Shown piece by piece: positions 1 through 32,000 of a DNA stretch of 32,000 bases. Source of the DNA: Candidatus Thorarchaeota archaeon (GTDB taxonomy: Archaea; Asgardarchaeota; Thorarchaeia; Thorarchaeales; Thorarchaeaceae); contig SHMX01000005.1 in assembly GCA_008080745.1 (NCBI GenBank), forward strand, positions 192,847-224,846, read 5' to 3'. The translations under genes and the position numbers were made by a program. The notes beneath the pieces were generated by a model. It was not told the DNA's origin and did no database searches. It saw nothing but the letters and a program-made list of their open reading frames with translations. Numbering within the stretch: the stretch's first letter is position 1; every line of letters starts with the position of its first letter.

Positions 1-2
1 TA

Positions 3-365
3 ATTCTTAGTGGTGTCTTCATTACATTGTTACCTCCACTATTGGTGATTCCATTTCCTCATATCGAGCTGCTTGGTGTTGAGATTATCCCCGAAACAGT
101 ATGGCACGAAGGACCACATGGTCCTGAGCAGGTACAACCTTTTCTGCCTCTTCTTGGAGCTGTAGTTGGTACTCTCATTGTGGGAATTTTGGAGGGTCTT
201 CTTGCGTTTATGCACACGCTTAGGCTGCATTTTGTAGAATGGTTTAGCAAATTCTATCATGCGGGTGGTATTCCCTTCGATCCATTTACCATTAAAAGAA
301 TACACACAACTGTTCCTAGAATGGAAACCGAAGTACCTACACAATCTGGATATGCTGTAAATTGA
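3..365 (+). CDS. atpI: A/V-type ATP synthase subunit I (a), C-terminal part; 5'-truncated by window edge
   Basis: Frame is open from position 3. Contains the family C-terminal signature ILEGLLAFMHTLRLHFVEWFSKFYHAGGIPFDPF (H-x-x-RL-x-x-VE-x-F-x-KFY-x-x-GG-x-x-F-x-PF). Confidence 0.93.
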   Translation: MLSGVFITLLPPLLVIPFPHIELLGVEIIPETVWHEGPHGPEQVQPFLPLLGAVVGTLIVGILEGLLAFMHTLRLHFVEWFSKFYHAGGIPFDPFTIKRIHTTVPRMETEVPTQSGYAVN

Positions 366-381
366 AAAAATACGGAAGTGA

Positions 382-406
382 GTGGATTGACTTTCTTCTA
401 ATCCAC
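382..406. terminator. Hairpin between convergent genes; putative terminator or 3' stabiliser
   Basis: GTGGATT (382-388) / AATCCAC (400-406) inverted repeat; T6 tract on the minus strand at 365-370. Confidence 0.45.
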
Positions 407-417
407 CATTCTTCTTA

Positions 418-2757
418 TCACATGTTTGTGATGCCCATGTAAAGGGCAGATAACTCTGCTTCTCCCTTAAGCAATGGGTCTTGGTCTCTACCAAGTTTCT
501 GTTTGTTATCCCACACACTTCGAGCAACAAGGTCAGTAGTCTTTGCTCTACTATCAACCGTTCTGGCTGATTGAATATCACCAAGCTGTTGGAATAGCTG
601 AGCTGCCCCTGTATATGCTCCTACTGCCTCTCTCAACTGATCACTAGCATCAGAGTAGTGAATCTTGGCTTTTGTGACCTCTCCCTTAAGATAAAACATC
701 TCTGCCATAAAGTCGCTTTTTGCTCCCATGAGACGTTTTAGGTCTCCACGAAGCTTCATTACCACTCCTTGAAGTTGTTTAACTTGAGCATCGACATTGT
801 TTTTCTTTCGGATTGCTTCACCTTTTACGCTGTTCAATTCTTTTGCTGCACATTCAAATGAAGAAACAGCTTGATAGATTCGTTTGATGGTTTCATCATG
901 AGTCTTCAATGTTCCATCCATCGAACCCCCGTCTTCTAATTGTGCCAAGTCATCACCGAGTGCTTTGATAGCATTGACACGGGCTACCTGTGATCTGAAT
1001 GCCCATTGTTCAGATTGTCGAGAAAACGTCTGAGCTTCTGAAGCGTAGGCTGTAGCTAGAGCTAGTTTTCCTAAATCTTTCAATTCAGAGGCTGATGCAT
1101 CCTCTCCAATTATTTGGTAATAAGAGGCGGCATCCTCCGCATGGAGGTTTTCAAGAATTCTGGACATAATGAATTTAGTTCCAGTCTGCAGCTGTGAGCT
1201 CAACTGGAATTGGATGACATATTTCACATTGTTCAATAGTGCCAATGTTTTATTTCTCAGGTCGCTAACTTCTTCATCTTCACTCTCAAGACTCAAGAGA
1301 ATTCCCAGACTGTTGAGCGCTTCTCTTATAGCCTCCAAAGCATCAGGTGGATTGTTACTCAGGCTTTTCTGAGCATCATCCAATGATTTATGCACATCCT
1401 CAATTAATCCGGTCTTTCGGAGGTCTTTCGCAAATGCAATTTGTGAGATGATTCCGCTTATATCGTCGCCACTATTCTTCTTAAGAAGCTCCTCTACGAA
1501 AGAGAAGGTCTTCAGATTCTCTTTGATGGCACTAGTAAGTTCTCTTGTCTTTGATAATTTTCCTGCTTTTTTCAAATCCCGGAAAATTTCTTGAAGAACC
1601 GTTATTGCTTCCTCACGATTATTCATCTCAAGTAAATCTGTCAGTTCCTGAACTGATGCCTCGGCAGAACAGAATAGTGCTTGTGCCTTCTTGTGTTCTT
1701 TATCTACCTGTGACTGATCTGCATTTGGTGCCAAATTGAGAATCTTCCTGAAGCATTTTTCTGCTCTTCCAAATGCATCAGATGCAGAGGTATAGAGCTT
1801 TGAGGCGTCCTCCAGATTACCTGAACGCATTTGGGCATCAGCAATATCATTGTATGTCATTGCTAGATAGACTTCACTTAGTCCAGCTGTGTTTTGCTTC
1901 CATGCTTTTATCATTCGTATTGTGTCTTGGTCGATGGCATCACTCTTTTCAAAGTGAGGAAGAGCCTCGTTGTAGAGATCCGTCGCTTGTTCAAATATGA
2001 AGGAACTAAGCATATCTCTCCAGATTAGTTCGTCAAATGGATTGAATGCTTGTCGGAAGGTACTCTCAACTCCAATCAGTTCGTTTAGAAACTCATCATA
2101 GAACTCAGCTTCTGCAGACTTGTTTTTTCCTAATAGCTCTGATAAGGTAGGATTTGCAGCATCAGATTCTTCCAGTAAGCTATAGGCCTTGTGGCCCAAT
2201 GCAACACGTCTGAGCTTCTGGGTTCCGTCTACCTTTTGAGGGACTGCTGAAAATGGTTTTTCCAGCATAGTATATACTGCAGCTAATGCTTTCTTTGCAG
2301 CATCCTTTTTTTCTTCATGTTCATCCTCAATAAATGGCCCACTAGATGATGCTGCTTGGTGGAGCCAAGCCATTACTCTAGCCATCCAAATATTTGCTAG
2401 ATTCTCCTGGATTTGATCTTGCAAATTTTTCAGTGCTTGCTCCAACTGCTCCTTTTGTTCTCCTTCGGCTTGAGCAACTCTTTCTCTGAGAAACGCGACA
2501 TCAAATTCTTCTCCCATACTCTCTTCACTGAATGATGCAATTCCCTGATATAGATCAGTAAAGGTATCATGCATTACAATTCGTTTAGCTTCCAGTCCTT
2601 CGACATCGTCGATATCATGTAGGACAAAACTTCTTACAGCATCTTGAGCTTGAAGATTTAGTTCGAAGAGTTTACTTGTGTAGACTGTTACATCCACGTC
2701 CAACTCGGAAGTGGAATCGTCTTTTTTGAATTCATTACCCAAAGAGAACACCCTCAA
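418..2757 (-). CDS. Large all-alpha hypothetical protein with TPR/SNAP-like helical repeats
   Basis: 779-aa ORF (TTG start), Ala/Leu/Glu/Lys-rich amphipathic helices. Two similar segments: IADAQMRSGNLEDASKLYTSASDAFGRA and MAEMFYLKGEVTKAKIHYSDASDQLREA. No catalytic motif seen. Confidence 0.75.
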   Translation of the reverse strand: MRVFSLGNEFKKDDSTSELDVDVTVYTSKLFELNLQAQDAVRSFVLHDIDDVEGLEAKRIVMHDTFTDLYQGIASFSEESMGEEFDVAFLRERVAQAEGEQKEQLEQALKNLQDQIQENLANIWMARVMAWLHQAASSSGPFIEDEHEEKKDAAKKALAAVYTMLEKPFSAVPQKVDGTQKLRRVALGHKAYSLLEESDAANPTLSELLGKNKSAEAEFYDEFLNELIGVESTFRQAFNPFDELIWRDMLSSFIFEQATDLYNEALPHFEKSDAIDQDTIRMIKAWKQNTAGLSEVYLAMTYNDIADAQMRSGNLEDASKLYTSASDAFGRAEKCFRKILNLAPNADQSQVDKEHKKAQALFCSAEASVQELTDLLEMNNREEAITVLQEIFRDLKKAGKLSKTRELTSAIKENLKTFSFVEELLKKNSGDDISGIISQIAFAKDLRKTGLIEDVHKSLDDAQKSLSNNPPDALEAIREALNSLGILLSLESEDEEVSDLRNKTLALLNNVKYVIQFQLSSQLQTGTKFIMSRILENLHAEDAASYYQIIGEDASASELKDLGKLALATAYASEAQTFSRQSEQWAFRSQVARVNAIKALGDDLAQLEDGGSMDGTLKTHDETIKRIYQAVSSFECAAKELNSVKGEAIRKKNNVDAQVKQLQGVVMKLRGDLKRLMGAKSDFMAEMFYLKGEVTKAKIHYSDASDQLREAVGAYTGAAQLFQQLGDIQSARTVDSRAKTTDLVARSVWDNKQKLGRDQDPLLKGEAELSALYMGITNM

Positions 2758-2879
2758 ATGAGGTTAATATCACGATTAGGCGGTTCTCTTACTACTTAAG
2801 AATAACTGGGTTATTGCATGAAAATATTGTCAGAAATGCGCAAAATGAATATAAAGAAAGTGCAATCTATTAAAGTGAG

Positions 2880-3254
2880 TCATTCTTCGATTGCACGAAA
2901 CTTCATCTTTCGTCCATCTCGGTATTTGATAAGATGTCCTTCTTCTACTAACTGATTCAAAACTTCGCTTGTTCTAGAACGAGACCTACCCCATTGTTCA
3001 GCAAGCTCTGTAGTTGTTAATCCCTTCTCAGCATCATAGAGGAAATTCAATAACCTGTCCCAACTTGCATCTCTTTCCACATAATCTTGATTGGGAAACA
3101 TATCATACCGACCTACTTCAGCTGAACGCCTTGGTGATTCTTTATCAATAACTTGTGACTTGAGATCCGTTATGACTCCCTTCAAATCCATGACTGTTTT
3201 CTTTAGGGAACGTATCTCTTCCCTTAGTTGTTGAATTTCTTTTTCACTATCCAT
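2880..3254 (-). CDS. Coiled-coil + C-terminal winged-helix DNA-binding protein (ArsR/MarR-like wHTH)
   Basis: N-terminal heptads (EIQQLREEIRSLKKTVMDLKGVITDLKSQV). C-terminal HTH LTTTELAEQWGRSRSRTSEVLNQLVEEGHL followed by wing YRDGRKMKF. Confidence 0.8.
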   Translation of the reverse strand: MDSEKEIQQLREEIRSLKKTVMDLKGVITDLKSQVIDKESPRRSAEVGRYDMFPNQDYVERDASWDRLLNFLYDAEKGLTTTELAEQWGRSRSRTSEVLNQLVEEGHLIKYRDGRKMKFRAIEE

Positions 3255-3274
3255 ATCGTTATCTCCTATTCCTA

Positions 3275-3652
3275 CTAGGCATAGTCAAATCGGAACTCTA
3301 TGTAGTTGCGTTTCTTTCGTTTCTTTTCGTATTCGTCTTTAGCATCTCTTACAGGAAACTCAACCTGTATCATTGCTTTGTATTCTACGAGTGAATCTAG
3401 TTCATTCATTTCATCTTGGATGTCTTCAGATGCCACTTCCACCTGTTCGGATTCTTCAATGATTTCCTCGGCATCTCCAGGAAGGATATTTGTTACTGCT
3501 TCTTCTTCTACTATTTCTTCGATCGGACTTCCAACTCGAATTGTTTCTGTTGAACCTAAGAGCTCATACTCGGTCTTTCGATCCTTTAGGATATTCTCAA
3601 GAACCTCTTTGGTGCCTTTAGCACAAGTCTCTCGTTTATGATGATAACCCAT
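3275..3652 (-). CDS. Hypothetical protein with central acidic low-complexity segment
   Basis: 125-aa ORF with Glu/Asp-rich middle and basic C-terminus. Lies 20 nt upstream of the wHTH gene on the same strand (probable operon). Confidence 0.65.
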   Translation of the reverse strand: MGYHHKRETCAKGTKEVLENILKDRKTEYELLGSTETIRVGSPIEEIVEEEAVTNILPGDAEEIIEESEQVEVASEDIQDEMNELDSLVEYKAMIQVEFPVRDAKDEYEKKRKKRNYIEFRFDYA

Positions 3653-3702
3653 TTGTTCTTAACCTCAAATTGCATTTAGTGACTGCTGGTCCCTTACAAT
3701 GA

Positions 3703-3760
3703 GTGTTGACGTTACAAATGTCGTCAACAATAATCGACAACAATCGACAACCGTCAACAA
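3703..3760. repeat. Phased 10-bp repeat array (core RTCRACAA) plus one inverted copy
   Basis: tcgtcaacaa (3721-30), taatcgacaa (3731-40), caatcgacaa (3741-50), ccgtcaacaa (3751-60). TGTTGACG (3704-11) is the reverse complement of CGTCAACA (3722-29). Confidence 0.8.
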
Positions 3761-3780
3761 TTTATCATAGCATCAAATGG

Positions 3781-3794
3781 TTATAAGGTTTTAG
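3781..3794 (-). promoter_or_regulatory. Putative archaeal BRE/TATA promoter for the 3652/3254 operon
   Basis: Minus strand reads CTAAAACC-TTATAA. The expected TSS about 25 nt downstream falls in the repeat array. Confidence 0.4.
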
Positions 3795-3823
3795 ATAAAT
3801 TAACCTTTTTACGAACATTTCGT

Positions 3824-4606
3824 CTATTCTTCTTTAGCAAATGTCCTGGCAAATGTCATGTACCCTGTGTGACCGACCATCCACGTTGTGGGGCGTGTCT
3901 TGTTTTCCCGAACCATAATCTCTCGCTGCATGACTTCTAGAGTTTTTATCATACCCCAATCCCCACTCTCTCCCATTGCTTTGCAGGTTTTCATTACCTG
4001 TTCGATTGTGGGACTATAACTTGCGATGTAGCAACTTGGCTTCAGTACTCGATGTGCTTCCTCTACAAGAAGCCATGGTGTAGCCAAATCCAATACTACT
4101 GCATCAATATACGATTCATGAATACCCTCAAGAATATCTTGATTGTACATCGTTATTCTATCCATATCTGCATATTTTGAGAGATTTCTTTTTGCTCCTT
4201 CGTGCCAGTCCTCACGAATCTCATATGTGTAAACCTGGCCCGTTTCTCCTACTGCATTGGCTAGGATACTAGTAAGTGCTCCTGATCCAGTACCAGACTC
4301 CACCACTCTGCAACCTGAATGGATATCTGCCTCAATAAGTATGGTTCCCGCATCTTTTGGATAGATGATTTGTGTATTTCGGCCCATTGCTATTTGGATG
4401 TCTGTTTGACTAGGTCTGTGAATCTGAAATGTCTTACCTGAATGACTATCCACTTTCAGTCCATAGGGTCTACCAATAATGTCATCGTATTCGATGATAC
4501 CCTTATTCGTATGAAATTTCTCTCCGGCCTTGACTCTTTTTATCCAATTCCTTCTATGATCAAGGAAAATAAAGACATATGAGCCGTCTTCAATCATCTC
4601 TGGCAT
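3824..4606 (-). CDS. trmI: tRNA (adenine-N1)-methyltransferase, TrmI/GCD14 family
   Basis: TQIIYPKDAG, SAM-binding ESGTGSGALT, YEIRE, VLDLATPW, YSPTIEQV, C-terminal RP..WMVGHTGY. Confidence 0.95.
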   Translation of the reverse strand: MPEMIEDGSYVFIFLDHRRNWIKRVKAGEKFHTNKGIIEYDDIIGRPYGLKVDSHSGKTFQIHRPSQTDIQIAMGRNTQIIYPKDAGTILIEADIHSGCRVVESGTGSGALTSILANAVGETGQVYTYEIREDWHEGAKRNLSKYADMDRITMYNQDILEGIHESYIDAVVLDLATPWLLVEEAHRVLKPSCYIASYSPTIEQVMKTCKAMGESGDWGMIKTLEVMQREIMVRENKTRPTTWMVGHTGYMTFARTFAKEE

Positions 4607-4710
4607 GAGTTCAATTGATTTGTCATTGGTTTTGAGTTTTGCTGCGTAGCGGCGCGTATCTGCAAAACTTTATCCGCTTCCGAATATGTTCTCTGTTAGA
4701 GGGAGTACCA

Positions 4711-6948
4711 ATGGATGAAGAACATGATTTTCAAGAAACCTCCGAGGAAGCAGATGAGATAGATTCAGAACTGCCAAAAGAACCTGTCAAACTGATCTCA
4801 GAAGACACTCTTGATTATCACCCCCGAGTGAGTGAACCTCTTGAACTTTTAGTGGACCCCGATACTGGCGTAGTTGTCGGGCGATCACAGTCTTTTCATA
4901 AGAAATACGGTCCTGTAGGTTTGGGAATGCTTGGAGCTATATCTGAGACCTCTGATGACATTCTCACATCATTAGTAGGCACTCCTGTGAAGTTGGATCT
5001 GGTAAGCCCTCATGTTATGTTCGTTGCCGGGAAGAGAGGTTCCGGAAAATCATATACATTAGGCATCATCGCAGAAGAATTAGCTTTGGCAATGGAACGC
5101 TCTCAAATTGAGGTTGCAGGTGTTCTAATAGATACGGTTGATGTTTTCCGTCAGATGGTCGAGCCCAATGTGGACCAAGAGGATTTGTTGGAGAAATGGG
5201 GTCTTGATGATAGAGGATTTCCTGTTGCAGTCTATATCCCACGACGGACCTATGCTGGACTTCCTGATGAAGTTAAGAAGAAAGCCAGATTATATCCATT
5301 GGCAATAAGCCCCAGAGAACTATCTGATTCTGATTGGGGTTATGTTCTAGAGAAAGGAGGACAACTCAGCACTACTATGGAGAATCTCATAGGAGATATT
5401 ATTGATAGCCTCCGTCATGGATATACCTTAGAAGAGGGCACTCGTCAAGAAGGCATTCGTGATTTCAGCATCAATGATATGATACGAGTAATTGAGAGCA
5501 ATCCAGCAATCCAAGATCTGTACAAGGCTTCTACACAGACTGCTATGATTCAACGTCTTAGAAGAGCTAATCGTCTCGGTATCTTTCATCCTGGTGGCAC
5601 CAGTGCTCAGGATTTAGCCATCGGTGGTCAGATTACCGTTATTGATGTAGCACCTCTTGGTTCCGATGCAGAATCTGTTCTTGCTATTCTTACCAATATT
5701 CTTTGTAGACAGGTGCTTACCTACAGAATGACCTGGACAGATGATGGTACCAGTGCACGCGAAGAGTTACCCCCCACATGGCTGATTGTGGATGAGGCAC
5801 ATACTTTGGTTCCTAGAACGGGAAATACTCCTGCCAAGGAAGCTATCATAAGCTATGCAAAACTGGGACGTAGATTTGGTTGTAGTCTTGTTCTTTGTAC
5901 CCAACAACCCTCGGCTGTGGCTGATGATGCAATATCCCAGTCTGATATTATTCTCTCTCATTCATTGTCTCACGACAATGATATTCGGGCGCTTCAACAA
6001 CGTGCTCCTGCAGTCATGCCTGAACAATTCAAAGATAAAGTGTTTATCAGTAGCCTTCCACGGGGTGTTGCGCTATTATTTGACCAAACTACTGAAAACA
6101 AAAGAGGATTCATATTCAAAGTTCGCCCTCGTCTTTCTAAACATGGGGGGACTGATAGACTATCAGGACTCTTTGAGGCTGCAAAGCTAGCCCCGCACGA
6201 AGAGGACCTGAAAGATGAAATAACAATCCAAGAAGTTGAGATAGATGAATCTGAGAAACTCGAAGTACCATCTGATGAATTCAAAGACGATGAGATGCTA
6301 GATGAAATCGAAGATGAGGATATACCAGATCTACCTCATGTACCTCGACCTCCTGTAAAACTAAGTAGGGAAGATTGGGAGTTATTGGATAGCTGGATTC
6401 AAGATTATGTTACGACCCTCTTTGAACAGAAACAACAGGAATTCTCTATAACGGAAGAAACTGCACCAAGAGAAACAACCGAACCCGAGGTTTCTATTGT
6501 GGATGAACCCATCATTGAAGATTACTCTGATGACACCGATGCAGTCATTGATGTATCCAATGTGGCAGTGCGGCGTTTTGGTAATCTACAGCCGACCCTT
6601 CTTGCAAAGGCGATGACCAGAAAAGTGTTGTATTCCCGTTCGTCCCATGAGTTTCTCTTTCCCACCGAGTCGATAGAACGTGAAACCGTTCTTATAGAGT
6701 CTGATGATGTTGATCCCTGGGACTTGGTAGAAAGAATAACAGGGATTTTAGTTGAACGCGGTCTGCATCTCGATTCTCTCCGCCATGAGGATGATTTCAC
6801 CTTTGTACTTCTTCGAAAGGATGAGGTTCGGGTAGCCTTCTCAGCAGGAATTAGTGAGAATACCGTCTGCATCCCTGTCATTTTCAGTGGAACAAGCAGA
6901 CGTGGCGTTTCTATTCTCTCTGATCAATTTCGAGTGGCAATGAGATAG
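4711..6948 (+). CDS. HerA/FtsK-superfamily (DUF87-like) ATPase with acidic linker and C-terminal extension
   Basis: Walker A GKRGSGKS preceded by PH, Walker B LIVDEAH, GRRFG..LVLCTQQPS and ISQ motifs. Start moved to ATG 4711 (GGGAG SD-like motif upstream). Confidence 0.85.
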   Translation: MDEEHDFQETSEEADEIDSELPKEPVKLISEDTLDYHPRVSEPLELLVDPDTGVVVGRSQSFHKKYGPVGLGMLGAISETSDDILTSLVGTPVKLDLVSPHVMFVAGKRGSGKSYTLGIIAEELALAMERSQIEVAGVLIDTVDVFRQMVEPNVDQEDLLEKWGLDDRGFPVAVYIPRRTYAGLPDEVKKKARLYPLAISPRELSDSDWGYVLEKGGQLSTTMENLIGDIIDSLRHGYTLEEGTRQEGIRDFSINDMIRVIESNPAIQDLYKASTQTAMIQRLRRANRLGIFHPGGTSAQDLAIGGQITVIDVAPLGSDAESVLAILTNILCRQVLTYRMTWTDDGTSAREELPPTWLIVDEAHTLVPRTGNTPAKEAIISYAKLGRRFGCSLVLCTQQPSAVADDAISQSDIILSHSLSHDNDIRALQQRAPAVMPEQFKDKVFISSLPRGVALLFDQTTENKRGFIFKVRPRLSKHGGTDRLSGLFEAAKLAPHEEDLKDEITIQEVEIDESEKLEVPSDEFKDDEMLDEIEDEDIPDLPHVPRPPVKLSREDWELLDSWIQDYVTTLFEQKQQEFSITEETAPRETTEPEVSIVDEPIIEDYSDDTDAVIDVSNVAVRRFGNLQPTLLAKAMTRKVLYSRSSHEFLFPTESIERETVLIESDDVDPWDLVERITGILVERGLHLDSLRHEDDFTFVLLRKDEVRVAFSAGISENTVCIPVIFSGTSRRGVSILSDQFRVAMR

Positions 6949-7021
6949 CAGAAATCATGTTCTTCAAACAGTCCATGCGCTTATAAGGCTAAAAACCTGC
7001 AGTTTGTCACTGGTGAGAATC

Positions 7022-7378
7022 ATGAGCAAAGACGAAATAAGACCCCCTGTCAATCTTCGTATCGCATCATTGATGGATTTGGCCAGAATGCTGGTTTCTT
7101 GGTCACAACGTGATAGACCTGCGAGTGTCATGTACTTCGAGCATGATGGCAAACACATCTTTGGAACACTAATCTCCAATCATGGATATTATGAATATAT
7201 GGGCCTTCCACTTTGGATTTACATTGAGCATGATAATGCACCTGATGGTAATTTCTTAGCATATCAACCCCGTGATAAAGAAAAAGTGAAATTTGTTGAA
7301 ACCATCGAGACGGACCCTCAAACTGTTCATCTTCCAGTGATTCGTCTAGCTGAGAAGTTGGAAATACTTGATATCTAA
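7022..7378 (+). CDS. Conserved small archaeal hypothetical protein
   Basis: ATG 7022 with GGTGA SD. Protein-like alpha/beta pattern (LRIASLMDLARM...YFEHDGKHIFG...GYYEYMGLPLWIY). Resembles from memory small crenarchaeal conserved proteins; unverified. Confidence 0.75.
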   Translation: MSKDEIRPPVNLRIASLMDLARMLVSWSQRDRPASVMYFEHDGKHIFGTLISNHGYYEYMGLPLWIYIEHDNAPDGNFLAYQPRDKEKVKFVETIETDPQTVHLPVIRLAEKLEILDI

Positions 7379-7830
7379 TCTGATTCCCTACGGTCCTTAT
7401 TGGACCAGTAGGTTCCCTTTTTCTTTATCCATTCTTTCAGGTCTCGTACCATCAAATCGTGGTCGAAGGCCAGGGTGATAGTATTATGTACCTCATCCAA
7501 ATCGAACCATTTTGCTCCGGCTGCGTCATCGCCACCTGTTGGTTCTCCTTCTAATGGTCTAGCAATAAATACTGTACTCTGAATATGTTTTCTTGGGTCT
7601 CGCTCAGGATCACTGTATACTCCTAGGATATCCAGCAGCTCTACCTTCATTCCAGTTTCTTCTATTACTTCTCTTAGTGCTGCTTTTTCTACGGTTTCAC
7701 CATAGTCAACAAATCCCCCGGGAAATACCCACATACCCTTGTATGGTTCATTTTTTCGTTTAACAAGTACTATTCGATCCTGGTCAAGGATGACAGTATC
7801 TACAGTAGGACTGGGATTCTTGTACATCAA
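7375..7830 (-). CDS. NUDIX hydrolase (MutT/ADP-ribose pyrophosphatase-like)
   Basis: Nudix box GGFVDYGETVEKAALREVIEETG; LVKR...W..PGG; YSDPERDPR; LAFDH. Confidence 0.93.
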   Translation of the reverse strand: MMYKNPSPTVDTVILDQDRIVLVKRKNEPYKGMWVFPGGFVDYGETVEKAALREVIEETGMKVELLDILGVYSDPERDPRKHIQSTVFIARPLEGEPTGGDDAAGAKWFDLDEVHNTITLAFDHDLMVRDLKEWIKKKGTYWSNKDRRESD

Positions 7831-8882
7831 TATAGCTCCCTAGGAGATGCTCGTGCAAAGTTAGCAGCTGCAACTGCGGCAAAGATGAAAAACGCCAACC
7901 ATATTATCAAAGTAACAATGATGAGGCTTGTTTTGAAGAATATCTCTACCACTAGAAACATTCCTACCACAAGGATGTTAGTAACTCCTCCAAATGTACT
8001 ATTATCCGATTCACCAACTCGCCACTTGATTAGTATCATTATTCCAACAATGGATAAAGAAATCCAGTTGATCAAGTTGGTGAAGAGGTCGGATCGATTA
8101 GCAAAGGGTATTATTCCAAGCGGTGTTGGAATGGGTGGAAGATAAAGTGCTACAAAGATAGCAAAGAGAAGGATTTCACCAATTCTAATCTTGGTCGTGG
8201 GTGTGCTGGTATATACCTGACCATAGAGACCTCTGTCATATTGCTGTGCAGCGTGAAAAATGAAGTAGAATGGAGACCCAAAGCTAAGAGCATTGACAAG
8301 ACATTGCGCTATTCCATAGACCACTTTGAACCAAAAGTCGCTCCATGCTTGGAGTATGGTCTCCCATACCGATATGTAGCTTGGAATAAACTCTAACATG
8401 ATAATAGTTGGTAGAATACATAATGCAATAGCAACTAAGACTGCAAACAGGGCTGCAATTCTTCCTCCTCCAAGTTTGCCTAGACCAACCTGGTAGAATA
8501 CTCTCCCCGCAACAAAGAGTCCTCCAATTATTGCAAGGGGTGCGGTTACTACTGGTAAAATGAAGAACATCAAGATAAATGCAGCATTGCTGCCATAGAA
8601 TACTCTCCATCTGAGTGGTACAGCATCAGTGGTTTCTTGCATTAGATAAACGGTATTAGCAAGTCGATATCGACTGTTGTATATGATTCCAAGCCATGGT
8701 GCACTGAATACTGCTGGTACTACCGTATAATGAAACCACCAATCGAGAAGGGGATTCTGAAAGAGCGAGATTTGAAATGGTAGCAACCAAACCAATATGA
8801 AGAAATATATTGGTCCTAGGATTGCTATTAGTACAACCACCAAACGTGTCATTTTCCAATCTGGACTCACGCTGCCACCCAT
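7827..8882 (-). CDS. Multi-pass membrane protein, unknown function
   Basis: 351 aa with roughly ten hydrophobic segments. 4-nt overlap with the NUDIX start suggests translational coupling. Confidence 0.8.
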   Translation of the reverse strand: MGGSVSPDWKMTRLVVVLIAILGPIYFFILVWLLPFQISLFQNPLLDWWFHYTVVPAVFSAPWLGIIYNSRYRLANTVYLMQETTDAVPLRWRVFYGSNAAFILMFFILPVVTAPLAIIGGLFVAGRVFYQVGLGKLGGGRIAALFAVLVAIALCILPTIIMLEFIPSYISVWETILQAWSDFWFKVVYGIAQCLVNALSFGSPFYFIFHAAQQYDRGLYGQVYTSTPTTKIRIGEILLFAIFVALYLPPIPTPLGIIPFANRSDLFTNLINWISLSIVGIMILIKWRVGESDNSTFGGVTNILVVGMFLVVEIFFKTSLIIVTLIIWLAFFIFAAVAAANFARASPRELY

Positions 8883-8945
8883 TCAATTCGTGTCCAAATT
8901 GCTAATAAGTATGTGCTGCTCTATCAGGTATGAGGGTTAGAGAAA

Positions 8946-9734
8946 TTGACCTACAAGAGAAAGTTGAATGCGGCTAGCTTCGTCAGAAAGACAAAACTAA
9001 TCGTTGGTCTTGATATTCCTGCGGAGATGGCAGGAAAGACTATCGATGCCAGAGCTGCTGAGAGAGAACGTGTAGAAAAAGAAGCTATGCGTATAATTGA
9101 AGCAACAGCAGATTATGCGGTTGCGTACAAGTTCAATCGTCAATTGGTCCTCCCTATCGGAGTATTTGATGGTGTACCCCGATTGATTGATGCAATTCAC
9201 GATTTGGGTCTGACCGCAATTATGGACTGTAAAATCAACGACGTAGGATCAACTAACCATCATATTGCACGGTATTATTTTGATGCTGGATTTGATGCAG
9301 TTATTGCAAATCCCCTCGTAGGAATGGAGGGTGGTCTTGATTCAGTATTCAAGTTGGCCAAAAATAGAGAAAAAGGTGTGATAACCCTCTGCTATATGTC
9401 TCATCCCGCAGCTCATGAAGGGTACGGTCTCCAAGTCGCTACAGATGAAAAGATGAAACAACATGAACCTCTGTATGTTTCATTTGCGAAAAAGGCCAAG
9501 CTCTGGGAAACTGATGGTGTTATTGTTGGAGCAACCTATCCAGAAAAGATTCGAGAGATAAAACGGATTCTTGGCGATACCGTTCCCATTATCTGCCCTG
9601 GCGTCGGAGCTCAGGGTGGTACAGCAAAGGTTGCTATGGAGGCAGGAGCTTCATACGTCATCGTTGCTCGATCGATATGTAATGCAGATGATCCAGGAAT
9701 GGTTGCAAAGGAAATTGCAGAAGAAACGCGGTAA
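8946..9734 (+). CDS. pyrF: Orotidine-5'-phosphate decarboxylase
   Basis: IVGLD, YKFN, active-site DCKINDVGST (DxKxxD), VVGAT-like IVGATYPE, PGVGAQGG, IVARSI. Confidence 0.95.
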   Translation: MTYKRKLNAASFVRKTKLIVGLDIPAEMAGKTIDARAAERERVEKEAMRIIEATADYAVAYKFNRQLVLPIGVFDGVPRLIDAIHDLGLTAIMDCKINDVGSTNHHIARYYFDAGFDAVIANPLVGMEGGLDSVFKLAKNREKGVITLCYMSHPAAHEGYGLQVATDEKMKQHEPLYVSFAKKAKLWETDGVIVGATYPEKIREIKRILGDTVPIICPGVGAQGGTAKVAMEAGASYVIVARSICNADDPGMVAKEIAEETR

Positions 9735-9755
9735 AACTAAAATTTATCGCAGTTT

Positions 9756-9950
9756 TTATTCATGTAGTTCTCTATCATCATTTGGCGGTTTGAGTCCGTG
9801 AAATAAGTATTCGAATATCAACAACATTACCAATCCTGGGATGATCCCAATGGAAATCGAATCAATAGGAAAAATTCCAGTGATGAATAGTATTGCGAGT
9901 AACACAATTAGAACGATGTATAGAACGAGTCTTTTATCGTCTTTCATCAT
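9756..9950 (-). CDS. Small two-TM membrane protein
   Basis: MMKDDKR followed by two hydrophobic helices and a charged tail. Start chosen at the internal ATG; ORF track start is 9989. Confidence 0.5.
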   Translation of the reverse strand: MMKDDKRLVLYIVLIVLLAILFITGIFPIDSISIGIIPGLVMLLIFEYLFHGLKPPNDDRELHE

Positions 9951-10284
9951 CTTTTCCACCGTATTTTTTGTTCTTAGATTCTCACACATTTCAGTATGAA
10001 TCTTTATGGTTTACTTCTTTTCTTTCGCTTTCTCTCGGAATGAATCCCATATATGGCGGGAGCTGCCAATATTGCTAGAATTTCGTGCATCTCCTCTCAA
10101 TAATCAATCACTGACAAAATCAATGAACAATTCTGTACATCGTGTATCAAAAACGAACTATTATTTCTCTGGCAACTCAGAAAAGGATATATCTCAGCAT
10201 CATAAGAATCATACACGGCATGTACTGAAAAGTACATCTACAGAGATGGTATTCTTCCATACGGTCTCTTGGAGCGAATTCTAG

Positions 10285-11556
10285 ATGACAAAGAACGGTT
10301 CTTACGGCTTTGCGACTTGGACATCTTTTATCGAAGAGTCACAGATTAGAGCCTTGTTAAAATACAATGTGAAATACTATTTCGCAGGCGGCAAACCTGG
10401 CATCATGCCCACTAAAATATTTTCTAAGATTCTTGCTGACCTTAGTGAGTCCTACGCTCAAGACCCGAAATTGGCTCTTGATGATCTCAATTATGGTCCA
10501 ACTGGTGGACAGTCTTGGTTTTTGAAGACTCTGGCAAAACGCCTTTGTGATGTCCGGAATATTCCTATCGATTGCGATGATGAATGGCAGAATGTATCCA
10601 TCACGAATGGCTCACAGCAGGCTCTCTATGCACTTCTTGATACAATGATTGACCCAGGTGATGTGATAATCACTCCCTCTCCTGCATATCTTGGCTTCCT
10701 CGTACCCGCAGTAAAACTTGGTGCAAGGATTATTACCATACCAACTGATCTTGAGGGTATCATTCCAGAGTATGTAGAGAAGGCAATACATGTATCAAAG
10801 ATAAAATTCGGCAAAACACCTGATATTCTATATGTTGTTCCTGATTCGGATAATCCTAAGGGCACAACCCTTCCTATGAAACGAAGACAGGCACTCTATG
10901 ATATCTGTGAAAATCACAATATTCTCCTACTCGAAGACTCTGCATATGCGGAGATTCAGTTTAAGAAAAATCCCCCTCCGATCAAGACCCTCGATAAAGA
11001 TAATCTGCGAGTAGCTTATCTTGGAACCACAAGCAAAGAAGCTGCAGTTCTTAGAGTTGGATATTCCGTTCTTCCAGCTTCCGTTCGTGAACAGGTATTG
11101 AAAGACAAGGGATATCTAGACCTTTGCACCTCTACTTTGGTTCAGCGTATTCTAAACGAATACTATAGCAAGTATATTGATGAAGCAATGGCAAAGGCAA
11201 TTCCGCTGTATCGTGAGCGATACGAAGCAATGGCAAAGGCAATTGATGAATCATTCCCTGCAGGTACTCGAACAGACCCAACTGGTGGTTTCTTCATCTG
11301 GTGGGAGAGTGAAGACACAAGTTTTGATAGTAGCCGCTTCATGCAAGAGGTTGCTATTCCTCATGATCTTCTTTATGTTCCAGGTGGACCATTCTATCCA
11401 ATATCGGGTTACACATTATCCGATAACGGGAATGATCTTATTGACAGCAAACCCGAATCCAATACTATGCGAATTGGATTCTCATATGCTTCACCGGAGA
11501 TTATCTCTGAAGGAATTCATAGACTGGGAGAACTTCTCACAAAAGAACTAGGCTAA
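10285..11556 (+). CDS. PLP-dependent class I/II aminotransferase (LysN/2-aminoadipate transaminase-like)
   Basis: FAGGKP, LNYGPTGG, ITNGSQQAL, PAYLG, NPKGTT, EDSAY, PLP-lysine region GTTSK..LRVGY, GGFFIW, MRIGFS. Confidence 0.92.
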   Translation: MTKNGSYGFATWTSFIEESQIRALLKYNVKYYFAGGKPGIMPTKIFSKILADLSESYAQDPKLALDDLNYGPTGGQSWFLKTLAKRLCDVRNIPIDCDDEWQNVSITNGSQQALYALLDTMIDPGDVIITPSPAYLGFLVPAVKLGARIITIPTDLEGIIPEYVEKAIHVSKIKFGKTPDILYVVPDSDNPKGTTLPMKRRQALYDICENHNILLLEDSAYAEIQFKKNPPPIKTLDKDNLRVAYLGTTSKEAAVLRVGYSVLPASVREQVLKDKGYLDLCTSTLVQRILNEYYSKYIDEAMAKAIPLYRERYEAMAKAIDESFPAGTRTDPTGGFFIWWESEDTSFDSSRFMQEVAIPHDLLYVPGGPFYPISGYTLSDNGNDLIDSKPESNTMRIGFSYASPEIISEGIHRLGELLTKELG

Positions 11557-11564
11557 AGTTGAGT

Positions 11565-11602
11565 GTGCGGAATGGTGTCGGATTTCCGATACCATTCTAC
11601 AC
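11565..11602. terminator. Long hairpin at the convergent aminotransferase/bshC junction
   Basis: GAATGGTGTCGG (11570-81) pairs with CCGATACCATTC (11586-97) with one G-U and a 4-nt loop; the stem is extendable. Overlaps the bshC stop codon. Confidence 0.55.
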
Positions 11603-13312
11603 CATGAAGTTGATGAAGAGTGTAGCACCGTTTTTAAGACCCTGTGAGTGTGCACGCTGATATGGTCCGAACAAATCGGTGAATCCTGAGTTCAATGACC
11701 ATTCTATCCATGACCATGCTGACTCTTGACTAAGCTTATCTGGAGCATATTGGCCGAACGTCCAACTTAGATACTTCTCAATATCTAGTTTCAACATCTG
11801 TAACTCTTCATATTTTCCTCCAGAAGTTTCTTCTATCTCTTTGATTATTTCTTCATAGGCATCATTGAGTTGAGAATGAACTGAATGAAGATACTGGGAG
11901 AATTCCTGAACTGCATCATTCATCTTCTGATCATTTTCTTTTCGTCTGAATTTGTTGATTCTTCCACTCAGTTTAAACAAGTCACGATCATGAAGCACTG
12001 GAATGTCTTTTTTCTTGAGCTCCTTTCCTAACTCCTCATTCCAAGGTGTATTAAAATAGGTTCTAGGATATCTAATAAAAGCTGGAAAAGGCTCATCCAT
12101 CTCTTTTGCAGCTGGGATGACCTGTGCATAATATGCCGTTTCTCCAGGACCACCTACATGTGCAATTGTGGGTATTATTGTATCAATAGCAAGTTGCCTT
12201 GAATCAACTCGAAGGGAGAGCTGCTCTGCATGTTCTTCCAAATCTGGTTCCCCTTTTTCCACCTCTATCTGTATTTTTTCACCACAAGATGGACATTTCC
12301 CCTCTAATATTGCATTAGAACCTTGATCACGATAAACAAGCTCAGTCCTACTATTGTTACAATCCCTATTTGGACACTCATAGAGAAAAGGCACATAGTC
12401 CTTACCTCTGGACCCTGCCCCTGTAGCATACCCCTCTGCCCCTATCATTTGTGTTGCATTTTCATGGGCCCGTAGAAATGCACTACGTTTGTCTTGACTA
12501 AGTAGGTATTCCAAACCACTAAGAAGGGCTCTTCGGATTCTTTTATCTCCCGCAGGGACCAAAGGTATCCCAAGATTGCCTTCTATATTGAATAGGGAAC
12601 CAAGAATTCTGGTTGCCCATTCTCCTAATGTTTTTGAATTGACAAATGCCTTGCGAGTAACCGTTAATGCATGTTCAAGACGCTCATCAAGAAGTATTCT
12701 TGCTGTTCCATCAAGAACTTTGAATAGAGGTCTGTAACTTGATTTAATCGATTCTTCTGCCTCTCTGTACCACTCATAATCTGGGAGCGGAAGATGATTT
12801 ACAGGGGAGTATTCATAACCTTCTGGAACTGGGATGCTGATGAGATTCCCATTTTGTCCGATATTGGGTGTTCTGATATTGGTTAATTCAGATTGCACAA
12901 CGTCATAGTCTGCAATACAGAAATATGGTGTAACGGTTATTCCATTCTGGGTACAGTATTCCGATATTGAAACTGCTGATGCAGCTTTGTTTAGAATATA
13001 CCCGGGTCCGCCCATGACTATAGTCTGGTGTGCAGATTCAACTGCACCATCATGCAGATTCATTATTGAACTATGTACTTTGGGTGTCAAGCAGTTCATT
13101 TCTCTGTTTATCTCAACTAACACCCTCTGAATCTCTTTCACTCGTTCCTGTGAAAACCATGGTGACTTTTTATATTTTGCAAGTATATCTGGTACTCTGG
13201 TATGCAACCCCCCCATTTCTAGCACTGGCAGATTATAGAGATACTTCGCTAAGTCTTCGTTCTTTTGTTCCCAGATATAATCTTGATATATGTGATAGAC
13301 ACTTGGTTCCAT
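11597..13312 (-). CDS. bshC: Bacillithiol biosynthesis protein BshC (putative cysteine-adding enzyme)
   Basis: SAHQ..VMGGPGY..NKAASA (cf. GQQ..LF.GPLY..YK), IADYD (cf. A.EDHD), C-terminal HVGGPGETAYYAQV..A (cf. Y.GGPGE.AY.AQL), FPAFIRYPR. Lies directly downstream of bshA. Confidence 0.85.
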   Translation of the reverse strand: MEPSVYHIYQDYIWEQKNEDLAKYLYNLPVLEMGGLHTRVPDILAKYKKSPWFSQERVKEIQRVLVEINREMNCLTPKVHSSIMNLHDGAVESAHQTIVMGGPGYILNKAASAVSISEYCTQNGITVTPYFCIADYDVVQSELTNIRTPNIGQNGNLISIPVPEGYEYSPVNHLPLPDYEWYREAEESIKSSYRPLFKVLDGTARILLDERLEHALTVTRKAFVNSKTLGEWATRILGSLFNIEGNLGIPLVPAGDKRIRRALLSGLEYLLSQDKRSAFLRAHENATQMIGAEGYATGAGSRGKDYVPFLYECPNRDCNNSRTELVYRDQGSNAILEGKCPSCGEKIQIEVEKGEPDLEEHAEQLSLRVDSRQLAIDTIIPTIAHVGGPGETAYYAQVIPAAKEMDEPFPAFIRYPRTYFNTPWNEELGKELKKKDIPVLHDRDLFKLSGRINKFRRKENDQKMNDAVQEFSQYLHSVHSQLNDAYEEIIKEIEETSGGKYEELQMLKLDIEKYLSWTFGQYAPDKLSQESAWSWIEWSLNSGFTDLFGPYQRAHSQGLKNGATLFINFMV

Positions 13313-13323
13313 GAATTAACATC

Positions 13324-14487
13324 CTATTTTTCTACTGCTTCTTCAAAGACCTTCTCATACAGTGGCACAATTGCTTGTGCTGAAAATGATTCCTCTACTC
13401 GCCTTCTACCTGCCTTTGCATATTTTTTCCTACTCTTTTCATCATTGAGGAGATCGATAATGGCCTCAGCAAATTCTTCCTGTTCAAATCCCTTTGTTAC
13501 CTCTCCATCAATACCGGGACGGACCAATTCTGGGATTCCTCCTGCAGGGGTTGTGATGATTGGTAATTCACAAGCCATTGCCTCAAGAAGGACCAACGGC
13601 ATTCCCTCCATGGTTGAGTTCAGTAGGAATATGTCTGCTGCAGACATTATTTCTTGGATATTACTCTTAACACCTAGAAGGTGTACATTATTGCATAAAT
13701 CCAATTCTTCGATTTTTCGTTCTACCTCTATACGTGTGGGTCCATCTCCAGCAATTATCATTCGGGTTTCTGGTTGATGGTCTACTACTATACGCATGAT
13801 TTCTATGAGATCAACTACCCGTTTCACCTTTCGAAAATTGGATGCGTGGAAAAGAACTTTTTCTTCGGGGAGAATGATTTCCGGGTCCTCCACATTTCTT
13901 AGTGAAACACAGCCGCTTTCTACCACTAATCTGTATCCTTTTACAGGCTGAAACTCTTCTACATCTATGAAGTTTGGAATGACATGAATTTCACGACTGA
14001 TTTCAAGCTCGTTGATGGCTTTATTTTTTAGAAACTCGGAAACCGCGGTAACACCATTCGCTTCTTGAACTGTATGTTGAACTACAGGTTTGTAAGCGGG
14101 ATCCAAGCCAAGAGTGTGAACGTCCGACCCATGAAGAGTCACTACATATGGAATACCTGAGATTTCTCTTGCCATATATGCGGACATAGCATGAGGGATA
14201 GCATAGTGTGCGTGGATGATATCTAATTTGGCCTCTTTTACAACCTTCAAAATTTTTGAAGCAAGTGCCATAGAATAGGGCGGACCCACCGCTTTGAAAA
14301 GAGGATAATCGAATCTATCAACAAGGTCCACATAGATTCCCCTTGGTTGTTCCCACATTAGAGAGAAGGGTCTCTCATAGGTGATGAAATGGATAATATG
14401 TTCTCGTTTTGCTAGGGCATGACTCAATCGGGTAGCTAAGTAACCCGAACCCCCAACAGAGGGATACATGTTTACGCCTATTCTCAC
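13324..14487 (-). CDS. bshA: N-acetyl-alpha-D-glucosaminyl L-malate synthase (GT4)
   Basis: MRIGVNMYPSVGGSG.LAT.L, HFITYERPF, IHAHYAIPHA, VTLHGSD, HASNFRKVKRV, EGMPLVLLEAMAC. GTG start at 14487 preceded by AGGTGA SD. Confidence 0.92.
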   Translation of the reverse strand: MRIGVNMYPSVGGSGYLATRLSHALAKREHIIHFITYERPFSLMWEQPRGIYVDLVDRFDYPLFKAVGPPYSMALASKILKVVKEAKLDIIHAHYAIPHAMSAYMAREISGIPYVVTLHGSDVHTLGLDPAYKPVVQHTVQEANGVTAVSEFLKNKAINELEISREIHVIPNFIDVEEFQPVKGYRLVVESGCVSLRNVEDPEIILPEEKVLFHASNFRKVKRVVDLIEIMRIVVDHQPETRMIIAGDGPTRIEVERKIEELDLCNNVHLLGVKSNIQEIMSAADIFLLNSTMEGMPLVLLEAMACELPIITTPAGGIPELVRPGIDGEVTKGFEQEEFAEAIIDLLNDEKSRKKYAKAGRRRVEESFSAQAIVPLYEKVFEEAVEK

Positions 14488-14595
14488 GCAATTCACCTTT
14501 TTGTTTGACCCTGGTTCTACTCGCCTTTAAGAGCAGTGGTAGTAGCATGATTTCTAGTCAGAAACTTGATATTACTGAATGGGGTATCCTAGCAT

Positions 14596-15261
14596 ATGAC
14601 TGAGGAATCTGCTTGTGTTCTCGTAATCATAGCTCATCCAGATGATGAATCTCTTGGAGCGGGAGGGACAATACGTCAGCATGTCATCAACGGTATTCCT
14701 GTCGACGTGCATTGTATGACTGGAAACGAGGAACGGAACGAAGAGCTGAAGAAAGCATGTTCGGTTCTTGGAGTTAGAAATCTCTATCTGAGTGAACGAG
14801 AAGATTTTGATATTGACATGAGTATGGTTCATGAGGTTGTGGCAACCATTCTAAAGTCGCGCCCAACCATAATCATCACGCATTCTCAGGAGGATTATAA
14901 CCGAAACCATCAGATTTGTGCTCAGATAGTAGAGCAGGCTGTGGAGTGGGCCTCTCATATTACCATATTTGACAATGCTCATCGTGTAGAACGCATCTAT
15001 CACATGGAGATTAATTCTCTGCATCCTCATCCTCATGTGCATGTGAATATAACTAACTCCTATTCAGAAGCTTTGCATGCACTAAGACAACATAAATCTC
15101 AGACTTCAAAGGCAAATGATTTCTACGAAAAATTGTATGATGCACGAACTAGATTGCGCGGCGTACAGGCTGATGTAAAACGGGCTGAGGCATTTACAAT
15201 ATCATTGCCAAAGCACGCTGGTCCATTCTATCCTGAGAACAGTGTTGAAACACTGGTATAG
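14596..15261 (+). CDS. bshB: PIG-L/LmbE-family deacetylase, putative GlcNAc-malate deacetylase
   Basis: IAHPDDESLGAGGTI motif, H.SQ, R.RG...AEAF. Divergent from bshA. The second motif is atypical (DYNRNH instead of DxHPDH). Confidence 0.75.
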   Translation: MTEESACVLVIIAHPDDESLGAGGTIRQHVINGIPVDVHCMTGNEERNEELKKACSVLGVRNLYLSEREDFDIDMSMVHEVVATILKSRPTIIITHSQEDYNRNHQICAQIVEQAVEWASHITIFDNAHRVERIYHMEINSLHPHPHVHVNITNSYSEALHALRQHKSQTSKANDFYEKLYDARTRLRGVQADVKRAEAFTISLPKHAGPFYPENSVETLV

Positions 15262-15266
15262 GTCCG

Positions 15267-15665
15267 TTAACTGCCCTCTGCCTTCTTTCTGCGAGCTGCG
15301 AGAAGGGCTTTGAGCTCACCCATCATTCCGCCTCCACCGCCTCCGCCAGCTGGCTTGGGTGGGGGTGCTCTAGCTATTGGAGCCTTTGCCATTGCTGGAG
15401 CTGCATCAGCTGCATCGGATGGACCTGATGAAGATGGTGTAAATGACCCTGATGCTAGTTTACTCTGCATAGAACCTATCTGTGACTCTAAACCGCCGAC
15501 CTCACTTCTCAGAGTTGCTACTTCGGATTGTAGACCTTCAATAAACTCGATTAGTTTCTTGGTAATGGTACTAACAACTTCTCCAAGTTCGCGTAATTTC
15601 TCTTCTGTTGGATCTTTTAGAGCCCATTCGAACTCTTCCATAATGAAATCTTCATCGTCACCCAT
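15267..15665 (-). CDS. Coiled-coil / Pro-rich / Ena-VASP FAB-like (WH2-related) protein; candidate actin regulator
   Basis: Heptads LIEFIEGLQSEVATLRSEVGGLESQIGSMQSKL; flexible Ser/Ala/Pro linker ending APPPKP; C-terminal GGGGGGGMMGELKALLAARRKKAEGS. The CDS is well supported; the function is inferred. Confidence 0.7.
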   Translation of the reverse strand: MGDDEDFIMEEFEWALKDPTEEKLRELGEVVSTITKKLIEFIEGLQSEVATLRSEVGGLESQIGSMQSKLASGSFTPSSSGPSDAADAAPAMAKAPIARAPPPKPAGGGGGGGMMGELKALLAARRKKAEGS

Positions 15666-15786
15666 ATGTATTCAGACCCCTAAGTAGGCATATCTGATTT
15701 TATTTAATTGTGCTATAAACCTTGTTTGCTTATGGTTGTCTTGCATGATAGACTTTGTCATTTCGCAATATGAAGTCACTGCTTTT

Positions 15787-17163
15787 TCAAAGCTTCTTCA
15801 TGGTTTCCTCTACCACTGATTTCGCCAGTACAAGAATTTCATGGGTTCTTGCCTTGTTAGCTGCCTCACAGGTGATACGAATGATTGGTTCTGTCCCTGA
15901 GGGTCGTACGAGAAGCCATCCATCCTCAAGAACTATTCCTAGTCCATCTACAGTTAGAACCTCAACAACATCGCCCATTGATTTAGGTAAATATTCAGAG
16001 AGTTGTTCCATCGCTTCCTCTTTCTGATCATTAGGACAAGGCACTTTTGTTTTTTCAAGGGGATAGACTGGAATCTCTGCAATAAGCTCACCGAATGCTT
16101 TTCCTGTTTCAGCCATACTTTCAAGAATCTTGCAAATTGCTAAGAATGGCTCAGGTGCAAGATGGAACTCGGGAAAGATAAAGACTCCACAGGCCTCGCC
16201 TCCCATAATCGCCTTTTCCTCCTTGATTTTCACTGCGACTTGGATGTCACCGACAGGAGTTCGGATTGTCTTTCCACCCGCTCTTTGAACAGTTTCATCA
16301 AGGACCTTTGAACTGTCCACAGTGGTGACAATTGTCTTATTCGATTCCTCTCTAAGATAGCTCTTAGCAATCAGAGCAATGGTTCGGTCTCCCCGAACAA
16401 CCTCTCCTGTTTTTGTCACAAAAACAACTCGGTCCGAATCGCCGTCGTGCGCAATTCCCAAATCAGCCCCTGTCTTCTGGATGAGTTGAATTAGGTCTGT
16501 TAGTGATTCTTCTTCAGGTTCAGATTTTCTTCCAGGAAAATGACCATCAAGTTGACTATTTATGCTGACTACTTTACATCCCAATTCTTGCATCAGGTAT
16601 GGAGTTAGCACACAGGCAGCACCATTACCAGGATCAACTATCACCTTGTATCTCTTAGACCTGATCAGGTCTGCTCTGCACTGGTTGAGTAAGCGTGAGA
16701 TATGCTGACTTACTAGGTTTGGAATCATGGATTCTTTTCCGAGTTGGTCCCAGTCTGCCACCAAGTATTCTTTGGAATGGTATATCCGTTCCAATTCGGA
16801 CTCGATATCCTGTGTGAGACCCATGCTATCAGCACCCCAGAACTTGACTCCTGTGTATTCCGGTGGATTATGAGAAGCTGTCACCATCAGGCCCGCATCA
16901 TATCCAAGCTCTCTGGTCATCAATGCCAAAGTTGGTGTAGGGATTATTCCTGTGCGTACCACATTCACCCCGGTTGACAACAATCCCGCTGAAAGAGCAT
17001 CTGCAATCATCAGTCCGGTAATTCTAGCATCTCTTGCAATCAAGACGGTACCTCTTTTCAGATAGGTGCCAAGCGATTTACCCAAACGCATTGCCATCTC
17101 TACATCGAACTCTGTTCCGTATACCTTTCGGACTCCGGTCGTTCCAAAGAGCTTCTTAGTCAT
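15787..17163 (-). CDS. glmM: Phosphohexomutase (phosphoglucosamine mutase / PMM-PGM family)
   Basis: LFGTTGVR, phospho-Ser loop TASHNP, metal loop DGDSDR, GGEACG, RPSGTEP. Substrate specificity (GlmM vs PMM) is not resolvable here. Confidence 0.85.
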   Translation of the reverse strand: MTKKLFGTTGVRKVYGTEFDVEMAMRLGKSLGTYLKRGTVLIARDARITGLMIADALSAGLLSTGVNVVRTGIIPTPTLALMTRELGYDAGLMVTASHNPPEYTGVKFWGADSMGLTQDIESELERIYHSKEYLVADWDQLGKESMIPNLVSQHISRLLNQCRADLIRSKRYKVIVDPGNGAACVLTPYLMQELGCKVVSINSQLDGHFPGRKSEPEEESLTDLIQLIQKTGADLGIAHDGDSDRVVFVTKTGEVVRGDRTIALIAKSYLREESNKTIVTTVDSSKVLDETVQRAGGKTIRTPVGDIQVAVKIKEEKAIMGGEACGVFIFPEFHLAPEPFLAICKILESMAETGKAFGELIAEIPVYPLEKTKVPCPNDQKEEAMEQLSEYLPKSMGDVVEVLTVDGLGIVLEDGWLLVRPSGTEPIIRITCEAANKARTHEILVLAKSVVEETMKKL

Positions 17164-17267
17164 AGTGCCCACAATTTACTACTCAAAATTTCTCCATGAA
17201 AAATCTATCTACTGATAGGCAAAATATCTCTATATGTGGTTTTTCTTATTCTTTGCCCGGTGTTCTC

Positions 17268-18059
17268 ATGCCATACTTTGAGTACAATGGATTGAAGTTA
17301 CATTATCTTGACGTTGATGAACGAGAAGACAAATACAATGGTATACCAATGGTGTTGGTCCATGGAGCTGGTTCCTATCATGTCATTTGGACTCTACAGA
17401 TTGAGGAGTTTGCAAAAAGTCATCGAGTCATTGCCTTAGACTTATCTAACCACGGCTTATCCGATGATAATGATGATCCCGCTGATATTCACGACTATGC
17501 CAAAGAAGTTGCAGCTCTTGTCCGTCATGTAGGTCTAGATAAGTATGTACTTGTTGGTCATAGTATGGGTGGTGGTGTTGTGATGTCGTATGGTCTGCAA
17601 CAAGACCTACCCCAACCAACCGCTATGGTGTTGGTTAGTACTCGACCCGACCTGAAGATTCGTAATCTAGCTGTGGGTTTAGTCATAGAGGCAGTTGAGG
17701 ACACATTCAATCTTCTGCGAGGACGAATCTCCAAACACAAGACTCGTGAATACGAGATTCGATCTCTTGAGGGAGAGATGAAGGAGAAGCGACCAAAAAT
17801 GATGTCACGGGATCTAAAGGCCTGTGATATATTTGATGTGACCGAGCAACTTTCTGAGATTCAAGTTCCAATCCTTGTTGTATGTGGTGATGAGGATAAT
17901 ATCATGCCACTTGATGAAGTAGAAGAATACGAGGTACTGTTCCCAGATGCTGAAATTATGGTTGTTAACAAGTCTGATCACAATCCCATGGTGGAACAGC
18001 CAGAGCAGTTCAATCAGATTTTAGCAGATTTTCTTAAATTGGTGGAATCTGAAATATAA
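17268..18059 (+). CDS. Alpha/beta-fold hydrolase
   Basis: LVHGAG oxyanion motif, nucleophile GHSMGG, GDED and SDHNP (Ser-Asp-His triad). Start set at MPYFEY. Confidence 0.9.
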   Translation: MPYFEYNGLKLHYLDVDEREDKYNGIPMVLVHGAGSYHVIWTLQIEEFAKSHRVIALDLSNHGLSDDNDDPADIHDYAKEVAALVRHVGLDKYVLVGHSMGGGVVMSYGLQQDLPQPTAMVLVSTRPDLKIRNLAVGLVIEAVEDTFNLLRGRISKHKTREYEIRSLEGEMKEKRPKMMSRDLKACDIFDVTEQLSEIQVPILVVCGDEDNIMPLDEVEEYEVLFPDAEIMVVNKSDHNPMVEQPEQFNQILADFLKLVESEI

Positions 18060-18210
18060 TACACAAGTTTGTATTAAGCTCGCGAAAGCTTATTAGTTGC
18101 TGTCCCTTCTAAAATCGCTGGAGAACACTTGCCAATTCCTAAGGATTCGGCTCTTGTGTTTGTGGATATAGCTTTCATCCGTCCAACCAATAATTAAACG
18201 AGGCGTTCAC

Positions 18211-18753
18211 GTGAGTAGTAGCTATGATTTCCTGTTCAAGGTAGTGGTGCTAGGGGAAGGCGCAGTGGGTAAGACTGCTATTGTTACACGCTTCTCTCAT
18301 GGTTTCTTCCGTACCGATTACAAGACTACTATTGGTTCTCAATTTGCAGTCAAGAATCTAGAGATTCCTAGTGGGAAAAATGATTCCCTTACAGTGAAAT
18401 TGCAAATATGGGATGTTGCAGGCCAGTCTCGTTTTCAAATCCTACGTCCCATGTATTACCGTGGGTCCAGTGGTGGTATCCTTGTCTATGATGTGAGCCG
18501 ACGGAGGACCTTCATTGTCCTTGAGGAATGGCTAGAAGAGTTAGAAAAGGCTCTTGGTAAGAAGATTCCTCTGGTACTTGTTGCCAACAAGACTGACTTA
18601 CCTGATCGTGTTGTTGATCCTGCAGAAGGTAAGGAATTTGCAGAACGTCACGATATGCCTTATGTCGAATCAAGCGCAAAGACGGGACAGGGGATAGTGG
18701 ATATCTTCGAGCAACTGGCTAAGACTCTTGTTGAAGAACGAACTACAGAATGA
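18211..18753 (+). CDS. Rab-like small GTPase (eukaryotic signature protein), no C-terminal prenylation Cys
   Basis: G1 GEGAVGKT, G2 KTTIG, G3 WDVAGQ, G4 NKTD, G5 SAK. RabF-like IGSQF, KLQIW, RFQILR, YYRGS, LVYDVS. Confidence 0.93.
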   Translation: MSSSYDFLFKVVVLGEGAVGKTAIVTRFSHGFFRTDYKTTIGSQFAVKNLEIPSGKNDSLTVKLQIWDVAGQSRFQILRPMYYRGSSGGILVYDVSRRRTFIVLEEWLEELEKALGKKIPLVLVANKTDLPDRVVDPAEGKEFAERHDMPYVESSAKTGQGIVDIFEQLAKTLVEERTTE

Positions 18754-18895
18754 GTCTAGGATTGTAACAATTCTGATTGCAAATCTTTTCATATTAATTG
18801 ATACTGTTTTAGACAGGATGCTTTCTCGGATATCTGCGTGCTTTCATGTTGTGCCCTAACTCATATCAGGGAGTTATGCTTATGCAATATCGAAA

Positions 18896-19477
18896 ATGAC
18901 AAATCCTGATGAGTACTATCCGGTAAACACTCTTCCCGCCTTGGCATGGGCACTAAATCTCTACTTCAAAAAGGGTGCTCCTTTCAAAGAATCCCGAATC
19001 ATCGAAATGATTCTTCCTGCTGATAAGCACAAAGAGAAACTAAAGACGAAAGCTGTCCATGAGATTGCTGTCTGGATTGCAGATAAGCAGGTCTATGCCA
19101 GAGCAAGATGCCCGTACGATAAAAAATGTAGTTTCAATTCCGAACGAATTCTTGCAAAGAATCGGGAGGAACTCAAATCCCTTCCATGGGATAAGATTGA
19201 TCAGACAAAGTATTACCCAATACTCCGAAAATGGCTCTTGGCATTAGATTTTGACTATATCACTCTTATCAGAGCCTTGGCTGTTGTATGCGATAAAAAG
19301 GTCCAATTACCTCTTGAAACTAAATATGGGCGAACATTCAAAAAATTCAACGAATATCGAAGCTACAGGTTTCCTGAGGATGCAAAACCGGATAATATGC
19401 CTCGTTTCTTGGAAGAGGTTCTTGTCAGAGTGGGCTTTTGGATTCAATCGGCTGCTGAAGTGGATGCTCTCAAGTAG
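18896..19477 (+). CDS. Hypothetical basic protein
   Basis: 193-aa ORF with protein-like composition, same strand as the GTPase. No recognisable motif. Confidence 0.7.
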   Translation: MTNPDEYYPVNTLPALAWALNLYFKKGAPFKESRIIEMILPADKHKEKLKTKAVHEIAVWIADKQVYARARCPYDKKCSFNSERILAKNREELKSLPWDKIDQTKYYPILRKWLLALDFDYITLIRALAVVCDKKVQLPLETKYGRTFKKFNEYRSYRFPEDAKPDNMPRFLEEVLVRVGFWIQSAAEVDALK

Positions 19478-19514
19478 ATATCAGATATACTCAACAGGAT
19501 ATTTTGAAATATAT

Positions 19515-19535
19515 AGTGGGGGAGGGTCCCCCACT
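19515..19535. terminator. Perfect GC-rich hairpin downstream of the 193-aa gene
   Basis: AGTGGGGGA-GGG-TCCCCCACT (9-bp stem). Confidence 0.45.
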
Positions 19536-19891
19536 CACACAAAATTTTCGTTACCTCAAAGATTGTTACTAGTTAATTTCGAACTCCAAGTATACTATAT
19601 TTTCAGACAATATAAAGGAGATATTCAGAAGATAAACCAACAGAACCGTGCCTGGGAGGCTCTAGGGTCATTATACAGGGGATATAAATATGTAATGTGA
19701 CCATAACAATAGTTGACGGTAACAAACATTAACTTTTTTTCAATCTCACTATTATTATGTTTCCACAGATTTACTTGGTTACAATCAAAACTTCAAATTA
19801 TTTGAAATACTGACTCAGAAAGTACGAGATGATTACTTAATACTGATTTTTCATTAATTGTTAATGCCACCACTTCAAAAAAATAGAGATG

Positions 19892-19947
19892 CCGTGAACC
19901 CAATGGTTCACGGTTGTATTTGTTACCAAGGTGGATCCTCAGGATCC
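19892..19947. promoter_or_regulatory. Two palindromes, putative operator sites upstream of the CARF-wHTH gene
   Basis: CCGTGAACC-caat-GGTTCACGG (19892-19913) and GGATCCT-c-AGGATCC (19933-19947). Confidence 0.4.
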
Positions 19948-20098
19948 CCGGGTGAGTTCCTTAACTTCATGTTAATCAAGGAACTACATCTCTCGAAAAC
20001 AGAGGAAACAGTGAGTCCGAATTTCGTATGGTAGATCGATTGTTCGGATTATTTCGCTAATTTCGGAATTGTTTCCGAAGTCATATGGAGGGTGGAAT

Positions 20099-20788
20099 TT
20101 GAAACAAGCTGTACAGATCGTACCGTTAGAGTCTGAAAATGAAGCAATCATTCGTTCTTTGGTCTGGCAAAGACGATGCAACTATCTAGTTCTCGTCCAT
20201 GACCATGAATTACGTGAACTCGCTCTGAATATAAAGGGTGAATTCGATAGCTTGGCGGACACCACAACCTGTCAAGTACAACCTTTCGATTATCATGATA
20301 TTCTGGCCAATCTATTGGAGATAGCTCTGATATATCGTGATTATGATCTTCATTTCTCTCCATGCACAAAGAATCAGATCATGGTTGTAGCTTTTAGCAT
20401 GGCGGCTCAATTCTCCAATAGTAGGTTGCATTTGCTATCTCAACAATCCACCCACAGCAAACTGCCAGTTCAGATTCTTGACCTCACGCTTGTTACACGT
20501 CAGAAGCTTACCGAACCAAAAAAGAATATTCTTAAGCAGCTTCTAGATGAATGTGGTGGGCACGTTAAGTCGCTCAGAGAGTTAGGAACCCGTGCTGAAC
20601 TAGCTGCATCCTCTATCTCAGAACACATCCGTGATCTCATTGAAGCAGGATATGTGCAAGTTAAAAGAACGGGTAGAACAAAGACGACATGGATTACTCA
20701 ATTAGGTAAAGTCATTCTCCGTATCGCACAGCAATGGCAGGATAATGATATGACATGGGACGCAAAGAGATTTCATCAGATATGTTAG
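20099..20788 (+). CDS. CARF-like (Csa3/DUF6293-type) Rossmann domain + wHTH transcription regulator
   Basis: N-terminal VQIVPL..E....R / YLVLV / VQPFDY.DI / LHFS..K...V.AF.MAA pattern of a Rossmann-like CARF domain. C-terminal wHTH SLRELGTRAELAASSISEHIRDLIEAGYV..RTGRTK...ITQLG. TTG start after GGAGGGTGG SD. Confidence 0.65.
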   Translation: MKQAVQIVPLESENEAIIRSLVWQRRCNYLVLVHDHELRELALNIKGEFDSLADTTTCQVQPFDYHDILANLLEIALIYRDYDLHFSPCTKNQIMVVAFSMAAQFSNSRLHLLSQQSTHSKLPVQILDLTLVTRQKLTEPKKNILKQLLDECGGHVKSLRELGTRAELAASSISEHIRDLIEAGYVQVKRTGRTKTTWITQLGKVILRIAQQWQDNDMTWDAKRFHQIC

Positions 20789-22383
20789 AACGATGGCTAG
20801 AGGATATTCAGGACACAATAAAGCAACGATTCAATATCGCTACCAAAGCCCCTCCCAAAATCGTCGTTAAGGATGAACTTGAGAATAGTCTTGATTCTCT
20901 ATGGAATATAACGTTTGATGATAACATTGTAGAAATTCCTAAAATCATAGAAGACGATAAGCAATTCATCCGAGCGGTATTGGCACGAGAGTTATTCTTT
21001 CAATCAATTCAATCTCATGTAACCAATCATGAAGCAGCTTTTCACCTCTCAGCAGCATTTGCAATAGAATATCTAGATGATCCGTCTGACTGGTTCTCAA
21101 TCTGGGAGAACAAGTGTCCTCTAACAGCCACCTCTCGTCGGACTTGGTATTGTCCTTCGATGACTTTTCGACTTCTTCAAAAATTATCGGATGGAGATTA
21201 TCTAGATGAATTAATGGATTCTATTCTGTTGATGTCAAGGTATGGAATCAAGTTCTCTGATGAGGATTGGAAGCTGTTTTTACATAGATTCCTCAGAAAC
21301 TACTCCACACCGCTTACCTCTGCTGAAATTACAATAGTAGATGCACTGATGCGTAATCCCGATTCCACTAAAGCCGATATTGCCGAGCGTGCAAATATAT
21401 CTCCTGTTTGGGTCAGCACCCTAATTGCTGCAATGAAGAAACGTCACCAATTGCGAGAATTTGAGTCAATTGTGTTTTCAAGGGTTGGAATTCGTGTTTT
21501 TCAGATTGTTCTTGAACCCAAAAATGCGACACAAAACGACTGTGAAAAATCACTTCAATGGTGTCCTTACCTCTATACTTCTAATGCTATTGTGACTGGA
21601 AAACGAGGTCTTTTTGCTACCTTGGCGATTCCTGATAATCCCCAAAATATTCGTGACCTGCATAAATTCATTCAGATAGTGAAGCAGTCGGGTATTTTGA
21701 TCAATGTTTTTGAGCGAAACAGGTCTGCCAGAATATTCAATCTTGGTACCTACGAACCTAATGAAGGAATATGGAAAATCGATTGGAATGCCATATCTCT
21801 CGAGGCCGATTTATTACAACGGGATGAGTGGGCACCGGTCTTCCCTCTAGTTACTCAAGATGCTCCAAAACGGGCGAAATTGGACAAGCGAGATGTTCGC
21901 TTGCTCTCTGCTTTTCAGAAAGGATTTCGAACAATTCGTGAGTTACGTGCCGAAATCAGAGGTCGTTCGGCGGATATAACATCACGACTAAATCGTCTAC
22001 GGTCTGAAGATGTAATTCGTCGGATATGGGAGATTCATCATATTGGACTTAATGAGGGCGGACTAGTTGTTTCAAATGATTCCAAAACAAGTTCTATCTG
22101 TGCTGCTTTATCCCTTCGTTTACCGCTTGCATATGTTGATTTTGATACACAAGATAGATTGTTAATGCGGACCTTTCTTCCCCAAGGGGGAATCAATGGA
22201 TTTGCAAGATCTCTAGCAAACCTGAGTCCCCCTCCAGAAATACATGTTCTGGGACAACGATACCACGGTGCATATCGTATAGAGAAATGGATTGATGATT
22301 GGGACCCGGAAACTGCCGCATGGATGCCAACGAAGATTGATCGATCCGAATGGTTTGATTGTCTAGAAGCGCTTATTTCCTAG
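20782..22383 (+). CDS. Multi-domain regulator with two Lrp/AsnC-like HTH-RAM modules and an N-terminal unknown domain
   Basis: HTH1 LTSAEITIVDALMRNPDSTKADIAERANISPVWVSTLIAAM, Lrp linker FSRVGI; HTH2 LDKRDVRLL...TIRELRAEI...ITSRLNRL, HHIGL. ATG overlaps the upstream stop. Confidence 0.75.
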   Translation: MLERWLEDIQDTIKQRFNIATKAPPKIVVKDELENSLDSLWNITFDDNIVEIPKIIEDDKQFIRAVLARELFFQSIQSHVTNHEAAFHLSAAFAIEYLDDPSDWFSIWENKCPLTATSRRTWYCPSMTFRLLQKLSDGDYLDELMDSILLMSRYGIKFSDEDWKLFLHRFLRNYSTPLTSAEITIVDALMRNPDSTKADIAERANISPVWVSTLIAAMKKRHQLREFESIVFSRVGIRVFQIVLEPKNATQNDCEKSLQWCPYLYTSNAIVTGKRGLFATLAIPDNPQNIRDLHKFIQIVKQSGILINVFERNRSARIFNLGTYEPNEGIWKIDWNAISLEADLLQRDEWAPVFPLVTQDAPKRAKLDKRDVRLLSAFQKGFRTIRELRAEIRGRSADITSRLNRLRSEDVIRRIWEIHHIGLNEGGLVVSNDSKTSSICAALSLRLPLAYVDFDTQDRLLMRTFLPQGGINGFARSLANLSPPPEIHVLGQRYHGAYRIEKWIDDWDPETAAWMPTKIDRSEWFDCLEALIS

Positions 22384-22580
22384 ACTGGGGTCGCAAATAG
22401 CTCCCAAAAACTTGGACAATACTAGACAGAATCTGATAGGTGTTTATTTAGGCTTATACAGAATAAAGGTCTGGTTGAATGACACAGAATCCCTGACCAG
22501 GACAGAGGCAGTTCCAGTGCCGTTTCTGGGCGGACAAAGCTCTGGTGTCTACGTTTGTCCATGAAACAATGAACGGTGGA

Positions 22581-22603
22581 ATGGCAGTATTTTACACTGC
22601 CAT
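22581..22603. terminator. Hairpin downstream of the minus-strand Zn-ribbon genes
   Basis: ATGGCAGT-attttac-ACTGCCAT, 11 nt past the stop codon at 22615. Confidence 0.45.
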
Positions 22604-22614
22604 CTTATTCTGAT

Positions 22615-23595
22615 TTAGCTAGCAATCTCTTCTTCCTCTCCTAAGGTTACAGCCTTACGAAAGAATTGAAGGGCAAAGGCCAGCATTCCCAATCCAAATG
22701 TAGCACCAAATAATGTGGGGAATATTATATTTCCAAAAACGATAATTCCCAAGTAGACCAACACCAAGGCAATTCCTCCTCCAACTACAAGGTGAAGGAT
22801 TCCTCCGGTAAATACCATAGCTCGAAATGCAATCTTTCGTGGAAATGAAAGCGTGACGATTCTTCCTGATGCTCCGTCTATCATTGCATGATATGTGCGA
22901 ACAGAATATTTGTATCTGATATACCAAATAGGGATGTGAACCAGAAAGACTGCTGGTATGCTAAGATCTACATCAAACTCTTTGATTTCATCTACTTCCT
23001 CGTAGGCCTCAGCTCGAAGGATCTTATCCATCATCTTCTTAGCATCTATTATTGCAGTTTCACGTTCAACTTGGATAGGTTGTAGATTTCCCCGAGTTTC
23101 TAAGACAAGATCTTTGTCAAAATATTCCTTTCTCTTTGTGGGAATCATATAGGTCTCTAATTGTTCAGGAATATCTTTGGTTGCAGGAACAAAGATATCT
23201 TCCTCCATGTTAAATTTACCAGCTTCAGAAACCGTCTTCCATCCCATTTTTGTTAGCCCTGCGCTATCTCCAAAATTTGGTATCTTTTGTTCTCCTTTGT
23301 ATTCCCCTTTAGCCTCTACTTCCACTACCCAGAATGGCCAATACACAAGCTCGCTCTCAATAATCTCTGCCTTTTCTTCAATATCGTCAGGCGAGCCTAG
23401 TTGTTTTGCCGCCCAACTGAATGTCTTCTCACGTATGGCTTCGAGGTTGAATTGAAGCTTCATCAAATAACTCTCTTTGATTATTTCTCCAGTTCGTACC
23501 TGAACAGTTGTTCCGCAATATGAGCAGACAACGGTATTGCTTTGTTCTGGTATGTTAATGTTACCTGCACAATGAGGACAAGATATCTTACTCAT
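22615..23595 (-). CDS. Zn-ribbon protein with C-terminal two-TM anchor (paralogue 2)
   Basis: CPHC-x15-CSYC; YWPFW; VHIPIWYIRYKY....Y.A.IDGASGRIV; two C-terminal TM helices. Confidence 0.8.
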   Translation of the reverse strand: MSKISCPHCAGNINIPEQSNTVVCSYCGTTVQVRTGEIIKESYLMKLQFNLEAIREKTFSWAAKQLGSPDDIEEKAEIIESELVYWPFWVVEVEAKGEYKGEQKIPNFGDSAGLTKMGWKTVSEAGKFNMEEDIFVPATKDIPEQLETYMIPTKRKEYFDKDLVLETRGNLQPIQVERETAIIDAKKMMDKILRAEAYEEVDEIKEFDVDLSIPAVFLVHIPIWYIRYKYSVRTYHAMIDGASGRIVTLSFPRKIAFRAMVFTGGILHLVVGGGIALVLVYLGIIVFGNIIFPTLFGATFGLGMLAFALQFFRKAVTLGEEEEIAS

Positions 23596-24662
23596 GTTAT
23601 CATCTCTTTCACATCTTCTAGGGTAAAAGGCAGGTCTTCATCCTCACTCCTTTCCTCCCCTTCGGCATTAACTTGGATTTCATATTTTAGCACCCTAGCT
23701 ACCAATGCTACTGCAATAATGAATGCGGCAACACCGAGAACTAAAACCACTATGGGAATCAGCCATATCTCACCAGAATCGGAATTAGCCAGCAATGCAA
23801 AAAATATTGAATATGGTAGACTTTGAATTGCTATTGCTGAAACAATCAACATACCTACACTTCCAAACCATCTCAACAGACGATACCTCTTTGTCACAGG
23901 TAGTTCTCCCAGCACAACTTTTCCTGTTGCACCTGAGATAGCTACCCTAAATGTTCCATTTCGATAGTTGTACCGTACTAGCCAGTAGGGTGCATGAATG
24001 TAATCACAACTTTTGATATCCATGTCTAATCGGTAATCGAACAGATTTTCCATATTCTTCTTTAGCTCTTCTCTTTCCCTGCGAGTCTTCAAGAGATGAG
24101 CTCTTCGTTTTGCATCATTGGTTACTATTTCTGCATTGAGTACTGGAGCATTCTGAGTCAAATCGATTTCAAATTCTGCAATTTCCCCATCATCTAATGT
24201 TTGGATAAACTCCTGTATCCCAAAAGATGCTGCATATCGTCGTGCTAATACCCATTCGTTCTCTCGGGTTTGGTCTTTCCCCTCCATCTTCTTCCAGATT
24301 GTTTCATTACCTCTCTTGACCTTATCACCACCCAAGTGATACTTGATGCAGTCTGCATCAACCTTGAATGTGGGCATCCACTGAAGGATTGGTGTTCCAA
24401 TTTTGATATGTTTCATAATCCCTCTTCCAACCGTCTTGTCAGAAGCGAATGTGAGCCATGTTTTGACCTCCTTCTCGACATCCTTTGCTGATAAAGCATT
24501 CTTCAGTATGAGATGAGTTTTAACCTCTTCTCCTCCTACCTCAAAAGTATATCCACAATAAGGGCAGGTTGCAATAACATCATCTGCACCTAATGGGTAC
24601 GGGGCATTGCATTGCTGACAACGAAATTGAGCTATGCTCTTTGCCTTCTCTGTTGATTCCAT
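23592..24662 (-). CDS. Zn-ribbon protein with C-terminal two-TM anchor (paralogue 1)
   Basis: CQQC-x14-CPYC; WMPTF; IHAPYWLVRYNY....F...ISGATGKVV; two C-terminal TM helices. ATG 24662 with GGGAG SD; 4-nt overlap with the next gene. Confidence 0.8.
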   Translation of the reverse strand: MESTEKAKSIAQFRCQQCNAPYPLGADDVIATCPYCGYTFEVGGEEVKTHLILKNALSAKDVEKEVKTWLTFASDKTVGRGIMKHIKIGTPILQWMPTFKVDADCIKYHLGGDKVKRGNETIWKKMEGKDQTRENEWVLARRYAASFGIQEFIQTLDDGEIAEFEIDLTQNAPVLNAEIVTNDAKRRAHLLKTRREREELKKNMENLFDYRLDMDIKSCDYIHAPYWLVRYNYRNGTFRVAISGATGKVVLGELPVTKRYRLLRWFGSVGMLIVSAIAIQSLPYSIFFALLANSDSGEIWLIPIVVLVLGVAAFIIAVALVARVLKYEIQVNAEGEERSEDEDLPFTLEDVKEMIT

Positions 24663-24837
24663 ATTATCTCCCGCTATTATTATTCTCTTCTGAATGATTT
24701 TATCACCCATGAGTTGGTATTATGATAAATTCGACTCGAAATATCGTTCAGAACACAACTTCTTTAGTTCGGAACCTATAAAAGCTGTACGGCGTCTTTG
24801 GATAGCTTAGTAGACAATCTGAAGGCAGGTCAAAAAA

Positions 24838-25197
24838 ATGCAAATTCCGAAATTCTTGCTAAGAAAGCTCTATGTGAAAGGAAGCCTTGAGAATGCTGAT
24901 GACGGTTTCGTCTTCAAGATAAAGAACTCTCTCTCTGCGGGCACTGCTGTTGGTATGGCTCCTATCAAAGTGGATGGGACTGAATACCCTCTAGATGCAA
25001 CTGTTGTAAAGTCAGACGACACAGAAATCAAGGGCTCAGAAATATCAGAGAGCAACGCTTTTCCAATCAAAGTGGGTGTTGAGATTGCTATTCATGTCCA
25101 GTCGGACCCACTAGAAGAGGGCGAACACAAAATTGACATTTCTATTAAGACAAAAGAAGCTGGCAATCTAGCTTTCGATGTCAAAGATTCGATTTAG
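24838..25197 (+). CDS. Small beta-rich protein (LYVKGSL.N family; DUF6379-like beta-sandwich)
   Basis: MQIPKFLLRKLYVKGSLEN..DGF.F.IKN.L..GT pattern, recalled from small archaeal proteins. Function unknown. Confidence 0.7.
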   Translation: MQIPKFLLRKLYVKGSLENADDGFVFKIKNSLSAGTAVGMAPIKVDGTEYPLDATVVKSDDTEIKGSEISESNAFPIKVGVEIAIHVQSDPLEEGEHKIDISIKTKEAGNLAFDVKDSI

Positions 25198-25205
25198 AAT
25201 CAGTC

Positions 25206-25243
25206 CTGCAGGAGGATTCCCTTCTGCAGCCTCATTTTCTTTT
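25206..25243 (+). terminator. Intrinsic-terminator-like hairpin + T-rich tract
   Basis: CTGCAGGAGG-attc-CCTTCTGCAG (one G-U) followed by cctcattttctttt, 8 nt after the stop. Confidence 0.55.
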
Positions 25244-25305
25244 CAGAATGTTGCCTACAAAATAGTTTTGAGTGAGTAAAGCTCGTCATATATTGGTATT
25301 CAACG

Positions 25306-26217
25306 ATGTACGTCAAGATAAGGACCGATGGAGCCGTCGGAATAGGCCGCGGAACACCAAGTGATAGTGAGATCGCATTGGGTTATGGAGAGGCTCACAT
25401 GATTGCTGCTGCTCTAGAAAAGCTCGCCCAGACAGCACGTAATTACAAACAAACCTACAAGAAGACAACAGATGTTGGTAGTGGAAATAAGATTGAATTC
25501 GAGCGCTCTGACGAAGGTATGATCTCCGTGTCTGGTGATGGTCAAACCTTCATGTGTACAGAGGATGAGATTCGAGAGCTTGCTAGGCTATTGAAGAATC
25601 TCCCACCAATTGAGGTCGCTCCATCCTCGGATTATGCTCATAAAATTCCACCAGATGGAGCAAAATGCGTAGTTGTTAAGAATGGTTCCGACTCGATAAA
25701 ACTCAGATTGCCTGAGGCTGCTCTTCTGAAGGTATCTCTGTCTTCCAGTCTGGATAGCAAATTCTTCGAAGAACATATTCACATAGGACAGAAAGAACTC
25801 TGGATCAAGCGTTCCAGCGATTTGAAATGGGCACTAGGTCTGGATAGCAGTACTGTGAAGTTCACTGCGTACGAGGTAGAAAACCTCTCATCAGGCCTTC
25901 ACAATGCAATTCTGGATGTTCTGATGGATCTTGTCAAGTCTATGGGAACTGACAAACTGGCTGATATTCGAATTAAGAGTCAGATTCAGCGAATTGAGCA
26001 GGACACCCTCAAATTACTTGGAGAACACAAGAAAGCCAAGTCTATCAGTAAGGACCTCACAAAGATGTCTAAGAAGGTACTTGAGAGTGGTATTGATGCA
26101 GAGGAAAGGACTCAAAATTTCATAAAGATGTGCCAACATGTGTATAGCAATCTTGAGCCTTCCTATCTTGAGCCACTCTTTGATTTGTTCTCTTCGGTCT
26201 TCGTTGCTGATTCCTGA
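25306..26217 (+). CDS. Hypothetical protein with four beta-beta-beta-alpha repeats and a helical C-terminus
   Basis: Repeating strand-strand-strand-helix units ending GYGEAHMIAAAL, TEDEIRELARLL, RLPEAALLKVSL, TAYEVENLSSGL. Confidence 0.75.
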   Translation: MYVKIRTDGAVGIGRGTPSDSEIALGYGEAHMIAAALEKLAQTARNYKQTYKKTTDVGSGNKIEFERSDEGMISVSGDGQTFMCTEDEIRELARLLKNLPPIEVAPSSDYAHKIPPDGAKCVVVKNGSDSIKLRLPEAALLKVSLSSSLDSKFFEEHIHIGQKELWIKRSSDLKWALGLDSSTVKFTAYEVENLSSGLHNAILDVLMDLVKSMGTDKLADIRIKSQIQRIEQDTLKLLGEHKKAKSISKDLTKMSKKVLESGIDAEERTQNFIKMCQHVYSNLEPSYLEPLFDLFSSVFVADS

Positions 26218-26226
26218 ACTGTAATA

Positions 26227-27645
26227 TTATGAATCGAGGACAGCGGTTGACCATGGGTATTTTTCAAGTATATTATCCATGAGTCGCCGCATCTTTCTCT
26301 CCTCAGATGTTCCCTCATAGGCCAGAAGTACAACAAGCCCCCCTCTGGTCCGTTTGAATTTTTGATACATAGTTTTGCTTGTGTTAATTGCATCCAGAAT
26401 TATCATTAGTTCGGCCTGAGGAATATCGAGGTCTCGCTCTCCAACAGGTGACATCACTAGTGCTCTGGCTTCAGGATTTTCTCGGAACTCTTGTAACACT
26501 TTTCCTTTATCACGAGTCTTACCAGTGATAGTTAGTACCTGTATATTCGACTTTTCTAGAACTCGTTTCATCTGGTTTACCATGCTAATATACGATGATA
26601 GAATAACCACCTTTTGACGTTGAAGGATTAGTTGATGTGCCTTGGTAACTTTTGCCGATATGGTGGGCAATAGACGTTGAAGTTCGCTCACATTGAAGTA
26701 GTGTTTCATATAGTCATTGTGAAACATTCTGAGAAACCTTTTGGGCGGCATCGCATAGACATATTTTCGTAGCATAAGAAGGCCTGAGTATCTACTCTTG
26801 AGTTCTTCTGTTATTGGTAGGCGCTCAAGCATCATATGTACTCGTCTTGCATCTCCCTCAATGAGATGAAGACTGTCCTCTTCTCCTAATTGATGAAATA
26901 TCTCTGATCGGGTACTACGAATCAGTTCATCCAATACCTTGGAGATTGACCTTATTCTTACATCTGTTACTGACTTCATTGTAAGAAACGTTGGCTCAAG
27001 ATACTCCTCCAAATCCGTTCCATAGAGATCCTCCATTGAAATAACCTGTGAATTCTTGATATATCTCTTCAAAGTGTTTAGTTCTTTCCGTATCTCTACT
27101 TGTTCTTTTGTAAAGACTGCATGGTCATCTCGAAGAGTACCACTCATCCCGATAATCCATTTCTCTTTCATGTGTGCAAGTAATGTTGGCCATGGGAATA
27201 CCAATGCGGTTCTACCACTTGACCGGCGTACTAATGTGTCTACCTCATTGATTAGGATGATGTTGAACCCATCTATGATATCCCGGTTTCGTTTTACTAT
27301 ATTTGCCAATGTTTGAGGTGTAGCAACAACAACTCGTTTCTCTTTGAGAATCCATTTTCGAATTCCTGATCTTACACGCGAAGAAATCTCTCCAAGATCT
27401 TCTTCTAGTCCTCCATATTCTCCTTTCAGATAATCTACCGTTTCTGCTAGCGAGGAAGACGAATGAACTATAATGATGAAACGGGCATCGGGAAATCTAT
27501 CCACGACTAATTGATGAGTGATGAACCGTTTTCCAAGCCCACAATCCAGTTCAAGCAAGAGATTAGTATTTTTGTACTCCTCAATTCTGTCGAGGATGTA
27601 TTCTTGATATCCACGGGGAGTATACTTTGGCTTCACATCGGACAT
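26227..27645 (-). CDS. SF2 helicase, Hef/FANCM/ERCC4-helicase-like, with degenerate motifs and no nuclease domain
   Basis: Q-motif PRGYQ, Walker A LDCGLGKR, VVATPQ, Walker B INEVD, motif III MSGT, motif V SPVGERDLDIP, motif VI QKFKRTRG. Confidence 0.75.
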   Translation of the reverse strand: MSDVKPKYTPRGYQEYILDRIEEYKNTNLLLELDCGLGKRFITHQLVVDRFPDARFIIIVHSSSSLAETVDYLKGEYGGLEEDLGEISSRVRSGIRKWILKEKRVVVATPQTLANIVKRNRDIIDGFNIILINEVDTLVRRSSGRTALVFPWPTLLAHMKEKWIIGMSGTLRDDHAVFTKEQVEIRKELNTLKRYIKNSQVISMEDLYGTDLEEYLEPTFLTMKSVTDVRIRSISKVLDELIRSTRSEIFHQLGEEDSLHLIEGDARRVHMMLERLPITEELKSRYSGLLMLRKYVYAMPPKRFLRMFHNDYMKHYFNVSELQRLLPTISAKVTKAHQLILQRQKVVILSSYISMVNQMKRVLEKSNIQVLTITGKTRDKGKVLQEFRENPEARALVMSPVGERDLDIPQAELMIILDAINTSKTMYQKFKRTRGGLVVLLAYEGTSEERKMRRLMDNILEKYPWSTAVLDS

Positions 27646-27680
27646 ACTACTTACCTGTCTGTATAATCTGTTATAATTCC

Positions 27681-28085
27681 CTAGAATTGCTTGAATACTT
27701 TTGCAAGAGAAGGTCCCTTAACTTGCATTTCAAACTCATTGAAAACTCCAAAAGGGACAATGTGTACAGCGTATCCTCTCTCATCAAGACGGTTCATAGT
27801 TTCTTCAATCACACCATCGGCAAACTCGGGTGACGACTTGCTATCACCAAGATGAGCAAATGAGTGTAGGATAACTTGTTTGCACTTGACCTTTTTACAT
27901 AACCATCTGATGTTCTTGACCATCTTCCTCACAACTTTAGTACGATTCTCCTCATCTTTTTCTTCGGCCTGAATCCACACCAATACTGACTCGGGAAAAT
28001 CTTCCCTCTCATCTGGAATATCAGGTGATTCCGGTTCGTGGGGGTTGTACCAGAAGTGTGAAACATGGAACATTAGAAGACGCAA
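27681..28085 (-). CDS. Stand-alone archaeal threonyl-tRNA synthetase editing-domain (DTD-like fold) protein
   Basis: MRLLMFH start (TTG 28085), VLVWIQAEEKD, ILHSFAHL.DS, PFG..N.F...KG.SLA. Confidence 0.8.
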   Translation of the reverse strand: MRLLMFHVSHFWYNPHEPESPDIPDEREDFPESVLVWIQAEEKDEENRTKVVRKMVKNIRWLCKKVKCKQVILHSFAHLGDSKSSPEFADGVIEETMNRLDERGYAVHIVPFGVFNEFEMQVKGPSLAKVFKQF

Positions 28086-28145
28086 TACAATCTCTCTCAC
28101 AAAATTACTGGTGGAGGGTGATATTAGCCTTGTCCAATATTTACC

Positions 28146-29024
28146 TTATATCTCCTCAGCATCAATTTCTGCAAGATCTTCATCAATGAGTTCCTGCTGT
28201 TCTTCCATTGCCGAGGGTTCCTTAATCACACCAGTATCCGTTGGCTGGATGGTACGGCTTCTTCTTGGGATTGCTTTTCCATGAACCCAAATGGTGTCTG
28301 AAGGTATTTCCCGATTCTTTGGAACTACAGAGTTTGCTCCAACAATTACATTATCTCCAATGACCGCTCCTGCTAAGATCACAGCGTTTGCACCAACAGT
28401 CACATTATTTCCAATCTTGACTTTTTGAAGATATAACCGGTCACCCTCATATACATGTCCGCTAATTATGGCATCATACCCAAAGAAACAGTCATCTCCA
28501 ATTTCCGTTCTTTCAGGATTGAACAATCTCCCGCTACCAACAACAGTATTTTTCCCAATTTTTGCTCCAAATAGGGTATGTCGTGGTTTGGTATCTAGAA
28601 AGACACTGAAGAACCAAGCGAAATAGGGTAGCATAATGTAATATATTTCGTAGTACTCGTAGAGTAGCCACTGCTCAGTATCCATTGGATAGTATCCATC
28701 TTCTAAAAAGGGAATTCCTCTTCGTGATAATTTGAACATTGCAACTAGAAACCCTAGAAAGAATCCATAACATATTAGGGTCATAGGGACCAAGCATATT
28801 AGAAACCAGAATCGGTCAAATGCAAACTGGGGTAAAAGGTGTCCAAAAATGTCATAGATGAGTTGCTCAAAGTTCACAAAAGGCCAACCAATCCCATCTA
28901 TAACACGGTCGATATTCTCATAAAATACCATCCACAGAAATATTGGAATCAGTGAAGCTACCATGAAACTGAAGAGTATTGAAAAAATCATGTAAATAGA
29001 ATATGCTATACTGCTTGCTTTCAT
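28146..29024 (-). CDS. Membrane-anchored hexapeptide-repeat (left-handed beta-helix) acyltransferase-like protein
   Basis: Two N-terminal TM segments, then LFGAKIGKNTVVG, EIGDDCFFG, KIGNNVTVGANAVILAGAVIGDNVIVGANSVV. Confidence 0.85.
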   Translation of the reverse strand: MKASSIAYSIYMIFSILFSFMVASLIPIFLWMVFYENIDRVIDGIGWPFVNFEQLIYDIFGHLLPQFAFDRFWFLICLVPMTLICYGFFLGFLVAMFKLSRRGIPFLEDGYYPMDTEQWLLYEYYEIYYIMLPYFAWFFSVFLDTKPRHTLFGAKIGKNTVVGSGRLFNPERTEIGDDCFFGYDAIISGHVYEGDRLYLQKVKIGNNVTVGANAVILAGAVIGDNVIVGANSVVPKNREIPSDTIWVHGKAIPRRSRTIQPTDTGVIKEPSAMEEQQELIDEDLAEIDAEEI

Positions 29025-29160
29025 AGCTTCACATCAAATAATTTACAATTGTTTGAATGACAGCACCCTATAAGTTAGTTACTAGAGGAAATTTTTCTTG
29101 AGGGAAAAGAGATATAGAGGGTTCTTTCTGCGATGAGTCAAGAAGCAATCTTGGTGAAGA

Positions 29161-30390
29161 ATGATGACAGACGCGGTAATAGCAGGAACCGGCCCAGCAG
29201 GGCTTATGTCCGCATGGAGAATGGCTGACCATGGGCTCGATATCACGGTATTGGAAAAACGAGCCAAAGAAACCGATTCACTCATGGGTGAATTGGTGAC
29301 CGATAAGGCGTTGAGATTTCTTAGAGTTCAACCCACTTCGGAGTATATTGGAAACAAGTACACTTCTATTGTTGGTGAGAGTCTTGATACAGGATCCAAC
29401 ATTGTTGTAGACCGAAGCCTTCTTGGTAACTCGTATTTATTGGATGAAGACAAATGTCAGGAGCTCATGCGTGAACGTGCTGAAGCGGATGGTGCTGAAT
29501 TCCGATTTAATTCGCGAGTATCTTCTGTTATCAAAGAGAATGGTATAGTATCAGGCGTTAAATATGGTGGGGGTGATACAGTCAAGGCACCTCTTACCGT
29601 TGGAGCAGATGGTTCATTCAGTAGGGTTTCCGAGACCGCTGGATTCACTCATCCCAAGTGGCTCTTGAGTTACGGATACCGCTTCAAGCTGGCAGGATGT
29701 AAGAATATTGACCCTAAAGTTGCATACTTCTATGTTGGAAAAGATGTTGGACTCGGTTATTTGTGGATGTATCCTCGCAGCGAAACAGAGGTGAATCTTG
29801 GTATCGGGCGTGTACCTTCTTCTGTTGAAGAGTGGAATAAACTTCCTCCTATGAAAGATGTGCTTCGAAAATACATGCGAACCCATGATGAAACTAAAGA
29901 TGCAAAGATAGTGGCAGTCAACGGTGGGGTTGTACCTTGTGCCGGCATAATTCCCCGGTTTACCGATGCTGGTGTAGCGCTCTGTGGCAATTCGGCTGGT
30001 CAAGTCTCATCCATTGTTGGAGGTGGTGTGACAACCTGTTTCCATGCCGGTATTATGTTAGCTAAACACGCGAAGCGGATGGTCGATGAGGATGACTTCT
30101 CCGCGAAAAGTGTGAAGAAATATGAGAAAGAGTATCTTTCCTCGAAACTTGCCTATAATATCACACAGACTGGCAAAGGCATGTGGGCCGTATCTAAGTA
30201 TGCAATGTTTAACGATCCAATTGCCGCAGCAGAGATAGTTCTTGATGAACTAGATGCAAAAACATTGAACGAACTGATTCAAGGTACTGCTGGTGTTAGT
30301 ACGTATATGGCTCTTTTCAGTAACTTTCTACCGATGGTACTAAAGATCGGCATGGGTTACATGAAGGCCATTGCTGTCAGTGGATTGTAA
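29161..30390 (+). CDS. Geranylgeranyl reductase-family FAD oxidoreductase (DGGGPL reductase-like)
   Basis: GTGPAG dinucleotide fold, LEKR, VGADG..S.V, GYLWMYP (YxWxFP-like), G.VP, CGNSAGQV..IVGGG. Confidence 0.85.
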   Translation: MMTDAVIAGTGPAGLMSAWRMADHGLDITVLEKRAKETDSLMGELVTDKALRFLRVQPTSEYIGNKYTSIVGESLDTGSNIVVDRSLLGNSYLLDEDKCQELMRERAEADGAEFRFNSRVSSVIKENGIVSGVKYGGGDTVKAPLTVGADGSFSRVSETAGFTHPKWLLSYGYRFKLAGCKNIDPKVAYFYVGKDVGLGYLWMYPRSETEVNLGIGRVPSSVEEWNKLPPMKDVLRKYMRTHDETKDAKIVAVNGGVVPCAGIIPRFTDAGVALCGNSAGQVSSIVGGGVTTCFHAGIMLAKHAKRMVDEDDFSAKSVKKYEKEYLSSKLAYNITQTGKGMWAVSKYAMFNDPIAAAEIVLDELDAKTLNELIQGTAGVSTYMALFSNFLPMVLKIGMGYMKAIAVSGL

Positions 30391-30409
30391 ATATTAGCAA
30401 AAACAGAGT

Positions 30410-30487
30410 GAAGCAGGGGTATTACACCCCCCAGCAGGGGTGCCCCCCCGGGAGCCCTGCTTCGTGACGGTTAACACCGCCGTAACA
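30410..30487. ncRNA. GC-rich structured intergenic element (possible ncRNA or cis-regulatory RNA)
   Basis: GAAGCAGGG (30410-18) / CCCTGCTTC (30455-63) stem, internal GGGGT/ACCCC and CACCCC/GGGGTG helices, CGGT-taac-ACCG hairpin. No family recognised. Confidence 0.35.
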
Positions 30488-30671
30488 TGCCGAACAACCA
30501 TAACGCGAAGAGATTTTGTTTTCGGATATGATTGGTATCGGTCCTTCCCGACAATAAATTAAATAGTACACATCTCTATAAATACTGTGTTTGTATACAG
30601 TCATGAAGTAAGATACTCTTTTACCTTAGATGGATTAAAAAACACTTTACAAATTGTAGGCTTAATGGGGC

Positions 30672-31724
30672 ATGGTCAAGCTGAAACAAGAAACATTGAC
30701 TCAATCTCTTGAAGTTCTTGGACTAACTACAGGAGATACACCTAATTCTGACATGTTGATTCTTCAGGCGATGTTGCTGGCACAAAATCAAGGTGTTTCA
30801 CCACTCACATCCAAAATCGTTCATAGAACTCTACTCCAATCTTTTGGATCGAGTCTTAGCCGTGCTTGGGTTCAACGAACTCTGAAAAAAATGGAGGATT
30901 TAGGTTTAGTAAAGACCGAAACAGAGGGGACCTATCGGAAGCACTATTCAATAGACATCAACTCCATTGTTGCGGGCTTTGAGCGATTACGTCAACAACA
31001 CATTGCCCTCATTCAGGATCAAAAGGGATCTCTTGATAAACAGTTGCAGTTTCTAAATGAACTCAATTGTAGCCAACTCGCTAAGGAGTTCTTGGAATTC
31101 TATACTGATAAGGAACATGTACTCTCTGCTAGGTTTCTGAAAGGCATCGACGAGATTCATCATACCATTGATGAGATATCAGAGTCTGAGGGTAAACCTG
31201 GTTCAACCATTCGAGTGATTCTACAATGGATGCGGTCGATTTTGGAGGGGAGCGAAAATCGAATGCAAAAATATTTACGTAGTGCGATGCGCGGTATTGA
31301 AGTCAAGTATTTGGTTGGACCTGAACTATTGAAAATCGATTTGAAAGAAGACACCGACTTCCCCCTCGAATTTTTCCAAAAGATGATTTATTCTTTGGCA
31401 GAGTTCAGATTCAGAAATATTCCATTCAAGGTACGTCTTTATGAAGGTGCAAGAACATACAGTCATTTCACCATAGATTCAGATCGGACCGTTCTGATTA
31501 TTACCGAGAATCCCATGACCGCAATTTATGTTACTCGGGGTTTCAATCCCGATCTTATAGATAATGTATGTGAAACTTTTGACGAGGCATGGGAGAATGC
31601 AATTCCAATCATTGAACTTCCTGATGATTTGTTAAAACGGTATGATACGACTGTATCGAGAGAGCTCTCTCGGATAATTCGAGAAATTAGAGATAGATAC
31701 AGTGATTTGAGTGGTGAAAAATAG
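30672..31724 (+). CDS. TrmB-like transcriptional regulator (wHTH + coiled coil + effector domain)
   Basis: N-terminal wHTH (LSRAWVQRTLKKMEDLGLV...GTYRKHY), coiled coil, and a C-terminal TrmB/PLD-like tail (HFTIDSDRTVLI...FDEAWENA). Confidence 0.7.
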   Translation: MVKLKQETLTQSLEVLGLTTGDTPNSDMLILQAMLLAQNQGVSPLTSKIVHRTLLQSFGSSLSRAWVQRTLKKMEDLGLVKTETEGTYRKHYSIDINSIVAGFERLRQQHIALIQDQKGSLDKQLQFLNELNCSQLAKEFLEFYTDKEHVLSARFLKGIDEIHHTIDEISESEGKPGSTIRVILQWMRSILEGSENRMQKYLRSAMRGIEVKYLVGPELLKIDLKEDTDFPLEFFQKMIYSLAEFRFRNIPFKVRLYEGARTYSHFTIDSDRTVLIITENPMTAIYVTRGFNPDLIDNVCETFDEAWENAIPIIELPDDLLKRYDTTVSRELSRIIREIRDRYSDLSGEK

Positions 31725-32000
31725 ATATGCATATTTTCAATGATATCTCAGCGAGTCCTGCAGGGGGGTTGCAAGTAGTTGCTGAAAACGTGGACATTGT
31801 TGGACAGAATCTGATATGTGTGTATATAGGTGGATTCAGAATGAATGTCTGGTTGAAAGACATACCATTGCTGACCACGACAAAGTCTCACCCAGTGCCG
31901 TTACCTGGGAGGACAACGCTTTGATGTCCAAAAGATATGAGTACGAGTGCGTATACTATTTTTGTAGGACAAGATGAATCGAGACAAACTAGTCACTTAG

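Follow-up and report, generated by a model that had tools for sequence, protein, structure and literature searches.

The window, a stretch of 32,000 nucleotides, comes from a metagenome-assembled Thorarchaeota (Asgard) genome (3.16 Mb, 98% complete, 4.8% estimated contamination), and it contains three clustered genes belonging to the enzyme families of bacillithiol synthesis (Table 1). Bacillithiol is a sugar-cysteine antioxidant, made by the BshA-BshB-BshC pathway in Bacillus subtilis, B. anthracis, Staphylococcus aureus, Deinococcus, and Chlorobi; the bacterial enzymes are represented structurally by 5D00 (BshA), 2IXD and 6P2T (BshB), and 4WBD (BshC). We know of no low-molecular-weight thiol assigned to Asgard archaea. 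The original prediction placed a complete bshA, bshB, and bshC set here, with bshA and bshC co-oriented 11 nt apart and a PIG-L deacetylase gene divergent from bshA, and the open reading frame coordinates agree exactly with this layout. The short spacer suggests operon-like coupling of bshA and the bshC-like gene, and the 99-nt region on the other side of bshA is presumably a shared promoter region, judging from the conservation of the divergent arrangement in the family.

Table 1. Coordinates of the cluster genes, their neighbors, and selected features within the 32,000-nt window
Feature	Position	Strand	Description
Class I/II PLP aminotransferase gene	10285-11556	+	PF00155 72.3 bits; convergent with the bshC-like gene
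Archaeal-type bshC-like gene	11597-13312	-	571 aa; ATG start; predicted cysteine-adding ligase
BshC-like protein domains			Class-I aaRS-like Rossmann core and C-terminal helical domain
Four-Cys zinc-ribbon-like insert of the BshC-like protein	12284-12376	-	C313, C318, C340, C343
Spacer between bshA stop and bshC-like start	13313-13323	-	11 nt, from sequence; bshC-like gene downstream of bshA
bshA	13324-14496	-	390 aa from GTG; GT4 retaining glycosyltransferase; predicted UDP-GlcNAc:L-malate N-acetylglucosaminyltransferase
Divergent bshA/PIG-L intergenic region	14497-14595		99 nt
PIG-L/LmbE-family deacetylase gene	14596-15261	+	221 aa; BshB candidate of divergent archaeal type; predicted GlcNAc-malate deacetylase
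Small conserved ORF between PIG-L gene and glmM	15267-15665	-	Coiled-coil N-terminus; Pro/Ala/Gly-rich tail
Archaeal glmM (phosphoglucosamine mutase)	15787-17172	-	TIGR03990 524.9 bits, cutoff 439

BshA is the only one of the three proteins that passes an NCBI curated equivalog cutoff, scoring 376.3 bits on TIGR03999 (cutoff 273.7) over model positions 2-374 of 375; B. subtilis and D. radiodurans are the sole control genomes with a protein above this threshold. It has the two-domain GT4 architecture (PF13439 and PF00534) and matches B. subtilis BshA (5D00/5D01) with 251 bits over residues 3-389 and the B. anthracis entries 2JJM/3MBO with 241 bits. The database version of the protein is 381 aa long; alignment of residues 3-8 to the first strand of 5D00 supports starting at the GTG. 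The genome holds many GT4 paralogs, and this one scores 59 bits on MshA and falls far under the cutoff of every envelope GT4 model. Thorarchaeota BshA sequences form their own clade with 100% support outside the sampled bacterial clade, in a tree in which relatives of one Asgard sequence are overrepresented among the sampled bacteria and the outgroup branches are very long.

The divergently transcribed gene codes for a PIG-L protein with 72.1 bits on PF02585 (GA 28.2) and 85 bits on the BshB1 model TIGR04001, under its equivalog cutoff of 182.5. The best PDB matches are nonetheless BshB1 entries (2IXD, 53 bits; 6P2T, 43 bits), with diacetylchitobiose deacetylases ranking below them at ~32 bits. 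Aligned to 2IXD, its AHPDD motif (residues 13-17) and H105 fall on the HxDD and HPDH histidines, and we take H14, D17, and H105 to be the metal-binding His-Asp-His site. Two further PIG-L paralogs in the genome score similarly, neither of them linked to bshA; one lies beside a nucleotide-sugar dehydrogenase gene and the other beside a hexapeptide acetyltransferase gene. Elsewhere in Asgard, the BshB1 cutoff is passed by deacetylases of families f9 (203 bits), f26 (201 bits), and f20 (222 bits).

The protein encoded downstream of bshA scores 64.7 bits on PF10079 (GA 27) and 69.8 bits on the BshC model TIGR03998, short of the equivalog threshold (265.8). The wide margins by which both the deacetylase and the ligase miss their BshB1 and BshC cutoffs speak against a bacillithiol-type reading of the locus. 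The only PDB sequence match of the ligase is 4WBD, which is also the top Foldseek match of its AF2 model (pLDDT 96.9; E 1.3e-18; TM 0.66/0.70), whereas the model reaches a TM of 0.36 or less with any aminoacyl-tRNA synthetase. An hhalign comparison with canonical BshC gives a probability of 100% (E 1.9e-43) over 490 columns, with 20% identity, spanning residues 6-553. Alignment and model together indicate homology to BshC along the full length of the protein and the same fold. It does not group with canonical BshC but belongs to a deep sister clade in which every named member is archaeal: in a tree of 29 archaeal-type and 50 canonical representatives, the two types split with 100% SH-aLRT support and are joined by a branch of ~2.5 substitutions per site, and an exhaustive BshC search has a score gap between 145 bits and 63 bits or less. 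The predicted bshC assignment thus stands for fold and full-length homology and falls short of strict clade membership, where placement outside the BshC clade was a refuting outcome named in the original prediction; likewise, the proposed complete set survives as three family identities in a real, conserved archaeal cluster, with BshA alone at equivalog level.

Nine alignment columns are invariant in both BshC clades (Q96, G102, K109, D137, E142, R322, G388, E391, and Y394), and one of them, Arg322, is flanked by the four-Cys insert of the archaeal-type protein. The four cysteines are invariant in 10 Thorarchaeota sequences, the AF2 model places beta-strands over residues 309-352, and the insert probably binds metal. 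The motif is found in 17/28 archaeal-type representatives and 0/66 canonical-type ones; families f1, f12, f18, f9, and f26 have it, whereas f5, f14, and f20 lack it.

Several neighboring genes are conserved along with the trio. The 3′ end of glmM is in the matching position at eight of the nine other Thorarchaeota bshA loci examined, and its product likely supplies GlcN-1-P for UDP-GlcNAc, the BshA donor, which would link it functionally to the cluster. The small ORF is syntenic across Thorarchaeota loci (52-92% identity over residues 1-71); it has no Pfam or NCBIfam match, and there is no Cys in its sequence. The PLP aminotransferase also keeps its position in Thorarchaeota loci, at 72-94% identity, and its pairing with the BshC-like gene recurs in family f18 (53-54% identity), where bshA and the PIG-L gene are not adjacent.

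Bacillithiol is otherwise a bacterial trait, the host genome is a MAG with some estimated contamination, and one Asgard family, f20, has a fully bacterial-type bshC-bshB-bshA operon; these points would favor a locus arising by bacterial contamination, assembly chimerism, or very recent horizontal transfer, and thus uninformative on Thorarchaeota. The genomic setting argues otherwise. The window lies inside a contig of at least 224.8 kb, its GC content is even throughout (0.40-0.45), and archaeal or Asgard-type genes lie on both sides of the cluster, with neighbors in the window coding for a Ras-family GTPase, GCD14/TrmI, HerA, an XPB-type helicase, a geranylgeranyl reductase, and the archaeal-type GlmM. 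In 24/24 sampled genomes of the same family, representing 16 genera, bshA has the bshC-like gene next to it; the PIG-L gene is divergent from bshA at every Thorarchaeota locus examined as well as in family f12; and a seven-gene block has an identical order in independent Thorarchaeota assemblies, two closed chromosomes among them. Since this synteny holds throughout the sampled family genomes, the block is neither chimeric nor recently acquired. Identities among Thorarchaeota genera (68-87% for BshA and 44-72% for the BshC-like protein) fit the expectation of vertical descent, and both proteins form clades apart from the bacterial sequences sampled. A bacterial or chimeric contig, the weakness that the original prediction had flagged for this locus, was looked for in the GC content, flanking genes, and synteny and was not found. 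We give contamination or recent transfer next to no probability and regard it as effectively refuted; the pathway is an old Thorarchaeota feature and not a recent bacterial import.

Across Asgard families, f1, f5, f12, f14, f16, and f17 have both BshA and the archaeal-type BshC-like gene, and in f12 all three cluster genes lie together. The archaeal-type BshC-like gene is also found without canonical BshA in 51 sampled Asgard genomes (f18, f19, f26, f9, and f27), and in f9 and f26 a GT2 replaces BshA beside it; the ligase clade is therefore not tied to a GlcN-malate acceptor. That the ligase falls outside the canonical clade, in one that occurs in BshA-less genomes, is a further observation at odds with a bacillithiol-type product. 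The f9/f26 operon pairs the same four-Cys BshC-like clade with a PIG-L deacetylase, as the window does, but it has the GT2 (inverting fold), a deacetylase above the BshB1 cutoff (201-203 bits), and an attached Amidohydro_2 gene, whereas the window has canonical BshA, a divergent PIG-L gene, and no adjacent amidohydrolase. In the f20 operon, BshA groups with bacteria and BshC scores 386 bits on TIGR03998. Asgard families thus hold three versions of the pathway—archaeal type, GT2-swapped type, and fully bacterial type—and this is new context for the cluster.

The archaeal-type clade extends to Bathyarchaeota, where one member belongs to a trio of BshA (384 bits), a divergent PIG-L protein (73 bits), and the BshC-like protein, adjoining two DinB_2/MST-like genes, a Thioredoxin_9 gene, and a MerR gene. 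This setting, with genes for DinB/MST-type transferase folds and a thioredoxin fold, is a thiol and redox context that supports a thiol role. The suggested link between the cluster and redox biology near the base of the eukaryotes is a weak one, as the clade occurs in Bathyarchaeota and is patchy within Asgard; the three pathway versions imply repeated reshuffling or exchange of thiol-buffer genes, which argues against the cluster being a trait inherited by eukaryotes.

We think it moderately probable that the locus encodes a three-step pathway to a bacillithiol-type thiol, either cysteinyl-glucosaminyl-malate itself or a compound very close to it. GlmM would feed UDP-GlcNAc synthesis, BshA would move GlcNAc from UDP-GlcNAc onto L-malate, the PIG-L metallo-deacetylase would strip the acetyl group to give GlcN-malate, and the BshC-like enzyme, presumably co-transcribed with bshA, would add cysteine to the free amine. 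We infer these substrates and the product from what is observed: how the genes are ordered and conserved, which families and folds they belong to, and how the clades divide. As in the bacterial pathway, the locus unites the same three enzyme families, with an equivalog-level BshA, a deacetylase whose nearest solved relatives are BshB1, and a ligase with the fold, length, and core motifs of BshC. It differs in that the deacetylase and ligase lie well under the BshB1 and BshC cutoffs and in that the ligase has only ~20% identity to bacterial BshC, forms a separate deep clade, and carries the zinc-ribbon-like insert. Mycothiol synthesis by MshA-MshB-MshC in Actinomycetota has the same logic of GT4 GlcNAc transfer, PIG-L-family deacetylation, and class-I aaRS-like cysteine ligation, but the Thorarchaeota proteins reach no more than 59, 29, and 22 bits on the models of MshA, MshB, and Mca, and MshC (3C8Z) is a distant fold match to the BshC-like model (TM ~0.2).

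Bacillithiol users, a search for which had been proposed, were sought in the 98%-complete host genome: the bacilliredoxins BrxA/B (PF06491) and BrxC/YtxJ (TIGR04019) have no match there, and the bacillithiol disulfide reductase Bdr/YpdA (TIGR04018) has none above cutoff (best 87.7 bits against 339.9). These negative results weigh against the bacillithiol-type reading and, like the anaerobic-sediment Asgard host, set the locus apart from the bacterial pathway and its hosts. The genome does hold two DinB_2 proteins.

That known bacillithiol-specific redoxins and the reductase were not found would also suit a related but chemically different product, a new aminoacyl-glucosamine metabolite and not bacillithiol itself. 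BshA would then make GlcNAc-malate or use a similar hydroxy-acid acceptor, and the PIG-L and BshC-like proteins would process it unlike their bacterial counterparts, for example with another amino acid or activated donor. Two of the three enzymes missing their equivalog cutoffs, the long branch to the ligase clade, an insert absent from all 66 canonical representatives examined, and the acceptor flexibility implied by the GT2 of f9 and f26 all lean this way, and the canonical BshC reaction is itself biochemically undefined, being without in vitro reconstitution as of a 2018 review (PMC5790435). We nevertheless consider such a product unlikely, as BshA is at equivalog level, the BshC core motifs are kept in both clades, the Bathyarchaeota relative sits among genes that point to a thiol, and there is no positive sign of another amino acid.

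GlcN-phosphatidylinositol-type lipid synthesis likewise opens with a GT4 glycosyltransferase step followed by a PIG-L deacetylase step, so that the GT4, PIG-L, and GlmM proteins might instead build a GlcN-containing glycolipid or glycan, in the manner of GPI-like GlcN-inositol-lipid synthesis, with the BshC-like protein in an unrelated role. The adjacency of glmM, the many GT4 paralogs, and the two other PIG-L genes beside sugar-modifying genes are compatible with glycoconjugate or cell-envelope synthesis. This is very improbable, however, given the strong preference of the GT4 protein for the BshA model over MshA and the envelope models, the close translational coupling of bshA to a BshC homologue in all family genomes sampled, the lack of any membrane or lipid-carrier gene within the block, and the redox rather than envelope context of the Bathyarchaeota cluster.

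Since the presence of these genes in Asgard had been published and annotated before, the present analysis contributes details rather than a discovery. Rawat and Maupin-Furlow (2020; PMC7278568) listed 39 archaeal InterPro matches each for BshA and BshC, mostly from Asgard, and suggested that archaea may make bacillithiol, and NCBI records already name the Thorarchaeota proteins BshA and BshC. That review is limited to counts and does not cover clustering with a PIG-L gene, a separate BshC clade in archaea, the zinc-ribbon insert, distribution by family, or three pathway versions in Asgard. No archaeon has yet yielded bacillithiol (PMC7278568), which tells against the bacillithiol-type reading. 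The conserved and near-universal Thorarchaeota cluster is a concrete, clonable prediction.

We also speculate, tentatively and at low probability, that the divergent PIG-L and zinc-ribbon BshC-like pair is an ancient module of Thorarchaeota, other Asgard, and Bathyarchaeota that makes cysteinyl-glucosamine thiols on interchangeable scaffolds, for which some lineages would use the GT4 BshA and others a GT2, with a Thorarchaeota product or a mode of cysteine activation unlike that of bacteria. The zinc ribbon framing Arg322 could then be a docking site for an activated-cysteine donor, and the archaeal-type clade would give practical access to the reaction of BshC, which persists as a gap in the biochemistry of bacillithiol. 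A deeply divergent clade with few invariant residues narrows down the BshC positions of importance, and its extra four-Cys module may be of use in identifying the missing BshC substrate or partner.

The predicted bacillithiol-type cluster comprises three open reading frames (ORFs), which ORF calling places where the original prediction had put them: bshA and a bshC-like gene lie on the same strand, with 11 nt separating the stop codon of bshA from the ATG of its partner, and a PIG-L deacetylase gene, the bshB candidate, is divergent from bshA across 99 nt. The source genome (3.16 Mb, 19 contigs) is an estimated 98% complete and 4.8% contaminated, GC is level throughout the window (0.40-0.45), and no tRNA genes or Rfam families were found in it. 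The cluster is flanked by archaeal and Asgard-like genes (GCD14/TrmI, HerA, an XPB-type helicase, and geranylgeranyl reductase), an archaeal-type GlmM adjoins it (525 bits; cutoff, 439), and about 3 kb away is a Ras-family small GTPase of the eukaryotic-signature kind typical of Asgard genomes. Among relatives of the BshC-like gene that have names, most carry a Thorarchaeota label, and two genomes of the same family correspond by coordinates to bin27 and bin8, both closed chromosomes recorded as 'Candidatus Thorarchaeota archaeon'; the flanking genes and these labels bear out an Asgard host.

Features of the window and of the comparison loci (prefix L, each with its own coordinates)
Feature	Location	Strand	Remarks
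ORF	418-2757		779 aa; no Pfam match at E <= 1e-5
ORF	7827-8882		351 aa; no Pfam match at E <= 1e-5
Class I/II PLP aminotransferase	10285-11556; L113:9864-11135; L117:5921-7177	+	Convergent with bshC-like gene; strand given for the window copy
Intergenic gap	11557-11596		40 nt; imperfect inverted repeat
bshC-like gene	11597-13312	-	571 aa ORF
bshA	13324-14496	-	390 aa from GTG start
PIG-L deacetylase gene	14596-15261	+	221 aa ORF
Small ORF	15267-15665	-	Between PIG-L gene and glmM
Ras-family small GTPase	18211-18753		167 bits on PF00071; Roc and Arf also match
Six consecutive ORFs	18896-26217		193 to 542 aa; no Pfam match at E <= 1e-5
GT2 - PIG-L - BshC-like operons, f9/f26	L114:7620-10943; L116:7238-10569; L115:5559-8908
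bshC-bshB-bshA, f20 genome	L118:6162-9564		Overlapping genes; BshA 423.5 bits
Bathyarchaeota thiol-gene contig	L209:4291-11399

The bshA and bshC-like genes adjoin in 24 of 24 sampled genomes of the family, spanning 16 genera, and the order aminotransferase (+), bshC (-), bshA (-), PIG-L (+), small ORF (-), glmM (-) is kept in the Thorarchaeota loci examined. Across these loci BshA is 68-87% identical and the BshC-like protein 44-72%, a divergence in line with vertical descent. Among 400 genomes sampled from the phylum, canonical BshA occurs together with a BshC-like gene of the archaeal type, a deep sister clade of canonical BshC, in families f1, f5, f12, f14, f16, and f17; among 85 f1 genomes, 73 have the former and 79 the latter.

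Judged by its sequence, the window BshA is canonical, scoring 376.3 bits on the equivalog model TIGR03999 (cutoff, 273.7) and 251 bits against B. subtilis BshA (5D00). The public gene call is 381 aa long; an upstream GTG start extends it to 390 aa and regains the first beta-strand, and we prefer this version, since its residues 3-8 line up with strand one of the BshA structure. In the BshA tree, the Thorarchaeota sequences form a separate clade (100% support) outside the bacterial clade sampled; as bacterial sampling is biased and the outgroup branches are long, the phylogeny proposed for separating vertical inheritance from recent transfer excludes recent transfer from the sampled bacterial groups and nothing beyond that.

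The complete BshA/BshB/BshC pathway of the original prediction is matched at the curated cutoff by BshA, and the other two proteins fall below theirs. The deacetylase has a PIG-L domain and scores 85 bits on the BshB1 model (TIGR04001; cutoff, 182.5). Its closest solved relatives are BshB1 proteins (2IXD, 53 bits; 6P2T, 43 bits), with archaeal diacetylchitobiose deacetylases behind them, and it retains its AHPDD motif together with the His that aligns downstream of it. Two further PIG-L paralogs in the genome have similar BshB1 scores, one neighbored by a nucleotide-sugar dehydrogenase gene and the other by a hexapeptide acetyltransferase gene, and the window copy is distinguished from them by synteny only.

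The ligase passes PF10079 (64.7 bits; GA, 27) and fails the BshC equivalog model TIGR03998 (69.8 bits; cutoff, 265.8). Its homology to BshC is not in doubt: the sole PDB sequence match is the solved BshC 4WBD, profile-profile comparison with canonical BshC spans residues 6-553 (probability 100%, E 1.9e-43, 20% identity), and a structure predicted from 79 sequences (pLDDT 96.9) matches 4WBD with E 1.3e-18 and TM 0.66/0.70, the runner-up being class-I LysRS at TM 0.36. Nine invariant columns are common to the archaeal-type and canonical groups. Searched exhaustively, a set of 1.84 billion representatives yielded 46 relatives at E <= 1e-30; below these the score drops from 145 bits, and full-length canonical BshC reaches 63 bits at most. 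A tree splits 29 archaeal-type from 50 canonical sequences with 100% support and ~2.5 substitutions per site. The predicted BshC is thus a full-length homologue with the BshC fold, which the tree places outside the canonical clade, in an archaeal-type clade whose named members come from Bathyarchaeota, Ranarchaeia, and Promethearchaeota. Thorarchaeota ligases carry a family-invariant, zinc-ribbon-like insert of four cysteines (C313, C318, C340, and C343) bracketing the universally invariant Arg322; the motif is shared by 17 of the 28 representatives of the archaeal type and by 0 of the 66 canonical ones, and we infer that it binds metal.

There are three versions of the pathway in Asgard: archaeal type, GT2-swapped, and bacterial type. 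Family f20 lacks the archaeal-type ligase and has instead a co-directional bshC-bshB-bshA operon, all of whose proteins exceed the curated cutoffs (BshC, 386 bits; BshB1, 222 bits; BshA, 405-424 bits across f20 genomes). Its BshA clusters with Ignavibacteria, Bacteroidota, and Acidobacteriota sequences, and the operon was apparently a separate acquisition, of bacterial type, by an Asgard lineage. Families f9 and f26 lack BshA and have a GT2 - PIG-L - BshC-like operon adjoining an Amidohydro_2 gene, with a PIG-L protein above the BshB1 cutoff (201-203 bits); this operon probably makes a different cysteinyl-sugar compound. A TrxR-sized flavoprotein beside the f9 operon was considered as YpdA and rejected, scoring 314 bits as thioredoxin reductase versus 92 bits as YpdA. 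In f18, the BshC-like gene lies beside the same aminotransferase as in Thorarchaeota without adjacent bshA or PIG-L genes, and BshB1-like genes are found elsewhere in the genomes.

Of the contexts found for the archaeal-type clade, the one richest in thiol-related genes is outside Asgard, on a Bathyarchaeota contig. There PIG-L (73 bits), Amidohydro_2, and a BshC-like gene of the same ligase clade as in Thorarchaeota are convergent with Thioredoxin_9, BshA (384 bits), two DinB_2/MST-like genes, and a MerR regulator. The Amidohydro_2 gene recurs beside BshC-like genes in Bathyarchaeota, f9, and f26; its homologue in the window's genome (39% identical) adjoins topoisomerase VI subunit A without thiol context, and we claim no link to the window locus.

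We somewhat favor the reading that the locus makes bacillithiol or a close analogue. The Bathyarchaeota neighborhood provides positive context for function, and the GlmM gene fits a demand for UDP-GlcNAc but may be no more than a housekeeping neighbor. The main rival, that the product is a different aminoacyl-glucosamine compound, is less likely. The archaeal-type ligase occurs in GT2 operons and without adjacent bshA, so the clade is not tied to GlcN-malate as its sole acceptor, and a variant product is therefore conceivable in Thorarchaeota too. In the proposed search for bacillithiol users, BrxA/B and YtxJ were not found in the window's 98% complete genome, and its best YpdA score was 88 bits (cutoff, 340). 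Two DinB_2 proteins are encoded there, as is a weak homologue of Thioredoxin_9.

An envelope role for the cluster seems to us very improbable. That the locus is an artefact or a recent transfer is scarcely credible against the even GC, archaeal flanks, gene order conserved among Thorarchaeota loci, and identities like those under vertical descent, and the check for a bacterial or chimeric locus was negative. The cluster is real, conserved, and archaeal, a variant of a known pathway.

Its occurrence in archaea was already known. Rawat and Maupin-Furlow (2020) listed 39 archaeal InterPro matches each for BshA and BshC, mostly Asgard, and two only for YpdA, and suggested bacillithiol synthesis by archaea as possible (PMC7278568); in NCBI records the Thorarchaeota proteins already bear the name BshA, and the archaeal-type ligases the name BshC. 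A 2025 RefSeq survey reported the complete pathway in no archaeon (PMC12719100), consistent with divergent BshB and BshC missing standard thresholds. The BshC reaction had still not been reconstituted as of 2018 (PMC5790435), and the value of the locus lies in its testability, in this unsolved chemistry, and in the patchwork of versions that the pathway takes among Asgard families.

The small ORF stands constantly between the PIG-L gene and glmM and begins with a conserved coiled coil of 71 aa, which Thorarchaeota genera share at 52-92% identity, and ends in a Pro/Ala/Gly-rich tail; with no Cys and no family match, it was ruled out as a redoxin. The pairing of aminotransferase and BshC-like genes recurs in f18 (aminotransferase 53-54% identical), where bshA and PIG-L do not adjoin, and may be coincidental or may mark an aminotransferase that functions with the ligase. 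In the window, the imperfect inverted repeat between these two genes, AATGGTGTCGGA ... TCCGATACCATT, may form a bidirectional terminator-like hairpin.

What the first reader, a model, noticed from the sequence alone, without database searches (positions are those of the whole stretch)
15267..15665. Archaeal protein with an Ena/VASP-like F-actin-binding motif, Pro-rich linker and coiled coil: candidate Asgard actin polymerase or bundler
Seen: the 132-aa protein ends in GGGGGGGMMGELKALLAARRKKAEGS (15267-15347), preceded by a flexible linker with APPPKP and an N-terminal heptad coiled coil. Established: the FAB block of the Ena/VASP EVH2 domain reads, from memory, [19 protein letters not shown] in human VASP. 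My hand alignment gives 12 of 18 identical positions, including the Gly run, M-x-E, A-x-LA and RRK. VASP combines oligomerising coiled coil, poly-Pro and actin-binding motifs to elongate and bundle filaments. Asgard archaea encode actin, profilin and gelsolins, but I do not know of a described VASP-type elongation factor there. Inference: this is a minimal, rearranged VASP-like module, with the oligomerisation coil N-terminal rather than C-terminal. Caveats: only three consecutive Pro (short for profilin), no clear GAB or EVH1, and the motif is short enough that convergence is possible.
Basis: partly seen in the sequence, partly recalled or inferred. Interest (0 to 1): 0.88.

Follow-up and report, generated by a model that had tools for sequence, protein, structure and literature searches.

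The report
Asgard coiled-coil protein, VASP-like tail
This small gene belongs to an undescribed protein family confined to Asgard archaea (a coiled-coil stalk, a floppy and often proline-rich tether, and a near-invariant C-terminal helix that resembles actin-binding motifs of animal VASP), which makes it a testable candidate for a missing archaeal actin-assembly or bundling factor, although actin binding is not shown.

Summary
ORF 15267-15665 (-) encodes the 132-aa protein as described. It matches no Pfam, NCBIfam or PDB family.

It belongs to a family found almost only in Asgard archaea. A tail-only profile hits 288 of 400 Asgard genomes. The family has two conserved blocks (an N-terminal helix and a C-terminal helix) around a variable heptad coiled coil and a disordered tether.

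It is not an Ena/VASP member. EVH1, GAB and the VASP tetramerisation domain are absent. The Gly run is not conserved. The likeness to the published VASP FAB (20-23 bits) would arise by chance about 0.1-0.8 times per human-sized proteome, and it is strongest in the derived Thor clade. Canonical WH2 (LKKV) is absent.

The tail is a portable module. It also occurs on an Arf-like GTPase, on a Xer-like recombinase and in three tail-like copies on a Zn-ribbon protein.

Best guess, at about 40%, is an oligomeric actin-docking scaffold that arose by convergence. This scan flagged the same family earlier on other genomes.

The parts
15267..15665 (-). Complete CDS of the 132-aa protein (stop codon at 15267-15269)
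   Evidence: Homologues: 175 by word-index search. Profile hits in 272 of 400 genomes with the Thor full-length profile and 288 of 400 with the tail profile.
15558..15644 (-). N-terminal conserved block (residues 8-36, IMEEFEWALKDPTEEKLRELGEVVSTITK). Residues 1-23 have net charge -8.
   Evidence: Mean frequency of the commonest residue is 0.86 in Thor and 0.54 across the phylum. F12 is at least 90% conserved across the phylum. Modelled helices are 3-17 and 21-71.
15453..15596 (-). Heptad coiled coil (residues 24-71), the presumed oligomerisation stalk
   Evidence: All a and d positions are hydrophobic, with one stutter. pLDDT is above 90. The sequence is variable but the heptads are kept. The oligomeric state was not determined.
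15327..15452 (-). Disordered Ala/Ser/Pro/Gly tether (residues 72-113), including the semi-conserved APIARAPPPKP (15351-15383) and the Gly run (15327-15347)
   Evidence: pLDDT is about 50. P101 and P107 are at least 90% conserved. The Gly run is not conserved. Equivalent tethers in other lineages hold Pro runs of 4-7.
15279..15326 (-). C-terminal docking helix (residues 114-129, MMGELKALLAARRKKA), the VASP-FAB-like tail
   Evidence: Modelled helix 113-130 with pLDDT about 84. It is the most conserved segment of the protein (0.87 in Thor, 0.67 across the phylum). It is the only copy in this genome (1e-9 against more than 0.4 for the next hit).
15714..15719 (-). TTTATA, a candidate archaeal TATA box 49-54 nt upstream of the ATG. 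A GGGG stretch lies 12-15 nt upstream of the ATG.
   Evidence: Read directly. Calling it a promoter is inference. The gene is separated by 121 nt from the upstream PGM/PMM gene.

Best explanation
The gene encodes a small cytoplasmic scaffold of an undescribed family seen almost only in Asgard archaea. Shown: an acidic conserved N-terminal helix, a coiled coil of about seven heptads, a disordered tether of about 40 residues, and a strongly conserved 16-19-residue basic C-terminal helix. That helix is a portable module, because it also occurs on other Asgard proteins. Inferred: the coiled coil oligomerises, so several tails are displayed on flexible arms. Each tail docks as a helix on actin, on the filament side or in the barbed-face cleft, as WH2 and VASP-FAB helices do. 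The oligomer then tethers or bundles filaments. In lineages whose tether holds PPPPP tracts it could also hand profilin-actin to filament ends, as the proline-rich/WH2 units of VASP and WASP proteins do. In this Thorarchaeota protein the poly-Pro has decayed to PPP, so bundling or tethering is more likely than profilin-driven elongation. The likeness to VASP would be convergence on a short helix, not descent.
For: Conservation pattern: the two end blocks are conserved while the coil and tether drift. The tail is found in 288 of 400 Asgard genomes, 76 of 90 high-quality ones and about 20 of 33 families. In the matches shown it is almost always in open frames of 130-210 aa. Weak hits in outlying families were checked and have the same architecture. 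Distribution: every relative that carries a taxon name is labelled Asgard. A pattern scan of 185,579 species genomes confirmed 134 relatives; the 80 listed have Asgard or unnamed-archaeon titles apart from one probably misbinned contig. Actin is present in this genome (438 bits) and in 37 of 41 sampled Asgard genomes. Poly-Pro runs of 4-7 sit directly upstream of the tail in most non-Thor members, for example three PPPPPGR repeats in the closed 6.0-Mb genome that is probably L. ossiferum. This is the order used by VASP and WASP proline-rich/WH2 units (established knowledge; Bieling et al. 2018 is cited). The published human VASP FAB scores 20-23 bits on the family matrix, gapless, and 0-2 of 20,000 shuffles reach that score. 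The tail has Arg inside its hydrophobic face and a low hydrophobic moment (0.04-0.39), which suits a protein-docking helix better than a lipid-inserting one. Modularity resembles that of WH2: the whole module is fused to an Arf/Rag-type GTPase, and three tail-like copies occur in one Zn-ribbon protein. Literature searched names only profilins and gelsolins as Asgard actin regulators and says no formin or Ena/VASP polymerase is known there.
Against: There is no direct evidence of actin binding. No WH2, WH1/EVH1, VASP_tetra or FH2 match appears in Pfam. The tail profile finds no PDB chain at E up to 10, although many WH2 chains are solved. A helix-plus-LKKV pattern fits 0 of 45 tails. The chance expectation of the FAB score is 0.1-0.8 per human-sized proteome, and about 11 when only non-Thor members build the matrix, so the likeness peaks in a derived clade. 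VASP's GAB does not match. Some actin-bearing families lack the tail: f8 has 0 of 31 with the tail but actin in 2 of 2, and f13 has 0 of 12. In family f10 the tail sits on a Xer-like tyrosine-recombinase protein, which is hard to link to actin. Loki, Odin and Heimdall LC2 profilins were reported not to bind VASP poly-Pro (PMC8410842). No actin-related neighbour is conserved. The Lokiactin co-IP highlights name no such protein, though the full list could not be checked.
Confidence: 0.4

Rival explanations
1. The tail is a tethered docking peptide for a conserved Asgard partner other than actin, such as a division, ESCRT, trafficking or GTPase-linked hub. The coiled-coil protein is then a multivalent adaptor. 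The architecture would parallel other 'domain, flexible linker, short conserved C-terminal peptide' systems such as the FtsZ C-terminal peptide or the ribosomal stalk proteins (established knowledge).
For: The tail is portable and appears on unrelated proteins: a Xer-like recombinase in 10 of 12 f10 genomes (tail confirmed in at least two), an Arf/Rag-type GTPase, an LRR protein (partial tail) and a larger helical protein. Strict conservation of E117, L118 and K119 suggests one specific protein surface. A recombinase targeted to a division-site hub would make biological sense, which is inference. There is no statistical proof of WH2 or FAB homology.
Against: No candidate partner emerged. Neighbourhoods are not conserved across lineages. 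The MIM1 pattern fits 0 of 45 tails. The poly-Pro tract placed directly before the helix is left unexplained.
Confidence: 0.28
2. The tail is a basic-hydrophobic membrane or phosphoinositide-binding helix that anchors the coiled-coil protein and the other tail-bearing proteins to the cytoplasmic face of the membrane. The Pro-rich tether acts as a spacer.
For: The helix is at the extreme C-terminus after a flexible linker, has net charge +1 to +4 and has Leu, Phe and Met on one face. It resembles MinD or FtsA-type anchors in placement (established knowledge). Anchoring a GTPase or a recombinase at the membrane is plausible.
Against: The hydrophobic moment is low (0.04-0.39), mean hydrophobicity is negative and Arg lies within the hydrophobic face. 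Near-invariance of an acidic residue (E117) and of exact residues across a phylum is unusual for lipid-binding helices, which tolerate substitution (inference).
Confidence: 0.17
3. The acidic N-terminal block (net charge -8) and the basic tail (net +3) bind each other. This would give autoinhibition or head-to-tail self-assembly of the family's own polymer or condensate.
For: The two ends have complementary charges, and they are the two co-conserved blocks. Each has a Thor-specific and a Loki-specific version.
Against: The tail also occurs on the Xer-like protein without the N-terminal block. No covariation analysis was done. This rival is compatible with the other explanations rather than exclusive of them.
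Confidence: 0.08
4. The protein is a true, rearranged homologue (by descent) of the eukaryotic Ena/VASP EVH2 region.
For: Gapless likeness of the tail to the human FAB, with a Pro-rich region and an oligomerising coil in the same protein.
Against: EVH1, GAB and the VASP tetramerisation domain are absent, and the domain order is reversed. The likeness is concentrated in the derived Thor clade, and the inferred ancestral tail (R-x-A-L-x-x-E-L-K-x-L-F-x-K-M-R type) is less VASP-like. From general knowledge, not tested here, Ena/VASP is not pan-eukaryotic.
Confidence: 0.03

Closest known systems
Ena/VASP EVH2 region (F-actin-binding FAB motif plus oligomerisation coil; human VASP 259-278)
   Same: A short helix with the same spacing of hydrophobic and basic residues ([13 protein letters not shown] against M-M-G-E-L-K-A-L-L-A-A-R-R). 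A Pro-rich region lies upstream. An oligomerising coil sits in the same polypeptide.
   Different: No EVH1, no GAB and no VASP tetramerisation domain. The coil is N-terminal and heptad-based. The protein is only 132 aa. The likeness is statistically marginal and best in a derived clade, and in this protein the poly-Pro is only PPP.
WH2 domains with adjacent proline-rich regions (WASP/WAVE/WIP type), and the WH2-like LKDV motif of Asgard two-domain gelsolins
   Same: The non-Thor tails begin R-G-A-I-M-G-E-L, which resembles my recollection of the WH2 helix start (R-G-A-L-L-D-Q-I). Poly-Pro lies directly upstream. The motif is modular and occurs on varied proteins, sometimes in several copies.
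   Different: No LKKT/V or LKDV element (0 of 45). The tail is not recognised by Pfam WH2, and its profile finds no PDB chain. The basic cluster follows the helix directly.
Thorarchaeota 1DGelX 'domain X' (Akil et al. 2020, PMC7444086)
   Same: An Asgard-specific, predicted coiled-coil extension with no known homology. Its authors hypothesised that it holds an actin side-binding motif.
   Different: Our protein has no gelsolin domain. This genome has only a two-domain gelsolin, and the tail occurs once, in our gene. Whether domain X carries a similar tail was not tested.
Tethered C-terminal docking peptides (FtsZ C-terminal peptide, ribosomal stalk P1/aP1)
   Same: The architecture: an oligomerising domain, a long flexible linker and a short conserved terminal peptide (established knowledge).
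   Different: No sequence relation. The partner is unknown.

Membership tests
Ena/VASP | N-terminal EVH1 (WH1) domain | tested here: not met
   No WH1 match in Pfam for P0001 or for 10 distant members at E up to 10. The N-terminus is a helix.
Ena/VASP | Central proline-rich region that binds profilin | tested here: inconclusive
   This protein has only PPP. Thor members have maximum runs of 1-4. Most other lineages have runs of 4-7, up to three per protein. Profilin binding was not testable.
Ena/VASP | G-actin-binding site (GAB, WH2-like with KLRK) | tested here: not met
   The published GAB peptide scores negative on the family matrix. There is no second helix in the tether.
Ena/VASP | F-actin-binding site (FAB) | tested here: inconclusive
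   20-23 bits gapless, against 25-41 bits for family members. Chance expectation is 0.1-0.8 per human-sized proteome, and about 11 with non-Thor members only.
Ena/VASP | C-terminal tetramerisation coil (VASP_tetra) | tested here: not met
   No Pfam match. The coil is N-terminal with a canonical heptad pattern.
WH2 domain | Amphipathic helix of about three turns with hydrophobic residues at i, i+1 and i+4 | tested here: met
   I/L-M-x-x-L spacing is conserved across the phylum. The segment is modelled as a helix.
WH2 domain | LKKT/V-type motif a few residues after the helix | tested here: not met
   The pattern fits 0 of 45 tails.
WH2 domain | Recognition by family models or by solved WH2 sequences | tested here: not met
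   No PF02205 hit. The tail profile against PDB sequences gives 0 hits at E up to 10.
WH2 domain / FAB | Binds actin | not testable with these tools
MIT-interacting motif 1 (ESCRT-III tails) | (D/E)xxLxxRLxxL(K/R) | tested here: not met
   0 of 45 tails, even with a relaxed pattern.
Membrane-targeting amphipathic helix (MinD/FtsA type) | High hydrophobic moment with an uninterrupted apolar face | tested here: not met
   Hydrophobic moment 0.04-0.39, negative mean hydrophobicity and Arg within the apolar face. This is a calculation, not a lipid assay.
Formin | FH2 domain after the FH1-like poly-Pro | tested here: not met
   The only FH2 signal is one noise-level coiled-coil match (E 0.11, 12 bits against a cut-off of 34.8).

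The most novel reading that the evidence does not exclude
This family is the missing filament-assembly factor of Asgard archaea: an oligomeric protein with poly-Pro and a WH2/FAB-like helix that binds Asgard actin, recruits profilin-actin in most lineages and is wired to Arf-type GTPases. Its tail would be an archaeal counterpart, convergent or ancestral, of the eukaryotic WH2/FAB actin-binding helix.
Probability: 0.2. Interest if true: 0.92.

Novelty: new variant of a known kind. Interest (0 to 1): 0.74.

Why it matters
Asgard archaea have actin, profilins and gelsolins. Cultured species crawl and remodel actin-filled protrusions. Yet the papers searched state that no formin or Ena/VASP-type polymerase is known there.

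A widespread Asgard-restricted family that combines an oligomerising coil, poly-Pro and a conserved WH2/FAB-like helix is a concrete candidate for that gap. In one lineage it is fused to an Arf-type GTPase. It can be tested now with available Lokiactin reagents and cultures.

If the tail binds something else, it is still a new portable docking motif shared by several Asgard signalling proteins, and its partner would be a hub worth knowing.

Tried and rejected
1. Complex prediction with cognate actin (A3) and the tail (A4) was not folded on policy grounds, because the chain looks eukaryote-like.
2. The tail profile against PDB sequences gave 0 hits. The whole protein against PDB gave only coiled-coil noise.
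3. Pfam and NCBIfam gave nothing above noise.
4. The ESM Atlas search on the tail gave no usable feature hit, and the structural rows are trivial single helices.
5. A search for longer or fused forms with the full profile found none at E up to 1. This was weak evidence, and fused forms were later found with the tail-only profile.
6. Gene neighbourhood: synteny with PGM/PMM and the bacillithiol-type genes is kept within Thorarchaeota, but Loki-type loci are unrelated, and no actin, profilin or gelsolin neighbour was seen.
7. Lokiactin co-IP look-up: G138 is probably L. ossiferum B35, because tag order matches coordinates. The homologue at 2.629 Mb should be near tag 2239 +/- 15. However, the exact sequence is not in the protein collection, and the stored Supplementary Table 2 appears to stop within the proteome sheet, before any co-IP data. 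This is unresolved.
8. The Arf-like genes inspected near the position expected for the co-IP-enriched L. ossiferum Arf show no tail.
9. The MIM1 and canonical WH2 patterns were rejected.
10. The search for related loci with the phylum-wide alignment failed because the alignment is too divergent. It was repeated with a Loki-type alignment.

Full report
OBSERVATION. These are an N-terminal helical region, the short Pro-rich stretch APPPKP (residues 100-105), a run of seven Gly (107-113) and the C-terminal MMGELKALLAARRKKAEGS. Residues 24-71 have L, I, V, M or F at every a and d heptad position, with one stutter. AlphaFold2, run with a 45-sequence alignment, gives helices 3-17 and 21-71 (pLDDT above 90), a disordered stretch 72-112 and a helix 113-130 with pLDDT about 84. 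The opposite-strand ORF 15310..15687, with its poly-Pro run, is just the mirror image of the Gly run.

WHAT IT IS. Pfam, NCBIfam and the PDB sequences return only coiled-coil noise. The protein nevertheless has many relatives. A word-index search finds 175, nearly all 125-150 aa, all annotated 'hypothetical' and almost all labelled Thorarchaeota. An exhaustive search of 1.8 billion cluster representatives finds only about a dozen true clusters, so the close family is narrow. Within Thorarchaeota two blocks are almost invariant: F-E-W-A-L-x-D-P...G...I-T at the N-terminus and M-G-E-L-K-x-L-L-A-A-R-R-x-K at the C-terminus. The coil and the tether vary.

A profile search of 400 genomes of the phylum then found weaker full-length matches in many other families. 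I fetched more than 30 of these. They share the same plan: an N-terminal A-E-E-F...K-A-P-L-E-E-K...G-D-I-V-E-K-I-M helix, a coiled coil, a disordered tether and the tail P-V-S-L-R-G-A-I-M-G-E-L-K-x-L-F-x-K-R-K. A second model, built on a Loki-type member, has the same architecture. Across the phylum L118 is invariant, and F12, E117, K119 and R125 are at least 90% conserved.

A tail-only profile is highly specific: in this genome it scores 1e-9 for the gene against more than 0.4 for the next hit. It finds the tail in 288 of 400 Asgard genomes, in 76 of 90 high-quality genomes and in about 20 of 33 families. In the matches listed it is usually single-copy and lies in frames of 130-210 aa. Whole families lack it (f8 0/31, f13 0/12, f26 0/7), although actin is present there. 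Every relative that carries a taxon name is labelled Asgard. A pattern scan of 185,579 species genomes confirmed 134 relatives. The 80 listed have Asgard or unnamed-archaeon titles, apart from one contig in a MAG labelled Nanopelagicaceae, which is probably a binning error.

THE POLY-PRO POINT. That holds for the Thor clade, where the maximum run is 1-4. Elsewhere the tether is 25-49% Pro, with one to three runs of 4-7 Pro directly upstream of the tail. One example is three PPPPPGR repeats in the closed 6.0-Mb genome G138. G138 is probably L. ossiferum B35, because the order of its actin and gelsolin genes matches the published locus tags. The ancestral plan is therefore coil, then poly-Pro, then a basic helix, and the Thor protein in this window is a version that has lost most of its Pro.

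HOW VASP-LIKE IS THE TAIL? I built a weighted position-specific matrix from the phylum-wide alignment and scored the published peptides.
- The FAB aligns without gaps ([13 protein letters not shown] against MMGELKALLAARR) at 20.4 bits over 13 columns, or 23.2 bits over 15 columns. Family members score 25-41 bits.
- Only 0-2 of 20,000 shuffles of the FAB reach those scores.
- The exact per-window probability (1e-8 to 8e-8) means about 0.1-0.8 equally good chance hits in a human-sized proteome.
- With only non-Thor members in the matrix, the score falls to 16 bits and the expectation rises to about 11.
- VASP's GAB does not match.

The outlying families carry tails such as I-N-V-R-Q-A-L-N-T-E-L-K-Q-L-F-T-K-M-R. 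The L-L-A-A-R-R-K-K form that looks most like VASP is therefore a derived Thor feature. No WH1/EVH1, WH2, VASP_tetra or real FH2 match exists. The tail profile finds no PDB chain at E up to 10. A helix-plus-LKKV pattern fits 0 of 45 tails. I conclude that the protein is not a member of Ena/VASP or of canonical WH2, and that the resemblance is a short helix that could be convergent.

THE TAIL IS A PORTABLE MODULE. Genomes with several tail matches showed it on other proteins.
- In f23 an Arf/Rag-type GTPase (PF00025, 83 bits) is fused to the whole family module. Residues 323-459 match the small protein of G138 at E 6e-9.
- A 317-aa helical protein has G-P-P-P-S-M repeats followed by the tail.
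- An LRR protein carries a partial tail.
- A Zn-ribbon protein has three tail-like copies.
- In f10 a protein of about 600 aa has a Xer-like tyrosine-recombinase domain (PF00589, 49.5 bits; XerD and XerA in the PDB at E about 3e-4). A long Gly/Pro/Ser linker follows, then S-Q-M-G-E-L-K-A-L-L-A-R-R-R-K, then an acidic extension. This protein is present in 10 of 12 f10 genomes.
- Tandem paralogues of the small protein occur in f17 and f18.

This distribution resembles that of WH2 motifs in eukaryotes and fits actin docking. It fits any hub-binding or membrane-binding peptide equally well, and the recombinase fusion is awkward for the actin reading.

RIVALS TESTED ON THE SEQUENCE. The MIM1 pattern fits 0 of 45 tails. 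The helix has a low hydrophobic moment (0.04-0.39), negative mean hydrophobicity and Arg within its apolar face, which argues against a lipid-inserting anchor. Residues 1-23 have net charge -8 and the tail +3, so head-to-tail contacts are possible.

CONTEXT. Within Thorarchaeota the gene sits between a PGM/PMM mutase and a bacillithiol-type cluster of PIG-L, GT4 and BshC. Loki-type copies have unrelated neighbours. The gene has its own TTTATA element 49-54 nt upstream of the ATG. This genome has one two-domain gelsolin and a single copy of the tail. Pfam's profilin model found nothing, but it also found nothing in the controls.

WHAT COULD NOT BE DONE. The Lokiactin co-IP list could not be read for the homologue. 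The Arf-like genes inspected near the position expected for the co-IP-enriched L. ossiferum Arf show no tail.

LITERATURE. Full-text searches for Asgard with VASP, WH2, poly-proline, nucleator or Lokiactin found no description of this family. The 2025/2026 L. ossiferum motility study names only gelsolins and profilins as regulators and states that Ena/VASP and formin polymerases are not known in these organisms. Akil et al. 2020 left the coiled-coil 'domain X' of Thor 1DGelX unexplained and guessed at an actin side-binding motif. Earlier notes of this scan reached a similar reading on other genomes. I treated them as leads and repeated the tests here.

VERDICT. The shown facts are a new, widespread family seen almost only in Asgard archaea, with a conserved and portable C-terminal helix that usually sits behind poly-Pro. 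My best mechanistic guess is a multivalent actin-docking scaffold: a bundler or tether in Thorarchaeota, and possibly a profilin-assisted elongation factor elsewhere. It would have arisen by convergence with VASP and WH2. I put this at about 0.4, ahead of a non-actin hub peptide (0.28), a membrane anchor (0.17), self-association (0.08) and true VASP homology (0.03).

Noticed in passing
window 11597-17172: A bacillithiol-type biosynthesis set lies next to a PGM/PMM mutase (15787-17172, -): BshC-like (11597-13312, -; PF10079, 64.7 bits), a GT4 glycosyltransferase (13324-14496, -) and a PIG-L deacetylase (14596-15261, +). The same order is kept in another Thorarchaeota genome (L075). This is unusual for an archaeon, and the scan has flagged it separately.
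   Followed up: partly
L164:736-2523 (+), family f10; also L158: A protein of about 600 aa has a Xer-like tyrosine-recombinase domain (PF00589, 49.5 bits) that reads ATGSQ where I recall Xer recombinases having ATGLR, so it may be inactive. A long Gly/Pro/Ser linker follows, then the Thor-type tail SQMGELKALLARRRK, then an acidic extension ending EIDLPDFSI. It is present in 10 of 12 genomes of that family.
   Followed up: partly
L180:184-1566 (+), family f23: An Arf/Rag-type GTPase (PF00025, 83 bits) is fused to the entire coiled-coil, poly-Pro and tail module. This Rosetta-stone fusion links the family to small-GTPase signalling.
   Followed up: partly
L178:1324-2217 (-), family f19: A 298-aa Zn-ribbon protein has three tail-like copies (MMNELKGLFSRYK, LRTALMMELQRLFAARR and LIEELRLFFARR). 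This is reminiscent of tandem WH2 nucleators, but the protein has no Pro-rich tracts.
   Followed up: no
L023 (85-447 and 599-973, -); L174 (762-1133 and 1138-1572, +); L182: Tandem paralogues of the small protein occur in families f17 and f18. Some have Gln/Thr/Lys-rich rather than Pro-rich tethers.
   Followed up: no
window 18211-18753 (+): A Ras/Rab-like small GTPase (PF00071, 167 bits) lies 2.5 kb from the gene and is separated from it by two unrelated genes. The same arrangement is seen in another Thor genome (L075).
   Followed up: partly
L128 (DATKTW010000134.1): A contig of a MAG labelled 'Candidatus Nanopelagicaceae bacterium' carries a Loki-type family member (58% identity). This is most likely a misbinned Asgard contig.
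   Followed up: no
window 15310-15687 (+): A 125-aa antisense ORF starts MSSPIIPPPPPPP. It is the mirror image of the Gly run and not a gene, because conservation follows the minus-strand frame.
   Followed up: yes
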